From Chrysomallon squamiferum (Eukaryota > Animalia > Mollusca), in assembly GCA_012295275.1 (NCBI GenBank), contig CM022665.1, positions 248,001 through 312,000 of the forward strand: a stretch of DNA of 64,000 bases. Reading direction: 5' to 3'. The translations under genes and the position numbers were made by a program. Below the pieces are notes generated by a model. The model was not told where the DNA came from and ran no database searches. It saw nothing but the letters and a program-made list of their open reading frames with translations. Shown here piece by piece: positions 1 through 64,000 of this stretch; the stretch's first letter is position 1, and each line of letters begins with the position of its first letter.

Positions 1-387
1 TTGCAGACGAATATACAAAAAACGTTTCTGTATTTCTTTCTTTCTTAAATATATCAGGTTACAACAACAATAGTAATAATAATAATGATAATAATAATAA
101 TAATAATTTCATTACAAGTAACATCAACGACAACAACAATAACAATAATAACAACGTCAATAATAAATAAATAAATAATAATACAAAAATAAATGAATAA
201 AATGTAATGATAGTAATATTAATAATAATAATAATAATAATAATAACAACAACAACCAAAACAAAAAGAGTAGTAATGATAATTATAACAATAATAGTAG
301 TAACAATAAGATTAATAAAAATACTAATATCAACAGCGAAAAAAAAAAAAAAAGAAACAACAACAATGAAATAAAACAACAATATAC

Positions 388-475
388 CTGAAGCTCCAAG
401 TTCTCTGTTTCTTGTTGTTTCGATAAATTCGTCACTCGTTTCTCCATGTAGATTAATATCTGTGTTACAGTTGCT
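388..475 (-). CDS. IAP copy A, linker exon after BIR2 (SNCNTDINLHGETSDEFIETTRNRELGAS)
   Basis: TTTTAG acceptor, CAG|GTATAT donor, 88 nt, phase 0 to 1, stop-free; 3' part homologous to the 57-nt linker mini-exons of copies C and D. Confidence 0.6.
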
Positions 476-790
476 CTAAAATAGATTAATGATATAATAA
501 CAACAACAACAACAACAACAACAACAATAATAACGACAATAGTAGTAGCAGTAGTAGTACTAAAAAAAGAACAAAAATAATAATCGTAATAATAATAATG
601 ACACAAAAACATAAAATAATAAACTTTTTAAAAGTAACTTAACTAATAAAATAAGCAAATAATAAACAAAATATCCAAGGAAAGAGAAAGTAAAGATTAC
701 AAAATGTAAATTAAATTTACGAAATTGTTCAAATCCTTGTGAAAACACAAATACACGTATTTATACAAAGTTAATAATTTCGTGGTGGAG

Positions 791-954
791 CTAAAAATCT
801 TCACTTTCATTCATTTCTCGTACCAAATCAATACTTCTGATGAAATCGCATCGTGGAAACCGTCTGGCGTGTTCCACGTAAGGGTTATCTCCCTGCATCC
901 AATTTCTAAGTTCTCCGCCACAGTAAAAGCAGGTTGTGCTATCACGTGAATTAC
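791..954 (-). CDS. IAP copy A, exon with the second half of BIR2; runs into a stop because the donor is deleted
   Basis: ACACAG acceptor; [36 protein letters not shown] has the BIR Cx2C..H..C ligands; lacks HVKGDNF and the GAG|GTAACT donor seen in copy C; TAG at 791-793. Confidence 0.85.
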
Positions 955-1366
955 CTGTGTATACATGAATGTTCTTGTTAATAACTGTATACATTTCCTG
1001 TGACACATACATCCACCATAACTCTGCTAATACTGACACACAAACACATACACACATAGATGAACACTCATACAGAAATACATACATATACACAAAATTA
1101 ATGTATAATGTTGCAATCGATCTTTCAAAGATTTCAGATGACTATCAAAATACCAAAATTCAAAATCAGTCTTAAAATTCTGAAATGTTTATATCACTAT
1201 TAAAATGTCAGGTAAAATGTCAGTAATTTCAAGTCTTATTAGCAAATGAACATTAAAATGAAAAAGACTTAAAATGTAAATGATAAAAAGTATAGAGCAG
1301 TCGAAGAAGATTTTCAAATGATTATTAAAATGTGAAGATGTCTGATTAAGCAGCAGTAACACTGAC

Positions 1367-3601
1367 CAGAGAAGAAGAAACCGGCTTCTGCCAGTTCTCT
1401 CGGAGACTGGTAGTGATGACATGGCGATCGGTACTGAAATGACGAAATACGTGTTTGTACGTCGACGTAGTCCCTATGACGTGGTGCATGCAATGTCGGG
1501 GCTGATGTAGAGGAGCTTCCAGACAGAAAACCGGACAGCTGAAGGATTGGTAAATTACTGAGACTGAGCTGTGAAGAACTTTGATGAAAATCTTTAGAAG
1601 CAACAGCATCACCACTGACAGAACTCTGACCGTTAAAAGAAGGAACTGTAGCGTTAACAGGAAGTGAAACAGCATTTGTAGCCATATCAGCAGATGTAGA
1701 TGAAAAAATGGCTGTAGCCATACCACTGGTATTAACAGCAAATGTAGATGTAAAAGTGCTTGAGGGTATACTACAAATATTACCAGTAAGTGTAGGCATA
1801 CAGCTGGTATTAGTAGCTGATGCTAGAGTTCCAGTCAAACTGTCGGCAGATACGACAATATTTTCATGACCAACAGAGGTAACGATGTTGTCGATGTTAT
1901 TTCTTGGTGTTTCAGAGACTCCAAACAGTTCATTGTCACTAACTGAACTTTGAGAGTCGCTCCGATTACGAAGTGTTTCACTTTGAACAGCTGGTAACAC
2001 TGAACTGACAGTTAATCTGCCCAGGAATTCTTGTAGTCTCTGCTCAGCATTCCCACTTACCCGAATCGATTCATTTTCTTCCTCTCCCAGGACAAATCTG
2101 CAGCTTGGAGAGATTTGTCTGTGAATTTCCAGTGGGTTATCTTCAAGTCTCCAGTGATCATAGCTCTGACCATAGCTGAAGCAGACAACGCGATCATCAA
2201 ACCCAGTAAAGTAGAATCCAGCAGCTGCAAGACGACTTGGCCAGGCTGAGGTTAGAGAAAATCCTAAGTAAGTCGCATATCGGTCCCACTCCCTCCTGTA
2301 TCTGACAGTGTCTGAAGGTTCTGTCCCGAATTCATCATTTCTCGTCATTCCAGTTTCATTTCTCTCATCATCAGGAACGCCTGATTCTGTTTCCGCGAAA
2401 CCTTCCTGTTGCAGTTCATTCTCATCAGTGTTTTCATGTATTATTTTGTTAGTTTCAACAACATTTGATCCTGTTATGTCACTACTCAGATGTTCCGATT
2501 CATTTGTATCAATATTTGTACCTTCTGATTCATTCAACTCAACAGTTGTATGTTCTGATTCACTGCTATGAATTCTTGCAATTTCGGATTCATTTCCATC
2601 AACTGCTCCTTCTGATTTAATTCCACCAATAGTTGCAGCTTCTGACTCAATTCTATCAATTTTTGCAGCTTCTGATACATTCTCATGAACAGTAACACCG
2701 TCCGATTCACTTTCATCAATAGCTGCAGCTTCTGATTCATTTCTGTCAATTATTGCAGCTTCTGGTTCATTTATATCAACAGCTGCACCTTCAGATTTAT
2801 TTGTATCAGCTTCTGCAGATTCTGATTCATTTGCAGCACCAGTTTCATCTTCTGATTGATTTCCACCAATTTCTGCAGCTTGTAATTCACTTCCTTTCAT
2901 GTTTGCCGCTTCTGAATCACTTCCATCAATAGTTGCAGCTTCTGATTCATTTATGTCAACTCCTGCAGCATATGATTCATTTCTATAAATAGCTGCACCT
3001 TCTGATACATTTCTATCAACTACTGCAGATTCTGATTCATTTGCAGCAGCAGTTTCATCTTCTGATTTATTTCCGTCAATTCTTGCAGCTTCCGATTTAT
3101 TTCTATGGATAGCTGCACATTTTGATTCATTTCCATCAAATATTGAAGCTTCTGATTCATTTCCATCAACAGCTCCTGAATTACTTCCATCAACAGTTGC
3201 AACTTCTGATTCAATTCCATCAACTGCACCTTCTGAATTACTTCCATCATTAGTTGCAGCTTCTGATTCATTTCCTTGAATACTTGTAGATTCTGATTTA
3301 TTTATACCAGTATTTGCAACTTCTGATTCATTTCCATCAACAGTTGAATCTTTTGATTTATTTTTATCAGTTGTTGCATTATCTGATCCATCAGCTTCCG
3401 AACCCAGTTCTTTCGATTCAGTTCCTTCTCTCTTTTCTGACATTGTGTTGTACATTACTGGTTTATCATTGCTGGCTGAATTCAGGTTTAATTTCACCTT
3501 CTTCTTATCTTTATATAATCCATCATTAAGAAAGGTGAAAAAAATAAGTATGAAGTCTAAAAAGTACTGTTTATAATTCTTGTCCTCCTCCATGCGGAAA
3601 C
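1367..3601 (-). CDS. IAP copy A large exon: acidic 10-aa degenerate repeats, BIR1 (second Cys to Tyr), Ser/Thr linker, first half of BIR2
   Basis: Part of ORF 1314..3770; ATTTCAG acceptor at 3602-3603, G|GTCAGT donor at 1366; 2235 nt, phase 1-1; LAAAGFYFTG..DRVVCFSYG..W..H..C and LAEAGFFFSG motifs. Confidence 0.88.
2480..3360 (-). repeat. Degenerate 30-nt coding repeat (IDGNESEAAx)
   Basis: Recurrent ttctgattcatttc at about 30-nt spacing; protein repeats NESE/NKSE. Confidence 0.8.
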
Positions 3602-3664
3602 CTGAAATGTTCAACATGATATCTTTACCTATATACTCATTATTTGATTTACTTTTCGGTCTTC

Positions 3665-3680
3665 TTCTGATTATAAAACA

Positions 3681-3720
<40 letters not shown>

Positions 3721-3736
3721 TGTTTTATAATCAGAA
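3665..3736. repeat. Perfect 72-bp palindrome centred on a (TA)n tract
   Basis: ttctgattataaaacaattg-(ta)n-caattgttttataatcagaa. Confidence 0.9.
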
Positions 3737-4672
3737 TGCAATACCTATACTTTGATATGTACTCCACCATGTGTATTATAAAATAACCATAGCAAACAAA
3801 TCAGTTAAACATAATTTTAATTAACTCATACTTCTTAGACCTCTCTAATGAGACTGACATAACATTTTACATACAGTCGAAAACAAAAAGTGAGCATGAA
3901 ATTAACAAACCTGTAATACATTTTAGGAATATATGCCTTTTCTCTTTTTCCTTTTTAATGTTATATTGTTACATGATGATATTTATTTTCAACTCATGAA
4001 AAGGTAGAAATTGTTTTGTTTTCTCATTAGGACGAAAAACAGACAGTAGAGAAGATAAGTTTGATAGTTATAAAATGTCACTAAAATATTGATATTCGTG
4101 TTAATGCTTCATTTCTCTCCATCGTTTTCTGAACAGTCATTGCTAATGCATTCTTTACTCGACAAAATAAAATAAAAGAAACCTATAAATAAATGTCTTA
4201 AAAGTTATCCTGATAATAGCGGGAGTCATTGCATTTTTATCATTTTATGTTAGAAATCTGTGATGCAGTTTTCTGATATTTTATTAACATCTACAAAGCT
4301 TCACAGCTACTTTAACATCTAGATGTCACATCTGATGAATTAATCAAAGTCTGAATTAAATATATATGGAAAATTTTAAAACACGTGTGTGTTTTACAAG
4401 AAAGCTTTAAGTTATTAAAATTTATTTCATACATATTCACTCATTTTATTTAAAACTGTTAAGAATGTTCAAATTCTTCTCCTTTGAATCTATTAAAATA
4501 GAGATGATGGTTATTTTGTATTTCCCATCAAATCTGGAACGGACGTTTAAGATAAATTGAAAACAACATAGTGCACTATTGAGAGTTTAGAAAAAAAAAT
4601 TAAAGATCCATACATGACTTGAGATAATTTGAGAGTTTTTGTACATGTGTACATACTTACATTGAGATACCA

Positions 4673-4726
<54 letters not shown>

Positions 4727-6885
4727 AATAAATTAAAAATTTAAAAATCGTTCAACATACAGGTAAGATGTTGAATTAATATTCTGTTTCAGTTCATGTG
4801 TAATCTCTGTAATTTCAGAAATATAAATAAATAAAAATGTGTAAAATTAACATCAGTTTGCGGTTATAGGAAAATAATTATTTTTCACTAAATAGTTATT
4901 CAGATTAGAATAATGCACAAAGTCACAGTGGACAAAGCATTTGGTAACGACACCAGGACATTAATGAAACTCCGAGGATACCTGTTATGATAATTTCTGA
5001 AACGAGGAAATGAAGGAGACATTTGTCTGACTTGCAGTAACTCGAAATCACTGACAAACATTCACTAATTAAAATAAATAATAGATGTTGATGTTCTTAT
5101 ATTTAGTGAAAGGTCTCAGTAAGGTAAAATCAGGTTAGGGTCCTGTAAGCTACTGAAATTAAGAGAAATCAATATATTATTGCCATACTAAATAACTGGA
5201 TGTATACGCAATTATTTCTTTTCTTCACAGGCATTGTTTAAAACAAAACAAAAAAATATAAAAAAATAACAGTTGTTTACCAAACAAAAGTAAAGAATAT
5301 TAAATAAATGACAATCACTTTATAAGTTACGTTCAACAAGGTGTAAAAATACCTGTTGCCTAATCCTGTTTATCATTATAAAATTAACATCTGTGAAGAG
5401 TGGCTCTTCACACTGTTATGATTTTACATTAGAAATAGGTGATGCAGTTCATGGGTTAAAACATTGCATACTAAATAAGAGAATGTATAGGCAATTACTT
5501 CTTTGCTTCACAGGTATTGTTTAAAAAGAACAAAACACCTGTTCACCACACAAAAGTACAGAAGATTAAACATATGACAGTGACTTTATAAGTTACGTTC
5601 AAGAAGGTGTAAAAGTACCTGATGACTGAATGTTCCTCTTTATCATCTTCACCTGCTTATCACTTAGCTCTGTAAGTTCTGTAAGATGAAATCAAAACAA
5701 ACATTTTAAAATTAAGATCAGTGAAGTGTGGTTAGTCACACTATTATGATTTTACATTAGAAATAGGTGATGCAGTTTAAAAGAATCAATTATATTTATG
5801 ATTTATCTCGCCAATCTAGAATCGAGGTTATAAGTTGTAAGGATGAATTCTTCTAAGCATCCAGATAGAAATTTCAGCGTTTTCCTTAGATGAGTACGTT
5901 AGAAATAGGTGATGAAGGAGACATTTGTTTGACTTGCAATAATTAGAAATCACTGACCAAATCAGGGTAGGGTCCTGTCAGCTACTGAAATTACGATATA
6001 TCAATATTTTATAGCCGTACTAAATAATTGGATGTACAGGCAATTATTTCTTTGCTTTACAGGTATTGATTAAGAAAAAAATATTTAAAAGCAGGTTGTT
6101 TACCAAACAAAACATCAGTAGATTAAGTATATGACAGTGACTTTATAAGTTACGTTCAAGAAGGTGTAAAAGTACCTAAAGCATGAAAGATCCTCTTTAT
6201 CATCTTCACCTGCTTATCACTTAGCTCTGTAAGTTCTGTAAGATGAAATCAAAACAAACATTTTAAAATTAACATCTGTGAAGTGTGGTTCGTCACACTG
6301 TTATGATTTTACATTAGATATAGGCGATGCAGTTTTCACTAATTTTGTTTAAAAGGATCAGTTATATTCGTCATTTTTCTCGCCAGTCTAGAACCGAGAT
6401 TTTGAGTTGTAAGGATGAATTGTTCTAAGCATCCACAGACGACATCGAGATAGAAATTTCAGCGTTTTCCTTAGATGAGTACGCGTTTCACTTTCAATAC
6501 AAAATGCAAAAAGTGTTTCTCCGTATCTGCAAATAACTGTCAGAAACAGAGCTTACGGATCTATTAAATACTGCTCCTTTTAATAATAATAACAGTAATA
6601 AATAAACAAACAAATAAATAAAAATAAAGATTAGAAAAAAACAAAAAAACAACAAGAACTTTACGAATACCCTCAAGTCAGACATCATTACGGAGGGTGA
6701 CCATGCAAATTACGTTTTAATAAAACGAGCGTCACATGTTACATAAAGAATGACACTAAACAAACAAGGTTTAATCATATAACGATATTTTTATTTTTTA
6801 CTACTGTCTGTGTTCTTTCATCATCTTCCAAAAAATATTTAATTTAAAAAATTGTAAAAAACAAAACAAATTAAATTGTACATAC

Positions 6886-6966
6886 CTTTTATTGTGCTGT
6901 TTTCAACTTCACTTAAAGTTGAACAAGTTTTGTGACACATGATTTCCGTTGTTTCATAGGTTAAAC
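6886..6966 (-). CDS. Representative 81-nt symmetric exon cassette, (G)LTYETTEIMCHKTCSTLSEVENSTIK(G); also at 8228, 9572, 10926, 12269, 13611
   Basis: TTTCTGAAATTACAG acceptor, AAG|GTATGT donor, phase 1-1, no stop; diverged copies at 51210-51290 and 18788-18868 keep length and frame. Confidence 0.65.
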
Positions 6967-7518
6967 CTGTAATTTCAGAAATATGGATAAACATAAAATG
7001 TGTAAAATTAATATCAGCTAACGTTTGTAAGAAAATAATTCTTTTTCACCTATTATATTCATGTAGTAGTCATTCAGATTATAAAAATGCACAAAATCAC
7101 AGACAGAAAAACTATTTGAAAACGAAACCAGGACATTAATGAAACTCCACGCTTATCTTTTGGGATAATTTTTAAAACCAGGAAATAAAGGAGACATTTG
7201 TCTGACTTGCAATAATTCGAAATCACTGACAAACGTTCACTAATTAAAATAAATAATAGATGTTGATGTTCGTATATTCATTGAAAGGCATGAGTGAGGT
7301 AAAATCAGGATAGGGCTCTATCAGCTACTGAAATTACTATATATCAATATTTTATAGCCGTACTAAATAATTGGATGTACAGGCAATTATTTCTTTGCTT
7401 TACAGGTATTGATTAAGAAATAAATACTTAAAAACAGGTTGTTTACCAAACAAAACATCAGTAGATTAAGTATATGACAGTGACTTTATAAGTTACGTTC
7501 AAGAAGGTGTAAAAGTAC

Positions 7519-7578
7519 CTAAAGCATGAAAGATCCTCTTTATCATCTTCACCTGCTTATCACTTAGCTCTGTAAGTT
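7519..7578 (-). CDS. Representative 60-nt symmetric exon candidate, (E)LTELSDKQVKMIKRIFHAL(G)
   Basis: CATCTTACAG acceptor with an in-frame alternative AG 9 nt downstream; weak TAG|GTACTT donor; phase 1-1; the variant unit type has an in-frame TAG. Confidence 0.4.
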
Positions 7579-10500
7579 CTGTAAGATGAAATCAAAACAA
7601 ACATTTTAAAATTAACATCTGTGAAGTGTGGTTCGTCACACTGTTATGATTTTACATTAGATATAGGCGATGCAGTTTTCACTAATTTTGTTTAAAAGGA
7701 TCAGTTATATTCGTGATTTTTCTCGCCAGTCTAGAACCGAGATTTTGAGTTGTAAGGATGAATTGTTCTAAGCATCCACAGACGACATCGAGATAGAAAT
7801 TTCAGCGTTTTCCTTAGATGAGTACGCGTTTCACTTTCAATACAAAATGCAAAAAGTGTTTCTCCGTATCTGCAAATAACTGTCAGAAACAGAGCTTACG
7901 GATCTATTAAATACTGCTCCTTTTAATAATAATAACAGTAATAAATAAACAAACAAATAAATAAAAATAAAGATTAGAAAAAAACAAAAAAAACAACAAG
8001 AACTTTACGAATACCCTCAAGTCAGACATCATTACGGAGGGTGACCATGCAAATTACGTTTTAATAAAACGAGCGTCACATGTTACATAAAGAATGACAC
8101 TAAACAAACAAGGTTTAATCATATAACGATATTTTTATTTTTTACTACTGTCTGTGTTCTTTCATCATCTTCCAATATTTAATTTTAAAAAATTGTAAAA
8201 AAACAAAACAAATTAAATTGTACATACCTTTTATTGTGCTGTTTTCAACTTCACTTAAAGTTGAACAAGTTTTGTGACACATGATTTCCGTTGTTTCATA
8301 GGTTAAACCTGTAATTTCAGAAATATGGATAAACATAAAATGTGTAAAATTAATATCAGCTAACGTTTGTAAGAAAATAATTCTTTTTCACCTATTATAT
8401 TCATGTCGTAGTCATTCAGATTATAAAAATGCACAAAATCACAGACAGAAAAACTATTTGAAAACGAAACCAGGACATTAATGAAACTCCACGCTTATCT
8501 TTTGGGATAATTTTTAAAACCAGGAAATAAAGGAGACATTTGTCTGACTTGCAATAATTCGAAATCACTGACAAACGTTCACTAATTAAAATAAATAATA
8601 GATGTTGATGTTCGTATATTCATTGAAAGGCATGAGTGAGGTAAAATCAGGATAGGGCTCTATCAGCTACTGAAATTACTATATATCAATATTTTATAGC
8701 CGTACTAAATAATTGGATGTACAGGCAATTATTTCTTTGCTTTACAGGTATTGATTAAGAAATAAATACTTAAAAACAGGTTGTTTACCAAACAAAACAT
8801 CAGTAGATTAAGTATATGACAGTGACTTTATAAGTTACGTTCAAGAAGGTGTAAAAGTACCTAAAGCATGTAAGATCCTCTTTATCATATTCACCTGCTT
8901 ATCACTTAGCTCTGTAAGTTCTGTAAGATGAAATCAAAACAAACATTTTAAAATTAACATCTGTGAAGTGTGGTTCGTCACACTGTTATGATTTTACATT
9001 AGATATAGGCGATGCAGTTTTCACTAATTTTGTTTAAAAGAATCAATTATATTCATGATTTATCTCGCCAATCTAGAACCGAGATTTTGAGTTGTAAGGA
9101 TGAATTGTTCTAAGCATCCACAGACGACATCGAGATAGAAATTTCAGCGTTTTCCTTAGATGAGTACGCGTTTCACTTTCAATACAAAATGCAAAAAGTG
9201 TTTCTCCGTATCTGCAAATAACTGTCAGAAACAGAGCTTACGGATCTATTAAATACTGCTCCTTTTAATAATAATAACAGTAATAAATAAACAAACAAAT
9301 AAATAAAAATAAAGATTAGAAAAAAACAAAAAAACAACAAGAACTTTACGAATACCCTCAAGTCAGACATCATTACGGAGGGTGACCATGCAAATTACGT
9401 TTTAATAAAACGAGCGTCACATGTTACATAAAGAATGACACTAAACAAACAAGGTTTAATCATATAACGATATTTTTTTTTTTTTACTACTGTCTGTGTT
9501 CTTTCATCATCTTCCAAAAATATTTAATTTAAAAAATTGTAAAAAAACAAAACAAATTAAATTGTACATACCTTTTATTGTGCTGTTTTCAACTTCATTT
9601 AAAGTTGAACAAGTTTTGTGACACATGATTTCCGTTGTTTCATAGGTTAAACCTGTAATTTCAGAAATATGGATAAACATAAAATGTGTAAAATTAATAT
9701 CAGCTAACGTTTGTAAGAAAATAATTCTTTTTCACCTATTATATTCATGTAGTAGTCATTCAGATTATAAAAATGCACAAAATCACAGACAGAAAAACTA
9801 TTTGAAAACGAAACCAGGACATTAATGAAACTCCACGCTTATCTTTTGGGATAATTTTTAAAACCAGGAAATAAAGGAGACATTTGTCTGACTTGCAATA
9901 ATTCGAAATCACTGACAAACGTTCACTAATTAAAATAAATAATAGATGTTGATGTTCGTATATTCATTGAAAGGCATGAGTGAGGTAAAATCAGGGTAGG
10001 GTCCTGTCAGCTACTGAAAATACGATAAATCAATATAATATTGCCATACTAAATAACTGGATGTATACACAATTATATCTTACTTCACAGGCATTGTTTT
10101 GAAACAAAACAAAAAAATAAAAGTAATAATAGTTGTTTACCAAAGAAAAGTAAACAACATTAAATATATGACAATCGCTTTATAAGGTACGCTCAACAAG
10201 GTGTAAAAATACCTGGTGACTGAATAATCCTTTTTATCATGTTCACCTACTTATTATTTAGCTCTGTAAGTTCAGTAAGATAAGATTAGAATGAACATAT
10301 TAAAATTAACATCTGTGAAGTGTGGTTCGTCACACTGTTATGATTTTACATTAGATATAGGCGATGCAGTTTTCACTAATTTTGTTTAAAAGGATCAGTT
10401 ATATTCGTGATTTTTCTCGCCAATCTAGAACCGAGATTTTGAGTTGTAAGGATGAATTGTTCTAAGCATCCACAGACGACATCGAGATAGAAATGTCAGC

Positions 10501-13500
10501 GTTTTCCTTAGATGAGTACGCGTTTCACTTTCAATACAAAATGCAAAAAAGTGTTTCTCCGTATCTGCAAATAACTGTCAGAAACAGAGCTTACGGATCT
10601 ATTAAATACTGCTCCTTTTAATAATAATAACAGTAATAAATAAACAAACAAATAAATAAAAATAAAGATTAGAAAAAAACACAAAAACAACAAGAACTTT
10701 ACGAATACCCTCAAGTCAGACATCATTACGGAGGGTGACCATGCAAATTACGTTTTAATAAAACGAGCGTCACATGTTACATAAAGAATGACACTAAACA
10801 AACAAGGTTTAATCATATAACGATATTTTTTATTTTTTACTACTGTCTGTGTTCTTTCATCATCTTCCAAAAATATTTAATTTAAAAAATTGTAAAAAAA
10901 ACAAAACAAATTAAATTGTACATACCTTTTATTGTGCTGTTTTCAACTTCATTTAAAGTTGAACAAGTTTTGTGACACATGATTTCCGTTGTTTCATAGG
11001 TTAAACCTGTAATTTCAGAAATATGGATAAACATAAAATGTGTAAAATTAATATCAGCTAACGTTTGTAAGAAAATAATTCTTTTTCACCTATTATATTC
11101 ATGTAGTAGTCATTCAGATTATAAAATGCACAAAATCACAGACAGAAAAACTATTTGAAAACGAAACCAGGACATTAATGAAACTCCACGCTTATCTTTT
11201 GGGATAATTTTTAAAACCAGGAAATAAAGGAGACATTTGTCTGACTTGCAATAATTCGAAATCACTGACAAACGTTCACTAATTAAAATAAATAATAGAT
11301 GTTGATGTTCGTATATTCATTGAAAGGCATGAGTGAGGTAAAATCAGGATAGGGCTCTATCAGCTACTGAAATTACTATATATCAATATTTTATAGCCGT
11401 ACTAAATAATTGGATGTACAGGCAATTATTTCTTTGCTTTTACAGGTATTGATTAAGAAATAAATACTTAAAAACAGGTTGTTTACCAAACAAAACATCA
11501 GTAGATTAAGTATATGACAGTGACTTTATAAGTTACGTTCAAGAAGGTGTAAAAAGTACCTAAAGCATGAAAGATCCTCTTTATCATCTTCACCTGCTTA
11601 TCACTTAGCTCTGTAAGTTCTGTAAGATGAAATCAAAACAAACATTTTAAAATTAACATCTGTGAAGTGTGGTTCGTCACACTGTTATGATTTTACATTA
11701 GATATAGGCGATGCAGTTTTCACTAATTTTGTTTAAAAGGATCAGTTATATTCGTGATTTTTTCTCGCCAGTCTAGAACCGAGATTTTGAGTTGTAAGGA
11801 TGAATTGTTCTAAGCATCCACAGACGACATCGAGATAGAAATTTCAGCGTTTTCCTTAGATGAGTACGCGTTTCACTTTCAATACAAAATGCAAAAGTGT
11901 TTCTCCGTATCTGCAAATAACTGTCAGAAACAGAGCTTACGGATCTATTAAATACTGCTCCTTTTAATAATAATAACAGTAATAAATAAACAAACAAATA
12001 AATAAAAATAAAGATTAGAAAAAAACAAAAAAACAACAAGAACTTTACGAATACCCTCAAGTCAGACATCATTACGGAGGGTGACCATGCAAATTACGTT
12101 TTAATAAAACGAGCGTCACATGTTACATAAAGAATGACACTAAACAAACAAGGTTTAATCATATAACGATATTTTTTATTTTTTACTACTGTCTGTGTTC
12201 TTTCATCATCTTCCAAAAATATTTAATTTAAAAATTGTAAAAAACAAAACAAATTAAATTGTACATACCTTTTATTGTGCTGTTTTCAACTTCACTTAAA
12301 GTTGAACAAGTTTTGTGACACATGATTTCCGTTGTTTCATAGGTTAAACCTGTAATTTCAGAAATATGGATAAACATAAAATGTGTAAAATTAATATCAG
12401 CTAACGTTTGTAAGAAAATAATTCTTTTTTTCACCTATTATATTCATGTAGTAGTCATTCAGATTATAAAATGCACAAAATCACAGACAGAAAAACTATT
12501 TGAAAAACGAAACCAGGACATTAATGAAACTCCACGCTTATCTTTTGGGATAATTTTTAAAACCAGGAAATAAAGGAGACATTTGTCTGACTTGCAATAA
12601 TTCGAAATCACTGACAAACGTTCACTAATTAAAATAAATAATAGATGTTGATGTTCGTATATTCATTGAAAGGCATGAGTGAGGTAAAAATCAGGATAGG
12701 GCTCTATCAGCTACTGAAATTACTATATATCAATATTTTATAGCCGTACTAAATAATTGGATGTACAGGCAATTATTTCTTTTGTTTTACAGGTATTGAT
12801 TAAGAAATAAATACTTAAAAACAGGTTGTTTACCAAACAAAACATCAGTAGATTAAGTATATGACAGTGACTTTATAAGTTACGTTCAAGAAGGTGTAAA
12901 AGTACCTAAAGCATGTAAGATCCTCTTTATCATATTCACCTGCTTATCACTTAGCTCTGTAAGTTCTGTAAGATGAAATCAAAACAAACATTTTAAAATT
13001 AACATCTGTGAAGTGTGGTTCGTCACACTGTTATGATTTTACATTAGATATAGGCGATGCAGTTTTCACTAATTTTGTTTAAAAAGAATCAATTATATTC
13101 ATGATTTATCTCGCCAATCTAGAACCGAGATTTTGAGTTGTAAGGATGAATTGTTCTAAGCATCCACAGACGACATCGAGATAGAAATTTCAGCGTTTTC
13201 CTTAGATGAGTACGCGTTTCACTTTCAATACAAAATGCAAAAGTGTTTCTCCGTATCTGCAAATAACTGTCAGAAACAGAGCTTACGGATCTATTAAATA
13301 CTGCTCTTTTAATAATAATAACAGTAATAAATAAACAAACAAATAAATAAAAATAAAGATTAGAAAAAAAAAAAACAACAAGAACTTTACGAATACCCTC
13401 AAGTCAGACATCATTACGGAGGGTGACCATGCAAATTACGTTTTAATAAAACGAGCGTCACATGTTACATAAAGAATGACACTAAACAAACAAGGTTTAA

Positions 13501-16273
13501 TCATATAACGATATTTTTTATTTTTACTACTGTCTGTGTTCTTTCATCATCTTCCAAAATATTTAATTTAAAAAATTGTAAAAAAACAAAACAAATTAAA
13601 TTGTACATACCTTTTATTGTGCTGTTTTCAACTTCACTTAAAGTTGAACAAGTTTTGTGACACATGATTTCCGTTGTTTCATAGGTTAAACCTGTAATTT
13701 CAGAAATATGGATAAACATAAAATGTGTAAAATTAATATCAGCTAACGTTTGTAAGAAAATAATTCTTTTTTCACCTATTATATTCATGTAGTAGTCATT
13801 CAGATTATAAAAATGCACAAAATCACAGACAGAAAACTATTTGAAAACGAAACCAGGACATTAATGAAACTCCACGCTTATCTTTTGGGATAATTTTTAA
13901 AACCAGGAAATAAAGGAGACATTTGTCTGACTTGCAATAATTCGAAATCACTGACAAACGTTCACTAATTAAAATAAATAATAGATGTTGATGTTCGTAT
14001 ATTCATTGAAAGGCATGAGTGAGGTAAAAAAATCAGGATAGGGCTCTATCAGCTACTGAAATTACTATATATCAATATTTTATAGCCGTACTAAATAATT
14101 GGATGTACAGGCAATTATTTCTTTGCTTTACAGGTATTGATTAAGAAATAAATACTTAAAAACAGGTTGTTTTACCAAACAAAACATCAGTAGATTAAGT
14201 ATATGACAGTGACTTTATAAGTTACGTTCAAGAAGGTGTAAAAGTTACAAAAGCATGAAAGATCCTCTTTATCATCTTCACCTGCTTATCACTTAGCTCT
14301 GTAAGTTCTGTAAGATGAAATCAAAACAAACATTTTAAAATTAACATCTGTGAAGTGTGGTTCGTCACACTGTTATGATTTTACATTAGATATAGGCGAT
14401 GCAGTTTTCACTAATTTTGTTTTAAAGGATCAGTTATATTCGTGATTTTTCTCGCCAGTCTAGAACCGAGATTTTTGAGTTGTAAGGATGAATTGTTCTA
14501 AGCATCCACAGACGACATCGAGATAGAAATTTCAGCGTTTTTCTTTAGATGAGTACGCGTTTCACTTTCAATACAAAATGCAAAAGTGTTTCTCCGTATC
14601 TGCAAATAACTGTCAGAAACAGAGCTTACGGATCTATTAAATACTGCTCCTTTTAATAATAATAACAGTAATAAATAAACAAACAAATAAATAAAAATAA
14701 AGATTAGAAAAAAACAAAAAACAACAAAGAACTTTACGAATACCCTCAAGTCAGACATCATTACGGGAGTGACCATGCAAATTACGTTTTAATAAAACGA
14801 GCGTCACATGTTACATAAAGAATGACACTAAACAAACAAGGTTTAATCATATAACGATATTTTATTTTTTACTACTGTCTGTGTTCTTTCATCATCTTCC
14901 AAAAATATTTAATTTAAAAAATTGTAAAAAAAACAAAACAAATTAAATTGTACATACCTTTTATTGTGCTGTTTTCAACTTCACTTAAAGTTGAACAAGT
15001 TTTGTGACATGACACACATGATTTCCGTTGTTCCTTAGGTTAAACCTGTAATTTCAAAATATGGATAAACATAAAATGTTATGAAATTAATATCAGCTAA
15101 CGTTTGTAGAAAATAATTCTTTTCACCCATTATATTCATGTAGTAGTCATTCAGATTATAAAAATGCACAAAATCACAGACAGAAAAACTATTTGAAAAC
15201 GAAACCAGACATTAATGAAACTCCACGCTTATCTTTTGGGATAATTTTTAAAACCAGGAAATAAAGGAGACATTTGTCTGACTTGCAATAATTCGAAATC
15301 ACTGACAAACGTTCACTAATTAAAATAAATAATAGATGTTGATGTTCGTATATTCATTGAAAGGCATGGTGAGGGTAAAATCCGGGATAGGGCTCTATCA
15401 GCTACTGAAATTACTATATATCAATATTTTATAGCCGTACTAAATAATAATTGGATGTACAGGCAATTATTGTTTTGTTTTACATTGATTAAGAAATAAA
15501 TACTTAAAACAGGTTGTTTACCAAACAAAGGCATCAGTAGATTAAGTATATGACAGTGACTTTATAAGTTACGTTCAAGAAAGGTGTAAAAAGTACCTAA
15601 AGCATGTAAGATCCTCTTTATCATATTCACCTGCTTATCACTTAGCTCTGTAAGTTCTGTAAGATGAAATCAAAACAAACATTTTAAAATTAACATCTGT
15701 GAAGTGTGGTTCGTCACTGTTATGATTTTACATTAGATATAGGCGATGCAGTTTTTCACTAATTTTGTTTAAAAGAATCAATTATATTCATGATTTATCT
15801 CGCCAATCTAGAACCGAGATTTTGAGTTTGTAAGGATGAATTGTTCTAAGCATCCACAGACGACATCGAGATAGAAATTTCAGCGTTTTCCTTAGATGAG
15901 TACGCGTTTCACTTTCAATACAAAATGCAAAAAGTGTTTTCTCCGTATCTGCAAATAACTGTCGAAACAGGCTTACGGATCTATTAAATCTGCTCCTTTT
16001 AATAATAATAACAGTAATAAATAAACAAACAAATAAATAAAAATAAAAAGATTAGAAAAAAACAAAAACAACAAAGAACTTTACGAATACCCTCAAGTCG
16101 GACATCATTACGGAGGGTGACCAATACACAGATACGTTTTAATAAAACAGGCGTCACATTACATAAAGAATGACACTAAAACAAACGGGTTTAATCATAT
16201 AACGATATTTTATTTTTCTACTGTCTGTGTTCTTTCATCATCTTCAAAAATTTAATTTAAAAATTGTGAAAAA

Positions 16274-16473
16274 NNNNNNNNNNNNNNNNNNNNNNNNNNN
16301 NNNNNNNNNNNNNNNNNNNNNNNNNNNNNNNNNNNNNNNNNNNNNNNNNNNNNNNNNNNNNNNNNNNNNNNNNNNNNNNNNNNNNNNNNNNNNNNNNNNN
16401 NNNNNNNNNNNNNNNNNNNNNNNNNNNNNNNNNNNNNNNNNNNNNNNNNNNNNNNNNNNNNNNNNNNNNNNNN
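16274..16473. other. Assembly gap (200 N)
   Basis: Run of N; the repeat units just left of it show many small indels typical of a low-coverage contig end. Confidence 1.
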
Positions 16474-17649
16474 ACTGGTATCATATAATTTAGATAGACT
16501 ATTTATTTATTTATTTATGTGAGGGTATCTGTGAAACCTTTAACCAGTTTTCACAGGACGGTAACAAAAAGTTACTGTTAGACACAATATGAAAAGTTTA
16601 CAGTTTTGCAAGTGGGCTCTGTAAATACAGAATATTATACATAATCTGTTCTTGTTATTGTGCTACCATTTAGATCAGCTTTATTCCTGTTGGTTTTATG
16701 GACAACGTACAGGAAAATCCAAACATTCAAGATTGACTACTGTTTAATAGGAAGAGTATTCAAAGAAAATAAACTGCAGTAGCTGTAATAAAAATAAAGA
16801 TCAGTGTATTTTTACTGTAATTAAAGTAATATATGTTAATATTATTATATTTTATATACGGCAAATTAGTATAATTACAAAATATCATTTGAAGAAGAAC
16901 CTCAAAAGAAACGATTAGCAATTTTGTAAACTGGATAAGTAGTTTGTGAGCTACGTCAAAGCAAAACTGCTAAAATGTCCGAACATGAGAAAAAGTGTGC
17001 CAGTAATTACGTTACGTCTGGAAACAAACGCAGCACAAGAAATGTCAAATGTTTTGCTGTTCTTGTACATTTACGTTTCTAGTTTCAACAATTTTTATCC
17101 AATTGTTGTCAAATTGTGAATGCTATTAAACAGACACTTTGAAAGTCAACTATGAACATTATATTATCCAATGTAATGAAACTGACATTATTTGCATATA
17201 ATATAGACACGCACGGACCCATCTCTCCACACAGAAAGTGAAAATAGTGTATTGCTCCCGTAACATATAAAAACAAAGTTATACATAGTTGATCCCTACT
17301 TGATAAAGATAAATAATTATGTGTTATATAGAGTATAAAGTATACTAAATATTATATTTGATTTTAATAATAAAAAGTGTAACAATGTAAAACCAATAGA
17401 CGAATGAATTGTTTCCAGCCCCTACAAATATAATGCAACTAACAACCCATCACCCTAACAAATATGGAATAAATTTGCCAGTCATTTTGAAAGAGAGCAG
17501 CGGAGTATTCCATTAAAGTATTGAAGGCAGTTCATATTTTCATAAATTACGCTAAAATTTTATTAAATATCAAAAATTATTCATACATAAAATAAATAGC
17601 ATTAAACAAATATAGATTTTGCATTTTCAAGTCAGTGATTACATAATGG

Positions 17650-18030
17650 CAATTAATCGTCTCCTGAATTATACAAGCTATTTTCACTACTGCGGACGAA
17701 CAATCCGCCATTTAGTACATGTTCGCCGTGTGTTCGGTTCAAAAACTGTCCTAGTAGTACTTCAGCCCACCATTATTTTGATCTAGAACTAATATATACT
17801 TGTTCAGGAGATATGTATTTACATAATAGGAATATGAATTTAATTTAATCGTCTTCTGAATTATACAAGATATTTTCACTATTGCAGACGAAAAATCCGC
17901 CATTTCAATATTTGTTCGCCGTGTGTTCGGTTCAAGAACTTTGCAAGTAGTACTTCAACCCAACATTATTTTGATCTAGAACTAATATTACACTTCTTCA
18001 GAAGATGTTTATTTACATAATAGGAATAGT
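17650..18030. repeat. About 190-bp direct tandem duplication (2 copies)
   Basis: ttaatcgtct.ctgaattatacaag...gttcgccgtgtgttcggttcaa...gatctagaactaatat occurs twice. Confidence 0.85.
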
Positions 18031-18479
18031 GATATAAATTTAATTACATTTTATTCCAGTAAAATTTAGTTTTTGCTTCTTTCTTCGAACGATTACAGGT
18101 TAAAAAGAACTCTGACGTTGTTTTCACTGTGATCACGTAATGCAAACAGGATTTTCCTTCAGAATTAATGCTCATTGGTTTATTTGTATGGAGTTGCTGA
18201 ATGCATAATCGTTTGTTGAAGTGAACCATTTCTTGGCAGCACAAACACACACAAAAAAAAATATAAAAAAATGGAAACGCGCGTGTTGATTATCTCACTG
18301 TTTTATGTGCTTTATATATCTAAAACAAGTATTAGTAACATAACACAATTACAGTATTATATTTTAATGACATTTAATGAACACTTTTGTTAATTTCTCT
18401 AAATAATATTAAAGCTCATTATGTACAATTTGAAAAACAAAGGAATTCGCGTAACGTCATCTTGGTTTAGCAATAAAGA

Positions 18480-18880
18480 TACAAGCATCAATATCTATAA
18501 CCTATTTTAATTAATGAATATCACTCAGTGATTTCGAAATATTGCAAGTCAGACAAATGTCTCCCACACTTCCTTGCTTCAAAATTTATCATAAAAGGTA
18601 ATCTCGAAGTTTCATTAATGTTCTGGTTTCCTTGTCAAATAGTTTGTCTGTCTGTGACTTTGTGCATTTTTCTAATTTGAATGATTACTACATGAATATA
18701 ATAGGTGAAAAATAATTATTTTCAAATAAACGTTAGCTGATGTTAATTTTACCCATTTTATTTGAATTCATTTTTCTGAAATTACAGGTTTAACCCGTGA
18801 ACTAATGAAAATCATGCTACAGAGAACTTGTTCCCTATTAAATGCTGTTCAAAACATCACAATAGAAGTGCGTACAAAAC
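18480..18880 (+). repeat. Inverted, diverged partial copy of the 1.345-kb unit including the 81-nt cassette (18788-18868)
   Basis: cagtgatttcgaaatattgcaagtcagacaaatgtctcc is the reverse complement of the unit; cassette reads LTRELMKIMLQRTCSLLNAVQNITIE. Confidence 0.8.
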
Positions 18881-19669
18881 AAAACCTGCATACAATGTTA
18901 AATTAATACTCTGGACCAGGACATTAATGAAGTTCTGAGATAACTCTTCATGATACATTTGTGAATAAGGAAGCAACAAAGACACATAATACATACTCAC
19001 TAATTAATAAAACGTTCAAGATGTTGATGTTTGTATGTTTATTAAAAGACACGCGTGGTAGGGTCGTGTGAGCTACTAAAATTACGAGATAACCGTCCTC
19101 AAGTGAGACATCCTTCCAGAGTAGAATTAGACAGTTATGTTCTTATTCAAAAGTAAATTGCTGCTGAACTTACTACCAGTTTAATCTGATAACATTCAGT
19201 TTATAAATTACAACTTATCAAACAAAACTGTGTTCTTTCATCACAGTTAAGAAAACATTAAACTAAAAATTTTTACCTCTAGATGAATCTCCTGTGTTTT
19301 TCACTTTTGGTGACTTTGTACTGTAGTGCAGCGTCCACGGACAGTTTGACATTCCCATTTTCGTCTGTTTATCTTTTAGATCTCTACTTCTGTAATATGA
19401 AATTAAAATAAACATTTTAGAATTAACATCACTGGAGCCTTGGTCACCCTATTTCCAGCTGGCCTGTTTAGCATTGTAGAATACTACTATGACATTTTAT
19501 AGCTGTAAATATTATTCACAAATTTTATGTTTGAGATCTAAAATCTGATAAAAGTAAAAGATATTCAAATGAATACAAATTTATCTGACTCGTCTTTCTT
19601 TATTTATCGGAGACTAACAAGCTCAGAAAATTCCTGTAGGAGAAGATGGGTTCCTTTCAAATGAATTAA

Positions 19670-19717
19670 ATCCCGGAAATATTTTAGTCCGTTGTAAGCA
19701 ACAGAGGTTTCGGTTTC
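19670..19717. promoter_or_regulatory. Degenerate STAT/GAS-like site plus ISRE/IRF-like element in the putative first intron of copy A
   Basis: atcccggaa at 19670-19678 and GGTTTCGGTTTC at 19706-19717; positionally homologous to 62738-62775. Confidence 0.4.
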
Positions 19718-20440
19718 AGAAAAGAAAGAAATAACACGTAAATATGTTATAAAGTTAGCAACATAAATTTAATAATTTTAAATATTTGCCTTAGCACTTA
19801 CGCTATAAACTCCTATTAATAAAAATGATATTCAACAGAAACGGGTCAAAATTTATGACCTTCAGCTATTGTTTGTAACAAATTATCTGAATATAATAAT
19901 ATATGTTAAAACCTAATTAATATTTCAAACACAGGTCATGTTATTAAACTATTAACTAAATCCAAGTTCTACGTGCCTATTACCTATACAATCGAATGTT
20001 TTACGTCACTCACTGAATCGAATAAAATCGACGAGAAAAGCTTCGTTATTAGCTGTGAACATTTACACAACGTAAACAAGGAGGTAATGTTAAAATCAGT
20101 TTCATACATTTCCAAAAAACATAAATCTATCTACCGAAATAAATATATATTTACAGGCATATATTATTAGATAGACAAAACTGTTGTTAAAATATTTATA
20201 AACTTACTTAAATTCCTAGTAACATTGTTTCTGTAAAGAACAGCTCAAACTCTTGGATATATTAAAAAGATACACAACACAATGTATACGGGTTGTTTCG
20301 ACCTCGTAACGATCAGGTTCTCAAATTACATGTACAAAAGTGATATAAATAAACATGTTAACATTCCAGAAATCTAACTGCTATTGAGAATACTCTCGTA
20401 ACTTACTAGATATATAAAACCGTTATTAAATTTGTTGTAA

Positions 20441-20600
20441 ACTTACCTAAATTCCGAATCAAATTATTTCCGTAAAGAACAGCTCAGACACTTCGATACA
20501 TTAGAAAAAGACAACAATCTGGGTCGTTTCTATGTCGTAACGATCACGTGACTGAAATTACGTGTACAAAGTGATATAAATAAACTTGGCGACTTTGAAC
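20441..20600 (-). promoter_or_regulatory. Putative promoter and non-coding first exon of copy A; a degenerate tandem copy lies at about 20200-20360
   Basis: AG|GTAAGT donor at 20446-20441; TCACGTGA E-box at 20544-20551; homologous to 63274-63430. Confidence 0.5.
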
Positions 20601-21623
20601 CGCTAGTAAGAAAAATATCATAATCTAGGCAACAAACATAATTTAATTTAATTTAGTTTAGTTTAATTTAGTTTAATTTAATTTAATTTAACTTATTTTT
20701 TATTTATTTATTTATTTATTTATTTGTTTATTTACCTGAGTACATTATATTTTATTCTAGTAAAAGTTGACGTAGGCGCAAACATTATTTATTTATTTAT
20801 TTATATTTACTTCTTTTTTTCTTTTTCTTAAATACAGATGAAGATGAACTTATGCTTTTATTTACATTAGTAATATTTCTAAATTGACTTTTGACTGAAA
20901 ACTTGATTTCATCTTTCGGGGTTGCAAATCTAAGTCTTCTAAGTTATAGACTGGCACAGCGTACAGACTCATTATTTTTTTTTTATTGTTTTCTTTTTTC
21001 CTTTTACTTATTTAACAAAGAATTAATAATAATAAGTTATTAAATTTCCACTCTACTTCATCTTTTTTAAATTGACTAAAGTTTAAATTTAAAAGTATAA
21101 CCGAGACGATCAAATGATAATTATTTTCTGTTACACTTTTTCTACATCAGAATGTTCTTTTTTCTTGTTACTGAGGTTCCTTTTTCTTTTCTTCTTCTTC
21201 CTTTTTTATTTTTCCTTTTTTTTATTTTAGAAGATTAGATTACAGTTTTGTAAATAAATCTTTTAAATCATATACCTTAAAGTTCTTGGTAATTTTTTGT
21301 TGTGATTTCAGATGGTTTATAGGTAAGTAAATTTGTATAGCTAGTATCAAATTAAAATCGTCACATATCATATATTATTTTGTTGAATTGTTCAGTACAG
21401 TCTAAAATATGTTTAAAAACAACAACAACAACAATTTTGTAGTGTTTTAATTAGTACCATATATATTCACAAGATATTCTTTCCTAATTATATGTATTGC
21501 AGTTTTAACTTCTTTTTAAAACATCAGTTAACCATTCTTAATTTCGACATTTTCCCCAACGAAAGAAATTTTAAAAGGAAGACGAACAACATAAAATAAA
21601 CACGTTTCTTGACCAAGTATTAA

Positions 21624-21680
<57 letters not shown>

Positions 21681-22220
21681 CATACTGTTAATAATAATGC
21701 TAATAATAATAAATAAGAGAATTAAAGGAAAGTAAGAAGGTAACTAAAAAACATTTTTAAGGTAGAAAGCAAGGAAAAAGAAAATATAATAAGAAAAACA
21801 AACAAGTAAACATTTTGAAATAAACAAACAAACAAATATATAAAGTTATTTAGCTTGGTCATGTAATTTATTATCTCTGTCTCTCTCACCCTCCCACACA
21901 CACACCCCCCACACACACACACACACAGATACATACACACACAAGTACATAATTGTATGTAATTTGAACTTGTTTTAAAAATATCGGTTAATTATTTTTA
22001 ATTGTGACATCTCCAACGAATTTTTAGGGCAGAAAGGAAGTAAAAATAAAATAAGAAAAACAACAAACAACTTAGCTTTTTGATAAAAGGGCCCGGTTTC
22101 CCATCCTCATAATCATTTGTAATTTATAAAATAAAACCATTTTAACTGTAATTGTAAAATACTTAAAATAACAAACAAACAAATACATAAAGTTAGTTAG
22201 CGTGATCATGTAATTTATTA

Positions 22221-22254
<34 letters not shown>

Positions 22255-23812
22255 GCACACTGTTCAGTAATGTATGTAAGGTATATCAAGTATCGCAGGG
22301 CGTAGCCTGAAGGGTGGGGCCAGGAATCACTTGCTATTAAACTCCATTGATATCTGTGAGCTGATTTTATGGTAAAGTTATCTGATACGTCCTTGATAAT
22401 AATAATAAAAACAACAACAATAATAACAATTGCAGTATCAACAACAACAACAATAACAATAACGATAATAATAATAACAATAGCAACAACAATTATAATA
22501 ATAATGTTAATTTTTGTTAATAATAATAATAATTATGAAAATGATGATGGAAATAATAACATAGAAATATATCATTCGTAACATAAGAACACGACATTTT
22601 TATTTTTTCAAACTATTTTATTTCTTGTTACAGTTTTCTACAATGAACAACACTAAAATAATACTTTTTGCAATGTATCGTAAAACTGTTCAAGAAAATT
22701 CTACCAGTGAACAAACACTTGACTGAACACCAGTAGTTACTTTTATTATTGTTTTGAATACACTGCTGTATATATTTATAACCTATTATGTTAAAGTAGA
22801 CTTCTACTGATTTGAGAGATATACATTTCAATGGGTCATGAATGCTTTGTACTGTGGGGTCTCGCATGTATATCTGTATTAATTTCTCGTACAGTTTTTG
22901 TTTACTGTTAAAGAGGGTACGTGGGTTAACGAATAAATATACTGCCATATAATTATGTACATCGTAAATTTACAAGAGATTATCTTACTAGAATGAACCC
23001 ATGGCAGTACAAACCAAATGCTTTAATATATTTAATTTGCCATGAAAATATGTAATCAAATATGTGTCGACACGATTGTTCAGTGGTTCTCATTCTTTAT
23101 TAATAATAAAATATGATAACAATAAAACAACTCCAGGTTATTCAAAGGAAGCTACATCATATACATAAATGTAAAATAATAAGGGTATGTGGCTGTATGT
23201 TTGTATGTATGTGCGCGTGTCTTCGTGTGTAGTTAATTTAAAGTAAAGAATTTATTAGGCAGTTTCATGCGTGGTTTTAGTGTTGTGTCCCGCTATAAAT
23301 AACATACAGATTAAATACGTATTTATACTAATATGCAACATGTGTGTAATGTGTGTGTGCGTGCGTGTGTGTGTGTGTATATGTATGTGTGTCTATATGT
23401 ATATATACACACACACACACATATATATATAAACAGTTTTATCTGAATGTCAGTATGTATATCTCTTTATGGTGTGTACACTTTCATATAGGTAAATATA
23501 GGTAGATATAAATGAATATATGAAAATGTGTGGGTGTGTATGTGAAGTAGCTATGCAGTGTGTATTGATTACAATTAGACAAACATCACATTTAAAATCA
23601 ATGTTTATTTACACACTCTCTGTAAATCTACGAATTCAATCTAGTATTTTAATGAATAAATGTTATCCTTGAAAGAAAACTATGATAATAATATTATAGC
23701 AAACAACAATAAGCATATTATACGCTCGATGTTTGTAATTTGGATGTTTGTCTCATGACGTCATCTACGTATCTGTCTGTTAATGGAGATATAAGAAACA
23801 TATCCAGTGACG

Positions 23813-23993
23813 TCATCGGGAGTCGAGGTTAAACGACTGTATCTGATCGATGGCGTGTTGGAGTACCTCGAGTTCTCCTTTGAGGTTACGTGCCACGCAG
23901 TGTAACATGCCCTTGCTGTTCAGCTTCTGCACAGACTGAGTATATGGATCGTATCTAACTTCATACGGACGTTTGATAGTGGCAGCATAATTC
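23813..23993 (-). CDS. Terminal coding exon of a biopterin-dependent aromatic amino-acid hydroxylase (PAH/TH/TPH family)
   Basis: NYAATIKRPYEVRYDPYTQSVQKL...ELEVLQHAIDQI resembles PAH NFAATIPRPFSVRYDPYTQ plus the tetramerisation helix; TTTTAG|G phase-2 acceptor; TGA at 23813; AATAAA at 23609-23604. Confidence 0.9.
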
Positions 23994-24602
23994 CTAAAAC
24001 TAAAATTAAAATTTATACTTAAAAACATGTCATTTGCTTTTCAGTTGTTGGTCGAAATGTGACGTAAACAGAATACGAACTATATTAAGCGGCTGTAGTC
24101 AGTTTTACTAACTATTAACAAATTAGAAGGTAGCTACTGATATGAAACTTTTTAAGGCTATGAACAGTTTTAATGAACTTGATTATGAACTGTGACGACC
24201 AAACGCTAACCTTTCCGTTAAACTATTGTATTTGTGCCGATAACAACTCCGCTGTTTTATGATAGTAACATTTCACAATGTCACAAGTACATTATTGTAA
24301 GCCAGACTATTTGTTAGCTGTATATGTGAACTTACCTTTTGTACCCTACTTTTTTATTTACGAAAGACTGAGCTGAGAATAAACAGAAAAGCAATGAAAA
24401 CCGCTTTAGAAAAAACAGTTTGTATGTGTACATATATCAGATTGCCAATAGCAGCTTGAAAACTTCCACACAAAACAGAAGGATGTCATGATTAGCTGTG
24501 ACTTTATTTGTACCCAGATAATGTAAGAGTTCAGCAAATCCAATTTTTAAATACTAATTTTTATATGAAGAGAGAATCGATTGTATTTTGTATTTTTAAA
24601 TT

Positions 24603-24604
<2 letters not shown>

Positions 24605-24659
<55 letters not shown>

Positions 24660-24799
24660 GTTATTACTGTTATTGTTACTAATACTATTACTACTACTAT
24701 TATTTCTTCTTATTATTATTATTATTGTTTTTATTAAAAAAAATGTATTACTATTATTATTATTATCATCATCAGTAGTGGTAGTAATAGTAGTAGTAA

Positions 24800-24866
<67 letters not shown>
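24605..24866. repeat. Compound (TTA)n/(GTA)n microsatellite
   Basis: Direct reading. Confidence 0.95.
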
Positions 24867-25278
24867 CAGTGAAAAGAACGCTGAATATCCGCATATCAAC
24901 GTCTGTTGACACGATATTCTGTAAAGGACAGTCCCAGCTTTTGAGCTCTCTCTCTCATTGATCCTGCATCACTCAAACAGGACATTAATTTATCATTTTT
25001 AGGGTTCTCTTGTTTCAGCACGTATAAAAATTAATATTAAAATTTCATATACTGAATGAAAACATGTACCGTGTATGCAGCATATACGGAGCATTTAAAA
25101 GTTAGCCGGCATTACCTTATAGTGATATTTGAAAAATCAACATTTCTAAGTATATTTTGTACATTTTATACTACTTTTTATAATTTAGTTCATCATTAAA
25201 TATGCTTTAGGTTACGTTAAAAATAAATGTCGCAAACATTTAAAAATGTTTTTCTTCTTCTTCTTCTTCTTCTTATTG

Positions 25279-25326
<48 letters not shown>

Positions 25327-25519
25327 GTATTAGTATTATTTAGTCAATTCGTTGCCTTTGAAGTGGACAGAAAAGACGACAACGACGGACAAAAAGACTG
25401 CAGTCACACCATACCAGCACCACCCACTCACACAGCTGTTAGCCATGGTTGGAAAATGTCTCGGTGTATCCTGTAACCTTGTTTCTGAAATAACCGCTTT
25501 ATTATCAATATATATTGTT

Positions 25520-25524
<5 letters not shown>

Positions 25525-25615
<91 letters not shown>
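25525..25615. repeat. (GA)n microsatellite
   Basis: Direct reading. Confidence 0.98.
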
Positions 25616-25617
<2 letters not shown>

Positions 25618-26305
25618 AAATGCCAATATAGATATCAAATGGCTAAGATGTTCGACCAGATTTACTAAGAATGAAACAGTTTGGGTCACGTTAATCTGAA
25701 TAATTTTTCATATGCTGATATTTACTTTATAATGGATTTAGTAACAGGTTTGCAGAAAGCGAAGTTAATTTTACGAATATTTGTCTTTCTCTCTGTGAGA
25801 AAAACCATTACATTCGTGCAGACGGAATTAATATAATCAGACTTGATCTGATAGAGCAGAATATTCATTCCTAAATACACAGTTATTGAGAATTTCCTAT
25901 AAGCTTAGATGATTATGTAATTTAGATTTTTACATAGATAGTCTAACATAGATAATAACTGACAAATATGATTTCATTTGTTTATTAGTTTATTTCTTTT
26001 GAAAAATGTCTACAATGAACAACAGTAAAACAATATTTTAAACAAATTATTACTCTGAAAATAAATATAATTTAGATGGTTATTATTATTTTTTGATATA
26101 AAAGAATTAAACTGCCGAACAAAATAATTTACAAAAGTTGTTATCTATGACAATATGGTTTATCATAAAACTGTTCAAAAAATAATTTTACCAGTCGACA
26201 AAAACATGACTGAACAACAATAATTATCTTTATTATTGGTTTGGACACGCTAAAGAAAATATGTATTACCTACTCTTTTAATGTGTATATCTCTATAAAC
26301 ATTTC

Positions 26306-26360
<55 letters not shown>

Positions 26361-26551
26361 TCAAAATTGTATGTTTAAAATTAATTAGTTATTCTATGAA
26401 ATATGAAACTAAAGTGATAGACCTGACCATGTAAGTAAAAAACGAAATAAACTCAAACAAATCAATTCATACTCTTTGTTACATGATTCACAGGTGAACT
26501 AAAGTTCATCTCATCGTCATTTTAAAACATTTGAAAACAGATTAACACAGC

Positions 26552-26840
26552 TAGGGTTAGGGTTAGATTCTTTATTAGGATTAGGGTTCGCAATAGGGTT
26601 AAATTAAATTATCTGTTTACCGCAATGCAGTTTTCGTATATAACCTGGTGTTAAAATTAAAACAACTTTTATTTCAAAATATTAACTTGGGAAAGTTTAT
26701 TAGGATTGTTGGTATAACATTGGTTAATTTATCATATTGCTAGAAGTAAGATTATATCTAGGGTAAGGTTTAGGGTTAATGTTAGCATCAGGGTTATGTT
26801 TAGTGTTAGTGTTAGGTTGAGGTTTAGCATTATGGTTAGA
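26552..26840 (+). repeat. Two patches of degenerate TTAGGG-like hexamers
   Basis: tagggttagggttag...ttagggtt; gggtaaggtttagggttaatgttag...ttagtgttagtgttagg. Confidence 0.6.
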
Positions 26841-27785
26841 TTTAATTATCTACTTACCTGAAGAAAGTTTTCATGTAAAACTTGAATAATCTTATGATGA
26901 CAGTTAGGATAAAATTTATATTATTTTGCACAATATATAATCAAGATATTATTAATATATTTCATATTAAGCCTTTTGTGTGTATGTGTGTGTGTGTGTG
27001 TGTGTTGTAATTTTAACATTAAAAAAAGAAGTATCAGTTAATTATTTCGAATTTCACTATTTCTCCAGCGAAAGAAAATTACAGAAGGCAAAAGAAGAAT
27101 TTGTAAACTAGTTAAGAGAAGACATTTTTGCAGCAGTAAGGAAGTAGAAGGGACTTAATGATAAAAGTAGGTAACCAAATGAATGAATGAATGAATAAAT
27201 ATATAAATAAATGAACGAACGAACGAAGGAAGAAAGAAAGTTACTTTGCATTTTGAGTTTCACATACATGTATAGATATAAACATTAAGAATAATGATGA
27301 TGATTATGACAACGACAACGACAATGATAATAACAATAATAATAATAATGACACGCAAATATGATTATTAGTAACAACAGAATACGTCATTTCTGTCAAA
27401 CTATTTTATTTCTTGTTAGATTTCTGCAGTGAACAACACCAAAATTATATTTTTTTAAATCCATGATTCTGAAAATAAATATGATTTTAACAATTATTAC
27501 CTTTTCTCGGCATAAAAGAATGGATCTGCTGAATGAAATAACTTACAAAAGTTGTTATCTATAAGGTTATAGAGAGAGATGTAATCACGTTAATACTAAT
27601 AAAAAGGTAATTTAATAGATACAAAGAAAAAGTAATTAAGTAGATACAAATAAAAAGGTATGTGAAAAAGGCACAAACAAACAAATATATAAATAGATTC
27701 CGACATTCATATATACATGTATTCATACATACATACATACATACAGAGATACATACTCATGTAAATGTACCTATATATGTATATA

Positions 27786-27836
<51 letters not shown>

Positions 27837-28144
27837 GTATATGTATATATACTCACACACACACATACACACACAAATGTATACATGAAAACATTAATAA
27901 TAATGACACACATTATGTTTTTATTGTTATTATTATTTTCCAAACTATTTTATTTGTAAAGATTTCTTTTAAACGAACACGAGTAAAATAATATTATAAA
28001 CAAATAAAGCAAATACAATTCCCTCTGAAAAACCTATAATTGTGAGCGAAAACATGGAAATATATCTAATACATTATTTATTTTTATCTAGCCACTGTTT
28101 ACAGTCATTACAGGATGGAAATATATATGATATACAAGATGGGC

Positions 28145-28642
28145 ATATATAACACCTAAGGTAAATACAATGCAATATGCATTATGAACCTCACATTATT
28201 AGAAAACTAATAACAGAACATATAAATATATATATATATATATAATTTAATGTGTAAACAATGTCGAATACGAAACGGGAAAAATATATAACACCTAAGG
28301 TAAATACAATGCAATATGCATTATGAACCTCACATTATTAGAAAACTAATAACAGAACATATAAATATATATATATATATAATTTAATGTGTAAACAATG
28401 TCGAATACGAAACGGGAAAAATATATAACACCTAAGGTAAATACAATGCAATATGCATTATGAACCTCACATTATTAGAAAACTAATAACAGAACATATA
28501 AATATATATATATATATATATAATTTAATGTGTAAACAATGTCGAATACGAAACGGGAAAAATATATAACACCTAAGGTAAATACAATGCAATATGCATT
28601 ATGAACCTCACATTATTAGAAAACTAATAACAGAACATATAA
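28145..28642. repeat. About 140-bp tandem repeat, about 3.5 copies, with an internal variable (TA)n
   Basis: atatataacacctaaggtaaatacaatgcaatatgc occurs four times. Confidence 0.95.
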
Positions 28643-28779
28643 AAGATATATAATATATATATAAAAGTAAATTATATTTAATAAAGATTCTTCTTAATTT
28701 ATAAATACTAAAAATTCTGTTATGTTTTACATTTTATAATATTCAACCTGAGCAACTAAGATATTATTTCTTTCCGTAC

Positions 28780-28955
28780 GGGCTTCTTCAAAACTAGTGT
28801 TTACAAAATTTATAGATTTTTCTAACTCAGAGATTTTCTTCTTATTTTCATGCAGTTGGATTTTAAAATTATTGACACTGGTTTCAATAATTTGTAATCA
28901 TTTCTCAATACCTTCTCTTCTTCGAAATGGCAAGAAGTGTATTTGATATTTCATT
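28780..28955 (-). mobile_element. Fragment of the same LINE ORF1 region as 32900-33065
   Basis: ttcttcaaa.ctagtgtttacaaaatttatagattttt ... cgaaatggcaagaa shared. Confidence 0.7.
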
Positions 28956-30032
28956 AAAATATAAAATTAAAATTATTTCTTTTTTACATTCAATATGACA
29001 TTTCTGACAAAAATTAAAACTGGAATAGAGTATAAAAATGTTTCATTTATTTTATTTGTTTTTATTCTTTTTATTTACTTTTACTTTTACTTTTTTATTT
29101 TTATTTTAGTTAAATTGATATTTATAGCTGTAAAAAATAACAAATAACATTCTTTTTACAAAAGAAATGACAGAAATTCAAAATAATTTTATGCTTTTTT
29201 TTTTTTTCACAAACAGTGGACAAAGAGTATTTTCATTAAGGAAATAAGAAAATTAGCTAGAGTAAAATGTGAAATTGTTATATGAAATAACAACAAAATC
29301 AAATAATAAACCAAAGAAATTATGTGTGTGTCCTTTTTTTTGTTCTTAATACTTCTTTTTTTTTCAGTTATCTTCTGACTGAAAGACAGACAAATGTGCA
29401 TATGTATGTAAATAATAAGAGCAACAACAACAAAATGACGAGATTTAGAAATTATACTGTAAAATAAAATCACAGAACAACTTCGTGAATTAAAATTAAA
29501 GTATGCTGTTCCACACATTTTTAAGGTAACTTTTTATTTATTTAATTTGTTTACTTTTTTATTTTATTTTATTATTATTATTATTACTTTTGTTATGTTC
29601 GTTTTTTGTGTGATATTTCGTTTACAACAATAATCATTCCCTGTTACTACTACTCAAATGTATTTCATTCTGTAAGAATTAAAAATATCAAAGAATTTCA
29701 AAAGATTATTAAAAAGTCAACAACTTCACATGACTATTTAACTGTCAAAAAGTCAAATGATTATTATTAAGCATTCAAATGAATATCGAAATATCAAAGA
29801 TTTGAAATGCCTACCAAAACGTCCAAATTCGAAATAAAGATTAACATTTTTTTTTTCACAATTAATATGTCAAAGATTCTAAATGATTGTAAAATATCAA
29901 ACCTTTTAAATGTCTACTGAAATGTCAAACATTTCAAATGACTATTGAAATTTCCAGTGTTTTAAGTTACCATTTAACATAACATGATTATTAACATGTG
30001 AAGATTTCTAATTAAGCAGCAGTAACACTAAC

Positions 30033-31470
30033 CAGAGAAGAAAAAACCAGTTTCTGCGAGCATTGACGGAGACTGGTTGACAGGATGTGGCCATCGGTTT
30101 TGAAAAGACAAAACACGTCGTTGTACGCCTATGTAGTCGCTGTGACGAGCTGCATTCAACGTCAGGGCTGATGTAGAGGAGCTTCCAGACAGAAAACCGC
30201 ACAGCTGAAGGATTGTTAAATTACTGAGATAAAGCTGTGAAGAACTTTGATGAGAATCATTAGAGGCAACAGCATCACCACTGATAGAACTCTGGCCAGT
30301 AAAAGAAGGAACTGTAGCATTAACAGGAAGTAATACAGTATTTGTAGCCATATCACTGGTATTAACACTAGATGTTGATGAAAAATGGGTGTTGACAGCA
30401 GATGTAGATGTAACAGTGCTTGAAGGCATACTACAAATATTACCAGTAAGTGTAGGCATACAGCCGGTATTAGTAGCTGATGCTAGAGTGCCAGTCAAAG
30501 TGTCGGCAGATATGTCAATATTGTTATGATCAACATAGGCAACGATGTCGTCGACGTTATTTCTTGGTGTTTCAGAGACTCCAAACAGTTCATTGTCACT
30601 CAATGAACTTTCAGACTCGCTCCGATTACGAAGTGTTTCACTTTGAACAGCTGGTAACACTGAACTGACAGTTAATCTGCCCAGGAATTCTTGTAGTCTC
30701 TGCTCAGCATTCTCACTTACCCTAATCGATTCATTTTCTTCCTCTCCCAGGACAAATCTGCAGCTTGGAGAGATTTGTCTGTGAATTTCCATTGGGTTAT
30801 CTTCAAGTCTCCAGTGATCATAGCTCTGACCACAGCTGAAGTAGACAACGCGATCATCAGACCCAGTAAAGTAGAATCCAGCAGCTGCAAGACGACTTGG
30901 CCAGGCTAAGGTTAGAGAAAATCGTAAGTAAGACGCATATCGGTCCCACTCCCTCCTGTATCTGACAGTGTCTGAATATTCTGTCCTTAAATCATTTCTC
31001 ATTATTCCACTTTGATTTCTGTCATCATCAGCAATTTCTGATTCCGTTTCCTTACAACTTGCCTCTTCCGGTCCATTCTCATCAATGTATCTATTTATCA
31101 TTTTTCTTCCTTCGATAATATCTGATCCTGTTATGTCTAAGCCTTCTGATTCATTTCTATAAATATTTGCAAGTTCTGATTTACTGCTATCAATTTCTGC
31201 AGCTTCTGACTCAATTTTATCAATTCGTGCAGTTTCTGTTTGATTACCATCAACAGTTTCAACTTCTGATTTATTTCCATCAACAATTACAGCTTTAGTG
31301 AACAGTTGAATTGTTTGTTTCATTTCTATCAGTTCTTGAAGTGCCTGATCCATTTTCTTCAAGGTTTGCAGCTTCTGAATCACTTCCATCAACAGTTGAA
31401 CCTTCTGATTCATTTCCGTGAATAGCTGAATTTATTGTTTCCTTTCTATCTATTCTTGAAGTGCCTGACA
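30033..31470 (-). pseudogene. IAP copy B: large exon only (acidic repeats, BIR1 with first Cys to Tyr, half of BIR2)
   Basis: ORF 30028..31413; frame switch near 31295; VVYFSCG; G|GTTAGT donor at 30032 but no BIR2 second-half or RING exon seen downstream; 5' end abuts the LINE remnant. Confidence 0.8.
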
Positions 31471-31479
31471 CACGTTCAG

Positions 31480-33270
31480 TATTCAGGTACATTATAAAAC
31501 AATCATGAAGAAATGCCTCAAACACATCATCAGAGGAACAGTAATAACTCACATTTCTCTGAATGCGATAAAGTCGTATTTTAAATACTTTGTTTTAAAT
31601 TGTGACATCATCTACATAATTAAGTTTCTTTATCTTTTGTATTTCATAAATGTTATTCATCTGTCATGTTTCTTACAATAATCTATGGTTTACAGTAATG
31701 TATTAGATTAAGTAAGCAGTCTAATATAAACACATAATATCAAAGCAAAGATATATCAACATAATAAAATCAAATGAAATTCAGTTATAAAACGCATATC
31801 TAGAAAATAACAACGTCTGGAATTACTTTGTAGTGGATTTTTTCATTTACGCTCTCAGTTCTTTTATTAAACTATTTTACACGGGTTACGTGAAAAAATT
31901 CATGATTAGATTACAGAAAATAGAAAATTCTCTAAGGACACCAGCTTTTTTAGAGTTAAATAATATCCATTTGTGATAGAAAGTGTTTTTCTTAACATCA
32001 TTCAGCAAAAGTCTGTACACTAGTAATATAAACTTATGACTGCTTTCCCGTGATCATTCGATACTAGTAAATAATAACTTTTACTTTTACAGCAGTATAT
32101 ACTGGATAAGTCCAAGTTCTCCATTTAATAAGTACAATAGAGCAGATTTCCTTACAGGTAATAACAATTTCATAAACCGGTTACATAATTTTTCAAGTAA
32201 TGACAAATTTTCAAATTCCCAAATTTCGCTACCATGCAGAACTGATAGAACCATGCGTTAAAATAATTTTAGTTGACACTGAATGGAAATATTATGACAT
32301 CTTCCTTGTTGTAGAATGAAATGCAATCCCTTCTGTGCTTGTGTATATAACCTGTTTCTAGTTTTCAGCAGGTATGTTATTAAGTTCCTCTTGCAACACG
32401 TTAAAAGTATCACTGTTAAAATAGCGAGAGACTTTAGGCGGTATATATACAACACCAGAAAATATATTAGATGTTTTTCTAGATTTAAATTTAGATCGAG
32501 GAAACTGTCCACTGACAACAAAATGAGTTCAAAACTTTAGAATTTCTTCTAACAGTTTCTCTCTCTTTCAGTCTTTCAAATCTAGCAATGACAAGTCGTG
32601 GACTATTTGAGTTTGGTACTTTCCGTCCGAGACGATGCACACGATTAAATGCAAAAGTATTTTCGTGTTCCGTTTGTTCTTTAAGAAACTGATTTAGTAC
32701 TTGCTCTCTGTTTGTCCCCATCGTCTTTTTCTACAATCTCGTTAAAAATCAGCTTGTTTCCCATTGATCCTGTCTGAATAACAAACACATTTTCATACAG
32801 ATCTTTATAATCACGCCGGAAATTGTCAATATCATTATAACATTTCTCAACTTGGCTTACATTTTCCTTCATAGCTTCAACCACATCCGCGATATTCTTT
32901 CTTTCTTCAAAGCTAGTGTTTACAAAATTTATAGATTTTTCTTGTTACTTTCATGCAATTGAATTTTAAAATAACTGACATTGGTTTCAGTAATTTGTAA
33001 TCGTTTCTCAATACCTTTTATTTAATCTGTCTTCTCCGAAATGGCAAGAAATGTATTAGTTATTTCATTTAATTTCTGAAATATCTGGTACTTGCTGTTG
33101 TATCACAGAATGAATTTGGTAAGCTGGATTTCTGTATTCAGGCGAGCGAGTTAATGCACTGCTAAATAAAACTTGTGATTGTGTATCGGACGCACTAGTC
33201 GGAGAAGCTGACAACATTTCTCCTTGTGACAGTACAGGAATATATAAATTGTCTATTTCTGTTAACTGTC
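31480..33270 (-). mobile_element. Decayed, internally deleted non-LTR retrotransposon (boundaries approximate)
   Basis: ORF1-like FNRVHRLGRK...PRLVIARF (32491-32721); post-RT-like CQLKLF*RMVLSVLHGSEIW...NGELG (about 32100-32280); stops and frameshifts. Confidence 0.75.
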
Positions 33271-33380
33271 ATCGACGAACTGATAGTAATAGTAGTAGTA
33301 AATTAAAAGTCGTCACATCGTTATAATAAAAAAATAACAATAATAATAAAAAAATTATAATAAAAATGGGCAGAAAAAGA

Positions 33381-33559
33381 TTAACACAAGAAAGCTCGCA
33401 CAGTGGCACGGATTATCTCTCTACAAAGTGGACATCTTCGCAGTCTGGGTTCACAGTCTTCACAGCAACAAAGATGACCGCAGGGCAGGAAAACTATTCT
33501 GATCTTGTTTTCAAGACAAACTTTGCAGATGAGTTCCTCATTGTCATCCGGCAAGGAAC
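33381..33559 (-). CDS. Intact IAP-type C3HC4 RING terminal exon (copy D)
   Basis: TAATAG acceptor; CKVCLENKIRIVFLPCGHLCCCEDCEPRLRRCPLCREIIRATVRAFLC*. Confidence 0.9.
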
Positions 33560-33656
33560 CTATTAAATATTAAAAGAAAATATGAAAATAACAATTCTCT
33601 AATACTTTATAATACATAATAATAATAAAATGGAGTGAAATAAAACTACAATATAC

Positions 33657-33713
33657 CTCCAGCTGCAAGTTTTGTATTTCTTTCTATTTCACTGGGTTCG
33701 CCACTCCTTTCTT
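33657..33713 (-). pseudogene. 57-nt linker mini-exon of copy D (EERSGEPSEIERNTKLAAG)
   Basis: GAG|GTATAT donor; the acceptor reads TCTG, with an in-frame AAG 3 nt downstream. Confidence 0.5.
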
Positions 33714-33797
33714 CAGATACAAAGAATTCATCAACAATACGAACCAAATCAAATAAAATATTCATAACATTAATTCTACTGAATGTATCAGGTATCA

Positions 33798-33830
<33 letters not shown>

Positions 33831-33832
33831 TC

Positions 33833-33864
<32 letters not shown>

Positions 33865-34158
33865 TGATGATGATAATAATAATAATATCAGTAATAATAA
33901 TAATAATAATAATATTAATAAAATAATAATAATAAAATATAGTGAAATAAAACTACAATATACCTTCAGGTGCATGGTCTGTGTTTCTACCTTAGTATCA
34001 TCAGGTTTTGTTTCTACTAAACACAAAATATCATACTGATTAAAACAGTAGTAGTACTAAAAAAAGAACATAAATAATAATTGTAATACTAATAATGACA
34101 CAAAAACATAAGATAACAGAAATTTTAAAAGTAGCTTAACTAATAAAATAAAAAAATA

Positions 34159-34866
34159 CAGTATACCCTCACCTGTTCGCGGTTCCCCATTCGCGACCCC
34201 GCATATTCGCGGGTTAGGCTCTTAACCCTATCGCATCGTATGCTGGTATAACAGGCGAGCGTCATAGCGTCATAAAAACAAATACTCGGTAAACCGCACA
34301 AACAGTATCAAATTTTTTCAATTATTATTGCAATACAGTACGTATTTTTTTATAAATGCATACACTGTATGTACAGTGCATATTTTTTGTGACCGTGTAT
34401 TAATAATGTTTTTAATTGCATATTATTACTGAATTGTATTATTATTACCTGAACTGTGCGTACTGTATTTATCTGTCTGTTTGCCTTTAAATTTGTTCCA
34501 CTTTCTGTCAATTCTAATACATATGTTGTACGCATAGAAAATGACTTTACGGTACAGTAATACTGTATGGGTAACTATGCTATGCGGTGTTACTGTCCTC
34601 CTGTACTTACGTTTCTTTCTGATTAAAATATTGTTTCAGTACAAAATTAAAATGCGTTTACATTATCATTACTACATTAGTGAAATACATAACTGCATGC
34701 AATATTACTACATTATTACTGTATTAATGAGTAAGAGTGTCTTTAGAAAGTGTTTGGGAAGCATTTAGTACCGTATATAATCTCATAATAGACGTTTTAA
34801 AACTGCATCCAATATTCGCGGTTTTTCGCTATTCCCGTAACCCCCGCGAATAGCGAGGGAATACTG
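34159..34866. mobile_element. 708-bp non-autonomous Tc1/mariner-superfamily (pogo/Tigger-like) MITE
   Basis: Imperfect TIRs cagtataccctc..ttcgcgg / ccgcgaa..gagggaatactg, flanked by TA; empty site with a single TA at about 660 in copy A. Confidence 0.9.
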
Positions 34867-35018
34867 TAATAAACAAAATATCCAAGGAAAGAGAAAATAA
34901 AGATTACAAAATATAAATTAAATTTAAGAAACTGTTCAAATCCTTGTGAAAACACAAAAATATGTAGTTACACAAGTTTAATAATTTCATGGTAAAGTTA
35001 AAAATATCAGCTAGTTAC

Positions 35019-35620
35019 CTCCTCTTCATTTTCATTCATTTCTTGAACCAAATCAACAAACTTATCTCCCTTCACCTGTCTGATGAAATCACATTGTGGA
35101 AACCATCTGGCGTGTTCCACGTAAGAGTTATCTCCCTGCTTCCAATTTCTAAGGCCTCCGCCGCAGTAAAAGCAGGACGTGCTATCACGTGAATTACATG
35201 TTTATACATAAATGTGCTTGTTCATAACTGTATACATTTCCTGTGACACATACATCCACCAAAACTCTGCTAATACTGGCACACAAATACATACACACTT
35301 AGATGAACACACATATGGAAATACAGACATATATACAAAATTAATGTACGATGTTGTATCGATCTTTCAAAGATTTCAGATGACCATCAAAATACCCAAA
35401 TTCAAAATCAGTCTTAAAATTCTGAAGTGTTTAAATCACTACTGAAACGTCAGGTAAAATGTCAGAAATAGCAAATTAACATTAAAATGTAAAAGACTTA
35501 AAATGTCAATGATAAAAAATATAGAGCAGTCGAAGAAGATTTTCAAATGATTATTAAAATGTGAAGATTTCGAAGTAAGCAGCAGTAACACTGACCAGAG
35601 AAGAAGAAACCGGCTTCTGG
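35019..35620 (-). pseudogene. IAP copy D: BIR2 second-half exon (35019-35197) and a roughly 25-nt stub of the large exon (about 35596-35619)
   Basis: [28 protein letters not shown] is in frame but the acceptor is CAT instead of CAG; the EAGFFFSG stub is fused directly to LINE-derived sequence. Confidence 0.8.
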
Positions 35621-35745
35621 TAGAACCATGCGTTAATGTATTTTTAGATGACACTGAATGGAAATATTATGACATCTTCCTTGTTGTAACACGTTTTCTG
35701 CGTTCCACAATCTCTCGATGAAACTGTCCACTCACACCAAATTAA
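35620..35745 (-). mobile_element. Short remnant of the same LINE
   Basis: tagaaccatgcgtta...gacactgaatggaaatattatgacatcttccttgttgta matches 32246-32313; gaaactgtccact matches about 32500. Confidence 0.8.
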
Positions 35746-35842
35746 AATGAATTAAAATTCAACACATCGTCATCTTAAAAATAATAATAATAATAATAAT
35801 AATAATCAAAAACATATTATAATAAAAATGGGCAGAAAAAGA

Positions 35843-36021
35843 TTAACACAAGAAAGCTCGCACAGTGGCTTGGATTATCTCTCTACAAAGTGGACATCTT
35901 CGCAGTCTGGGCGCACAATCTTCACAGCAACAAAGGTGACCGCAGGGCAGGAAAACCATTCTGATCTTGTTTCCAAGACAAACTTTGCAGATGAGTTCCT
36001 CATTATCATCCAGCAAGGAAT
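35843..36021 (-). CDS. IAP copy C terminal exon, C3HC4 RING
   Basis: TAATAG acceptor, phase 1; CKVCLGNKIRMVFLPCGHLCCCEDCAPRLRRCPLCREIIQATVRAFLC*. Confidence 0.92.
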
Positions 36022-36265
36022 CTATTAAATATCAAAGAGTACGTAATAAAAACAATATCATTCTTATACGTTAAATAATGTGTGTATTTTGTAACAAAAA
36101 ACAGTTTAAAATAAATCAAATAACTTGTATATTTTATTACGCATAACCTTTGTAAACAAATAATTTGTAGATTTTACCACAAAACTAACTTGACTCTTCA
36201 CTAGGCTTTACTAATATACAAAAAGGTTTTCTGTATTACTTTCCCTCTTAAAGATATCAAGTATC

Positions 36266-36301
<36 letters not shown>

Positions 36302-36652
36302 TAACATCAATGACAACAATGACAATAATAACATCATAAAAAATAATAATAATAATAAATAAATAAATAAACAGATAAATAGATAAATAATAAACGAATA
36401 AAATGTAATACTAGTAATATTAATAATAATATTAACAATAACAACGATAACAAGAAAAATTAGAGCAATAATGATAACAACAAGATTACTAATAAAAGTA
36501 ACAACAAAAGTAATATAAACAATAACAACAATAATAGATAAATAAACAAACGACCAAATAATTAATAAATAAACAAGCAAGCAAACAAACAAGCAAATAA
36601 ACAAACAAATGAACAAATAAATAAAATGTCGTGAAATAAAACTACAATATAC

Positions 36653-36709
36653 CTCCAGTTGCAAGTTCTTTATTTCTTGTTGTTTTACTAAATGTGTCAC
36701 TCTTTCCTT
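36653..36709 (-). CDS. Copy C linker mini-exon candidate (54 or 57 nt, GKSDTFSKTTRNKELATG)
   Basis: GAG|GTATAT donor; acceptor requires use of AAG; symmetric phase 1. Confidence 0.45.
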
Positions 36710-36919
36710 CAGAAACAAGAAATTCAACTGCACGAAATGAATGAAATAAAATATTAATAATATTAATTCTATTGCCGTGATCTCATTCAAAATCCTGTTT
36801 CGTGGGATGTAAAATATTTAATACTTTTATACCACAAATATTACGTGTATTTTAAAACAAATGGAACAAAGCAGTTTAAAAAATGAATACTTTGTAGCAT
36901 ATAAACTTTGAAGCGAGAA

Positions 36920-36955
<36 letters not shown>

Positions 36956-37000
36956 TTGTATCCTTTGTAACACAAACCTTTGAAAGAATTAGTTGAGTAC

Positions 37001-37054
<54 letters not shown>

Positions 37055-37202
37055 GGATAGATAGATACACATATAGATAAGAAATTATTCATAAAAGTAA
37101 CCACGGCTCTTGACAATGTTTTATGTATTTAATAAAATGTTGTTCCCTTCTTTCTCCCTAAATTATTTCTTTATCAACCAAATGTATCAGGTAACAACAA
37201 TG

Positions 37203-37267
<65 letters not shown>

Positions 37268-37525
37268 TTGCAGTACAATTAACAATACAAACAGATAAAT
37301 AAACAAACAAAAATAAAAATAAATAAGAATAGAAAGTAAATGAATAAAATGTAATAATAGTTGTAATAATAATAATAATAATAACGACAACAACACAAGA
37401 ACTAATACAGCAATAATGATAACAGTTATAACAGCAATAACAGTAAAAACAAGATGATTAAATATATCAATAAGTAAATAAATAAATAAATAAATAAAGT
37501 GTAGTCAAATAAAGCTGCAATATAG

Positions 37526-37581
37526 CTCCAACTGCATGTTTGTATTTCTTTTTATTTCACTAGGTTCGTCACTCCTTTCTT
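37526..37581 (-). pseudogene. Dead duplicate of the linker mini-exon
   Basis: 56 nt, donor GT changed to CT, acceptor TCTG. Confidence 0.6.
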
Positions 37582-37715
37582 CAGATACAAGCAACTCATC
37601 AACTATACGAACCAAATCAAATAAAATATTCATAATATTAATTCTACTGAATATATCAGATATCAGAAATAATAATAATAATAATAAAAGATAGTGAAAT
37701 AAAACTGCAATATAC

Positions 37716-37772
37716 CTTCAGTTACACGTTCTGTGTTTCTTGTTCTTTCGATAAATTCGCCACTCTTTTCTT
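37716..37772 (-). CDS. Copy C 57-nt linker mini-exon (EEKSGEFIERTRNTERVTE)
   Basis: GTTTCAG acceptor, AAG|GTATAT donor, phase 1-1, stop-free. Confidence 0.7.
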
Positions 37773-37975
37773 CTGAAACAACACATTCATCAACTACATG
37801 AACAAAATGAAATAAAATATTTATAATATTAATTCTACTGACGTGATCTCATTTAAAATGATACTTTGTGGGATGTAAACTATTAAATACGTTTATCTTG
37901 ACATTAATCTTTGACATTGTGCAGTCTATAGAATCTTGTTGATAAATCTAGAATTTTGTTAACGTTAAAACTTAC

Positions 37976-38054
37976 CTTGACGTGTTTTAATTCCAAGACG
38001 TTCAAATGTAGGTCGACAATCATTTAAAATATCCATCACTTGGTCATAGTTAAT
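37976..38054 (-). CDS. Copy C linker exon (INYDQVMDILNDCRPTFERLGIKTRQ)
   Basis: TTTTAG acceptor, AAG|GTAAG donor, 79 nt, phase 0 to 1, fits neighbouring exon phases. Confidence 0.75.
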
Positions 38055-38312
38055 CTAAAATAAATTTTAAAACTTTATTACTATATTTTCAATAATAATA
38101 ACGACAAAAAAAAAAATTAAAATTAATAAATCAATAACTAAATATCTAAATAAATAAATAAATAAATAAGAACAATAATAAAACAAATCTACAGAGAAAA
38201 AATTAGATGTAAAACAAATTTAAGAAACTTCTGAATTCTTTGTGAAAACAAATACACGAATTTATACAAGTTTAATAATTTCATGGTAAAGCTAAAAATA
38301 TCAGCTAGTTAC

Positions 38313-38491
38313 CTCCACTTCATTTTCATTCATGTCTTGAACCAAATCAACAAAATTGTCTCCCTTCACATGTCTGATGAAATCGCATCGTGGAAACCAT
38401 CTGGCGTGTTCCACGTAAGGGTTATCTCCCTGCATCCAATTTCTAAGTCCTCCGCCGCAGTAAAAGCAGGTTGTGCTATCACGTGAATTAC
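38313..38491 (-). CDS. Copy C exon with the second half of BIR2
   Basis: TACAG acceptor, GAG|GTAACT donor; [28 protein letters not shown]. Confidence 0.92.
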
Positions 38492-38801
38492 CTGTATATA
38501 CATGAATGTGCATGTTCATAATTGTACACGTTTCTTGTGACACCCACGCCAATAACCCATACATACTGGCACACAAACATACGCAAAATTATGTTCCATC
38601 GATCTTTCAAAGATGTCAGATGACTATCAAAACGCCCACATTCAAAATCTGTATTAAAAGTTTTACGTCACAACTAAAATGTCAGACATTTTAAATGTAT
38701 ATTGTCAGTAATTTCAAGTCTTATTTTCAAATGAATATTAAAATATAAATGTCTTAAAATGAATTAAAATGTGAAACGTTTTAATAAAGAGTAACACTAA
38801 C

Positions 38802-41800
38802 CAGAGAAGAAGAAACCGGCTTCTGCCAGTTCTGTCGGATTTTGGTTGTCAGGATGTGGCCATCGGTGTTCAAAAGACGAAATACGTCTTTGTACCTCGA
38901 CGTAATCGGAGTGACGTGCTGCATACAATTCCAGGGCTGATGTAGAGGAGCTTCCAGACAGAAAACCGGACATCTGAAGGATTGGTAAATTACTGAGACT
39001 GAGATGTGAAGAACTTTGATGAGAATCATTAGAGGCAACAGCATCACCACTGATAGAACTCTGGCCAGTAAAAGAAGGAACTGTATCATTAAAAACAAAT
39101 AAAACAGTGTTTGTAGCAAAATCAATGGTGTTAACAGCAGATGTTTCAGAGACTCCAAACAGTTCATTGTCACTAACTGAACTTTCAGACTCGCTCCGAT
39201 TACGAAGTGTTTCACTTTGAATAGCAGAAAATTCCGATACTGGTACAGATAATCTGCCCAGGAATTCTTGTAGTCTCTGCTCAGCATTCTCACTTACCCG
39301 AATCGGTTCACTTTCTTCCTCTCCCAGGACAAATCTGCATCTTGGAGAGATCTGTCTGTGAATTTCACTTGGCTTATCTCCAGGTCTCCAGTGATCATAG
39401 CTCTGACCACAGCTGAAGCAGACAACGCGATCATCAGACCCAGTAAAGTAGAATCCAGCAGCTGCAAGATGACTTGGCCAGGCTGAGGTTAGAGGAAATC
39501 GTAAGTAAGACGCATATCGGTCCCACTCCCTCCTGTATCTGACAGTGTCTGAATGTTCTGTTCCCAATTCATCATTTCTCAACTGTTCTCTCTCATTACG
39601 TCTCAACTGTTCTCTGTCATCACTTCTCAACTGTTCTGTCTGATTACTTCTCAACTGTTCTGTCTCATCACTTTTCAACTGTTCTGTCTCATCACATCTC
39701 AACTGTTCTGTCTTATCACATCCCATCTGTTCTCTCTGACCACTTCTCAACTGTTCTGTCTCATTACCTCTCAACTGTTCTGTCTCATCACATCTCAACT
39801 GTTCTGTCTCACCACTTCTCAACTGTTCTCTCTCATCACTTCTCAAATCTTTTGTCGTATCACTTCTCAACTGTTCTGTCTCCTCACTTCTCAACTGTTC
39901 TGTCTCCTCACTTCTCAACTGTTCTGTCTCATCACTTCTCAACTCTTTTGTCGTATCACTTGTCAACTGTTCTGTCTCATAACTTCTCAGCTGTTCTCTC
40001 TCATCACTTCTCAACTGTTCTGTCTGATCACTTCTCAACTGTTCTATCTCACTACTTCTCAACTGTTCTGTCTCATCACTTCTCAACTGTTCTGTCTCAC
40101 CACTTCTCAACTGTTGTGTCTCATCAATTCTCAACTGTTCTGTCTCATCACTTCTCAATCGTTCTGTCTCATCACTTCTGAAGTCTTTTGTCGTATCACT
40201 TGTCAACTGTTCTGTCTCATCACTTCTCAACTGTTCTGTCTCATCACTTCTCAACTGTTCTGTCTCATCACTTCTGAACTGTTCTTTCTCATCACTTCTC
40301 AACTGTTCTGTCTCATCACTTCTCAACTGTTCTATCTCATCACTTCTCAGCTGTTCTCTCTCATCACTTCTCAACTGTTCTGTCTCACCACTTCTCAACT
40401 CTTTTGTCGTATCACTTTTCAGCTGTTCTGTCTCATCACTTCTGAACTGTTCTATCTCATCACTTCTCAACTGTTCTATCTCACGACTTCTGAACTGTTC
40501 TCTCTCAACACTTCTCAGCTGTTCTGTCTGATCACTTCTCAACTGTTCTGTCTCACGACTTCTGAACTGTTCTCTCTCAACACTTCTCAGCTGTTCTGTC
40601 AAACAACTTCTCAACTGTTCTGTCTTATCACTTCTCATCTGTTCTATCTCACTACTTCTCAGCTGTTCTATCTCACCACTTCTCAGCTGTTCTCTCTCAT
40701 CACTTCTCAACTGTTCTGTCTCACCACTTCTCAACTCTTTTGTCGTATCACTTTTCAGCTGTTCTGTCTCATCACTTCTGAACTGTTCTCTCTCAACACT
40801 TCTCAGCTGTTCTGCCTCATCACTTCTCAACTGTTCTGTCTCATCACTTCTCGACTGTTCTGTCTCATGACTTCTCAGCTGTTCTGTATCTTCACTTCTC
40901 AACTGTTCTGTCTGATCACTTCTCAACTGTTCTATCTCACTACTTCTCAACTGTTCTGTCTCATCACTTCTCAACTGTTCTGTCTCACCACTTCTCAACT
41001 GTTGTGTCTCATCAATTCTCAACTGTTCTGTCTCATCACTTCTGAAGTCTTTTGTCGTATCACTTGTCAACTGTTCTGTCTCATCACTTCTCAACTGTTC
41101 TGTCTCATCACTTCTCAACTGTTCTGTCTCATCACTTCTGAACTGTTCTTTCTCATCACTTCTCAACTGTTCTGTCTTATCACTTCTCAACTGTTCTATC
41201 TCATCACTTCTCAACTGTTCTATCTCATCACTTCTCAGCTGTTCTCTCTCATCACTTCTCAACTGTTCTGTCTCACCACTTCTCAACTCTTTTGTCGTAT
41301 CACTTTTCAGCTGTTCTGTCTCATCACTTCTGAACTGTTCTATCTCATCACTTCTCAACTGTTCTATCTCACGACTTCTGAACTGTTCTCTCTCAACACT
41401 TCTCAGCTGTTCTGTCTGATCACTTCTCAACTGTTCTGTCTCACGACTTCTGAACTGTTCTCTCTCAACACTTCTCAACTGTTCTATCTCATCACTTCTC
41501 AACTGTTCTATCTCATCACTTCTCAGCTGTTCTCTCTCATCACTTCTGAACTGTTCTATCTCAACACTTCTCAACTGTTCTATCTCATCACTTCTCAACT
41601 GTTCTATCTCACGACTTCTGAACTGTTCTCTCTCAACACTTCTCAGCTGTTCTGTCTGATCACTTCTCAACTGTTCTCTCTCACGACTTCTGAACTGTTC
41701 TCTCTCAACACTTCTCAGCTGTTCTGTCTCACAACTTCTCAACTGTTCTGTCTTATCACTTCTCATCTGTTCTATCTCACTACTTCTCAGCTGTTCTATC

Positions 41801-44800
41801 TCACCACTTCTCAGCTGTTCTCTCTCATCACTTCTCAACTGTTCTGTCTCACCACTTCTCAACTGTTCTGCCTCATCACTTCTCAAATGTTCTGTCTCAT
41901 CACTTCTCAACTGTTCTGTCTCATCACTTCTCAACTGTTCTGTCTCTTCACTTCTCAACTGTTCTGTCTCATCACTTCTCAAATGTTCTATCTCATCACT
42001 TCTCAACTGTTCTGTCTCATCACTTCTCACCTGTTCTGTCTCATCACTTCTCAACTGTTCTGTCTCACCACTTCTCAACTGTTCTGTCTCACCACTTCTC
42101 AGCTGTTCTGTCTCATCACTTCTCAACTGTTCTGTCTCATCACTTCTCAACTCTTTTGTCGTATCACTTTTCAGCTGTTCTGTCTCATCACTTCTGAACT
42201 GTTCTATCTCATCACTTCTGAACTGTTCTATCTCACGACTTCTGAACTGTTCTGTCTTATCACTTCTCATCTGTTCTATCTCACTACTTCTCAGCTGTTC
42301 TATCTCACCACTTCTCAGCTGTTCTCTCTCACCACTTCTCAAATGTTCTATCTCACTACTTCTCAGCTGTTCTATCTCACCACTTCTCAGCTGTTCTCTC
42401 TCAGCACTTCTCAAATGTTCTATCTCAGTACTTCTCAAATGTTTTGTCGTATCACTTGTCAACTGTTCTGTCTCACCACTTCTCAACTGTTCTGTTTCAC
42501 CACTTCTCAACTGTTCTGTCTCACCACTTCTCAGCTGTTCTGTCTCATCACTTCTCAAATGTTCTGTCTCATCACTTCTCAACTGTTCTGTCTCATCACT
42601 TCTCAACTGTTCTGTCTCTTCACTTCTCAACTGTTCTGTCTCATCACTTCTCAACTGTTCTATCTCATCACTTCTCAACTGTTCTATCTCATCACTTCTC
42701 ACCTGTTCTGTCTCATCACTTCTCAACTGTTCTGTCTCACCACTTCTCAACTGTTCTGTCTCACCACTTCTCAGCTGTTCTGTCTCATCACTTTTCAACT
42801 GTTCTGTCTCATCACTTCTCAACTCTTTTGTCGTATCACTTTTCAGCTGTTCTGTCTCATCACTTCTGAACTGTTCTATCTCATCACTTCTGAACTGTTC
42901 TATCTCACGACTTCTGAACTGTTCTCTCTCAACACTTCTCAGCTGTTCTGCCTCATCACTTCTCAACTGTTCTGTCTCATCACTTCTCGACTGTTCTGTC
43001 TCATGACTTCTCAGCTGTTCTGTATCTTCACTTCTCAACTGTTCTGTCTGATCACTTCTCAACTGTTCTATCTCACTACTTCTCAACTGTTCTGTCTCAT
43101 CACTTCTCAACTGTTCTGTCTCACCACTTCTCAACTGTTGTGTCTCATCAATTCTCAACTGTTCTGTCTCATCACTTCTGAAGTCTTTTGTCGTATCACT
43201 TGTCAACTGTTCTGTCTCATCACTTCTCAACTGTTCTGTCTCATCACTTCTCAACTGTTCTGTCTCATCACTTCTGAACTGTTCTTTCTCATCACTTCTC
43301 AACTGTTCTGTCTTATCACTTCTCAACTGTTCTATCTCATCACTTCTCAACTGTTCTATCTCATCACTTCTCAGCTGTTCTCTCTCATCACTTCTCAACT
43401 GTTCTGTCTCACCACTTCTCAACTCTTTTGTCGTATCACTTTTCAGCTGTTCTGTCTCATCACTTCTGAACTGTTCTATCTCATCACTTCTCAACTGTTC
43501 TATCTCACGACTTCTGAACTGTTCTCTCTCAACACTTCTCAGCTGTTCTGTCTGATCACTTCTCAACTGTTCTGTCTCACGACTTCTGAACTGTTCTCTC
43601 TCAACACTTCTCAACTGTTCTATCTCATCACTTCTCAACTGTTCTATCTCATCACTTCTCAGCTGTTCTCTCTCATCACTTCTGAACTGTTCTATCTCAA
43701 CACTTCTCAACTGTTCTATCTCATCACTTCTCAACTGTTCTATCTCACGACTTCTGAACTGTTCTCTCTCAACACTCTCTCAGCTGTTCTGTCTGATCAC
43801 TTCTCAACTGTTCTCTCTCACGACTTCTGAACTGTTCTCTCAACTGTTCTCAGCTGTTCTGTCTCACAACTTCTCAACTGTTCTGTCTTATCACTTCTCA
43901 TCTGTTCTATCTCACTACTTCTCAGCTGTTCTATCTCACCACTTCTCAGCTGTTCTCTCTCATCACTTCTCAACTGTTCTGTCTCACCACTTCTCAACTG
44001 TTCTGCCTCATCACTTCTCAAATGTTCTGTCTCATCACTTCTCAACTGTTCTGTCTCATCACTTCTCAACTGTTCTGTCTCTTCACTTCTCAACTGTTCT
44101 GTCTCATCACTTCTCAAATGTTCTATCTCATCACTTCTCAACTGTTCTATCTCATCACTTCTCACCTGTTCTGTCTCATCACTTCTCAACTGTTCTGTCT
44201 CACCACTTCTCAACTGTTCTGTCTCACCACTTCTCAGCTGTTCTGTCTCATCACTTCTCAACTGTTCTGTCTCATCACTTCTCAACTCTTTTGTCGTATC
44301 ACTTTTCAGCTGTTCTGTCTCATCACTTCTGAACTGTTCTATCTCATCACTTCTGAACTGTTCTATCTCACGACTTCTGAACTGTTCTGTCTTATCACTT
44401 CTCATCTGTTCTATCTCACTACTTCTCAGCTGTTCTATCTCACCACTTCTCAGCTGTTCTCTCTCACCACTTCTCAAATGTTCTATCTCACTACTTCTCA
44501 AATGTTTTGTCGTATCACTTGTCAACTGTTCTGTCTCACCACTTCTCAACTGTTCTGTTTCACCACTTCTCAACTGTTCTGTCTCACCACTTCTCAGCTG
44601 TTCTGTCTCATCACTTCTCAAATGTTCTGTCTCATCACTTCTCAACTGTTCTGTCTCATCACTTCTCAACTGTTCTGTCTCTTCACTTCTCAACTGTTCT
44701 GTCTCATCACTTCTCAACTGTTCTATCTCATCACTTCTCAACTGTTCTATCTCATCACTTCTCACCTGTTCTGTCTCATCACTTCTCAACTGTTCTGTCT

Positions 44801-45490
44801 CACCACTTCTCAACTGTTCTGTCTCACCACTTCTCAGCTGTTCTGTCTCATCACTTCTCAACTGTTCTATCTCATCACTTCTCAACTGTTCTATCTCATC
44901 ACTTCTCACCTGTTCTGTCTCATCACTTCTCAACTGTTCTGTCTCACCACTTCTCAACTGTTCTGTCTCACCACTTCTCAGCTGTTCTGTCTCATCACTT
45001 CTCAACTGTTCTGTCTCATCACTTCTCAACTCTTTTGTCGTATCACTTTTCAGCTGTTCTGTCTCATCACTTCTGAACTGTTCTATCTCATCACTTCTGA
45101 ACTGTTCTATCTCACGACTTCTGAACTGTTCTCTCTCAACACTTCTCAGCTGTTCTGCCTCATCACTTCTCAACTGTTCTGTCTCATCACTTCTCGACTG
45201 TTCTGTCTCATGACTTCTCAGCTGTTCTGTATCTTCACTTCTCAACTGTTCTGTATCTTCACGTCTCAACTGTTCTGTCTCATCACTTCTCAGTTGTTCT
45301 CTCTCATCACCTCTCAGCTGTTCTGTATCTTCACTTCTCAACTGTTCTGTCTTATCACTTCTCAGCTGTTGTCTCTCATCACCTCTCAGCTGTTCTGTAT
45401 CTTCACTTCTCAGCTGTTCTGTATCTTCACTTCTCACCTGTTCTGTCTCATCACTTCTCACCTGTTCTGTCTCATTACTTCTCAGCTGTT
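38802..45490 (-). CDS. Copy C giant exon (about 6.69 kb): about 246 x 8-aa charged repeat, intact BIR1, first half of BIR2
   Basis: ORFs 38797..43734 and 43818..45461; ATCACAG acceptor at 45491-45492, G|GTTAGT donor; 6689 nt, one base short of a multiple of 3, matching the +1 and -2 indels at 43775-43845; VVCFSCG..H..C intact. Confidence 0.85.
39575..45490 (-). repeat. 24-bp coding minisatellite (plus-strand consensus cacttctcaactgttctgtctcat) with higher-order blocks
   Basis: Direct reading; rare variant ctgttgtgtctcatcaattc at 40111, 40999, 43135. Confidence 0.98.
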
Positions 45491-45867
45491 CTGTGATATT
45501 ACATTATATTTTAGTAAAACGAAAGCCACTTCTTAATGCAGTATGAAATTAAACTACGTTATTTATTTGTTATAACTTTCATATTCTTACGAAAATTATT
45601 ACATTGTCAGAGTTTGTAAAAAAAAAAAACATTGTACAAACTTTCTGTGTTTACCACTACAAATATTTTACACATATCTGTAATTTCAGAAAAAATAAAG
45701 ATAAAATTTGTAAAATTAACATCGGTTTATGGTTATAAGAAAATACTTATTTTTCACCTCTTATATTCATATTGTAACAAACGTTAATCTAGTAATAATA
45801 GATTTATCTTTTATTTCTTCCTGTGATCTATAATGGTCTTTTCAAAATTTATTTATTTGAAAATTTC

Positions 45868-45901
<34 letters not shown>

Positions 45902-45906
45902 CATAC

Positions 45907-45945
45907 CTGCTTCAATCAGCATCTTATACATTTCCATATCTAGGC
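45907..45945 (-). CDS. 39-nt symmetric micro-exon candidate, (G)LDMEMYKMLIEA; could also supply the start codon
   Basis: TTTCTGAAATGACAG acceptor, CAG|GTATGT donor, phase 1-1, in frame with the giant exon. Confidence 0.5.
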
Positions 45946-48199
45946 CTGTCATTTCAGAAAAATAAATTGATATAAAATTTGTGAATAAACATAAGTTTAT
46001 GATTATAAGAAAAATATTATTTTACGTGTTATATTCTCATGTGATAGTTATTCAGATTAAAAAAATGCTCAAAATCACAGATAGACAAAGTATTTGTCAA
46101 CGAAACATGCACATTAACGAAGAGTTTTAAGCATGAACATCTTTTTAAGATCAAATGGTGCTCCTTTCAGTAATAACAACAAAAATAATAAATAAACAAA
46201 CAGATGAAAATAAACAGTAGAAAGAAACTAAATGTTTACGAATCCCGTCGAGTCAGAAATCATTCCAAAGGGTGACTATTCAAATTACGTTTGAATAAAA
46301 CGAGGGTCACTTGTTACATAAAGTATGAAAGTAAACTAACAATGTTTAATCATGTAATATTGTATTTATCCGTTAAAAAATTAAATTGTAGTTACATTCT
46401 ACAGTGATGTTTTCAACTGCATTTAATGGTGAACAAGTTTTCCCTATTTCTAGGAAGCCTGTTTAGCATTGTAAAATAATACTACTGACATTTTATAGCT
46501 GTAAATATTATTGGCAAATGTTCTGTTTGATATCTTGAATCTGATAAAACATGAAAGACAGTTGAATTAATACAAATTTATATGATTCGTTTTCCTTTCT
46601 TTATCGGAGAATGTCACTGACAAGGTTAGAATATAATAAATAAATAAGTAATTAAAGTTGTTTTGAAGGTTTGTGTATTATTTTTAGTGTAAATGAAGTC
46701 ATAAATTATCACAACTATTTATCATTAAACAGCCAAAAGTAACTGCTGAATTAATAAAACGCTAAGATAAACATTCACTATCAGTTTCTGAACATGTATA
46801 ATTAACATATATTTAACGTCTCTGATAGATGTATAAACTTTATTGTAACACGTTCATACTGCTTTCATTTCATTAAATTATTTATTACCTGAGAACATTT
46901 GTTGAATATTTATGGTAAATAATAAAATAACACCCATTCTTTGTTTCAGAGCATACTTTAAGAAGTCTTTTCCTACTGTTACACAACAATAAAAAAAAAC
47001 AAAGAAAAAAAGGAAACATTTATAACAATCGATTTATATAGCATGATCGCGTTGTTTAATGACAGCTAGAAAAGAAAGTTTACAATACGTTAGGGCACTC
47101 TGATCGATTATCAGTTTCATTTCCATCGGCTCATCTCTCAGATCTGCAATTTCGTTAGAATGTGTAAACATTATAAAATTAATACCAGTGGAGTGTGGAT
47201 CATCACATTCTCAGCTACAATCTAAATCTGGATCAGTTTTGGCATTGTCATCTAATACCACTGGAATTTTATAGGAGTAAAAATTATTTCCTTTCCCCCC
47301 CTCCAGTTTAGTATCTTGAATCTAAAAAAGTTTTCAGTCATTTTATTTAAATAGATCAGTTGTATTCATGATTTATCTCGCCAGTGTAGAATGGAGATTA
47401 TAACTTTTAAGGATGAATTCTTCCAAGCATTCACATATAACTTCGAAATAGACAACGTTTTTTGCTGGATATGGAGGTGTTTCACTTACAATACAAAAAG
47501 CGTTTCTGCATATCTGCTAACAACTGTCAGAAACAGAGTTTACGGCTATGTCAAATGGTGCAGTATATCGGTCCTTTCAATAATAATAACATAAATAAAT
47601 AAATAAATAAAGACTAAAACATTAAAAGTTTCTAACCCGTCAAATCAGATATCACTGTCAAAAAGGACTATGTAAATTATATTTTATATTTACAAGTACA
47701 TTTATCTTACAGAAAATTAAACTAACAAATTTTAATCCAGTAATAACAGATTTATCTTTTACTTTTACCCGTGATCTATCATGATCTTTTCAAAAATTAT
47801 ATATTTTAAAATTTTATAATAATAATAATAATGCTTCAAGCACCAAGTTATACACTTCCATAACTAGCCCTGTCATTTCAGAAAAATGAATTGATTTAAA
47901 ATTTAAGAATTAACATCAGTTTATGATTATAAGAAAATAATTATTTTTCATATTATATTCTCAGGCGATAGTTATTCTGAATAAAAAAATGCTCAAAGTC
48001 ACAGATAGACAAAGTATTTGACAATGAAACCAGTACATTAAAGAAGAGTTTCAGGCATCAACATTTTTTAAGATCCATACATGACTTCAAGACAACTAGA
48101 ACCTTTTGGTACATGTGTACATGCTTACCGTAAGATACAAAAAAAACAAAAACAAAAAATTATAAATTACATAACAATTTTGAAACAAGGACGTCCACT

Positions 48200-51100
48200 A
48201 ATTCGAAATCACTGACAAACATTCACTAATTAAAATAAACAATAGATGTTGATGTTCGTATATTAATTGAAAGGTATGAGTGAGGTAAAATCAGGGTAGG
48301 GTCCTGCAGTTTTCACTAATTTTGTTTAAAAGGATCAGTTATATTCGTGATTTTTCTCGCCAATCTAGAACCGAGATTTTGAGTTGTAAGGATGAATTGT
48401 TCTAAGCATCCACAGACGACATCGAGATAGAAATTTCAGCGTTTTCCTTAGATGAGTACGCGTTTCACTTTCAATACAAAATGCAAAAAGTGTTTCTCCG
48501 TATCTGCAAATAACTGTCAGAAACAGAGCTTACGGATCTATTAAATACTGCTCCTTTTAATAATAATAACGGTAATAAATAAACAAACAAATAAATAAAA
48601 ATAAAGATTAGAAAAAAAAAAAAAACAACAAGAACTTTACGAATACCCTCAAGTCAGACATCATTACGGAGGGTGACCATGCAAATTACGTTTTAATAAA
48701 ACGAGCGTCACATGTTACATAAAGAATGACACTAAACAAACAAGGTTTAATCATATAACGATATTTTTATTTTTACTACTGTCTGTGTTCTTTCATTATC
48801 TTCCAAAAATATTTAATTTAAAAAATTGTAAAAAAACAAAACAAATTAAATTGTACATACCTTTTATTGTGTTGTTTTCAACTTCATTTAAAGTTGAACA
48901 AGTTTTGTGTACAATGATTTCCGTTGTTTCATAGGTTAAATCTGTAATTTCAGAAATATAGATAAACATAAAATGTGTAAAATTAATATCAGCTAACGTT
49001 TGTAAGAAAATAATTCTTTTTCACCTATTATATTCATGTAGTAGTCATTCAGATTATAAAATGCACAAAATCACAGACAGAAAAACTATTTGAAAACGAA
49101 ACCAGGACATTAATGAAACTCCACGCTTATCTTTTGGGATAATTTTTAAAACCAGGAAATAAAGGAGACATTTGTCTGACTTGCAATAATTCGAAATCAC
49201 TGACAAACGTTCACTAATTAAAATAAATAATAGATGTTGATGTTCGTATATTCATTGAAAGGCATGAGTGAGGTAAAATCAGGATAGGGCTCTATCAGCT
49301 ACTGAAATTACTATATATCAATATTTTATAGCCGTACTAAATAATTGGATGTACAGGCAATTATTTCTTTGCTTTACAGGTATTGATTAAGAAATAAATA
49401 CTTAAAAACAGGTTGTTTACCAAACAAAACATCAGTAGATTAAGTATATGACAGTGACTTTATAAGTTACGTTCAAGAAGGTGTAAAAGTACCTAAAGAC
49501 ATGAAAGATCCTCTTTATCATCTTCACCTGCTTATCACTTAGCTCTGTAAGTTCTGTAAGATGAAATCAAAACAAACATTTTAAAATTAACATCTGTGAA
49601 GTGTGGTTCGTCACACTGTTATGATTTTACATTAGATATAGGCGATGCAGTTTTCACTAATTTTGTTTAAAAAGGATCAGTTATATTCGTGATTTTTCTC
49701 GCCAATCTAGAACCGAGATTTTGAGTTGTAAGGATGAATTGTTCTAAGCATCCACAGACGACATCGAGATAGAAATTTCAGCGTTTTCCTTAGATGAGTA
49801 CGCGTTTCACTTTCAATACAAAATGCAAAAAGTGTTTCTCCATATCTGCAAATAACTGTCAGAAACAGAGCTTACGGATCTATTAAATACTGCTCCTTTT
49901 AATAATAATAACAGTAATAAATAAACAAACAAATAAATAAAAATAAAGATTAGAAAAAAACAAAAAAACAACAAGAACTTTACGAATACCCTCAAGTCAG
50001 ACATCATTACGGAGGGTGACCATGCAAATTACGTTTTAATAAAACGAGCGTCACATGTTACATAAAGAATGACACTAAACAAACAAGGTTTAATCATATA
50101 ACGATATTTTTATTTTTTACTACTGTCTGTGTTCTTTCATCATCTTCCAAAAATATTTAATTTAAAAAATTGTAAAAAAACAAAACAAATTAAATTGTAC
50201 ATACCTTTTATTGTGTTGTTTTCAACTTCATTTAAAGTTGAACAAGTTTTGTGTACAATGATTTCCGTTGTTTCATAGGTTAAATCTGTAATTTCAGAAA
50301 TATGGATAAACATAAAATGTGTAAAATTAATATCAGCTAACGTTTGTAAGAAAATAATTCTTTTTCACCTATTATATTCATGTAGTAGTCATTCAGATTA
50401 TAAAAATGCACAAAATCACAGACAGAAAAACTATTTGAAAACGAAACCAGGACATTAATGAAACTCCACGCTTATCTTTTGGGATAATTTTTAAAACCAG
50501 GAAATAAAGGAGACATTTGTCTGACTTGCAATAATTCGAAATCACTGACAAACGTTCACTAATTAAAATAAATAATAGATGTTGATGTTCGTATATTCAT
50601 TGAAAGGCATGAGTGAGGTAAAATCAGGGTAGGGTCCTGTCAGCTACTGAAAATACGATAAATCAATATAATATTGCCATACTAAATAACTGGATGTATA
50701 CACAATTATATCTTTACTTCACAGGCATTGTTTTGAAACAAAACAAAAAAATAAAAGTAATAATAGTTGTTTACCAAAGAAAAGTAAACAACATTAAATA
50801 TATGACAATCGCTTTATAAGGTACGCTCAACAAGGTGTAAAAATACCTGGTGACTGAATAATCCTTTTTATCATGTTCACCTACTTATTATTTAGCTCTG
50901 TAAGTTCAGTAAGATAAGATTACAATGAACATATTAAAATTAACATCTGTGAAGTGTGGCTCTTCACACTGTTATGATTTTACATTAGAAACAGGTGTTG
51001 CAGTTCATGGTTTAAAACTGTAATTTCAGAATTATAAATAAATATAGAATGCGAAAAATTAACATCAGCTTACATATATAAGATAACAATTATTATCATG

Positions 51101-54100
51101 TAATGATATATTTAGTTTATTAATACTTTCTGTGTTCTTTCATTATCTTTCAAAAATTATTAAATTTACAAAATTATATATAAAAAAAAAGAAATTAAAT
51201 CGCACGCACCTTTTATTTTGATATGTTGAACTGTATTAAATGTTGAACGAGATTTCAGAGGCATGATTTTCGTTAGTTCATTGGTTAAACCTGTAATTTC
51301 CGAAAATGTATAAAATTAACATCAATTTATGTTTATCAGAAAATAATTGAACTATTATATTCATGTAGTAGTCATTCAGATTATAAAAATGCACAAAGTC
51401 ACAGACAGATAAACTATTTGAAAACTATTTGTCTGTGTTCTTTCATCATCTTCCAAAAATATTTAATTTAAAAAATTGTAAAAAAAACAAAACAAATTAA
51501 ATTGTACATACCTTTTATTGTGCTGTTTTCAACTTCATTTAAAGTTGAACAAGTTTTGTGACACATGATTTCCGTTGTTTCATAGGTTAAACCTGTAATT
51601 TCAGAAATATGGATAAACATAAAATGTGTAAAATTAATATCAGCTAACGTTTGTAAGAAAATAATTCTTTTTCACCTATTATATTCATGTAGTAGTCATT
51701 CAGATTATAAAAATGCACAAAATCACAGACAGAAAAACTATTTGAAAACGAAACCAGGACATTAATGAAACTCCACGCTTATCTTTTGGGATAATTTTTA
51801 AAACCAGGAAATAAAGGAGACATTTGTCTGACTTGCAATAATTCGAAATCACTGACAAACGTTCACTAATTAAAATAAATAATAGATGTTGATGTTCGTA
51901 TATTCATTGAAAGGCATGAGTGAGGTAAAATCAGGGTAGGGTCCTGTCAGCTACTGAAAATACGATAAATCAATATAATATTGCCATACTAAATAACTGG
52001 ATGTATACACAATTATATCTTTACTTCACAGGCATTGTTTTGAAACAAAACAAAAAAATAAAAGTAATAATAGTTGTTTACCAAAGAAAAGTAAACAACA
52101 TTAAATATATGACAATCGCTTTATAAGGTACGCTCAACAAGGTGTAAAAATACCTGGTGACTGAATAATCCTTTTTATCATGTTCACCTACTTATTATTT
52201 AGCTCTGTAAGTTCAGTAAGATAAGATTACATTGAACATATTAAAATTAACATCTGTGAAGTATGGTTCGTCACACTGTTATGATTTTACATTAGATATA
52301 GGCGATGCAGTTTTCACTAATTTTGTTTAAAAGGATCAGTTATATTCGTGATTTTTCTCGCCAATCTAGAACCGAGATTTTGAGTTGTAAGGATGAATTG
52401 TTCTAAGCATCCACAGACGACATCGAGATAGAAATTTCAGCGTTTTCCTTAGATGAGTACGCGTTTCACTTTCAATACAAAATGCAAAAAGTGTTTCTCC
52501 GTATCTGCAAATAACTGTCAGAAACAGAGCTTACGGATCTATTAAATACTGCTCCTTTTAATAATAATAACAGTAATAAATAAACAAACAAATAAATAAA
52601 AATAAAGATTAGAAAAAAACACAAAAACAACAAGAACTTTACGAATACCCTCAAGTCAGACATCATTACGGAGGGTGACCATGCAAATTACGTTTTAATA
52701 AAACGAGCGTCACATGTTACATAAAGAATGACACTAAACAAACAAGGTTTAATCATATAACGATATTTTTATTTTTTACTACTGTCTGTGTTCTTTCATC
52801 ATCTTCCAAAAATATTTAATTTAAAAAATTGTAAAAAAACAAAACAAATTAAATTGTACATACCTTTTATTGTGCTGTTTTCAACTTCATTTAAAGTTGA
52901 ACAAGTTTTGTGACACATGATTTCCGTTGTTTCATAGGTTAAACCTGTAATTTCAGAAATATGGATAAACATAAAATGTGTAAAATTAATATCAGCTAAC
53001 GTTTGTAAGAAAATAATTCTTTTTCACCTATTATATTCATGTAGTAGTCATTCAGATTATAAAAATGCACAAAATCACAGACAGAAAAACTATTTGAAAA
53101 CGAAACCAGGACATTAATGAAACTCCACGCTTATCTTTTGGGATAATTTTTAAAACCAGGAAATAAAGGAGACATTTGTCTGACTTGCAATAATTCGAAA
53201 TCACTGACAAACGTTCACTAATTAAAATAAATAATAGATGTTGATGTTCGTATATTCATTGAAAGGCATGAGTGAGGTAAAATCAGGATAGGGCTCTATC
53301 AGCTACTGAAATTACTATATATCAATATTTTATAGCCGTACTAAATAATTGGATGTACAGGCAATTATTTCTTTGCTTTACAGGTATTGATTAAGAAATA
53401 AATACTTAAAAACAGGTTGTTTACCAAACAAAACATCAGTAGATTAAGTATATGACAGTGACTTTATAAGTTACGTTCAAGAAGGTGTAAAAAAGTACCT
53501 AAAGCATGAAAGATCCTCTTTATCATCTTCACCTGCTTATCACTTAGCTCTGTAAGTTCTGTAAGATGAAATCAAAACAAACATTTTAAAATTAACATCT
53601 GTGAAGTGTGGTTCGTCACACTGTTATGATTTTACATTAGATATAGGCGATGCAGTTTTCACTAATTTTGTTTTAAAAGGATCAGTTATATTCGTGATTT
53701 TTCTCGCCAATCTAGAACCGAGATTTTGAGTTGTAAGGATGAATTGTTCTAAGCATCCACAGACGACATCGAGATAGAAATTTCAGCGTTTTCCTTAGAT
53801 GAGTACGCGTTTCACTTTCAATACAAAATGCAAAAGTGTTTCTCCGTATCTGCAAATAACTGTCAGAAACAGAGCTTACGGATCTATTAAATACTGCTCC
53901 TTTTAATAATAATAACAGTAATAAATAAACAAACAAATAAATAAAAATAAAGATTAGAAAAAAACACAAAAACAACAAGAACTTTACGAATACCCTCAAG
54001 TCAGACATCATTACGGAGGGTGACCATGCAAATTACGTTTTAATAAAACGAGCGTCACATGTTACATAAAGAATGACACTAAACAAACAAGGTTTAATCA

Positions 54101-57100
54101 TATAACGATATTTTTATTTTTTTACTACTGTCTGTGTTCTTTCATCATCTTCCAAAAATATTTAATTTAAAAAATTTGTAAAAAAAAAAAAACAAATTAA
54201 ATTGTACATACCTTTTATTGTGCTGTTTTCAACTTCATTTAAAGTTGAACAAGTTTTGTGACACATGATTTCCGTTGTTTCATAGGTTAAACCTGTAATT
54301 TCAGAAATATGGATAAACATAAAATGTGTAAAATTAATATCAGCTAACGTTTGTAAGAAAATAATTCTTTTTCACCTATTATATTCATGTAGTAGTCATT
54401 CAGATTATAAAATGCACAAAATCACAGACAGAAAAACTATTTGAAAACGAAACCAGGACATTAATGAAACTCCACGCTTATCTTTTGGGATAATTTTTAA
54501 AACCAGGAAATAAAGGAGACATTTGTCTGACTTGCAATAATTCGAAATCACTGACAAACGTTCACTAATTAAAATAAATAATAGATGTTGATGTTCGTAT
54601 ATTCATTGAAAGGCATGAGTGAGGTAAAATCAGGATAGGGCTCTATCAGCTACTGAAATTACTATATATCAATATTTTATAGCCGTACTAAATAATTGGA
54701 TGTACAGGCAATTATTTCTTTGCTTTTACAGGTATTGATTAAGAAATAAATACTTAAAAACAGGTTGTTTACCAAACAAAACATCAGTAGATTAAGTATA
54801 TGACAGTGACTTTATAAGTTACGTTCAAGAAGGTGTAAAAGTACCTAAAGCATGAAAGATCCTCTTTATCATCTTCACCTGCTTATCACTTAGCTCTGTA
54901 AGTTCTGTAAGATGAAATCAAAACAAACATTTTAAAATTAACATCTGTGAAGTGTGGTTCGTCACACTGTTATGATTTTACATTAGATATAGGCGATGCA
55001 GTTTTCACTAATTTTGTTTAAAAGGATCAGTTATATTCGTGATTTTTCTCGCCAATCTAGAACCGAGATTTTGAGTTGTAAGGATGAATTGTTCTAAGCA
55101 TCCACAGACGACATCGAGATAGAAATTTCAGCGTTTTCCTTAGATGAGTACGCGTTTCACTTTCAATACAAAATGCAAAAGTGTTTCTCCGTATCTGCAA
55201 ATAACTGTCAGAAACAGAGCTTACGGATCTATTAAATACTGCTCCTTTTAATAATAATAACAGTAATAAATAAACAAACAAATAAATAAAAATAAAGATT
55301 AGAAAAAAACACAAAAACAACAAGAACTTTACGAATACCCTCAAGTCAGACATCATTACGGAGGGTGACCATGCAAATTACGTTTTAATAAAACGAGCGT
55401 CACATGTTACATAAAGAATGACACTAAACAAACAAGGTTTAATCATATAACGATATTTTTATTTTTTTACTACTGTCTGTGTTCTTTCATCATCTTCCAA
55501 AAATATTTAATTTAAAAATTGTAAAAAAAAAAAAAAACAAATTAAATTGTACATACCTTTTATTGTGCTGTTTTCAACTTCATTTAAAGTTGAACAAGTT
55601 TTGTGACACATGATTTCCGTTGTTTCATAGGTTAAACCTGTAATTTCAGAAATATGGATAAACATAAAATGTGTAAAATTAATATCAGCTAACGTTTGTA
55701 AGAAAATAATTCTTTTTCACCTATTATATTCATGTAGTAGTCATTCAGATTATAAAAATGCACAAAATCACAGACAGAAAAACTATTTGAAAACGAAACC
55801 AGGACATTAATGAAACTCCACGCTTATCTTTTGGGATAATTTTTAAAACCAGGAAATAAAGGAGACATTTGTCTGACTTGCAATAATTCGAAATCACTGA
55901 CAAACGTTCACTAATTAAAATAAATAATAGATGTTGATGTTCGTATATTCATTGAAAGGCATGAGTGAGGTAAAAATCAGGATAGGGCTCTATCAGCTAC
56001 TGAAATTACTATATATCAATATTTTATAGCCGTACTAAATAATTGGATGTACAGGCAATTATTTCTTTGCTTTACAGGTATTGATTAAGAAATAAATACT
56101 TAAAAACAGGTTGTTTACCAAACAAAACATCAGTAGATTAAGTATATGACAGTGACTTTATAAGTTACGTTCAAGAAGGTGTAAAAGTACCTAAAGCATG
56201 AAAGATCCTCTTTATCATCTTCACCTGCTTATCACTTAGCTCTGTAAGTTCTGTAAGATGAAATCAAAACAAACATTTTAAAATTAACATCTGTGAAGTG
56301 TGGTTCGTCACACTGTTATGATTTTACATTAGATATAGGCGATGCAGTTTTCACTAATTTTGTTTAAAAGGATCAGTTATATTCGTGATTTTTCTCGCCA
56401 ATCTAGAACCGAGATTTTGAGTTGTAAGGATGAATTGTTCTAAGCATCCACAGACGACATCGAGATAGAAATTTCAGCGTTTTCCTTAGATGAGTACGCG
56501 TTTCACTTTCAATACAAAATGCAAAAAGTGTTTCTCCGTATCTGCAAATAACTGTCAGAAACAGAGCTTACGGATCTATTAAATACTGCTCCTTTTAATA
56601 ATAATAACAGTAATAAATAAACAAACAAATAAATAAAAATAAAGATTAGAAAAAAACAAAAAAACAACAAGAACTTTACGAATACCCTCAAGTCAGACAT
56701 CATTACGGAGGGTGACCATGCAAATTACGTTTTAATAAAACGAGCGTCACATGTTACATAAAGAATGACACTAAACAAACAAGGTTTAATCATATAACGA
56801 TATTTTTATTTTTTACTACTGTCTGTGTTCTTTCATCATCTTCCAAAAATATTTAATTTAAAAAATTGTAAAAAAAACAAAACAAATTAAATTGTACATA
56901 CCTTTTATTGTGCTGTTTTCAACTTCATTTAAAGTTGAACAAGTTTTGTGACACATGATTTCCGTTGTTTCATAGGTTAAACCTGTAATTTCAGAAATAT
57001 GGATAAACATAAAATGTGTAAAATTAATATCAGCTAACGTTTGTAAGAAAATAATTCTTTTTCACCTATTATATTCATGTAGTAGTCATTCAGATTATAA

Positions 57101-60100
57101 AAATGCACAAAATCACAGACAGAAAAACTATTTGAAAACGAAACCAGGACATTAATGAAACTCCACGCTTATCTTTTGGGATAATTTTTAAAACCAGGAA
57201 ATAAAGGAGACATTTGTCTGACTTGCAATAATTCGAAATCACTGACAAACGTTCACTAATTAAAATAAATAATAGATGTTGATGTTCGTATATTCATTGA
57301 AAGGCATGAGTGAGGTAAAATCAGGATAGGGCTCTATCAGCTACTGAAATTACTATATATCAATATTTTATAGCCGTACTAAATAATTGGATGAACAGGC
57401 AATTATTTCTTTGCTTTTACAGGTATTGATTAAGAAATAAATACTTAAAAACAGGTTGTTTACCAAACAAAACATCAGTAGATTAAGTATATGACAGTGA
57501 CTTTATAAGTTACGTTCAAGAAGGTGTAAAAGTACCTAAAGCATGAAAGATCCTCTTTATCATCTTCACCTGCTTATCACTTAGCTCTGTAAGTTCTGTA
57601 AGATGAAATCAAAACAAACATTTTAAAATTAACATCTGTGAAGTGTGGTTCGTCACACTGTTATGATTTTACATTAGATATAGGCGATGCAGTTTTCACT
57701 AATTTTGTTTAAAAGGATCAGTTATATTCGTGATTTTTCTCGCCAGTCTAGAACCGAGATTTTGAGTTGTAAGGATGAATTGTTCTAAGCATCCACAGAC
57801 GACATCGAGATAGAAATTTCAGCGTTTTCCTTAGATGAGTACGCGTTTCACTTTCAATACAAAATGCAAAAGTGTTTCTCCGTATCTGCAAATAACTGTC
57901 AGAAACAGAGCTTACGGATCTATTAAATACTGCTCCTTTTAATAATAATAACAGTAATAAATAAACAAACAAATAAATAAAAATAAAGATTAGAAAAAAA
58001 CAAAAAAAACAACAAGAACTTTACGAATACCCTCAAGTCAGACATCATTACGGAGGGTGACCATGCAAATTACGTTTTAATAAAACGAGCGTCACATGTT
58101 ACATAAAGAATGACACTAAACAAACAAGGTTTAATCATATAACGATATTTTTATTTTTACTACTGTCTGTGTTCTTTCATCATCTTCCAAAAATATTTAA
58201 TTTAAAAAATTGTAAAAAAACAAAACAAATTAAATTGTACATACCTTTTATTGTGCTGTTTTCAACTTCACTTAAAGTTGAACAAGTTTTGTGACACATG
58301 ATTTCCGTTGTTTCATAGGTTAAACCTGTAATTTCAGAAATATGGATAAACATAAAATGTGTAAAATTAATATCAGCTAACGTTTGTAAGAAAATAATTC
58401 TTTTTTTCACCTATTATATTCATGTAGTAGTCATTCAGATTATAAAAATGCACAAAATCACAGACAGAAAAACTATTTGAAAACGAAACCAGGGGACATT
58501 AATGAAACTCCACGCTTATCTTTTGGGATAATTTTTAAAACCAGGAAATAAAGGAGACATTTGTCTGACTTGCAATAATTCGAAATCACTGACAAACGTT
58601 CACTAATTAAAATAAATAATAGATGTTGATGTTCGTATATTCATTGAAAGGCATGAGTGAGGTAAAATCAGGATAGGGCTCTATCAGCTACTGAAATTAC
58701 TATATATCAATATTTTATAGCCGTACTAAATAATTGGATGTACAGGCAATTATTTCTTTGCTTTACAGGTATTGATTAAGAAATAAATACTTAAAACAGG
58801 TTGTTTACCAAACAAAACATCAGTAGATTAAGTATATGACAGTGACTTTATAAGTTACGTTCAAGAAGGTGTAAAAGTACCTAAAGCATGTAAGATCCTC
58901 TTTATCATCTTCACCTGCTTATCACTTAGCTCTGTAAGTTCTGTAAGATGAAATCAAAACAAACATTTTAAAATTAACATCTGTGAAGTGTGGTTCGTCA
59001 CACTGTTATGATTTTACATTAGATATAGGCGATGCAGTTTTCACTAATTTTGTTTAAAAGGATCAGTTATATTCGTGATTTTTCTCGCCAATCTAGAACC
59101 GAGATTTTGAGTTGTAAGGATGAATTGTTCTAAGCATCCACAGACGACATCGAGATAGAAATTTCAGCGTTTTCCTCAGATGAGTACGCGTTTCACTTTC
59201 AATACAAAATGCAAAAAGTGTTTCTCCGTATCTGCAAATAACTGTCAGAAACAGAGCTTACGGATCTATTAAATACTGCTCCTTTTAATAATAATAACAG
59301 TAATAAATAAACAAACAAATAAATAAAAATAAAGATTAGAAAAAAACAAAAAAACAACAAGAACTTTACGAATACCCTCAAGTCAGACATCATTACGGAG
59401 GGTGACCATGCAAATTACGTTTTAATAAAACGAGCGTCACATGTTACATAAAGAATGACACTAAACAAACAAGGTTTAATCATATAACGATATTTTTTAT
59501 TTTTTACTACTGTCTGTGTTCTTTCATCATCTTCCAAAAATATTTAATTTAAAAAATTGTAAAAAAAACAAAACAAATTAAATTGTACATACCTTTTATT
59601 GTGCTGTTTTCAACTTCATTTAAAGTTGAACAAGTTTTGTGACACATGATTTCCGTTGTTTCATAGGTTAAACCTGTAATTTCAGAAATATGGATAAACA
59701 TAAAATGTGTAAAATTAATATCAGCTAACGTTTGTAAGAAAATAATTCTTTTTCACCTATTATATTCATGTAGTAGTCATTCAGATTATAAAAATGCACA
59801 AAATCACAGACAGAAAAACTATTTGAAAACGAAACCAGGACATTAATGAAACTCCACGCTTATCTTTTGGGATAATTTTTAAAACCAGGAAATAAAGGAG
59901 ACATTTGTCTGACTTGCAATAATTCGAAATCACTGACAAACGTTCACTAATTAAAATAAATAATAGATGTTGATGTTCGTATATTCATTGAAAGGCATGA
60001 GTGAGGTAAAATCAGGATAGGGCTCCTATCAGCTACTGAAAATACTATATATCAATATTTTATAGCCATACTAAATAATTGGATGTACAGGCAATTATTT

Positions 60101-61720
60101 CTTTTGCTTTACAGGTATTGATTAAACAAATAAAAAAATACTTAAAAATAGGTTGTTTACCAAACAAAACATCAGTAGATTAAATATATGACAGTGACTT
60201 TATAAGTTACGTTCAAGAAGGTGTAAAAATACCTAAAGACTGAATAATCCTTTTATCATCTTCACCTGCTTATCATTTAGCACTATAAGTTCTGTAAGAT
60301 GAAATCAAAATAAACATATTAAAATTAAAATCTGTGAAGTGTGGTTCGTCACACTGTTATGATTTTACATTAGATATAGGCGATGCAGTTTTCACTAATT
60401 TTGTTTAAAAGGATCAGTTATATTTGTGATTTTTCTCGCCAATCTAGAACCGAGATTTTGAGTTGTAAGGATGAATTGTTCTAAGCATCCACAGACGACA
60501 TCGAGATAGAAATTTCAGCGTTTTCCTTAGATGAGTACGCGTTTCACTTTCAATACAAAATGCAAAAGTGTTTCTCCGTATCTGCAAATAACTGTCAGAA
60601 ACAGAGCTTACGGATCTATTAAATACTGCTCCTTTTAATAATAATAACAGTAATAAATAAACAAACAAATAAATAAAAATAAAGATTAGAAAAAAACACA
60701 AAAACAACAAGAACTTTACGAATACCCTCAAGTCAGACATCATTACGGAGGGTGACCATGCAAATTACGTTTTAATAAAACGAGCGTCACATGTTACATA
60801 AAGAATGACACTAAACAAACAAGGTTTAATCATATAACGATATTTTTATTTTTTTACTACTGTCTGTGTTCTTTCATCATCTTCCAAAAATATTTAATTT
60901 AAAAAAATGTAAAAAAACAAAACAAATTAAATTGTACATACCTTTTATTGTGCTGTTTTCAACTTTTTAAAGTTGAACAAGTTTTGTGACACATGATTTC
61001 CGTTGTTTCATAGGTTAAACCTGTAATTTCAGAAATATGGATAAACATAAAATGTGTAAAATTAATATCAGCTAACGTTTGTAAGAAAATAATTCTTTTT
61101 TCACCTATTATATTCATGTAGTAGTCATTCAGATTATAAAAATGCACAAAATCACAGACAGAAAATCTATTTGAAAACGAAACCAGGACATTAATGAAAC
61201 TCCACGCTTATCTTTTGGGATAATTTTTAAAACCAGGAAATAAAGGAGACATTTGTCTGACTTGCAATAATTCGAAATCACTGACAAACGTTCACTAATT
61301 AAAATAAATAATAGATGTTGATGTTCGTATATTCATTGAAAGGCATGAGTGAGGTAAAATCAGGGTAGGGTCCTGTCAGCTACTGAAAATACGATAAATC
61401 AATATAATATTGCCATACTAAATAACTGGATGTATACACAATTATATCTTTACTTCACAGGCATTGTTTTGAAACAAAACAAAAAATTTAAGTAATAATA
61501 GTTGTTTACCAAAGAAAAGTAAACAACATTAAATATATGACAATCGCTTTATAAGGTACGCTCAACAAGGTGTAAAAATACCTGATGACTGAATAATCCT
61601 TTTTATCATGTTCACCTACTTATTATTTAGCTCTGTAAGTTCAGTAAGATAAGATTACAATGAACATTTTAAAATTAACATCTGTGAAGTGTGGCTCTTC
61701 ACACTGTTATGATTTTACGT
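48200..61720 (-). repeat. Tandem array 2 of the 1.345-kb exon-bearing unit (10 near-identical cassettes plus one diverged)
   Basis: 81-nt cassette with low coordinates 48861, 50205, 51512, 52864, 54212, 55557, 56902, 58245, 59593, 60942 (the last is 79 nt); diverged copy at 51210. Confidence 0.95.
51210..51290 (-). CDS. Diverged 81-nt exon cassette, (G)LTNELTKIMPLKSRSTFNTVQHIKIK(G)
   Basis: ATTACAG acceptor, AAG|GTGCGT donor; same length and open frame despite many substitutions. Confidence 0.6.
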
Positions 61721-61960
61721 TAGAAATATTTGATGCATTTTATGAAATGTCTTAATATATTGATGATTCATCTCGTGATCTGGAGACGATATTTTGTTTT
61801 CTAAAACACCACGCAGAAATTAATACTTCTTAAAATTTACGTGTTCATGATTTTACTGCTCATTATTTCACTGTGTATTATCTCACATACAGATAAATAA
61901 ACTTTGACATAAAACTGAAGTAGCAAAGGTTAATATAAGAAACATTTCTGTGTTACTTAC

Positions 61961-62027
61961 GAGGTTCTATAAATAGATTTAAGTCTGTCTTCATTCTTTC
62001 TGACTCTGTTGATTTCCGTTTGTTCAT
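61961..62027 (-). CDS. Candidate start-codon exon of copy C (MNKRKSTESERMKTDLNLFIEP)
   Basis: ATTACAG acceptor at 62037-62038, ACCCATG, open frame ending in phase 1 at a GTAAGT donor. Confidence 0.4.
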
Positions 62028-62726
62028 GGGTTAAACCTGTAATTTCAGAAATATAGATGAACATAAAATGATTTTACGTTAGAAATATGTGATGTATTTT
62101 TCAGTAATTTTATGAAATGCATTAATATATTGATGATTCATATCTTGATCTGGAGACTGTTTTCTAAAACACCACGAAGAAATTAATACTTCTGATAATC
62201 TACGTTTTCATGATTGTACTGCTCATTTACATTTAATGCGTATTATCCCAGATACAAATAAATAAAGTGTGATGTTATCAGACATAAAACTGAAGTAACA
62301 AAGGTTAATATAAGGAAAATCTCTGTTACGCACCAGACTGCTCTATAAATAGATTCAAGTTTCTCTTCATTCTTTCTGACTGTGTCTTTTACTTTGACAA
62401 TTTAAGCAGTTTCTAAATTTAAATAAATTTAATTTGAGTATAATTATTAATAAAACACTGGAACGTGTTAAATTTGTAGACAAACTGATTCTATATTGAT
62501 TACTGACCTCAAGAAATAAAATAACATGTACTATACATGTAGTCTGATGTAAGTATGAACTTTACCAAAGTTTAATCTGATAACATTCAGTCAATCAATT
62601 AAAACATCAAACAAAATGTTGTGTTCTTTCATCACAGTTAAGAAATCATTAAACTAACAAATTTATCTTTTACAGAACTACTAATGTTTATTCAAATCTA
62701 GCTACTACCACTGCAGGCAGTTAAGT

Positions 62727-62775
62727 CTTCTCGAACATTCTCGGAAATATTTTCGTTCATACAAGTTTCAGTTTC
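62727..62775. promoter_or_regulatory. Overlapping HSE and STAT/GAS motifs plus ISRE motif in the putative first intron of copy C
   Basis: TTCtcGAAcaTTC (62728-62740), TTCTCGGAA (62738-62746), AGTTTCAGTTTC (62764-62775). Confidence 0.45.
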
Positions 62776-63273
62776 ATAAAGAAACCAAAAAAAGAAGAAG
62801 AAGAAAAAAAAAAAAAAAAAAGAAACTAAAACACGGAAATATTTTATAATATAAAGCAACACAAAACTAATAATTTTAAATATTTGTTTTAGCACGTAGT
62901 CTATGAACTTTTAACTGTTACTGAAAACGATATTCAAGAATGGGCGACACAAACGGGTCAATATTTGTGACCTTTTCGTTGTCGCTCGTAACAAATACAA
63001 AGGAAGGTCGTTTTTTCTGTTATCTGAATGTGGTAAAACAGGTTAAAACGTAATCATTATTTCATAAACTGTCATGTTAATAAGCTCTTTAACTAAATGT
63101 AAGGTCCATGTCCATTTTACTGGAGTGTTTGAATCGAATAAAACCACTTCAATATTTGATATAAAATTTACAAAGAGGAAGTAATGTTAGAATCTGTTTG
63201 AAAAAATCAGCGTATTTACAAACATAAATATCTGATTACTGGATATAGAAAACTGTTATTACAATGTTTATCG

Positions 63274-63430
63274 ACTTACCCAAATTCCTAATCAAATTAT
63301 TTCTGTAAAGAACGACCCAAACACATCAATATGTTAAAAAGAGAAAACAAAACATACAGGTCGTCTCTGCGTGGTAACGATCACGTGACTCAAATTACGT
63401 GTACAAAGTGACATAAACATGGCGACTTTC
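63274..63430 (-). promoter_or_regulatory. Putative promoter and non-coding first exon of copy C
   Basis: GG|GTAAGT donor at 63279-63274; TCACGTGA 63381-63388 overlapping TGACTCA 63386-63392; TACGTG 63396-63401; AACATGGCG YY1-like; homologous to 20441-20600. Confidence 0.5.
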
Positions 63431-64000
63431 CATTGAACCACTGATACGGAAAAATCTCATTTTATTTTATTTTATTTCATTTCATTTCACTTCATTTTAT
63501 TTATTTATATCCTAGTTAACTAAATATTAATAGTACTACAACTAGGTATATTGTTTACATGGTGAACTTTCTTATGCCTTAATAAGACGAACTCACAATT
63601 GAATAAACATTTTCTAGATGTTGTTATTATAATTCCATTTTTATTACTTTAACTCTCGTTTCATAAATCTAGAAAGATTTTCTGATAAACAAATATAAAT
63701 ATTTGTAATATTTTCATGTACGTTATACTCAGTGGACTAATTTGCCACGCATTAAATATAATATTAAAATATATTACTTTTATTACAGGAAAAATACACT
63801 AATCTTTATTTATATTACAGTTACTGCAATTTATTTTGTTTGAATACGCTTGCTGTTAAATGTGGTTAATTTTGAATTTTTCGATTTTCCTGTACGTTGT
63901 CCATAAAACCAACTTTGACACGAATAAAACTGATCTAAATGGTGACACAATACCAAAAACAGATTATTGACGATATTCTGAAAACACAGAGGAGACTTGC

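Follow-up and report, generated by a model that had tools for sequence, protein, structure and literature searches.

A tandem array of spliced two-exon units 5' of a two-BIR/RING IAP gene in Chrysomallon squamiferum

Described exon-bearing tandem repeats and the present locus

The SmPoMuc mucin genes of Schistosoma mansoni were described as carrying tandem repeats of ~1 kb in the 5' gene part, each composed of an exon plus flanking introns; these repeats were reported to share >93% identity inside one family member and from one member to another, to evolve in concert, to show aberrant splicing, and to complicate assembly (PMC2576457). The LPA kringle IV type 2 (KIV-2) unit was reported to be 5.5 kb in length, near-identical among 1 to >40 copies, composed of two exons and two introns, and translated into a folded kringle (PMC4378929), and the NBPF Olduvai (DUF1220) repeats were reported as recently expanded tandem doublets of exons, the first of each pair being small, with sub-types (PMC9313022). 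Dscam-type arrays were described as tandem duplicated exons that give isoform diversity (PMC4835542). The diversity of molluscan IAPs was ascribed to BIR/RING number plus UBA and death-like domains, and an N-terminal exon array was not mentioned in the parts of these accounts drawn on here (PMC13159474, PMC8917759).

The window (the whole stretch of DNA analysed: 64,000 nt of C. squamiferum, assembly GCA_012295275.1, contig CM022665.1, 248,001-312,000, forward strand) contained a 1.345-kb 'satellite' that is a spliced exon array: frame-neutral exons in a kilobase repeat of the kind hidden by repeat masking. It resembled SmPoMuc as described in having 5' kilobase-scale exon-bearing tandem units with near identity within and between members, but the SmPoMuc unit has one 27-nt exon, is microsatellite-separated, and belongs to a mucin, as against 60 + 81 nt and a likely intracellular BIR/RING host here; no homology is claimed. 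LPA KIV-2, as reported, shared the two exons and two introns per near-identical tandem unit, but its exons (160 and 182 nt) are by arithmetic not individually frame-neutral, whereas both exons here are. Olduvai likewise consists of exon doublets, described for a primate family with a 52-nt plus a larger exon and higher-order triplets. The initial annotation knew of no described IAP with such an architecture; an IAP with an N-terminal two-exon tandem array was indeed not found in the literature searched, but the exon-bearing tandem-repeat architecture itself is, as far as these sources describe it, already known from schistosome SmPoMuc, LPA KIV-2, and Olduvai doublets.

Unit structure and splicing

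Array 1 (48305..61741; minus strand, as for all features below except one relic) comprised ten two-exon units of 1.345 kb and, in addition, a diverged exon A. Each unit had exons A (81 nt) and B (60 nt), which are of phase 1-1 and stop-free in the phase-1 frame only; 10/11 A-type and 5/10 B-type exons were intact, giving 6/21 broken. The type copies of exon A (56902..56982, 81 nt, phase 1-1, LTYETTEIMCHKTCSTLNEVENSTIK) and exon B (57536..57595, 60 nt, phase 1-1, LTELSDKQVKMIKRIFHAL) were each bounded at both ends by RNA-contig joints. Other intact exon A copies started at 59673, 58325, 55637, 54292, 52944, and 51592, and the two 3'-most copies (starts 50285 and 48941) were variants with six changes; the acceptor motif, 81 open nt, and GTATGT were seen in nine of the ten near-identical units (48.3-61.7 kb). 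A diverged A (51210..51290, 81 nt) differed at 19/81 nt, remained open, and retained AG/GT, and a broken A (60942..61020) was 79 nt in length and contained a stop. The inverted A relic (18788..18868, plus strand) was open across 81 nt with its donor GT shifted by one base, so this donor would give 80 nt. An out-of-frame ATG was present in every exon A. Other intact exon B copies started at 58940, 56250, 54904, and 53558; the B' type (52154..52204; also 61632-61582, 50897-50847, and 10263-10213) carried an in-frame stop, with the upstream AG used in RNA absent from all four of these copies, and two more B copies were frame-shifted (60233..60291, 59 nt; 49553-49493, 61 nt). The lengths, open frames, and splice motifs that the initial annotation had given for the regular, 79-nt, and diverged A copies were borne out, and so was the open frame of the inverted relic, though not its donor; its single-cassette unit proved to be a B+A pair, in which A was real and of B the annotation had given no more than a hint, in a junction k-mer.

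RNA contigs were compared over 56890-57900 in the RNA runs X1, X2, and X4 (three samples from one study) plus the DNA-like X5, with X3 left out; the contigs do not distinguish array 1, array 2, or copies elsewhere. The annotated AG/GT sites were used in these contigs, in frame, as expected of real exons, and two joints were common: (i) B to A, with 553 nt skipped and GT..AG on the minus strand, in 3/3 RNA runs examined and (ii) A to B (57595/56902) in X2 (three contigs) and X4 (two contigs), with loose ends in X1. Both were absent in X5. By default, then, the exons alternate to give a 47-codon repeat and not free single cassettes. Exon skipping was indicated by one A-type-to-A-type joint (X2) and by the need to bypass broken exons; the proposal that any subset of cassettes could be spliced in frame was partly supported. 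In Dscam, one cassette is chosen per cluster; such mutual exclusivity was not found here, as successive exons were joined (B-A and A-B), with the reservation that the go-back A-to-B joint might instead stem from a circle. The short side of the B-A joint was just 26 nt at 85% likeness, a flagged case.

Three diverged A-type 5' pieces in the RNA contigs kept the exact exon length, and these three plus four exon-edge loose ends were all stop-free in the same frame (7/7, hand-read). Among the 12 of 18 RNA-contig indels listed, the sole exonic one was 3 nt. Exon/intron depth ratios (5.2, 19.3, and 7.8 in RNA; 0.8 in X5) agreed with the joints and were not counted, as contig depth cannot rank gene parts.

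Exons A and B had no Pfam match above the cut-off, and a PDB search with exon A gave nothing better than E 2, so no homology of the A/B peptide to the SmPoMuc, kringle, or Olduvai families was found; a below-cut-off Pfam ICAM_N match (E 0.024) and PDB matches to exon A at E about 2 were regarded as chance. The B/A border may resemble a death-domain helix pair, a likeness that is not claimed.

The IAP genes 3' of the arrays

The gene downstream of array 1 had two BIR and a C-terminal RING, the domain content of an IAP. Its large exon (38802..45490, phase-1 acceptor at 45490; PF00653, E 1.1e-25, two stretches) contained a 24-nt coding repeat in ~247 copies, together with BIR1 and the first half of BIR2, and it was followed by the second half of BIR2 (38313..38491; PF00653, E 5.5e-13), linker exons in region 36653..38054 (38054-37976, 37793-37716, and 36727-36653), and the RING exon (35843..36021; PF13920, E 9.4e-15). 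Linkers 37793-37716 and 36727-36653 were symmetric duplicates, and a third copy (37602-37525) had lost its donor. As assembled, the frame of the large exon changed twice, near 43849 and near 43764, resulting in a net break; 9/9 other listed blocks of the same repeat differed by the same two gaps, a pattern as expected of consensus error, and the break may have arisen in assembly. From 43779, the frame ran for 1855 codons without a stop up to the one in the RING exon. The same RNA runs contained a fraction of 0.25-0.36 of the BIR-stretch words, which was not counted as support.

Three candidate exons were located 5' of array 1: (i) a 23-nt candidate 5' UTR exon (63280..63302, AG..GTAAGT), with length and GT kept in two copies at 20.2-20.6 kb, (ii) a candidate start-codon exon (61961..62036; ATG 62027, phase-1 donor after 61961), whose 5' half was derived from exon A, and (iii) a second candidate start-codon exon (62334..62379; phase-1 donor) within a 79% duplicate block, with splice sites present and its ATG in the frame of that of 62036-61961 (hand-read). 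The initial annotation had placed exon 1 at about 63280; this 23-nt candidate has its own acceptor and is probably a second UTR exon, preceded by a donor at 63357, with the upstream exon likely ending at 63358. The annotated phases stood, namely the phase-1 end of the ATG exon and the phase-1 acceptor of the BIR exon. A candidate 39-nt phase 1-1 exon (45907..45945) lay behind an A-type acceptor block. The ATG exon plus 16 intact internal exons gave 405 stop-free codons ending in phase 1, equal to the BIR-exon acceptor phase, and the chain without any skipping reached a stop at codon 27. From start codon to RING, the predicted frame would consist of 405 codons (with skipping) plus 556, the net break at 43.76-43.85 kb, and then the 1855 codons.

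Array 2 (5959..16273) had the same 1.345-kb unit 5' of a paralogous BIR exon and ended at an N gap; intact exons were A 6/7 and B 7/9 (a tally including a variant B at 5678-5619), and its last unit was rich in indels. The paralog BIR exon was open over 1314..3800 with a different (30-nt) coding repeat, and in its BIR1 the second Cys of CxxC was replaced by Tyr. The order 5' exon block-array-BIR exon on one strand was common to the two paralogs, and in both the array lay, as annotated, with conserved 5' exons on one side and the BIR exon on the other. In Paralog 4, an inversion plus an N gap separated the 5' block from its array.

The closest proteins to the window IAP were Gigantopelta aegis IAPs, in which low-complexity repeats directly precede BIR1 as in the window gene. 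The tandem cluster, the location of BIR1 in one exon and BIR2 over two, and the C-terminal RING were as described for expanded molluscan two-BIR/RING IAPs (PMC13159474, PMC8917759). One comparison of exon A, with G. aegis P0005, gave no match (E 7.5), and homology to the N-termini of the G. aegis proteins was rejected on this basis.

Exon and intron change and the competing explanations

Main-type units of both arrays showed 0.1-1.3% differences, a near identity to which polishing could add. Variable columns were found at 10/141 exon positions vs 24/1204 intron positions in 11 of 18 units (Fisher p=0.0017, weakened by three adjacent exon changes that were perhaps one event), and all eight codon changes among near-identical copies were non-synonymous. 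Distinct indels in the window units numbered 3 per 141 exon positions vs 40 per 1204 intron positions, an exon rate not clearly below the intron rate, and 3/3 exon indels were frame-breaking; the earlier expectation that cassettes are spared frameshifts relative to their flanks was not cleanly upheld, the exons being no more conserved. No purifying selection on A was found, pN being at least pS in 3/3 comparisons of diverged A with the type copy. The array resembled the concerted-evolution class in its spliced exon-plus-intron units, near-identical copies within and between paralogs, and introns more homogenised than exons, and it is a compact example in which exons diverge at the amino-acid level within introns kept uniform by concerted evolution; the examples of such a contrast described so far are mostly surface proteins of host-parasite systems and structural repeats.

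On balance, the two-exon array, spliced B-A-B-A, is likely the 5' coding portion of the two-BIR/RING IAP that lies downstream, to which it would give a variable-length N-terminus of 47-residue modules. Because both exons are phase 1-1, units would be exchangeable without frame shift, and unequal crossing-over plus gene conversion may add, drop, or swap units, homogenising the introns. Translation would start in the phase-1 ATG exon, and ~400 module residues followed by a very long 8-residue repeat would precede BIR1, BIR2, and RING; the dead exons (B' and the 79-, 59-, and 61-nt copies) may be skipped, be partly assembly errors, or give truncated transcripts. As for a role, one may speculate on a tunable fast-evolving leader altering IAP stability or binding partners with the BIR/RING core untouched. 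Provided that the array is indeed linked to the BIR exon, it would be an extra route of IAP diversification beyond the BIR, RING, UBA, and death-like domain counts given in the surveys cited above.

A wider reading is possible but doubtful: a gastropod IAP family with a hypervariable combinatorial N-terminus, in which frame-neutral A/B exons pooled across the genome, diversifying in protein while introns homogenise, would be dealt across tandem paralogs by conversion, copy-number change, and skipping. If true, mucin/antigen-style diversification would act on a protein that regulates apoptosis inside the cell, and symbionts or pathogens may have shaped such a system.

It is unlikely that the array belongs to a transcript family of its own (coding for small repeat proteins, or a spliced non-coding RNA) that ends before the BIR exon, with the IAP starting independently. 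Array position and strand were the same in two paralogs, the phases agreed from the ATG exon to the BIR exon, the interval between array and BIR exon offered no identified stop-bearing terminal exon and only the 39-nt phase 1-1 candidate, and related snail IAPs also had long N-terminal extensions ahead of BIR1. Separate transcripts would nevertheless account for an array-to-BIR joint not being seen in the RNA contigs (compared over 56890-57900) and for one B-edge loose end (X2) running into sequence with zero matches in the window, as if B joined an exon absent from it; many variant exons in RNA and the deep flat X5 cover hint at many genomic copies, depth being no copy number, and seven AATAAA occurred in the 3370 nt from array to BIR exon, about the window background rate.

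Quite unlikely, too, is an untranslated array, i.e., exons spliced into the IAP mRNA as a leader whose upstream ORFs or poison exons damp expression, with a Met inside the large exon as the IAP start. In-frame Mets do exist ahead of BIR1, and the early stop of the no-skip chain, the 6/21 broken exons, the out-of-frame ATG in every A, and the lack of detected purifying selection on residues would all suit such a leader. A coding role is favoured by both exons being symmetric and open in the sole compatible frame (a 60 + 81-nt loop symmetric and stop-free in some frame arose in 0.5-0.9% of shuffles, a post hoc figure), by the length and frame retained in the diverged spliced variants (7/7 pieces), and by the diverged A copies being open although random change would leave each open with ~28% likelihood.

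About as improbable is that the locus is a decaying or mis-assembled copy, in which case the spliced RNA would come from sister loci, and assembly would have produced part of array 2 or of the unit count. The BIR-exon frame break, the broken first three exons of array 1, the N gap and indel-rich final unit of array 2, the intermixing of units of both arrays at 0.1-1.3%, and the Tyr in the paralog BIR1 would fit decay or mis-assembly; however, the break consisted of two small indels without counterpart in the sister blocks (9/9 listed), as consensus error predicts, RNA contigs were identical to window exon A with zero other letters (two records), and arrays 1 and 2 had different flanks and different BIR exons. 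A ribozyme satellite/retrozyme or MITE was rejected, since an Rfam search of the whole window gave zero matches at gathering score (no hammerhead or other RNA in the unit) and one near-complete unit examined had no clear terminal repeats.

Protein searches with exon A plus flanks returned zero records, which is weak evidence. A metagenome scan gave zero matches to the exon A pattern and two distant loci for the BIR part.

Two-exon units and their splicing in RNA contigs

The cassette proposed in the initial annotation (here exon A), in which an acceptor motif precedes 81 nt free of stops and GTATGT follows them, was found in nine of the ten near-identical units at 48.3-61.7 kb; the tenth A of this array (array 1) contained a stop and measured 79 nt. 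The diverged copy at 51290-51210 retained length, frame, and AG/GT as described, and the inverted relic at 18788-18868 was open with its GT displaced by one base. Each unit also held a candidate exon B (60 nt), which had been under-read. Both exons were phase 1-1, with the phase-1 frame as their only stop-free frame, and together formed a 47-codon module with two Cys, two His, and a pI of 6.1; neither A nor B had a family match. A symmetric and open 60 + 81-nt loop arose in 0.5-0.9% of shuffles, a post hoc figure.

Five runs shared words with the BIR stretch, namely four RNA runs from one study and one run of unrecorded kind (X5). Three RNA runs (X1, X2, and X4) and X5 were compared to one unit, 56890-57900, at 85% likeness, and two contig junctions were found: (i) a B-to-A joint with 553 nt skipped and GT..AG ends on the minus strand, present in 3/3 RNA runs, with one contig per run and 26 letters on the short side (short sides <30 letters being flagged); and (ii) a go-back joint 57595/56902 linking A end to B start, present in X2 (three contigs), X4 (two contigs), and X1 (as loose ends), which could also be a circle. 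Neither joint was present in the X5 contigs for this unit, and X5 covered introns and exons alike, which we read as DNA-like behavior. Because both joints occurred in RNA runs and neither in X5, A and B were both used as exons, with B beginning after the more upstream AG and thus 60 nt long. The simplest spliced product was B-A-B-A with 47 codons per unit. The two-exon unit was spliced, as shown for the repeat family, the contigs coming indistinguishably from either array or another genomic copy.

Diverged A-type 5' pieces, three in number, had precisely the length predicted for exon A; two of them followed B, and the third was joined without a gap to an A-type 3' end (X2). Hand-read, they gave STHELTEKLPQ, LTDELMEINL, and LTHESTEIIL versus LTYETTEIMCH in the window. 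Three more A-type starts (e.g., TYELTEIMPE) and one B-type start came from the exon-edge loose ends read among 23 shown of 87. All seven variant pieces at exon edges were stop-free in the phase-1 frame (hand-read). The partner sequence of one loose end after B had 0 matches in the window, and therefore B-type exons elsewhere join other exons. Among the 12 RNA-contig indels shown (18 found in total), 11 were intronic and the exonic one was 3 nt long.

All four copies of B', a B variant (e.g., 52154..52204, minus strand), carried an in-frame stop and had lost the AG used by RNA, the latter fitting with skipping. Inverted arms of 24 nt (75% complementary; 57215-57238 and 58021-58044) lay on either side of exon B and could favor skipping or be chance. 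An intron block of ~170 nt ending in the A-type acceptor preceded several different short exon candidates, recurring at 45677, 45945, 47869, 51017, 62036, and 4806 (minus strand) as if it were itself the duplicated module.

Probable host IAP gene and candidate gene model

The window was AT-rich animal DNA, with IAP genes and gene fragments clustered in tandem on its minus strand. Pfam detected BIR (E 1.1e-25 and E 5.5e-13) as well as RING (E 9.4e-15) domains in the gene downstream of array 1, whose closest full-length-like relatives were Gigantopelta aegis IAPs (~35% identity over 94-96% of query), pointing to a related gastropod as the probable source. Its predicted large exon (38802..45490) began at a phase-1 acceptor at 45490 and contained a 24-nt coding repeat present ~247 times (39569-45494, minus strand; 8 residues, acidic/basic), within which blocks of 230-624 nt were duplicated; G. 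aegis IAPs had an unlike, Ser-rich repeat at the equivalent place before BIR1. Two frame changes lay near 43849 and 43764; they suggest a consensus error or recent lesion, because all nine listed sister blocks showed the identical two gaps against this block. Downstream, 1855 codons were open up to the RING stop. A symmetric linker exon (75-78 nt) occurred in three tandem copies between BIR2 and RING (37793-36653, minus strand), the middle one without donor; related copies were seen near 33609-33819.

The 5' exon block at 63.2-63.5 kb had a conserved counterpart, oriented alike, at 20.2-20.6 kb, and duplicate candidate start exons, each with ATG and phase-1 donor, were located at 62036-61961 and 62379-62334 (minus strand). 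Joined to the 16 intact internal exons, the candidate ATG exon gave a stop-free frame of 405 codons that ended in phase 1; if no exon was skipped, a stop came at codon 27, because 6 of the 21 array-1 exons were broken. The gene would run from start exon through array exons into the phase-1 large exon and on to the RING stop. The cassettes described earlier were confirmed, with further features added, whereas their reading as an IAP exon array gained partial support: splicing of the two-exon unit was shown at family level, and it is somewhat more likely than not that the array is part of the IAP mRNA and would be translated.

Array 2 (5959-16273, minus strand), likewise under-read before and with the same two-exon unit, lay upstream of a paralogous BIR exon (1314-3800, minus strand), which carried a different, 30-nt coding repeat and had Tyr in place of the second Cys of CxxC in BIR1. 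A 46-nt candidate exon at 4806-4761 (minus strand; phase 1-2) would suit the phase-2 acceptor at 3666.

Sequence variation and proposed growth of the array

Main-type units differed by 0.1-1.3% within and between both arrays, and the B' type, present in both, by 5-6%. Across 11 of 18 units (the B' types were excluded, as were a mosaic, a partial, and an indel-rich unit), variable columns numbered 10/141 in exons versus 24/1204 in introns (Fisher p=0.0017), three of the varying exon bases being adjacent, possibly one event, and one B change lying at a damaged donor. When 15 A and 12 B copies were compared, 8/8 codon changes altered the residue. The variant A at 50285 differed at 6/81 positions, and its 600 flanking nt carried 0 substitutions. 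Diverged copies showed exon versus flank divergences of 19/81 versus 31/222 (p=0.055) and 20/81 versus 49/315 (p=0.07), with pN at or above pS. The frame is thus kept without conservation of residues. The expectation that cassettes gather fewer frameshifts than their flanks was not clearly borne out: distinct indels in window units (indel-rich unit excluded) occupied 3/141 exon versus 40/1204 intron positions, and all three exon indels were frame-breaking, which speaks against tidy selection.

Phase 1-1 exons would make the whole unit and each single exon frame-neutral, so that unequal crossing-over and conversion, by analogy with SmPoMuc (PMC2576457), could expand and homogenize the array, also between paralogs, with the IAP unbroken. 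The resulting IAP would carry a very long repetitive leader before BIR1. In insect IAPs, stability is governed by N-terminal leaders. Our best guess at the function is a comparable role in tuning or binding, and the array may prove to be a diversifying IAP N-terminus.

As far as the accessible parts of the sources describe, such architecture is already known, and the array is a variant of that kind, resembling in its working, without homology, (i) SmPoMuc, with ~1-kb exon-bearing tandem repeats in the 5' part of genes, >93% identical across the family and aberrantly spliced (PMC2576457); (ii) LPA KIV-2, with a 5.5-kb unit of two exons (PMC4378929); and (iii) Olduvai domains, which are exon doublets (PMC9313022). 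No IAP with an N-terminal exon array was found in the literature searched, which covers few subscription papers; the passages covered from a 2026 survey comprising 2,843 IAPs (PMC13159474) and from an oyster IAP paper (PMC8917759) mention none, and their supplements may bear on it.

Other elements of the cluster

Further IAP fragments (29895-35619, minus strand) included a partial BIR2-to-RING duplicate at 35.6-33.4 kb and a BIR1 exon at 31.4-30.0 kb with one frame change and no array upstream. Broken frames at 32040-33268 presumably resemble LINE fragments; two of them scanned against Pfam gave nothing above cut-off. An inverted block (16608-18877, plus strand) beside an N gap contained the A relic plus its upstream intron, together with sequence resembling 63736-64000. 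Within the cluster, an aromatic amino-acid hydroxylase was represented by its last exon (23813-24040, minus strand; PF00351, E 2.1e-10), and two short tandem arrays were present: a 193-nt unit in 2 copies at 17653-18044 and a 141-nt unit in 3.7 copies at 28145-28664.
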